Positions 1 to 20,000 of a stretch of 20,000 nt of DNA are shown piece by piece. The DNA comes from an uncultured virus (IMG/VR IMGVR_UViG_3300024303_000041). Taxonomy: Duplodnaviria > Heunggongvirae > Uroviricota > Caudoviricetes. A program made the position numbers and the translations under genes. Where the stretch lies: IMG/VR virus record IMGVR_UViG_3300024303_000041. One strand, given 5' to 3'. The notes under the pieces were generated by a model, which saw nothing but the letters and a program-made list of their open reading frames with translations, searched no databases and had not been told where the DNA came from. Each line of letters opens with the position of its first letter. Position 1 is the first letter of the stretch.

Positions 1-14
1 ATATTTACTCATAT

Positions 15-146
15 TTATATCACCCCGTCATATTTTTCTAGTAAGCGGATTATTAAACTATCCATGGATTCACCACGTGATTGTTTTCGAGATTGTAATC
101 TCTCATAGTTTTCTTCGCCTACATATATTTTAGTATAATTAGTCAT
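15..146 (-). CDS. Small RHH DNA-binding protein (archaeal VapB/antitoxin-like), 43 aa, probably leaderless
   Basis: Manual translation MTNYTKIYVGEENYERLQSRKQSRGESMDSLIIRLLEKYDGVI shows the beta-strand/helix/ES.D..I.RLL RHH pattern. A TATA box lies about 24 nt upstream of the ATG. It is below the ORF-track cutoff. Confidence 0.7.
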   Translation of the reverse strand: MTNYTKIYVGEENYERLQSRKQSRGESMDSLIIRLLEKYDGVI

Positions 147-161
147 AGTATACTATATTTA

Positions 162-177
162 AGAACTACTATATAAA
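162..177 (-). promoter_or_regulatory. Archaeal-type promoter (TTTATATA box plus GTAGTTCT) for the leftward RHH gene
   Basis: Minus strand reads TTTATATAGTAGTTCT, an identical 16-mer to the + strand promoter at 3566-3581. Confidence 0.65.
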
Positions 178-261
178 CTTATTGATTAATTTGTACTTAG
201 TAACATGATAACATAATAAACCATACACAACAAAATATAACATGCAATCCTACTATTTTAC

Positions 262-622
262 AGATTGCCTTGGTTTAATCAATAATCAATTAAAAAGAGA
301 AGGAAACATAAAAGGGGAGTAATAAGAAACAACAAATGTCATTTGCAATCGTTTTCATTGGTGTTTTATACATAATAATTTCATGGATTCACAAGGGGGT
401 TTTTTTCAAAAGATTTTTTCACCCCTTCTTTAACACAGTGCAGCTAAAACAAAATTTTAACAAATCCTTGTACACACTGAAATGCAATACTAATATCCAA
501 TACATTTTTTGTTAAATAACTTTACAATTCTATACTGTTTTCACCTATTCCCCTTTATAATCCTTCTCTTTTAATCCCCCTATATGTGATTAAAATGACT
601 TACTTTGAAGCATTGGTAATCT
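262..622 (+). ncRNA. Putative long structured RNA or 5' leader with nested inverted repeats
   Basis: Nested complementary pairs: 262-269/615-622, 274-281/587-594, 289-304/561-575, 308-321/546-558, 393-400/421-427. There is no ORF of 60 aa or more inside. Confidence 0.45.
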
Positions 623-693
623 ATGGTATTTTTTTCATATTGTTTTGGGTGATTATTGATGTTATTCTTTATTATGTTTTCAGAAGTGATTAA
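595..693 (+). CDS. Small single-TM membrane peptide, 32 aa
   Basis: MTYFEALVIYGIFFILFWVIIDVILYYVFRSD, with a GTGAT RBS-like motif at 586-590 and tight packing against the next ORF. Confidence 0.55.
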   Translation: MTYFEALVIYGIFFILFWVIIDVILYYVFRSD

Positions 694-695
694 CT

Positions 696-809
696 ATGAC
701 TTTAACTGAATTAGTATTATTTCTTATTGTTTATGGTATCACCACTATTATCACAGTTAAAATTATTCTTATTATTCTGGATTATTTAATTGAAAAGGAG
801 ATTTTATAA
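696..809 (+). CDS. Small single-TM membrane peptide, 37 aa, resembles the previous peptide
   Basis: MTLTELVLFLIVYGITTIITVKIILIILDYLIEKEIL. Its stop codon abuts the methyltransferase ATG at 810. Confidence 0.55.
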   Translation: MTLTELVLFLIVYGITTIITVKIILIILDYLIEKEIL

Positions 810-1393
810 ATGGATTATCGGAGTAAAGGTGTTTTCCGTAACATCGGAGCATCAAACCACAGTAATTACGAACGTGAAAAAAACGATTACTACTCCACAG
901 ACCCTCTAGCAATACAATTACTCCACAAACACCATCTCCTAGACACAAACACCCCTTACTGGGAAACAGCATGTGGGGGGGGAGATTATCCAATGAATTA
1001 ATTCGTCTAGGATATGAAGTTGTTTCAAGTGATTTATTTGACCGAGGTTATGGTGATATAGGAGTAGATTTTTTCAAATGTAATGAAATCTTTCAAGGAA
1101 ATACAATAACCAATCCACCATATAGTTTTATCAATGATTGGATAGTACATTCCTTAAAGATTACTTCAAATAAAGTATACATATTCTGTAGAATACAAAC
1201 CATTGAAACCATATCTCGATACAATAAAATATTCAAAGACAACCCGCCAGTATACATTTGTCCTTTTGTTAAAAGAATACAATGTTATAGAAATGATGAT
1301 ACTAGTTTAAAATCATCTGCTGTTTGTTACTCATGGTTTATTTGGGATAACCTTGTTGAAAATGAAGATACTAAAGTGAAGTGGTTAATATGA
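810..1393 (+). pseudogene. Amino (N6-adenine/N4-cytosine) DNA methyltransferase, frameshifted at a G8 tract (975-982); about 194 aa if G9
   Basis: ORF 810-1001 has DYYSTDP and the first half of SAM-binding motif I (WETACGG). ORF 971-1393 continues with GRLS..L...GY.V..SD and catalytic motif IV ITNPPY. RBS AAGGAG at 795-800. Confidence 0.85.
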
Positions 1394-1551
1394 CTAACTT
1401 GGTTAGACTTCATTTTGATGTTGTATGTTATGTTCATGAGGAACTTGCTGATGATCTTGGTAAAGACTTGGCTACTTTCTTGGAAGAGTCATGGTTTAAT
1501 GGTGAAGATGTTTTGGAAGTGGAGTTTAAGGATTATAGTGTAATCAATTAG
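1390..1551 (+). CDS. Small acidic hypothetical protein, 53 aa
   Basis: ATGA overlap with the methyltransferase stop. MTNLVRLHFDVVCYVHEELADDLGKDLATFLEESWFNGEDVLEVEFKDYSVIN. Confidence 0.6.
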   Translation: MTNLVRLHFDVVCYVHEELADDLGKDLATFLEESWFNGEDVLEVEFKDYSVIN

Positions 1552-1813
1552 GTTACACTTAGTAATGAAATACCTTAATAAAACACTACACTATAAAACT
1601 TAATAATAGTAATGCTTTCATAAAACATAATGAATGTGTTACTCGATAAAAAGGACATATTGTAGGGAATATATTTTACTCATTAAAAAGGGGAGTTTTA
1701 GATGCTTTCTTCCCTTTTATTAGTAAAATGGTTCTTACAATAAAACAGAAAAAAAATATTAAACCTCTTCATTAAATACATTTTTGATATGAGGTGTCTT
1801 ATCACTCCATTGT

Positions 1814-1846
1814 AGCAACACCTTTTTTTTGGTGTTGCTTTTTTTT
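1814..1846 (+). terminator. Hairpin plus T-tract terminator
   Basis: AGCAACACC (1814-1822) and GGTGTTGCT (1831-1839) form a perfect 9-bp stem followed by a T run. Confidence 0.65.
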
Positions 1847-1896
1847 ATAATCTTATTTTTTTTTAGAGATGATACATGACACATCTAATGATAACA

Positions 1897-1912
1897 TTTA
1901 TATACTACTTCT
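1897..1912 (+). promoter_or_regulatory. Archaeal-type promoter for the 2003-2855 gene cluster
   Basis: TTTATATACTACTTCT, a variant of the promoter 16-mer at 162-177 and 3566-3581. Confidence 0.6.
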
Positions 1913-2002
1913 AATAGATAGTAGATTATCAGATAGTTAAAAATAATCACCACAATATTAGTTTTAACTACTCTGAAATGAAAACCAAAGGAGAACGAAA
2001 TA

Positions 2003-2251
2003 ATGAATTGGCATACACAAGAGCTGTACTTATGGCTCACAAATGATGAAAGATACTATGAAGTAATGCAAGACTATTGTCGCACTGCAAAACAATTTAA
2101 ACGGTTCGCAGGTAATAGGTTGAACTGGATTAATAAACGTATTGGAAATGAAAACAGACACATTGATGCAAATGAAATTAACTGGAATGAAATCTACCTT
2201 GCATTTTGTGAACTTGTTGGAAATGAAAATCCAAAAATGAACTTAACCTAG
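2003..2251 (+). CDS. Viral hypothetical protein, 82 aa (LW..NDE.YY motif reminiscent of small phage early proteins)
   Basis: ORF track; RBS AAGGAG at 1988-1993. Confidence 0.75.
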   Translation: MNWHTQELYLWLTNDERYYEVMQDYCRTAKQFKRFAGNRLNWINKRIGNENRHIDANEINWNEIYLAFCELVGNENPKMNLT

Positions 2252-2359
2252 AAATGAAACACACCTAGAAGGAGTTTAGAAATGAACAAAGGAACCGTTT
2301 TAAAAATGAACCCCGAAATGAACATAGAAATGAACGGAAAAATGAACGTAGAAATGAAC
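2145..2359 (+). repeat. Array of about 12 (G/A)AAATGAA(C/A)-type motifs, with 12-bp period at about 2303-2359
   Basis: The motif recurs through the end of ORF 2003, the intergenic gap and ORF 2282 (MNPE-MNIE-MNGK-MNVE-MNHR). Confidence 0.7.
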
Positions 2360-2569
2360 CATCGCATGACACTATCCACCGAAACCATAATCCGACTAAA
2401 AAACCGATTAAACTTTACTAATTTTACCTCCAGTTTATGGACTGGAAACCGTAAATACTGGATAGAAGGAACATTCTATCATCACAAAGACCCTATACTG
2501 AAATTCAAAATCAATTGTGAAAGCAAAATCCATGCAATGGGAACATTACAGAAAATAAGGAGAGCATAA
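2282..2569 (+). CDS. Viral hypothetical protein, 95 aa, with N-terminal MNxx repeats
   Basis: ORF track; RBS AAGGAG at 2269-2274. Confidence 0.65.
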   Translation: MNKGTVLKMNPEMNIEMNGKMNVEMNHRMTLSTETIIRLKNRLNFTNFTSSLWTGNRKYWIEGTFYHHKDPILKFKINCESKIHAMGTLQKIRRA

Positions 2570-2573
2570 GTTT

Positions 2574-2855
2574 ATGAAATACAATTACGGAGTAGTCGAA
2601 AGAAAAAACGGTGTCATAGTTAAAGCTCCAGCTTTAGCTGACATTGTTAAAAGAGATGTAAGAAACGGTAAATGGAATATTTATCATGGAGGAGATGAAA
2701 AACACCCTGCAAGAATCAGTTACGAATCCAAAAACTTTACTCATGGTGAGCATATGTTCATTGTAGGCAGTAAAAGGGAAATTCAATTTTTTGAAAAACT
2801 AATCAGCCAGTATATTAAAGTGATACCTAGAGTATTTAAAGAAGAAACTACATAA
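2574..2855 (+). CDS. Viral hypothetical protein, 93 aa
   Basis: ORF track; AGGAG RBS; 4-bp gap to the upstream ORF. Confidence 0.75.
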   Translation: MKYNYGVVERKNGVIVKAPALADIVKRDVRNGKWNIYHGGDEKHPARISYESKNFTHGEHMFIVGSKREIQFFEKLISQYIKVIPRVFKEETT

Positions 2856-3030
2856 AATTGTAACATGGAGAGAGTATATAACTCATATCTTTTTATGATT
2901 GCTTTTGTTTTGATATGGATATTCTCTTCATAAAATTGCATTGTTTTACAATTGGGGATTTATATGCTTCTTTAAACTTTTACAACTCCAAAAAAGAAGC
3001 ACTATAAAACCCCATAATTTTAACTATTTT

Positions 3031-3289
3031 TTACTTACCATAAACTTAAAACAAAAATTTACCTACCATATACTTAAACTAATTTTTTACCTACCATAAA
3101 CTTAAAAATCTAGGTACCAAATGTCTTAAAATTTAGGTACCATATACTTTACCTACCATATACTTAGGTACGAACGACTTAGGTACGAAAAAACTTACCT
3201 ACCAACGTCTTAAAAATTTTTTACCTACCATAAACTTAGGTACCATATACTTAGAAAAAAAATCTGAAAATTTACCTACCATATACTTA
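3031..3289 (+). repeat. Array of 12 copies of an ~18-bp motif TTA(CC/GG)TAC(C/G)A-N4/5-CTTA (candidate viral origin or terminus binding sites)
   Basis: Copies start near 3031, 3059, 3087, 3110, 3133, 3149, 3164, 3179, 3195, 3221, 3236 and 3272. The region is non-coding. Confidence 0.9.
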
Positions 3290-3319
3290 GAAGCTCCCAC
3301 GCTCTCACGCTCCACCAAT

Positions 3320-3786
3320 GGAACCACTGCAAACCATCACAACCCCCGGAACCATTGCAGCCAATGGAACCAATTATATAATAATATCATTGCAGCAACT
3401 CCAGGAAACCAATATAATAATATTAATATGATCAACCCGCCGGAACCTGGAACCAATGAAAAAAATTTTTATGATGATCAACCCCGGCGGTAAACTATTA
3501 TTGGAACCATTGCAGTATATTATATTTTTTTTATGTAAGTATGAAAAACACGCAAAACCGAAAGATTTATATAGTAGTTCTAAGAAATAGAATATCAACA
3601 AGACGGAACCCAGACGGGAACCAGTCAAGGCACAACCCGGCGGGGTGTAAAAACCACCACCGGGAGAAGTAACCGGCACCGGTTAAAAAGAATATACTTT
3701 TTAACCCCTGGAACCTTTGGAAGTTGTGGAAGTTATCAAGGAACCCCCGCAACCGCTGCAACGGGAAAGGGAAAAAAGCCGGAACC
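3320..3786 (+). repeat. Dispersed GGAACC motif cluster (11 or more copies), often with AACCCCCGG-like neighbours
   Basis: GGAACC near 3320, 3348, 3366, 3442, 3449, 3503, 3605, 3617, 3710, 3740 and 3781. Confidence 0.6.
3557..3581 (+). promoter_or_regulatory. Consensus-like archaeal promoter (BRE ACCGAAAG plus TTTATATA)
   Basis: ACCGAAAGATTTATATAGTAGTTCT. Confidence 0.75.
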
Positions 3787-3810
3787 CAGCCACCAGCACA
3801 CCGGGCAATA
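3595..3810 (+). ncRNA. Putative GC-rich structured RNA or long leader
   Basis: GC-rich island starting right after the promoter. Hairpins at 3636-3664, 3671-3684 and a perfect 10-bp stem 3681-3690/3697-3706. No credible ORF until 3951. Confidence 0.4.
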
Positions 3811-3950
3811 TAAAAACAACAATTTTAAAACATTATTTGTTTTATTAATTTATTTTTATAACCTCCAGGAGCTGGAAAGGATTAAATTTATAAAAATTGG
3901 TATTTTTATTTTTTTAAACCATTAATTAAATTTAAAGGAGTTGTAAAACA

Positions 3951-4181
3951 ATGTTTAAAGTAAAAAGAGATTACCAGGACGAAACCAAAGAAATATTAAA
4001 AAAATTAAATAGTAATTGGTACAATTACAGTTATATTCATATTAAAGTTAATAACAACAGTGAAGACCAATTAATATTAAATGACAATGAAAAAACCACC
4101 ATTAATATAAATTTTAGACTTACTTTAATGGAGTTACTACACGCTTTTTATGATCATTATAAAAGCTATGATTTTATTTAA
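3951..4181 (+). CDS. Viral early-type hypothetical protein, 76 aa
   Basis: ORF track; RBS motif AAGGAGTTGTAA. Confidence 0.75.
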   Translation: MFKVKRDYQDETKEILKKLNSNWYNYSYIHIKVNNNSEDQLILNDNEKTTININFRLTLMELLHAFYDHYKSYDFI

Positions 4182-4266
4182 ATTTTAAAATTTTTTATAA
4201 ACCAACCATGACCAGCACCAGGACAGCCACCACCACAAAATAATAAAATAAGTGGAGTTGTAAAAA

Positions 4267-5064
4267 ATGCAAAGTATAAAACAAACAAAAGCAATAATAA
4301 ACCAAAGCACCCCGACAGAAGAAAACCCAATAATAATAAAACCCTTTGAAGATTACAAAAGCTATAACAAATATTATAAAGCCCGCGTAATATATAACAC
4401 TAACTTTATAAGACCCCAAATTTATATATGCCGGTCTTATAATACAGATATTGCAATATTTAACCGCATGAACGGGACATTATTATTAAATATTGAATGG
4501 TACAACAGCAGCAAAACCACCGCCGCACAGCTAGACCATTTTATATTTAAATATTGTTTTAAACCAATAAGAACAATTTATTTAAAAGAATCCATTTTTA
4601 ATGAATTAACCGCCGCTTTTTATGGGTCTGATATTGGATTATATGAGAACAAAGAGTACAATATAATAAAATTATATGAACATGATAAAAACATCATGGA
4701 AACTTTAAAGAATCCATTTTTAACACTTCCTGAAAAACTGGAAGAGTTAGAACCATATGTTAATTTAAATATTGATGCTGGGAGAGAATTTAAAACCACT
4801 ACCGAAAGGATATTTATTTATACTGCTAGTAACTCCAGAAGCAATATAAAATTTAAAATAATAAGACGCTTTAAAAAATATAAGCAAGTTAAAAACTATC
4901 ATAAGAAAATAACCTATGAAAAATTAATACTTCCAGATGAACCAAATTTTTATAATGACCCTAGAAAACAAGCCGATAAAACATTATTTAACGGCTATGA
5001 TATGGGAGTTACAAACACTAAAGATTTAAGAAAACAAACATTTAATAATTATAGAATGTTTTAA
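4267..5064 (+). CDS. Viral hypothetical protein, 265 aa (SY.T.IA...S.TT..Q...F motif reminiscent of phage early proteins)
   Basis: ORF track; RBS GGAGTTGTAA. Confidence 0.85.
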   Translation: MQSIKQTKAIINQSTPTEENPIIIKPFEDYKSYNKYYKARVIYNTNFIRPQIYICRSYNTDIAIFNRMNGTLLLNIEWYNSSKTTAAQLDHFIFKYCFKPIRTIYLKESIFNELTAAFYGSDIGLYENKEYNIIKLYEHDKNIMETLKNPFLTLPEKLEELEPYVNLNIDAGREFKTTTERIFIYTASNSRSNIKFKIIRRFKKYKQVKNYHKKITYEKLILPDEPNFYNDPRKQADKTLFNGYDMGVTNTKDLRKQTFNNYRMF

Positions 5065-5085
5065 AACCATTGGAGGCGTTAAATA

Positions 5086-5166
5086 ATGAATCAAAATATA
5101 AACAATTTTTTAGTATTAACATTAATTTTATTTATGATCGAAACCGTACTAATTTTTATTATTTAA
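5086..5166 (+). CDS. Small hydrophobic peptide, 26 aa
   Basis: MNQNINNFLVLTLILFMIETVLIFII; GGAGG RBS at 5072. Confidence 0.5.
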   Translation: MNQNINNFLVLTLILFMIETVLIFII

Positions 5167-5180
5167 AGGAGTTGTAAGCA

Positions 5181-5282
5181 ATGAAAAATAATAATTTAAT
5201 ACTAACCGCAGCAATAACCAGCATGATAATAAATAGTTTAAGCTTTTTAATTATTGCATATTGGTTTTTTTACTGCTTTTAA
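5181..5282 (+). CDS. Small hydrophobic peptide, 33 aa
   Basis: MKNNNLILTAAITSMIINSLSFLIIAYWFFYCF; AAGGAGTTGTAA RBS motif shared with ORFs 3951 and 4267. Confidence 0.55.
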   Translation: MKNNNLILTAAITSMIINSLSFLIIAYWFFYCF

Positions 5283-5366
5283 AATTGAAGCTATTTTAAT
5301 ATAAAACAAACCACCATTAAAAACCATCACTAATTTTAAAACAAATATACTAGGAGTAAAGAAAAA

Positions 5367-5606
5367 ATGAAAAAATATAACCCTTTTAAAAAAACCAGCA
5401 GCAAAACCGCCCCAATAAGTGAAAAATTAACAGATTTAAAAAACTGGTATAAATCCAGCAAATACAATTATAAAACCCGGTTTTATATAAACATTGCATC
5501 ACCTAGAAAAACCGCAGCAATGAAAAACAAATTTAATAAAAAAAATATTCATTATTTTTATTATATGAATCCCACCGCTGCAAACCTAGAAAAACAATTA
5601 ATATAA
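5367..5606 (+). CDS. Basic viral hypothetical protein, 79 aa
   Basis: ORF track; AGGAG RBS. Confidence 0.65.
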   Translation: MKKYNPFKKTSSKTAPISEKLTDLKNWYKSSKYNYKTRFYINIASPRKTAAMKNKFNKKNIHYFYYMNPTAANLEKQLI

Positions 5607-5628
5607 AAAAATTGGAGGACTGGAAAAA

Positions 5629-5778
5629 ATGAATATTAATTTAAATTTATTCATGAAAAAAAATTTTAACAGACATTTAAAAAATATGAATCATCAAACC
5701 AGAAGAACCCGCAACTCCATTGCATCAGTTAAAGCATATAGGCAAAGCATTTGCAGAAAGGTTTATCCCATACCTTGA
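5629..5778 (+). pseudogene. Viral small ORF interrupted by the plasmid-derived insertion (chimeric 49 aa)
   Basis: GGAGG RBS and ATG at 5629. The first 26 codons are viral, and the rest reads into the repeat out of frame with the helicase. Confidence 0.5.
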
Positions 5779-6355
5779 AAGCCAATCCGATGAGTTATAC
5801 GATTTGGAGGACTTAACAATAAAGATATTGGAGCAAATTGAAAAAGATTTCCAAGTTTCATTTAATCTGAATACTAAAATTAAACAGAAATTAACCAACC
5901 AAAGCAGAGATACTGGAAGTATTATAAAAACTGGCTTAAATAAAATGTTTACCAGTAGTTATAAAATCCCATATGGTCGCAGTCATTATGACATAGATGA
6001 TTTTATAAACAGCACAGATGTTGGGGCTGTCAGGTGGCTTGATTATCAGCCAAAGAACAAAGTATTTATTATCAAGGTTAATGAGTTTGAACAAGACATA
6101 ACAAAAATTGTGGGGGAACATAAACCAATAGCTGAAACAATGGAACTGTTAAACATCAAGTATGACAATAACAATGGGAAAAACATTAAATTTAGAGGTA
6201 TTCCAACAAAAGCAGTTAAATTGTCAATCTTTGATTTAACATACAAGTTATTTAATATAAGAGTATCAGAATTTGAAGAATTACAAGCCGAAGAAGAAGA
6301 AAAGGAACAGAGAGAAGCAGAAGCAAACCAAATACTAAACAGAGAATCAATATAA
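5708..6355 (+). pseudogene. 5'-truncated duplicate of the helicase C-terminus (211-aa ORF 5720-6355 in the track)
   Basis: Identical to the C-terminal residues of ORF 13080-15227 except one K/N. It has a TTG start without an RBS and lacks the ATPase motifs. Confidence 0.85.
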
Positions 6356-6729
6356 ATGGTTGAAATATTAAAGGTAGTGCCTTTCTACCTACTTTCTACC
6401 TATTTTCTACCTAACTGGCTACCTTGAAAAACAAATCTAATAGCTCCAATGATTAAATAAACAATAAATAAATAAATAAATGCTTATAAGTATATATTTA
6501 TTTATAATTATACACCCCTATAATTGTTTGAGTTATTGGATTTAATAGGTAGTTTGCAAGGTAGAAATATAGGGGGTCTGTATTTTTTTAAAATTTCTAC
6601 CTTGAAACACGAAAAACCATTAATATTGCTTCAATTGATAATTAGGGCAATATTAGGGAGTTTCCCAAAGTAGAATTTAGGTAGAAATTGCTTCTACCTT
6701 TGGTATTTTTTCATCTACTTTGGAAAATT
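6356..6729. promoter_or_regulatory. Putative plasmid replication origin (iterons plus AT-rich unwinding element), copy 1
   Basis: TTCTACCT at 6383, 6394 and 6405 (11-bp period), 6595 and 6692. Inverted AGGTAG(AA) at 6372, 6547, 6559 and 6679. A 12-bp inverted repeat at 6557-6568/6593-6604. AT-rich tract at about 6452-6512. It lies directly downstream of the helicase gene end. Confidence 0.7.
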
Positions 6730-6975
6730 ATGTCTGCCAATGATTGTGCATACTACCCAAATTGTGAGTTATGCAAAAGCGGTGAAAAATGTATTTTAAA
6801 ATTTCCAAAAGTCAATAAAGACATCTTAAAATTAATAATTTGGGAAATTGAATATAAACAACACCATAACAAACCAATTGAATTAAATAAAATACTGGAT
6901 TGGTATAAAACCAATTATGGTGTTGCAGTTACCAAATCAGAATTACAATTATATACACCAAACATAAAATTATAA
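6730..6975 (+). CDS. Cys-rich (C-x5-C-x2-C-x5-C) putative zinc-binding protein, 81 aa
   Basis: ORF track 6688-6975; ATG at 6730 preferred (MSANDCAYYPNCELCKSGEKC...). Confidence 0.65.
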   Translation: MSANDCAYYPNCELCKSGEKCILKFPKVNKDILKLIIWEIEYKQHHNKPIELNKILDWYKTNYGVAVTKSELQLYTPNIKL

Positions 6976-6980
6976 ACATT

Positions 6981-7154
6981 ATGAGAAGCCGGAAATATGA
7001 AGTTATGGGAATTGATGGGAAATTATTTAAAAGACTACAACAACAAGCCAATAGGGAAAACATCACCGTTGATGTTTTAGTACATCGATATTTAAGTTAT
7101 GGCTTAACCAATTGGGCTGATGTTATAGCTGACTTTTACAAACCAATAAAATAA
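6981..7154 (+). CDS. Small RHH-like protein, 57 aa
   Basis: Manual translation MRSRKYEVMGIDGKLFKRLQQQANRENITVDVLVHRYLSYGLTNWADVIADFYKPIK. It starts 5 nt after the previous stop and is not in the ORF track. Confidence 0.6.
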   Translation: MRSRKYEVMGIDGKLFKRLQQQANRENITVDVLVHRYLSYGLTNWADVIADFYKPIK

Positions 7155-7188
7155 AAATTAAATTTACTAATGGGGAGAATTATATAAT

Positions 7189-7365
7189 ATGAAAACTACA
7201 ATTAACATAGATGATGAACTATTAAAAGCGGTTAAAATAAAAGCCATCGATAATGAAATGACCATTACCGATTTAATAACATTATATTTGAAATTTGGAT
7301 TAACAAACCATATTAATAAAAAATCTGTTGAATTTAGATATAAAAAATTAATTAAAAAATCCTAA
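7189..7365 (+). CDS. CopG/RHH DNA-binding protein, 58 aa
   Basis: MKTTINIDDELLKAVKIKAIDNEMTITDLITLYLKFGL... is a classic RHH N-terminus. GGGGAG RBS. Not in the ORF track. Confidence 0.85.
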   Translation: MKTTINIDDELLKAVKIKAIDNEMTITDLITLYLKFGLTNHINKKSVEFRYKKLIKKS

Positions 7366-7427
7366 AAATTACCAACCTTTCATTACCAACTTTCCTAAAA
7401 AATTACCACCCTGAAAAAATATTTTTT

Positions 7428-7470
7428 TCCTGATCCCCACGCACCACCTATGCGTTATCAGGATTTTTTT
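7428..7470 (+). terminator. GC-rich hairpin plus T7 (terminator and/or structural signal at the strand-skew switch)
   Basis: TCCTGAT/ATCAGGA outer stem and ACGCA/TGCGT inner stem, followed by a T run. Confidence 0.55.
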
Positions 7471-8129
7471 ATATCATAATATTTTTTTGGGGTTCTGGTT
7501 TGGGTTTGGTGTTGGATTGTATATTATTATTAATGATGGTGTTTGTGGTGTAGGGTTGAAAAACTGGTTTTTTATGTGGTATTTTGTTTTACTTCTTATT
7601 ATATATGGGAACTTGTTTTAGTGTTGTTTATTGTGCATCAATTTTTAATAGCTTATTCATCTTGTTTAGTGTTGTTATTGTTTGGTTCTTATTTTTTTTA
7701 TCTTAAAAAATTTGGATTTTTATATAAATCGATTCATATATTATTTTTTTTTTAATTGTGGTGTTTTTAGATGGTTTTTTTATGGTGTTGTGGTTTGGTT
7801 TACTTCTTACCATTGGTACAATTTTTTTATTTTTGTTTTATGACTGTTATTTTTTCATCTAAAAAAAATTTGGCTTTTATATATTTGTTTTCTATATATA
7901 CAATTTGTTTTTAAGTTATTATGGTTGCGATTGGGCTTATTTTATGTTTTCAATAGCTTTGGAGTTATTAACCATATTTACAGAAATATATATTAATGCT
8001 TCAATCCATACATATTAAACAATCACCACAAAAAACATAATAGCTTTAAAATTCCAGTTGTATTAATTTATTTTTCCAAAAGAGAGAAAAAAAAGAGTTT
8101 AAAACCTGATAATTAACATAAATAAAAGG

Positions 8130-8483
8130 GTGTTAAACTTGACAGACAACGGAGTTTATATATTTGATAGTGAAACCGATTTTTTAAAAGTTATAGATGA
8201 ATTAAGCAAAGAATTTAAACAATCAACAGCCAATAAAACCAATGTGATTTATATTTCAAAAAAATTGGAAACAATAAACGAACTTAAAAAGGAAATAGCT
8301 ATTTTAAATCTATTTAAAATCAATGCTTTTAATGGTTACAGAACCAATAAAACTATTAGGGTTTGTTTATCTGATAATAAACAGTATATTCATATGACAT
8401 ATAGGTTTAATGCGGTTACTTGTGGTACAATTTACGATAAATTAAATCGTTACCTTAAAAAAAGGCAGAATATTTATATTTAA
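8130..8483 (+). CDS. Plasmid hypothetical protein, about 117 aa
   Basis: ORF track; start codon uncertain (GTG or TTG). Confidence 0.65.
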   Translation: MLNLTDNGVYIFDSETDFLKVIDELSKEFKQSTANKTNVIYISKKLETINELKKEIAILNLFKINAFNGYRTNKTIRVCLSDNKQYIHMTYRFNAVTCGTIYDKLNRYLKKRQNIYI

Positions 8484-8501
8484 TAATGGTGGTGCTTTGG
8501 A

Positions 8502-8675
8502 ATGGTTGAACCGATTAATTATAATGGTGTTGATGGTGTTTTTATTCCTGCTAATGAGTTTGAATATATGAAAACCACCATTAAAAAGAATGGGGAGTTA
8601 TTAAACCAGTTATTAAATAAGTTTTCAGAAGAAAACCCAACAGATTTGTTTAATATTTTGGATAGTTTTAAATAA
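8502..8675 (+). CDS. Plasmid hypothetical protein, 57 aa
   Basis: MVEPINYNGVDGVFIPANEFEYMKTTIKKNGELLNQLLNKFSEENPTDLFNILDSFK; GGTGGTG RBS-like motif upstream. Confidence 0.55.
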   Translation: MVEPINYNGVDGVFIPANEFEYMKTTIKKNGELLNQLLNKFSEENPTDLFNILDSFK

Positions 8676-8943
8676 ACAGATTATCCAACTTATTTTTTTT
8701 ATTTTTCCTTTTGAATTGTACAAAATAGCTTTAAAATTTATTCTAAAAAAAAATTAAAAACCATATATGCTTTTTTTATATTATTCACCACCTAAAAAAC
8801 TTGTACAACCCATATAAAAAATACACCCAAATATACGGCAATGTGTGTGCGGTTGCTTTTTCCAATCTTTGTGATGTATTGGGTGTAACTTCAACCTATC
8901 AATTGTTAATGTTTCATATATTAGAATAGCCATAAAATACATT

Positions 8944-9597
8944 ATGGGGCTTGAAACTGGAATAATTAAAGGAAATAAGACAAAATATTTTAATAAAACT
9001 GAAAACAAGGAAATCATTAAACATTCTAAATATGTAAACTTGGGAGTTAATAGTAACTTTAACATAGGTGATGAAGTAGTAGTATTATCTAAAAAAGAAT
9101 ATAACAGCATACTTAATGGCAATGATGATGTAGTAACATTAAACGAGAGAATAAAAGAATTAACTAATATTATTGATGATAAAGACAATATGATTAACAA
9201 TATTAATGGTGAGTTGGAGCAACTAAACAAAGAGATCAGGAACAACAATTCTGAAAACATCGGCAACATTGCCAAAATATCTGCATTAACAGAAGAACTT
9301 AAAACAGTTGAATTGGAATTAACAGAACTTAAAACAATACTTAAACAATATGATATTAACACCGCTGATGGTTTAAACAATCTGATTAAAGAGTTTAGAA
9401 TAATATTAAACTATCTTAATGATTGTGTAATAGCATATGAGAAGCAAAACAGATTAAAAAGATTCTTAAAACAAAATCCTACAATCGATATAGCTAAACC
9501 ACCAACAAACCTATTGGATTATAGGGGCAACCCATATATTAACAATGATGGTGATTATATCAACACCAATGTTAATGACTCCAATAAATCTGAATAG
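8944..9597 (+). CDS. Coiled-coil protein with a small N-terminal beta domain, 217 aa
   Basis: ORF track; heptad-rich central region (LNERIKELTNII...LTEELKTVELELTELKTIL). Confidence 0.85.
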   Translation: MGLETGIIKGNKTKYFNKTENKEIIKHSKYVNLGVNSNFNIGDEVVVLSKKEYNSILNGNDDVVTLNERIKELTNIIDDKDNMINNINGELEQLNKEIRNNNSENIGNIAKISALTEELKTVELELTELKTILKQYDINTADGLNNLIKEFRIILNYLNDCVIAYEKQNRLKRFLKQNPTIDIAKPPTNLLDYRGNPYINNDGDYINTNVNDSNKSE

Positions 9598-9779
9598 CTA
9601 CAACCTAAATGATTAATTGGTTTTATGCTCCTGCTTTTACAGAATACTTATTTTATTTGATGGTTTATTAACTGCAATACTATTGGAGCAGTTGCAATAT
9701 CTATATTATAACATTGTTAATTATTAGTTTACTTTAATCTATATTGTGCAGTTGCTATATATTAAATCACTTTATTTTA

Positions 9780-10615
9780 TTAATCTATTTGCCAATTACA
9801 TTATAATTATAAATCCAATTGATAAAATCAATAGTTACACCCATTATATTTGCATATCCAACAACCCAAATATAATTTACTTGAAACATTGGCAGTTACT
9901 GGAAATATTAACCATACTGTTTTTTTATCTGCTGATGATTCACCAGTACCATTGGCAATGGTGGTGATGATTTCCCAAAGTTTTTATTATTTGGGAAATT
10001 TCCCAAAGTTTCCCAAAGTGTATGTTTTCCAAATTTTCCCAAATTTTGACAAAATTAATAATGTTAAACAATGTTTAATTTTTTATAATAAATTACCCTA
10101 AAACTTGAACAATTAACAATTAATAAAAGTCAGATTTAACCACCCTAAAAGTTGCCAAATTTGTTGAAATTTGCCCCATATCAAATGCAATTTTTATACT
10201 TTTTTCTTAATTTTTCAAATTTTGGGAAATCCAGTTATAGAAATTTGGGGCAATTTTAATGCAACTTTGGTGTAATATTTCAATAGCTTTGGGGTTGGGG
10301 TTGTTATAATTCTTAATCCAAAGTATTAAAATTATTGTACAAGTTGGGGAAATGGTGGTTTATTGGTCGGCTTATCTGTATGTCCAGACTACCACCAAAA
10401 ATGGTGGAATTGTACAACCCATAGAATAATAGAACTTTTGGGGCAAAGTACCAAAATAATTAAAAGGTTCTTTGATAATTTGGCAACTTGCCAAAAATTC
10501 ATTATGAAACTTTTAAAATTTTGAAAATCAAGAAATTAAACAATTTTTAATATTTTGAACAATTACCAATATGGGCAGATTGCCAAAACTTCACAATAAT
10601 TGTAATTTGGATTTT
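9780..10615. repeat. Non-coding array of TT(T/G)CCCAAA/TTGCCAAA-type motifs in both orientations
   Basis: Palindrome TTTGGGAAATTTCCCAAA at 9990-10007, TTTGGCAACTTGCCAAA at 10479-10495, and more than 15 single copies. Confidence 0.65.
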
Positions 10616-10718
10616 TCACCATTAGTGTAAATTTATAAATATGGATTATGTACAAAAATAATTACTATGGTAATATGTACAATTACTATTTTAAAATAAA
10701 ATTGGATTGGTGGAAATT

Positions 10719-10916
10719 ATGACAAATACAAAAAACAACAATAACATTAAAGAAATTAGAATTAATATGACCGTTGAAAATAAAGCGTTTATGGAGTTGG
10801 TCTGCACAAGTAAAGGAATCAATAAACACGAATATATTAACAACTTGATTGATAAGGAATTAAAAAAATCTAAAATTAATTTGCCTGATGTACTGGCAGA
10901 ACTTGAAAAATTATAA
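10719..10916 (+). CDS. RHH-like protein, about 65 aa
   Basis: KEIRINMTVENKAFMELVCTSKGINKHEYINNLIDKEL pattern; TATA box TTTATAAA near 10633. Confidence 0.7.
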   Translation: MTNTKNNNNIKEIRINMTVENKAFMELVCTSKGINKHEYINNLIDKELKKSKINLPDVLAELEKL

Positions 10917-11200
10917 AAAAAAATATATTTTTTCACACTGGTTGAAGTTTCAGGAATCAACACCAACAATGCTGATGGGTTGGGCTTCTTGATCACTACG
11001 GAAAATATTAAAATTTTTATGAAATGTTTATAATTTTAATGGTTCATCTACATTAAGAATATTTTAAATTTTAAATTGAATATGTACAAATTATTTTAAT
11101 AAAAATAGCTATTGATTAATTAATTTTATTGTAATATCTGCCAATATAATTGGTGGGAATTTCAATTAAAATGATAGTTACAATATGAGGAGTTGAAACA

Positions 11201-12028
11201 ATGGCGGAATATTACAGCCTTGAAAACAAAGAGCAAACAACATTTAGAATTGATAAAAATTTATATGCTGATTTATCCAACTACGCTGATATAAAAGGAT
11301 TACACAAAGCCGAAGCAATCAACGAAATATTATTTAAGTTTTTCAAAGGTACAACCTTAACAAATACTTATTTAATGAATAGGGGAGGATTATATTTTAA
11401 AATCCCTTTGGATTTGGAAATAAAAAAGGAATTTATTAAAAATAAAACTAAATTAAATGATGATGCAACCATGAACATTATTGGTAGTAATGCAACATCT
11501 GTGAAAATAAAAAGAATCCCAAATAATTTAGATGTTTTTATTGATGGTGGCAGTGTCGGGAGTTACAAAAGCACCAAAGATGGTGTTTTACATAGTGGAG
11601 TAGATTTTATATTTATTGCAGATGTATTAAAAAAACCAAAAACGATACCAAAAAACAAACTTGATATAACTTTAACCGATAGCTTATATATTTTTTATTT
11701 TGAAGTTAAAGCAGATAACACAACCGATGTATATTTAATCAACCCCATTGAAGCCATTAATAAATTATCTGATGTAAACAATAGGATTGTTGGCGATAAA
11801 CTGGCGGAAATTGTGGCGATATTGGAGGACACCCAACAAACAACCAACTACGAGTATAAAGCAACAATGGAGAATTTATATAAAAATAATGATTATGTGA
11901 GCAGAAAAAAGGAAATTGAAGTTTTAAATACTTCTTGGCTATATATTGAAATGTTTTTAAAGGAAAATAGAGTAATTAAAAGGTTTAATGGTGATAATAT
12001 TTTAATTAGTCCATCAAGTCCAGAATAA
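11201..12028 (+). CDS. 275-aa protein with an N-terminal RHH domain and an unknown C-terminal domain
   Basis: QTTFRIDKNLYADLSNYADIKGLHKAEAINEILFKFF; RBS GAGGAG. Confidence 0.85.
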   Translation: MAEYYSLENKEQTTFRIDKNLYADLSNYADIKGLHKAEAINEILFKFFKGTTLTNTYLMNRGGLYFKIPLDLEIKKEFIKNKTKLNDDATMNIIGSNATSVKIKRIPNNLDVFIDGGSVGSYKSTKDGVLHSGVDFIFIADVLKKPKTIPKNKLDITLTDSLYIFYFEVKADNTTDVYLINPIEAINKLSDVNNRIVGDKLAEIVAILEDTQQTTNYEYKATMENLYKNNDYVSRKKEIEVLNTSWLYIEMFLKENRVIKRFNGDNILISPSSPE

Positions 12029-12341
12029 TAAAAAAAAGATAATTATGTAACTGTAAAAGGAATACTTATAAATAATATGTACAACAAAAATTATAACATA
12101 AAAATTAATAAATATAAAAAAAGTAGTTATTGGAGTTTCAAGAACCCCCATTCTTGAAAAACCATAAAAAACAATCCCGTAAAAATAGGGTTTTTAGAAA
12201 TTACTACTATTTTTATTATGAGCAATATTTAAATTGCAATCATTGAGAATGCATTTGGTATATGTTTATATAATTGGGTTTGTTGGTTTATTTACTCCTA
12301 TTTAATAGCTATTTTTTTAAAATAAAAGAGGAAAATAAAAT

Positions 12342-12599
12342 ATGAGTTACAAAACCAAAAATGGCGATGTTAAAAGCCAATTACATTTATATTTAACTCC
12401 TGAATTATACAACGAGTTAAAAGAAACTGTTTTAAAGTATAATAACAACACCTATGATAAAACCACAATTAGTGAATTAATAAGATTTCTGATTACTGAA
12501 TTTATCAAAAATTACAATACTGGTGTACATTATAAAGTTGAATTTTTGGAAAACTTACAAGAGTTTAGGGAAACCACCAAAGGCGGTGTTAAACAATGA
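12342..12599 (+). CDS. CopG/RHH-like regulator at the head of the helicase operon, 85 aa
   Basis: QLHLYLTPELYNELKE...TTISELIRFLITEF; ATGA overlap with the next ORF. Confidence 0.8.
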   Translation: MSYKTKNGDVKSQLHLYLTPELYNELKETVLKYNNNTYDKTTISELIRFLITEFIKNYNTGVHYKVEFLENLQEFRETTKGGVKQ

Positions 12600-12901
12600 A
12601 TTTAGAATTAACATCATCAACATTGATTAAAGAAATTCATAATACTTTAATGGAAAACAGCACCATTAATAATGCTATCCGCTCCAAAAAGGACAAAAGC
12701 CCAATAAGGAATAGCACAATAATTGAATTGGCATTAATTAACTTATATGAAAATATCCATAATAAAAAGGATTTTGATAATTTAATATTGAATGTGTCCG
12801 ACTTGTCAGACATAGAAGCCCCACAAGTCAATTATATTGATGACATCAACAGAATTAGGAGAGTAGAACTATTAAACGAGTTGCAGAGGTGCAATATATA
12901 A
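12596..12901 (+). CDS. Hypothetical protein, 101 aa (possibly degenerate RHH)
   Basis: ORF track; overlapping start/stop with the upstream gene; NSTIIELALINLY resembles RHH helix 2. Confidence 0.75.
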   Translation: MNLELTSSTLIKEIHNTLMENSTINNAIRSKKDKSPIRNSTIIELALINLYENIHNKKDFDNLILNVSDLSDIEAPQVNYIDDINRIRRVELLNELQRCNI

Positions 12902-12919
12902 AAACACTTAAAAACAAAT

Positions 12920-12986
12920 CTTAAAAAATAGCGGATTGGTGGGAACTTCTGAAACTGGAATTAATCCCACCAACATTGAATAATTA
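12920..12986 (-). ncRNA. Putative counter-transcribed antisense RNA (about 65 nt) against the helicase leader
   Basis: Minus-strand TTTATATA box at 13009-13016, then a 9-bp stem 12936-12944/12965-12973, then a U6 tract (A6 at 12923-12928 on +). Confidence 0.55.
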
Positions 12987-13079
12987 ATATTAATTTTTAT
13001 TCAACATCTATATAAAGTTTATTTAATATCTGCTATTTTTTGGGTTTGTTTCAGATAATTAAAAGGAGGTTTAATATTT

Positions 13080-15227
13080 ATGTTGTCTGAAATAATAGAA
13101 CCAACAATTATGGTGGCTGAATATGATAATTTTTATTTAATTTATGATGAATTGGAGTATCATTTAGGAGTTGCCAAAGAAAATACTATAATTTCACATC
13201 TGCCAGTATCAACCAAACCCCAACAATTAACAGACATATTAAACAGTGCAGATTATGACGGAATAGAAACAATAAACAACAAAAAAGATAAAACCAAAGC
13301 GGAGCAAGATTTATTATTTTTATATAGTCATATGGATTCCAATAGCTCCAACAATGGTGAAAACATATTATTTGAATTAATCACAATACTTGCGGATATT
13401 TCAGAAGAAATAAAACAAAACGGCAGTAGCTCCACCAATAAGGATATTTTAAACAATATCAATGATGACAAAGTAATCAGCAAAATTAAAGAATTATCAG
13501 AAGCCAAAACCATTGAAAAGAATAGCAAAATATTTTTAGCTGATGGAGGAAAAAAAGGGGATATAATACAAGTAAAGAATAACAAAGAACTAAAAGAGGG
13601 TTTATACTATGAAAAAATGATTAAAAAAGGTGATGATTACGAACCCCATTATACATTAATAGGAAATATCACCATACAAGAATTAAAATTAACTTACGAT
13701 AAGTTAAATTTATTTACACCAGTTACAACAATAAAATACACCAATACAACAACCAACCAAACTGTAACATTAGAGAAAAAGCCATATGAAGCAATAGCTA
13801 ACAATTTAATAAATGATAGGTTGATTGATTCAAATAGTTTAGGAGTTGAAAACCTATTAAATAAAATATGGGTTCAGGGAGTCAATAAGATTGATTTCAT
13901 AACTGCTGAAACAGATTTATTAAAAGATGGCTTCTTTATGGATATGGAAAACAATAAAGTATTATCAAACAATGTGTTTAATGATTTAGAAACCACCCCA
14001 AAAGATATAAAAGAAGCTATAAAGTTATTTAATGAGTTAATTAAAAATCGTGGAACTGCTATTCCCAATGATTGCACATTATTTAGGTTTATGCTTTGGA
14101 GTCCTTTTGCATACTGCCTGAAACAATTGGGCTTTACTGATGGGCTTTATAGTATGGTTTTATGGGGAGTAACTGACACCAACAAAACTGGATCAAGTGT
14201 TATGTTTTCAAATTTGTATACTGATAAAGATATAACATTACAAAAAGCCAACACCCAAAGTGCAATAGGTACAAGGTTGGGGGAAAATACATTCCCTTTA
14301 ATCCTTGATGAAGCCAAAGACAATTTAACCAACCCCAATGATGAGGAATTTAACAAAAACATTGTTACTGATGATATAGGGAGAGCAGTTAAAGACAGAA
14401 CCAATAATAATTTAATGGTTAGTTTTCCAGCTTTGCGATTAACTGTAAGGACATTAAACCAAGATATTGAGTATAAAGATGAGTTTTTAAAAAGGCACAA
14501 GGTTTTATATTATGATGGCAGTATGCAGGTTAAAGAAGCCGACAAACTGGAATTTAACAAGAAATATAAACCAAATAGCCCCGCAACTCCATTGCATCAG
14601 TTAAATCATATAGGCAAAGCATTTGCAGAAAGGTTTATCCCATACCTTGAAAGCCAATCCGATGAGTTATACGATTTGGAGGACTTAACAATAAAGATAT
14701 TGGAGCAAATTGAAAAAGATTTCCAAGTTTCATTTAATCTGAATACTAAAATTAAACAGAAATTAACCAACCAAAGCAGAGATACTGGAAGTATTATAAA
14801 AACTGGCTTAAATAAAATGTTTACCAGTAGTTATAAAATCCCATATGGTCGCAGTCATTATGACATAGATGATTTTATAAACAGCACAGATGTTGGGGCT
14901 GTCAGGTGGCTTGATTATCAGCCAAAGAACAAAGTATTTATTATCAAGGTTAATGAGTTTGAACAAGACATAACAAAAATTGTGGGGGAACATAAACCAA
15001 TAGCTGAAACAATGGAACTGTTAAACATCAAGTATGACAATAACAATGGGAAAAACATTAAATTTAGAGGTATTCCAACAAAAGCAGTTAAATTGTCAAT
15101 CTTTGATTTAACATACAAGTTATTTAATATAAGAGTATCAGAATTTGAAGAATTACAAGCCGAAGAAGAAGAAAAGGAACAGAGAGAAGCAGAAGCAAAC
15201 CAAATACTAAACAGAGAATCAATATAA
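13080..15227 (+). CDS. Putative plasmid replicative helicase/Rep, AAA+ ATPase of DUF927/Cch-like type, 715 aa
   Basis: Walker A-like MVLWGVTDTNKTGS, Walker B FPLILDEA, sensor-like RTLN and arginine-finger-like FLKR. Strong AAGGAGGT RBS. Adjacent to iterons. Confidence 0.75.
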   Translation: MLSEIIEPTIMVAEYDNFYLIYDELEYHLGVAKENTIISHLPVSTKPQQLTDILNSADYDGIETINNKKDKTKAEQDLLFLYSHMDSNSSNNGENILFELITILADISEEIKQNGSSSTNKDILNNINDDKVISKIKELSEAKTIEKNSKIFLADGGKKGDIIQVKNNKELKEGLYYEKMIKKGDDYEPHYTLIGNITIQELKLTYDKLNLFTPVTTIKYTNTTTNQTVTLEKKPYEAIANNLINDRLIDSNSLGVENLLNKIWVQGVNKIDFITAETDLLKDGFFMDMENNKVLSNNVFNDLETTPKDIKEAIKLFNELIKNRGTAIPNDCTLFRFMLWSPFAYCLKQLGFTDGLYSMVLWGVTDTNKTGSSVMFSNLYTDKDITLQKANTQSAIGTRLGENTFPLILDEAKDNLTNPNDEEFNKNIVTDDIGRAVKDRTNNNLMVSFPALRLTVRTLNQDIEYKDEFLKRHKVLYYDGSMQVKEADKLEFNKKYKPNSPATPLHQLNHIGKAFAERFIPYLESQSDELYDLEDLTIKILEQIEKDFQVSFNLNTKIKQKLTNQSRDTGSIIKTGLNKMFTSSYKIPYGRSHYDIDDFINSTDVGAVRWLDYQPKNKVFIIKVNEFEQDITKIVGEHKPIAETMELLNIKYDNNNGKNIKFRGIPTKAVKLSIFDLTYKLFNIRVSEFEELQAEEEEKEQREAEANQILNRESI

Positions 15228-15751
15228 ATGGTTGAAATATTAAAGGTAGTGCCTTTCTACCTACTTTCTACCTATTTTCTACCTAACTGGCTACCTTGAA
15301 AAACAAATCTAATAGCTCCAATGATTAAATAAACAATAAATAAATAAATAAATGCTTATAAGTATATATTTATTTATAATTATACACCCCTATAATTGTT
15401 TGAGTTATTGGATTTAATAGGTAGTTTGCAAGGTAGAAATATAGGGGGTCTGTATTTTTTTAAAATTTCTACCTTGAAACACGAAAAACCATTAATATTG
15501 CTTCAATTGATAATTAGGGCAATATTAGGGAGTTTCCCAAAGTAGAATTTAGGTAGAAATTGCTTCTACCTTTGGTATTTTTTCATCTACTTTGGAAAAT
15601 TATGTCTGCCAATGATTGTGCATACTACCCAAATTGTGAGTTATGCAAAAGCGGTGAAAAATGTATTTTAAAATTTCCAAAAGTCAATAAAGACATCTTA
15701 AAATTAATAATTTGGGAAATTGAATATAAACAACACCATAACAAACCAATT
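14580..15751 (+). repeat. Right copy of the 1,172-bp direct repeat
   Basis: Matches 5708-6879 at offset 8,872. Confidence 0.97.
15228..15601. promoter_or_regulatory. Putative plasmid replication origin, copy 2
   Basis: Same sequence as 6356-6729. Confidence 0.7.
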
Positions 15752-15781
15752 AAAACAAACCATCACTATAAAAAACACTAA
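15602..15781 (+). pseudogene. 3'-truncated copy of the Cys-rich protein gene
   Basis: Identical to ORF 6730 up to ...HHNKPI (15751), then reads into flanking sequence (KTNHHYKKH*). Confidence 0.75.
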
Positions 15782-15820
15782 AAAGATTAATAATAACTAA
15801 TCAAAGGAGTTAAATATATT

Positions 15821-15994
15821 ATGTTATCTAGAAAAATTTATTATAAAACCCGCTATAATAGGGACTTAAGAACCACCCCAAAGGCAAAACTAATATTAAA
15901 AATTAAACTTAAAAATCAATTGGATTATAAGCTATTAAACCATTATATATTCAATGGAACCAGCACCACCAAAAGGAGGCATAAACAATTATAA
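15821..15994 (+). CDS. Basic viral hypothetical protein, 57 aa
   Basis: MLSRKIYYKTRYNRDLRTTPKAKLILKIKLKNQLDYKLLNHYIFNGTSTTKRRHKQL; AAGGAGTT RBS like the early genes left of the insertion. Confidence 0.55.
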   Translation: MLSRKIYYKTRYNRDLRTTPKAKLILKIKLKNQLDYKLLNHYIFNGTSTTKRRHKQL

Positions 15995-17350
15995 TACTAA
16001 TATTCTTAATAATAACCATCATTGCAATAACTGCAATAATAGAATATAACATAAAACTATATCTCATGATCATACTAATAATAACAATAATATTCTGGAA
16101 GCTATTATATTTTACCATATAATAGCTATTGCTTTTTTTAACAACCAACAATATAACAATGTTAAGTATACCACCAGAATAAAACACCCAAACCACAATA
16201 AAATATAACACATCAAATAAAATACAACCCTCAAAATATACCAGATTCAAGCGCCGCAGCCATCACAGGCATAAAAATAATTTAAGTGAATGTTAAAGAA
16301 GCAGTTATATATTGTAGTATTTTATATAATATTCTTTTATTATTTCTTCATTGCATTAGTTAATATATTATTGCTTCATTACTTCAGCATCATATTATTA
16401 GATTATTATAGTTAATATTCTATTATTTTATTATCTTTTTTTCTTTTTTTTCATTAAATATTCTTTATTAACTCCAATAATAAACACTAAAAAAGACCAT
16501 ATTTAATAAACATATCATAAAAATATTATGTTTATAGAACAAAAACACCACTAAAAAATAATGATTTAAGCGGGTAAATATGAAAAAAACACTTTAAAAT
16601 AGATGAATATTAATAAAAACATCACAAAAAAACGGAAAACCCGCCTGACACACATGCTCGTATGTTTCTTGGGGTTTTCTGTGTTTTATAACATTGTTAT
16701 ATTATTATTATATTTTGTATTGGGAAGTATTGAGAAGTATTGGTATTGTTTGGTGGGTGTTGGTGGTTGGTGAGTTTTTTGGGTTTCGCAGTTTAGAATG
16801 GTTTGTTGGGTTATTGGGGCTTTCTCCGCTAATATAACATTGTTATGTTCCTATTGATACCCTTAACTCCCTTGTATAAGCGACATATTAAAACTATACC
16901 TCTAGGGGTATGCAAAAGTAATACTTTTTCTTATATATATTATTATTAGTTTATTTTTTTTTATTGTTGGGGATACTTATGTATCATATTGTATTTTATT
17001 GTATATATAATTTATTGTAATATTTTTTTTACTTTTTGATTTTTTTAAGAATTTTTTGAAAAATTACTGTTTAATTTTTTTGAAATTTTTTTGAAAATTT
17101 TTCAGTAATTATTATAATATTATTTACACTCTTACGAGGGTGCATGCTGAAACCTTTTTAAAGTAAGATTGTTAAGATGTTTTTTTTTATTGAGAAGGCG
17201 TTTTTACCAATAGTATCAATAGTAGCAATAGGTCTTTTGGCATGCCTAAAAAATATGGTTTGGGTAATCCCTGCTGTTAAGAGTAATATGGGTAGATAAC
17301 ACAAGCAATCATTTTTTTAAAACATAATTCACATCTCACCAGTCTTAGTT

Positions 17351-17581
17351 ATGTCATTGAAAAACTACGGTAAACTTTACGGATTCATAGAATTGATAAA
17401 AGACACTCATCATGATGAAGTGTTTATACGAAAAACAGATACTGTAGTTATACGAAACAACAAATGGCTATACTCTAATAAGGAAATTCAAGAAATAGCT
17501 TATGAATTGGGTTTAAGACCATGCAGATGTAAAGTTAATTACAAATTCACAGTAGTAAAGGAGGAATTATATGGAATTTAA
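17351..17581 (+). CDS. Viral hypothetical protein, 76 aa, first gene of the late/packaging operon
   Basis: ORF track; overlaps the next gene. Confidence 0.65.
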   Translation: MSLKNYGKLYGFIELIKDTHHDEVFIRKTDTVVIRNNKWLYSNKEIQEIAYELGLRPCRCKVNYKFTVVKEELYGI

Positions 17582-17765
17582 CAACAAAACAATTTTAATA
17601 ATCGGATTAATAGCCGGAGGAATATGTAGTTTATTCTTAAATCAGGAGAACATCGCTTCTGCAATTTTCGGAGGACTCGTAGGATACCTCAGTAAAGACA
17701 AAATTGAAGCTTACATTGAATCAAAACAACCTGATGATGAGGTTTATGATGATGAGGAAATCTAA
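17571..17765 (+). CDS. Small 2-TM membrane protein, holin-like, 64 aa
   Basis: Two hydrophobic segments and an acidic tail; AAGGAGG RBS. Confidence 0.65.
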   Translation: MEFNNKTILIIGLIAGGICSLFLNQENIASAIFGGLVGYLSKDKIEAYIESKQPDDEVYDDEEI

Positions 17766-17798
17766 AACCAGCCAAAATATTCATTGCTGGTGATAAAA

Positions 17799-18149
17799 AT
17801 GGTTGAAGAACATGTATGTTTGCATGAAAAACAGTTACAGGAACACAGTGTTACTATCGGCAAATTAGATGCTGAGATGGAGTATAAAAAAGAGAAGTTA
17901 GATGATTTAAAGGAAGATAATCGGAGAATGGAAAAGAAAATTGATAAGTTAAGCACGGATATTAATGATTTTATTAATGAATCTGACTCGAAAGACTATG
18001 CTTTGAATGAACGTTTAATTAAAATCGAAACAAGACAAGAAGTGCAAGATGAAGCGACAAAGAAGAATCGTGATGACTTCAAATTATGGTTATCCATAAT
18101 ATCAATTGTATTCATAGCATTAACATTCTATTTCAATTTTATGAGGTGA
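17799..18149 (+). CDS. Coiled-coil protein with a C-terminal TM anchor (XhlA/holin-like architecture), 116 aa
   Basis: ORF track 17784-18149; ATG at 17799 follows a GGTGA RBS; C-terminus LWLSIISIVFIALTFYF. Confidence 0.7.
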   Translation: MVEEHVCLHEKQLQEHSVTIGKLDAEMEYKKEKLDDLKEDNRRMEKKIDKLSTDINDFINESDSKDYALNERLIKIETRQEVQDEATKKNRDDFKLWLSIISIVFIALTFYFNFMR

Positions 18150-18156
18150 ACAAAAT

Positions 18157-18585
18157 ATGACAGAACATAATCCCATATTACTCAAAGGTAAGCAAGGGGA
18201 ACTCTTGATTGAGAAGATTTGTGATGATGCTAGAAGATGTTTACCAATAGAATCATGTTTTGTTAAAAACGGTATCAAATTAGATACTTATCGTAGGTGG
18301 CTTAGATGGTATCGTGAAGAGGTTGAAGAGGAGTTAGATGATACTCCGATAATTAACTTGTTTTCAAAAGTTTATCAAGCTGAAAGAGAATCCGAAGCAG
18401 TAATACTTGACATTGAAGTAGATCATGCTTTGAATGGTAGTCTGAAAGCAACTCAACATTTACTGGATAACAGGTTTGGTTATGGTAAGAAGAAATCTGA
18501 AGTAGAATTGAATGTTAAAGAGGATACTCCTATTAAATTTGAAATTGTTGATATGAAACCTTTGGATAATGATGTAGATGAGTAA
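18157..18585 (+). CDS. terS: Terminase small subunit
   Basis: N-terminal HTH (GIKLDTYRRW), A.QHLL..RFGY motif, and position immediately upstream of and overlapping TerL. Confidence 0.8.
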   Translation: MTEHNPILLKGKQGELLIEKICDDARRCLPIESCFVKNGIKLDTYRRWLRWYREEVEEELDDTPIINLFSKVYQAERESEAVILDIEVDHALNGSLKATQHLLDNRFGYGKKKSEVELNVKEDTPIKFEIVDMKPLDNDVDE

Positions 18586-19915
18586 TGTTGCGACTATTGA
18601 GATGACTCCAACACAGCAACGTTGGATTAATGATAGAACACGTGAATTGTTAGTAGAAGGCAGTGCAGGTAGCGGTAAAACTATCTTTGCTTGTTTGAAA
18701 GTCATTAAATACGGTTTGGAAAATAAAAATGCCTCTATTTACATTTATCGTAAAACATTACCGTCATTGAAACGTACATCATGGAAAGAAATCCGTAATA
18801 TTTTGAATAATTATCATATTCCTTTTGATGAGAATAAATCAGAAGGGAAGATTACTTTAACTCAAACTGGCTCTATAATGTATTTTGGTGCCTTGGACGA
18901 GCTGTCTAAGGTGAGATCTATCAATGCAGACCAAATATACATTGAGCAGTGCGAGGAATTAGTTGATACTGAGTTCTACACTGAGTTAATGCTTCGTTTA
19001 GGAAGGGGAGAAGCTTCTAAAGCAAAAGGCGGATATTCCCAAATGCTAATCGTAGTACAACCTGAAGATGAAGAACATTGGATTTATCAACGTTACCATG
19101 AGTACAAAGATGCAACAACAAAATACGAAAGACAACGTAAGGAAGCATTGGCTGAGAACAAACCTTACAAGTCTTATGATGAAATTTTAGCAGGTATTCA
19201 AGCTCGTCGTAAAAAAGCTCACTTCCATTACAGTGAGAACTTAAAACTACCTAAATTCCAAAGGGATTATTACGATGACTTAAAATATGAAGATTACGAA
19301 TTATGGCTCCGTTATAGTGCGGGGCAATGGGGAAAACTCTCCAATATTATTTATCACAATTATGATACAGTATTTCCTAAAAATCCTCATTATGAATTAA
19401 TAAGCTTTGGTGCAGATTTTGGTTTTAACAATCCTAGTGCATTCTTATTACTCGGTTGGAATGATACAGAATGCTATGTTATAGATGAAGTATACGAACG
19501 AAAATTAACTAATAACCAATTAATTGAAAAGTGTACAGACATGTTATCCCAAAATCAATTACTACCCAGTCAATTAGACACGGGGTATGGTGATGCAGCA
19601 GAACCTGACCGTATACAAGAATTTAACGATGCAGGATTCCCAATGGATAAAGGAATCAAAGATGTGAATGCTAAAATCACCACTACAAAGCAAACAAAGA
19701 TACATATCCACCCTCGTTGTGTTAATACGATTAAAGAGATTAAAGGTTATGTTTACAAGAAAAATAACGAAGGAATAGTTACTGACGAACCGGCGAAATT
19801 CAACGACCACGCTATGGACGCATTAGGTTATGGTGTCTACGGGGTTCGTGGTGCTTTATCCCCAAACAAACCATATAACGAAGATTATTACGAAGATAAC
19901 ATTATGGTGTTTTAA
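18578..19915 (+). CDS. terL: Terminase large subunit, PBSX/SPP1-like family
   Basis: Walker A VEGSAGSGKT; RNase H-like nuclease motifs GADFGFNNP, GDAAEPDRI and NDHAMDALGY. Confidence 0.95.
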   Translation: MSNVATIEMTPTQQRWINDRTRELLVEGSAGSGKTIFACLKVIKYGLENKNASIYIYRKTLPSLKRTSWKEIRNILNNYHIPFDENKSEGKITLTQTGSIMYFGALDELSKVRSINADQIYIEQCEELVDTEFYTELMLRLGRGEASKAKGGYSQMLIVVQPEDEEHWIYQRYHEYKDATTKYERQRKEALAENKPYKSYDEILAGIQARRKKAHFHYSENLKLPKFQRDYYDDLKYEDYELWLRYSAGQWGKLSNIIYHNYDTVFPKNPHYELISFGADFGFNNPSAFLLLGWNDTECYVIDEVYERKLTNNQLIEKCTDMLSQNQLLPSQLDTGYGDAAEPDRIQEFNDAGFPMDKGIKDVNAKITTTKQTKIHIHPRCVNTIKEIKGYVYKKNNEGIVTDEPAKFNDHAMDALGYGVYGVRGALSPNKPYNEDYYEDNIMVF

Positions 19916-20000
19916 ATGGCTGAATGGAATATTTTTAAAAGAGTCTTGAAAAATCGAAGATTGGATAATGCAGAACAATCAGCAATCCATGAAATCGGTC
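19916..20000 (+). CDS. Start of probable portal protein (runs off the window)
   Basis: ATG directly after the TerL stop, open to the window end (MAEWNIFKRVLKNRRLDNAEQSAIHEIG). Identity is from synteny only. Confidence 0.5.
   Translation, partial: MAEWNIFKRVLKNRRLDNAEQSAIHEIG

What the first reader, a model, noticed from the sequence alone, without database searches (positions are those of the whole stretch)
5708..15751. A whole integrase-less plasmid embedded in a probably archaeal tailed-virus genome, bounded by a 1,172-bp direct repeat
Seen: 5708-6879 recurs at 14580-15751 (offset 8,872; one mismatch, 5734G/14606T). The left copy begins mid-helicase and the right copy ends in the middle of the Cys-rich gene, so circularising one unit gives an 8,872-bp replicon with every gene intact. 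No integrase, transposase, relaxase or short att site is recognisable. The flanks are viral early-type genes on both sides, and TerS/TerL lie about 2.4 kb downstream. Established: shared homology between phage and plasmid allows cointegrates and high-frequency plasmid transduction in bacteria. Inference: the virus first captured a 1.17-kb plasmid fragment, which then served as a landing pad for single-crossover integration of the whole plasmid. Alternatively, a 1.13-unit piece of a plasmid multimer was captured in one step. Either route gives a reversible virus-plasmid cointegrate or hitch-hiking satellite, probably in a methanogen.
Basis: partly seen in the sequence, partly recalled or inferred. 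Interest (0 to 1): 0.88.

Follow-up and report, generated by a model that had tools for sequence, protein, structure and literature searches.

The report
Small plasmid inside a methanogen virus
An 8.9-kb self-replicating plasmid of gut methanogens sits, bracketed by a 1.2-kb repeat, inside the genome of a tailed Methanobrevibacter virus, which could let the plasmid travel in virus particles; short-read assemblies alone cannot yet prove that the two are one molecule.

Summary
The repeat is real: 5708-6879 equals 14580-15751 with one mismatch, at an offset of 8,872.

- **The unit is a replicon of its own.** Its 715-aa protein has 66 close relatives. None lies on a contig over 18.2 kb, and 25 lie on contigs of 8.0-9.9 kb.
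- **Both junction-spanning genes are whole only in the circular form**.
- **The protein is a replication helicase.** It folds like the self-loading replication helicases of staphylococcal islands. Seven iterons around an AT-rich core lie just downstream of it, inside the repeat.
- **The flanks are a Methanobrevibacter tailed virus**.
- **A related virus has an empty site.** The two flanking genes lie about 0.3 kb apart there, against 10.2 kb here.
- **The joined arrangement recurs.** The exact junction proteins occur on contigs of 31.7, 51.0 and 69.6 kb.

No read or contig spans a whole repeat. An assembler walking a virus-plus-free-plasmid graph would give the same contig.

Verdict: the virus-plasmid recombination is certain, and a true cointegrate is about 55% likely. 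It is a new archaeal variant of a known kind.

The parts
4267..5064 (+). Virus gene (265 aa), conserved in the related virus L004
   Evidence: 31% identity over 258 aa to L004:1569-2447, E=2e-24
5367..5606 (+). Last conserved virus gene left of the insert (79 aa, small basic protein)
   Evidence: 61% identity to L004:2697-2957. The exact protein is on 25 contigs. Variants in the same 90%-identity cluster are on contigs of 62.0 and 63.5 kb.
5629..5778 (+). Small virus ORF with a GGAGG ribosome-binding site. It runs across the virus|repeat junction out of frame with rep, so it is interrupted by the insert.
   Evidence: Sequence and translation. L004 has an intact 98-aa ORF at this position.
5708..6879 (.). 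Left copy of the 1,172-bp direct repeat R
5720..6355 (+). Truncated 3' part of rep (C-terminal about 211 aa; K at the position of residue 509). No evident ribosome-binding site.
   Evidence: The exact 211-aa product is on 11 JGI contigs, longest 69,625 bp.
6383..6699 (.). ori-like region, left copy: 7 copies of TTCTACCT. Three are tandem at 11-bp spacing. Four lie beyond an AT-rich core at about 6448-6512, two of them inverted.
   Evidence: 14 matches in the window, all inside the two R copies. 0.54 expected; 0 of 200 shuffles reach 14. Sequence.
6730..6975 (+). Cys-rich 81-aa gene, intact across the R|plasmid junction
   Evidence: The 13 other listed cluster members (81-82 aa, on contigs of 1.5-17.8 kb) all have this C-terminus.
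6981..7365 (+). Two small ORFs (57 and 58 aa). The second is like a ribbon-helix-helix or VapB antitoxin protein (weak).
   Evidence: DUF6364 E=2e-4 and VapB_antitoxin E=8e-4, both below the Pfam cut-offs
8130..9597 (+). Plasmid genes of unknown function (117, 57 and 217 aa; the last is coiled-coil)
   Evidence: The exact 217-aa protein is on 31 contigs, and its cluster mates are on contigs of about 8.9-9.0 and 17.6 kb.
9971..10045 (+). Cluster of TTTCCCAAAGT repeats in a non-coding stretch. The motif also occurs in R.
   Evidence: 13 matches at <=1 mismatch against 1.15 expected
10707..10916 (+). Small regulator-like ORF (69 aa)
   Evidence: RepB-RCR_reg E=1.6e-3, weak; phrog_35455 E=1.4e-4
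11201..12028 (+). 275-aa protein with an N-terminal Arc-like ribbon-helix-helix
   Evidence: phrog_582 E=1.4e-5. The exact protein is on 29 contigs.
12342..12901 (+). Two small ORFs (85 and 101 aa) directly upstream of rep
   Evidence: no family match
13080..15227 (+). rep: a 715-aa replication initiator and helicase (P-loop core at about aa 350-480, C-terminal domain 501-715), intact across the plasmid|R junction
   Evidence: 78 homologues. Invariant G363, K369 and N460. Model pLDDT 94. Foldseek top hits Cch 1.7e-9 and SaPIbov1 Rep 4.6e-9.
14580..15751 (.). Right copy of R, holding the second ori-like region at 15255-15571
15602..15781 (+). Chimeric 59-aa version of the Cys-rich gene across the R|virus junction
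   Evidence: Its C-terminus differs from those of the 14 other listed cluster members. The exact protein is on 8 JGI contigs, longest 69,625 bp.
15821..15994 (+). First conserved virus gene right of the insert (57 aa)
   Evidence: 51% identity to L004:3270-3437, E=4e-15
18157..19915 (+). Putative small and large terminase subunits
   Evidence: phrog_4102 E=0.002. Terminase_3 1.1e-16, Terminase_3C 2.7e-8, phrog_2 1.4e-38.

Best explanation
**What it is.** The 8,872-bp unit is a small circular plasmid of Methanobrevibacter. It replicates with its own initiator helicase. That protein's C-terminal domain and the iteron origin just downstream of the gene together make up the 1,172-bp repeat.

**Where it sits.** In this lineage of a roughly 60-kb tailed, probably temperate Methanobrevibacter virus, 1.13 plasmid units lie in a short variable spacer. 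The spacer is between two conserved virus genes, 2.4 kb upstream of the terminase genes.

**How it arose (inferred).** The layout virus-R-plasmid-R-virus is what one homologous crossover gives, between a circular plasmid and a virus that already carries R. Capture of a piece longer than one unit from a plasmid concatemer gives the same layout.

**How it behaves (inferred).** Recombination between the two R copies should release the circle again and leave a virus with a single R. The virus encodes a RecT annealing protein. The population is therefore expected to mix cointegrate, single-R virus and free plasmid. Packaging of the cointegrate, or of headfuls that cover R-plasmid-R, would carry a plasmid that has no integrase and no recognisable transfer gene into new cells.

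**Shown:** the repeat, the replicon identity, the empty site, the virus host and the recurrence in several assemblies.

**Inferred:** that all of it is on one molecule, that it is reversible, and that it is packaged.
For: 1. **Repeat.** Exact except for one base.
2. **Free unit.** Of the 66 close Rep relatives, none is on a contig longer than 18.2 kb and 25 are on contigs of 8.0-9.9 kb. Near-identical Rep variants (1-3 substitutions) are on contigs of 8,502 and 8,880 bp.
3. **Circular gene order.** The full rep crosses plasmid|R and the 81-aa gene crosses R|plasmid. The 13 other listed cluster members all carry the R|plasmid-type C-terminus.
4. **Replicon.**
 - AlphaFold model with pLDDT 94.3.
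 - Foldseek: SCCmec Cch 1.7e-9, SaPIbov1 Rep 4.6e-9, then NrS-1, PriRep1, poxvirus E5/D5 and MCM.
 - Walker A Lys369 and motif C Asn460 are invariant in 85 relatives.
 - 10 of 40 distant relatives carry an N-terminal Prim-Pol domain.
 - Seven iterons flank an AT-rich core starting 28 nt after the rep stop. This is the layout described for SaPI origins (PMC9371898, passages).
5. **Empty site.** In L004 (a 63.7-kb viral contig, TerL 77%) the homologues of ORF5367 and ORF15821 are 312 bp apart. They are 10,214 bp apart here.
6. **Host.** A TerL relative (70%) with further shared genes lies in a 121-kb contig of a Methanobrevibacter MAG.
7. **Recurrence.** The exact full Rep, the truncated Rep at virus|R and the chimera at R|virus each list a longest contig of 69,625 bp. 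Rep variants are on contigs of 51,027 bp (one variant on 5 contigs) and on a further 31,660-bp contig.
8. **Depth.** In two low-depth runs the virus and plasmid parts are similar. X13: left flank 4.5, plasmid 4.3-5.7, right flank 6.2-9.1. X14: 2.5-4.7, about 7, and 8.9.
9. **Recombinase.** RecT is on the same contig, E=3e-28.
Against: - **No spanning record.** No contig or read spans a whole R with unique sequence on both sides. Logan contigs end 30 nt past the mismatch or at the R edge.
- **Same junctions either way.** The four junctions (virus|R, R|plasmid, plasmid|R, R|virus) are identical for a cointegrate and for a single-R virus plus a free circle.
- **An unresolved branch elsewhere.** An independent viral-database contig (L003) equals window 15625-20000. 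It starts 127 nt inside R, so that assembly left the branch unresolved.
- **Possible assembler effect.** As I recall, SPAdes-type assemblers traverse a simple loop a number of times set by coverage. Recurrence in one pipeline's assemblies is then weaker evidence than it looks. No call tested this.
- **Depths uncoupled in cattle.** In two bovine runs the virus-like pieces lie at depth 33-96 and the plasmid-like pieces at about 7-9. The relatives there are mostly not joined one to one.
- **Size.** 69.6 kb is about 10 kb more than the contigs of related viruses (59.3-63.7 kb). That may exceed what the capsid takes. Whether those contigs are complete genomes was not checked.
Confidence: 0.55

Rival explanations
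1. Assembly path through a shared segment. The virus carries only one copy of R (virus-R-virus), and the plasmid is a separate circle in the same samples. The assembler entered the loop at R, walked once round the plasmid and left again, which produced virus-R-plasmid-R-virus.
For: - The graph and all four junctions are the same as for a true cointegrate.
- Logan contigs break at the mismatch or at the R edge.
- L003 starts 127 nt inside R and was not joined to anything upstream.
- Free-size contigs of 8,502 and 8,880 bp carry near-identical Rep.
- Virus-like and plasmid-like relatives have uncoupled depths in two bovine runs.
- The virus-linked copy of the polymorphic base is always G in the 12 contigs (11 + 1) that carry the two listed 211-aa fragments. 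The full-length Rep has G or T. This would fit a separate, polymorphic plasmid pool.
Against: - The joined order was produced in several assemblies of different contig length: 31,660 (twice), 51,027 and 69,625 bp.
- If loops are resolved by coverage, this needs plasmid and virus at about 1:1 each time. The two runs that could be measured do show similar depths.
- Even under this reading the virus holds a 1.17-kb piece of plasmid that is 99.9% identical, so recombination with the plasmid happened recently.
Confidence: 0.35
2. The 8.9-kb element is a dedicated satellite of this virus family and not an ordinary plasmid. R in the virus is then a selected docking or replication site, not an accident. 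The element depends on the virus for spread, and the virus may use the element's Rep and ori.
For: - R is exactly the origin-recognition module: the Rep C-terminal domain plus the iteron ori.
- The best fold matches are Rep proteins of phage satellites (SaPI) and of SCCmec.
- The insert lies just upstream of the packaging genes.
- One Logan contig of run X18 joins virus-like sequence next to window 2004 to a homologue of the plasmid ORF that starts at 12342. The shorter side of that joint is only 26 nt.
Against: - No capsid-remodelling, packaging or integrase gene was recognised in the unit.
- No Rep relative was found in the viral contig collection.
- Related viruses lack R altogether.
- Most relatives are on plasmid-sized contigs without virus genes.
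Confidence: 0.07
3. The segment is the virus's own replication module with an internal 1.17-kb duplication, not a foreign plasmid.
For: It is contiguous with virus genes on both sides in a single contig.
Against: - The related viruses L004 and L006 and the Methanobrevibacter prophage L019 lack the whole module.
- All unit genes that were tested recur on contigs of about 8.9 kb.
- The gene order is circularly permuted relative to the insert.
Confidence: 0.03

Closest known systems
Halovirus PhiH L-region and plasmid pPhiHL
   Same: A segment of a tailed archaeal virus is bracketed by repeated elements (ISH1.8). It circularises to a 12-kb autonomous plasmid that keeps one repeat copy (PMC6210493, passages).
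   Different: There the repeats are insertion sequences and the segment is the virus's own immunity region. Here the repeat is part of the plasmid's rep gene and ori. The segment belongs to an independent plasmid family that related viruses lack.
Homology-facilitated plasmid transduction and phage-plasmid cointegrates in bacteria (P22, SPP1, phi11 with small plasmids). Recalled; not checked in a paper here.
   Same: A stretch shared by phage and plasmid allows a single crossover. The result is phage-repeat-plasmid-repeat-phage, which is packaged and resolves in the recipient.
   Different: Those cases are mostly laboratory constructs or rare events in bacteria. This is a natural case in an archaeal virus, with a plasmid-derived landing pad. 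Two searches listed no paper whose title or abstract reports one for archaeal tailed viruses; the 165 and 3 papers that hold the terms were not opened.
SaPI Rep and SCCmec Cch self-loading replication helicases with a downstream iteron origin
   Same: The fold matches. The P-loop motifs are present. The iterons lie immediately 3' of rep on both sides of an AT-rich core, some of them inverted (PMC9371898).
   Different: About 10% sequence identity, and no Pfam or PHROG family match. The host is an archaeon. The N-terminal 300 aa are unrelated. There is no integrase and no recognisable link to a helper phage.
pRN1-type archaeal plasmid replicon
   Same: Small regulator genes lie upstream of a large Rep, and an essential region lies just downstream of rep (PMC4234260, abstract in the search listing).
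   Different: The pRN1 Rep is a PrimPol-helicase fusion. This Rep has no detectable PrimPol domain. Only 10 of 40 distant relatives have one.
pSSVx and pSSVi satellite plasmids of fuselloviruses (recalled)
   Same: Small archaeal plasmids that spread in the particles of a helper virus.
   Different: They are packaged as separate molecules, not joined into the helper genome, and the viruses are spindle-shaped, not tailed.

Membership tests
Self-loading replication initiator helicase (SaPI Rep / SCCmec Cch / D5-like AAA+) | P-loop NTPase motifs: Walker A lysine, Walker B acidic pair, motif C asparagine | tested here: met
   G363, K369 and N460 are invariant and E411 nearly invariant in 85 relatives. 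This protein has N in place of the second Walker A glycine.
Self-loading replication initiator helicase (SaPI Rep / SCCmec Cch / D5-like AAA+) | Fold similar to solved members | tested here: met
   Model pLDDT 94.3. Foldseek 5dgk_A E=1.7e-9 and 8tch_B E=4.6e-9, then NrS-1, PriRep1, E5/D5 and MCM; 235 chains at E<=0.001. TM-scores are only 0.25-0.40, so the match covers domains, not the whole chain.
Self-loading replication initiator helicase (SaPI Rep / SCCmec Cch / D5-like AAA+) | Iteron origin immediately downstream of rep, with an AT-rich centre and inverted iterons | tested here: met
   Seven TTCTACCT copies at 6383-6699, five on the + strand and two on the - strand, around an AT-rich stretch at 6448-6512. 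The criterion comes from PMC9371898.
Self-loading replication initiator helicase (SaPI Rep / SCCmec Cch / D5-like AAA+) | Sequence-family membership (Pfam or PHROG profile) | tested here: not met
   No family for this protein or for any of 22 relatives at E<=0.001. No PDB sequence match beyond weak P-loop hits.
Self-loading replication initiator helicase (SaPI Rep / SCCmec Cch / D5-like AAA+) | Helicase and origin-binding activity | not testable with these tools
   Needs biochemistry.
Autonomous circular plasmid | Occurs without the virus as unit-length DNA | tested here: met
   25 of 66 close Rep relatives have a longest contig of 8.0-9.9 kb, and none exceeds 18.2 kb. Near-identical Rep is on contigs of 8,502 and 8,880 bp.
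Autonomous circular plasmid | Demonstrated circularity (terminal overlap or reads across the closure) | not tested
   The ENA, Logan and JGI contigs could not be fetched. Circularity is inferred from the permuted gene order.
Autonomous circular plasmid | Own replication module | tested here: met
   rep plus the iteron ori.
Virus-plasmid cointegrate by homologous recombination | Whole plasmid bracketed by direct repeats of a plasmid segment | tested here: met
Virus-plasmid cointegrate by homologous recombination | Related viruses have an uninterrupted site | tested here: met
   L004: 312 bp between the flanking genes, against 10,214 bp here. L006 shows the same adjacency.
Virus-plasmid cointegrate by homologous recombination | Single molecules span flank-R-plasmid and plasmid-R-flank | tested here: inconclusive
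   Only k=31 contigs could be laid, and none spans R. Large contigs with the joined order exist but could be assembler paths.
Integrative element (integrase plus att sites) | Integrase or transposase inside the unit, and short att repeats at its ends | tested here: not met
   No such family in the 13 + strand unit ORFs that were scanned. The ends carry only 6-7 nt of ambiguous similarity. A distant Rep relative, L002, does sit in an element with a tyrosine integrase.
Tailed virus of Methanobrevibacter | Terminase large subunit, and relatives integrated in Methanobrevibacter genomes | tested here: met
   Capsid and tail genes are not on this 31.7-kb contig.

The most novel reading that the evidence does not exclude
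The virus keeps the plasmid's origin-recognition module (Rep C-terminal domain plus iteron ori) as a standing docking site. A plasmid with no integrase and no recognisable transfer gene moves in and out of the viral genome by repeat recombination and is spread inside virions. This would be the first natural route of plasmid transduction seen in methanogens. The plasmid's Rep may also fire the copy of the ori on the viral DNA, which would couple the replication of the two elements.
Probability: 0.25. Interest if true: 0.8.

Novelty: new variant of a known kind. Interest (0 to 1): 0.6.

Why it matters
Methanobrevibacter dominates methane production in the guts of ruminants and humans. It has very few known plasmids, no recorded natural gene-transfer vehicle of this kind, and poor genetic tools.

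- **A new plasmid family.** This is a widespread 8.9-kb family with a compact, recognisable rep-ori module. I found no description of it in the paper searches. It is a candidate backbone for shuttle vectors.
- **A transfer route.** If the cointegrate is real, tailed archaeal viruses can carry whole plasmids by simple homology. That gives horizontal transfer in gut methanogens a concrete, testable mechanism.
- **A caution for catalogues.** It is also a worked example of how a shared 1.2-kb segment can join, or appear to join, two mobile elements in metagenome assemblies. Virus catalogues should take this into account.

Tried and rejected
**Searches that found nothing**
- Megablast of the unit against the plasmid and phage collections: no match.
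- Rep relatives in the viral contig collection, with a single protein and with an alignment: none.
- Rep relatives in species-representative genomes: none.
- Rep relatives in JGI metagenome contigs: only one distant locus, L002. It shares only rep with the unit.
- Exact-pattern scans of viral contigs for an R-internal stretch and for the left-flank stretch: none.
- Rfam and tRNA scans of the window: nothing.
- The search of earlier findings by place, by sequence and by words: nothing.
- Paper searches for a described Methanobrevibacter plasmid of this kind or an archaeal virus-plasmid cointegrate: nothing relevant in the listings. The 2023 compendium of methanogen viruses is not in the library and was not read.

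**Attempts that gave too little**
- The first structure model, from 22 close sequences, was poor in the ATPase core (pLDDT 30-40). Its fold search was not significant. A second model replaced it.
- The profile of 85 relatives gave only weak P-loop hits against PDB sequences.

**Ideas dropped**
- I guessed that runs X13 and X14 (word shares 0.68 and 0.67) held the virus without the plasmid. Laying them showed both parts at low depth.
- Uncovered bins, and the joints with a shorter side of 21-26 nt (5135>17462, 5356>13999 and others), are not used as evidence.
- The X17 record that joins 5380 to 17093 (depth 2.7) is only a hint of a further variable-region variant.
- One Rep relative (P0042) is labelled 'Bacilli bacterium' in a MAG. 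I read this as mis-binning of a small plasmid, because R is 99.9% identical to DNA in a virus whose relatives sit in Methanobrevibacter. A bacterial host for some relatives is not excluded.
- Microhomology at the junctions (AAACCA on the left, AACAAACCA on the right) is too short and AT-biased to interpret.

Full report
**Observation.** A base-by-base comparison at offset 8,872 shows that 5708-5733 and 5735-6879 are identical to 14580-15751. The single mismatch is 5734 G against 14606 T, and identity collapses immediately outside these limits. The window is the right-hand 20 kb of a single 31,660-bp contig of 29.8% G+C. The contig has no terminal repeats, and the window differs from it at one base, 12077.

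**What the unit is.**
- *Gene layout.* The repeat (R) begins at codon 501 of a 715-aa ORF (13080-15227). It ends after codon 50 of an 81-aa Cys-rich ORF (6730-6975).
- *Rep relatives.* The 715-aa protein matches no Pfam or PHROG family but has 78 homologues in the large protein collection. Of the 66 close ones (42-80% identity), none has a longest contig above 18.2 kb. The split is 25 at 8.0-9.9 kb, 5 at 10-12 kb, 3 at 14-18 kb and 33 shorter.
- *Exact look-ups.* Rep variants with 1-3 substitutions lie on contigs of 8,502, 8,880 and 13,248 bp. The other plasmid proteins have cluster mates on contigs of about 8.9-9.0 and 17.6-17.8 kb.
- *Circular order.* The 13 other listed members of the Cys-rich protein's cluster all carry the C-terminus encoded across the R|plasmid junction. 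The version across R|virus (59 aa) is unique to this arrangement. The unit is therefore whole only as a circle or a tandem array, and it exists elsewhere without the virus.
- *No integration genes.* None of the 13 + strand unit ORFs scanned matches an integrase, transposase or relaxase at E<=0.01.

**Replication module.**
- *Model.* A model from 22 close sequences was poor in the conserved core. A model from 85 diverse relatives reached pLDDT 94.3.
- *Fold.* Its best matches are the SCCmec Cch helicase (E=1.7e-9) and the SaPIbov1 Rep (4.6e-9). The NrS-1 helicase region, PriRep1, poxvirus E5/D5, ASFV PrimPol and MCM follow.
- *Motifs.* G363, K369 (Walker A) and N460 (motif C) are invariant, and E411 (Walker B) is nearly so.
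- *Distant relatives.* Of 40 scanned, 10 carry an N-terminal Prim-Pol domain and 1 a DnaG-type zinc finger.
- *Origin.* Starting 28 nt after the rep stop, the 8-mer TTCTACCT occurs seven times. Three copies are tandem at 11-bp spacing on one side of an AT-rich stretch. Four lie on the other side, two of them inverted. All 14 matches in the window fall in the two R copies, against 0.54 expected.
- *Comparison.* This is the layout described for SaPI origins, whose Rep C-terminal winged-helix domain binds the iterons (PMC9371898, passages).
- *Conclusion.* R is thus the Rep C-terminal domain plus the putative ori plus the start of the next gene.

**What the flanks are.**
- *Virus genes.* The right flank holds a putative TerS and a clear TerL. 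The rest of the contig holds RecT, an HNH nuclease and a weak integrase-like protein on the other strand.
- *Relatives.* TerL relatives occur in 16 viral contigs and in a 121-kb contig of a Methanobrevibacter MAG. That contig shares further genes with this virus but no plasmid gene.
- *Empty site.* In L004 (63.7 kb, TerL 77%) the gene order is the same. The homologues of ORF5367 (61% identity) and ORF15821 (51%) are separated by 312 bp holding one 98-aa ORF. They are 10,214 bp apart here.
- *At the junction.* A small ORF with a good ribosome-binding site starts at 5629 and runs out of frame into R.
- *Conclusion.* The insert lies in a variable spacer of a Methanobrevibacter tailed virus.

**Is it one molecule?** This is the open point.
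- *Runs available.* Twenty-four public runs hold words of window 1-10000. Eleven hold all of them and are flagged as possible sources. All are served only as k=31 contigs.
- *Near-identical, low-depth runs (X13, X14).* Contigs cross virus|R, plasmid|R and R|plasmid. They stop 30 nt beyond the mismatch or at the R edge, and none spans R.
- *Depths there.* They are similar for the flanks and the plasmid part. X13: 4.5 / 4.3-5.7 / 6.2-9.1. X14: 2.5-4.7 / about 7 / 8.9.
- *Bovine runs (X17, X18).* Relatives whose listed pieces differ from the window by up to about 7% have virus-like pieces at depth 33-96 and plasmid-like pieces at about 7-9. They are not joined one to one there.
- *Independent contig.* L003 equals 15625-20000 and starts 127 nt inside R. 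That assembly left the branch unresolved.
- *Recurrence.* The exact full Rep, the 211-aa truncated Rep and the 59-aa chimera each list a longest contig of 69,625 bp. Rep variants are on a 51,027-bp contig (one variant on 5 contigs) and on a second 31,660-bp contig. That all of these proteins sit on one and the same 69,625-bp contig is my inference from the equal length.
- *Size.* 69,625 minus the 10,044-bp insert is 59,581, which is within the range of the related viral contigs (59.3-63.7 kb).
- *Caveat.* As I recall, SPAdes-type assemblers traverse a simple loop according to coverage. Repeated joined contigs would then mean a repeated ratio near 1:1 and not direct linkage. No call tested this.
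- *Odds.* I put a real cointegrate at 0.55 and an assembler path at 0.35. Under either reading the virus carries a 1.17-kb plasmid fragment that is 99.9% identical, so recent recombination between the two elements is established.

**The mismatch.** It is codon 509 of Rep: K in the virus-linked truncated copy and N in the full gene here. Both listed 211-aa fragments carry K; together they are on 12 contigs. Full-length Rep carries K or N, on large contigs and on plasmid-sized contigs alike. The site lies only 26 nt from the R edge, so it always travels with its flank and does not discriminate between the models.

**Mechanism.**
- *Origin (inferred).* A circle carrying R and a virus carrying R give virus-R-plasmid-R-virus by one crossover. 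Two illegitimate joins to a piece longer than one unit from a plasmid concatemer give the same product. The order of events cannot be told.
- *Reversal (inferred).* The two 1,172-bp repeats and the virus RecT make pop-out and re-entry likely.
- *Packaging (inferred).* The insert lies directly upstream of the packaging genes. Packaged DNA that covers R-plasmid-R could regenerate the circle in a new cell even if the oversized genome is not viable.
- *Replication (inferred).* A virus-borne plasmid ori might also be fired by the plasmid's Rep.

**Comparison and novelty.**
- The closest archaeal case is the PhiH L-region. It is flanked by ISH1.8 and circularises to the plasmid pPhiHL (PMC6210493, passages).
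- The closest mechanism is homology-facilitated plasmid transduction in bacteria (recalled).
- The replicon resembles the SaPI and Cch rep-ori modules in fold and layout but belongs to no described sequence family. It also parallels the pRN1 replicon organisation (PMC4234260, abstract).
- The listings of five paper searches showed no description of this plasmid family, nor of a plasmid joined to an archaeal tailed virus. The library lacks many subscription papers, and only a few of the hits were opened.
- I rate it a new variant of a known kind, with interest 0.6.

Noticed in passing
window 3009-3305: A dense cluster of repeats of about 28 bp built round TTTACCTACCATA(A/T)ACTTA, with at least 8 copies, in a non-coding stretch of the virus. 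It may be the virus's own origin or a regulator array. Its core CTACC resembles the plasmid iteron TTCTACCT.
   Followed up: no
window 810-1393: The DNA methyltransferase gene (phrog_799, E=2e-34) is split over two frames (810-1001 and 971-1393). The homologue in the Methanobrevibacter prophage L019 is in one frame. This is a frameshift, a pseudogene or an assembly error.
   Followed up: partly
window 12077: The window reads A where the laid contig reads C. This is the only difference in 20,000 bases.
   Followed up: no
L002 1-13064: A distant Rep relative (58%) sits in what looks like an integrated element. It holds a 554-aa tyrosine integrase and a 1,059-aa type IIG restriction-modification enzyme, next to a cellular aldo/keto reductase gene. 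The Rep family therefore also occurs in integrative elements.
   Followed up: partly
window 5453-5487 and 15826-15860: The two virus genes that flank the insert (ORF5367 and ORF15821) are themselves weak paralogues, both small basic proteins. Each is preceded by a shared motif, AAACCATCACTA, at about 5323 and 15758, which may be a viral promoter element.
   Followed up: no
window 20000 / L003 end: The 31,660-bp contig and the independent 4,376-bp viral contig L003 end at exactly the same base, just inside the gene after TerL. This suggests a reproducible assembly-graph branch there, from strain variation or another repeat.
   Followed up: no
relatives' contigs: Several plasmid proteins have cluster mates on contigs of 17,631 and 17,770 bp, about twice the unit length. 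These may be assembled dimers or two-unit tandems.
   Followed up: no
window 5380 / 17093 in run X17: One low-depth contig (2.7x) joins 5380 to 17093 with 14 other letters between. This would be a virus variant lacking everything from ORF5367 to about 17.1 kb. The whole stretch may be a hypervariable cargo region.
   Followed up: no
window 9971-10045, 6661-6671 and 15533-15543: A second repeat family, TTTCCCAAAGT, clusters in a non-coding part of the plasmid and recurs in R. It may be an operator or a partition site.
   Followed up: no
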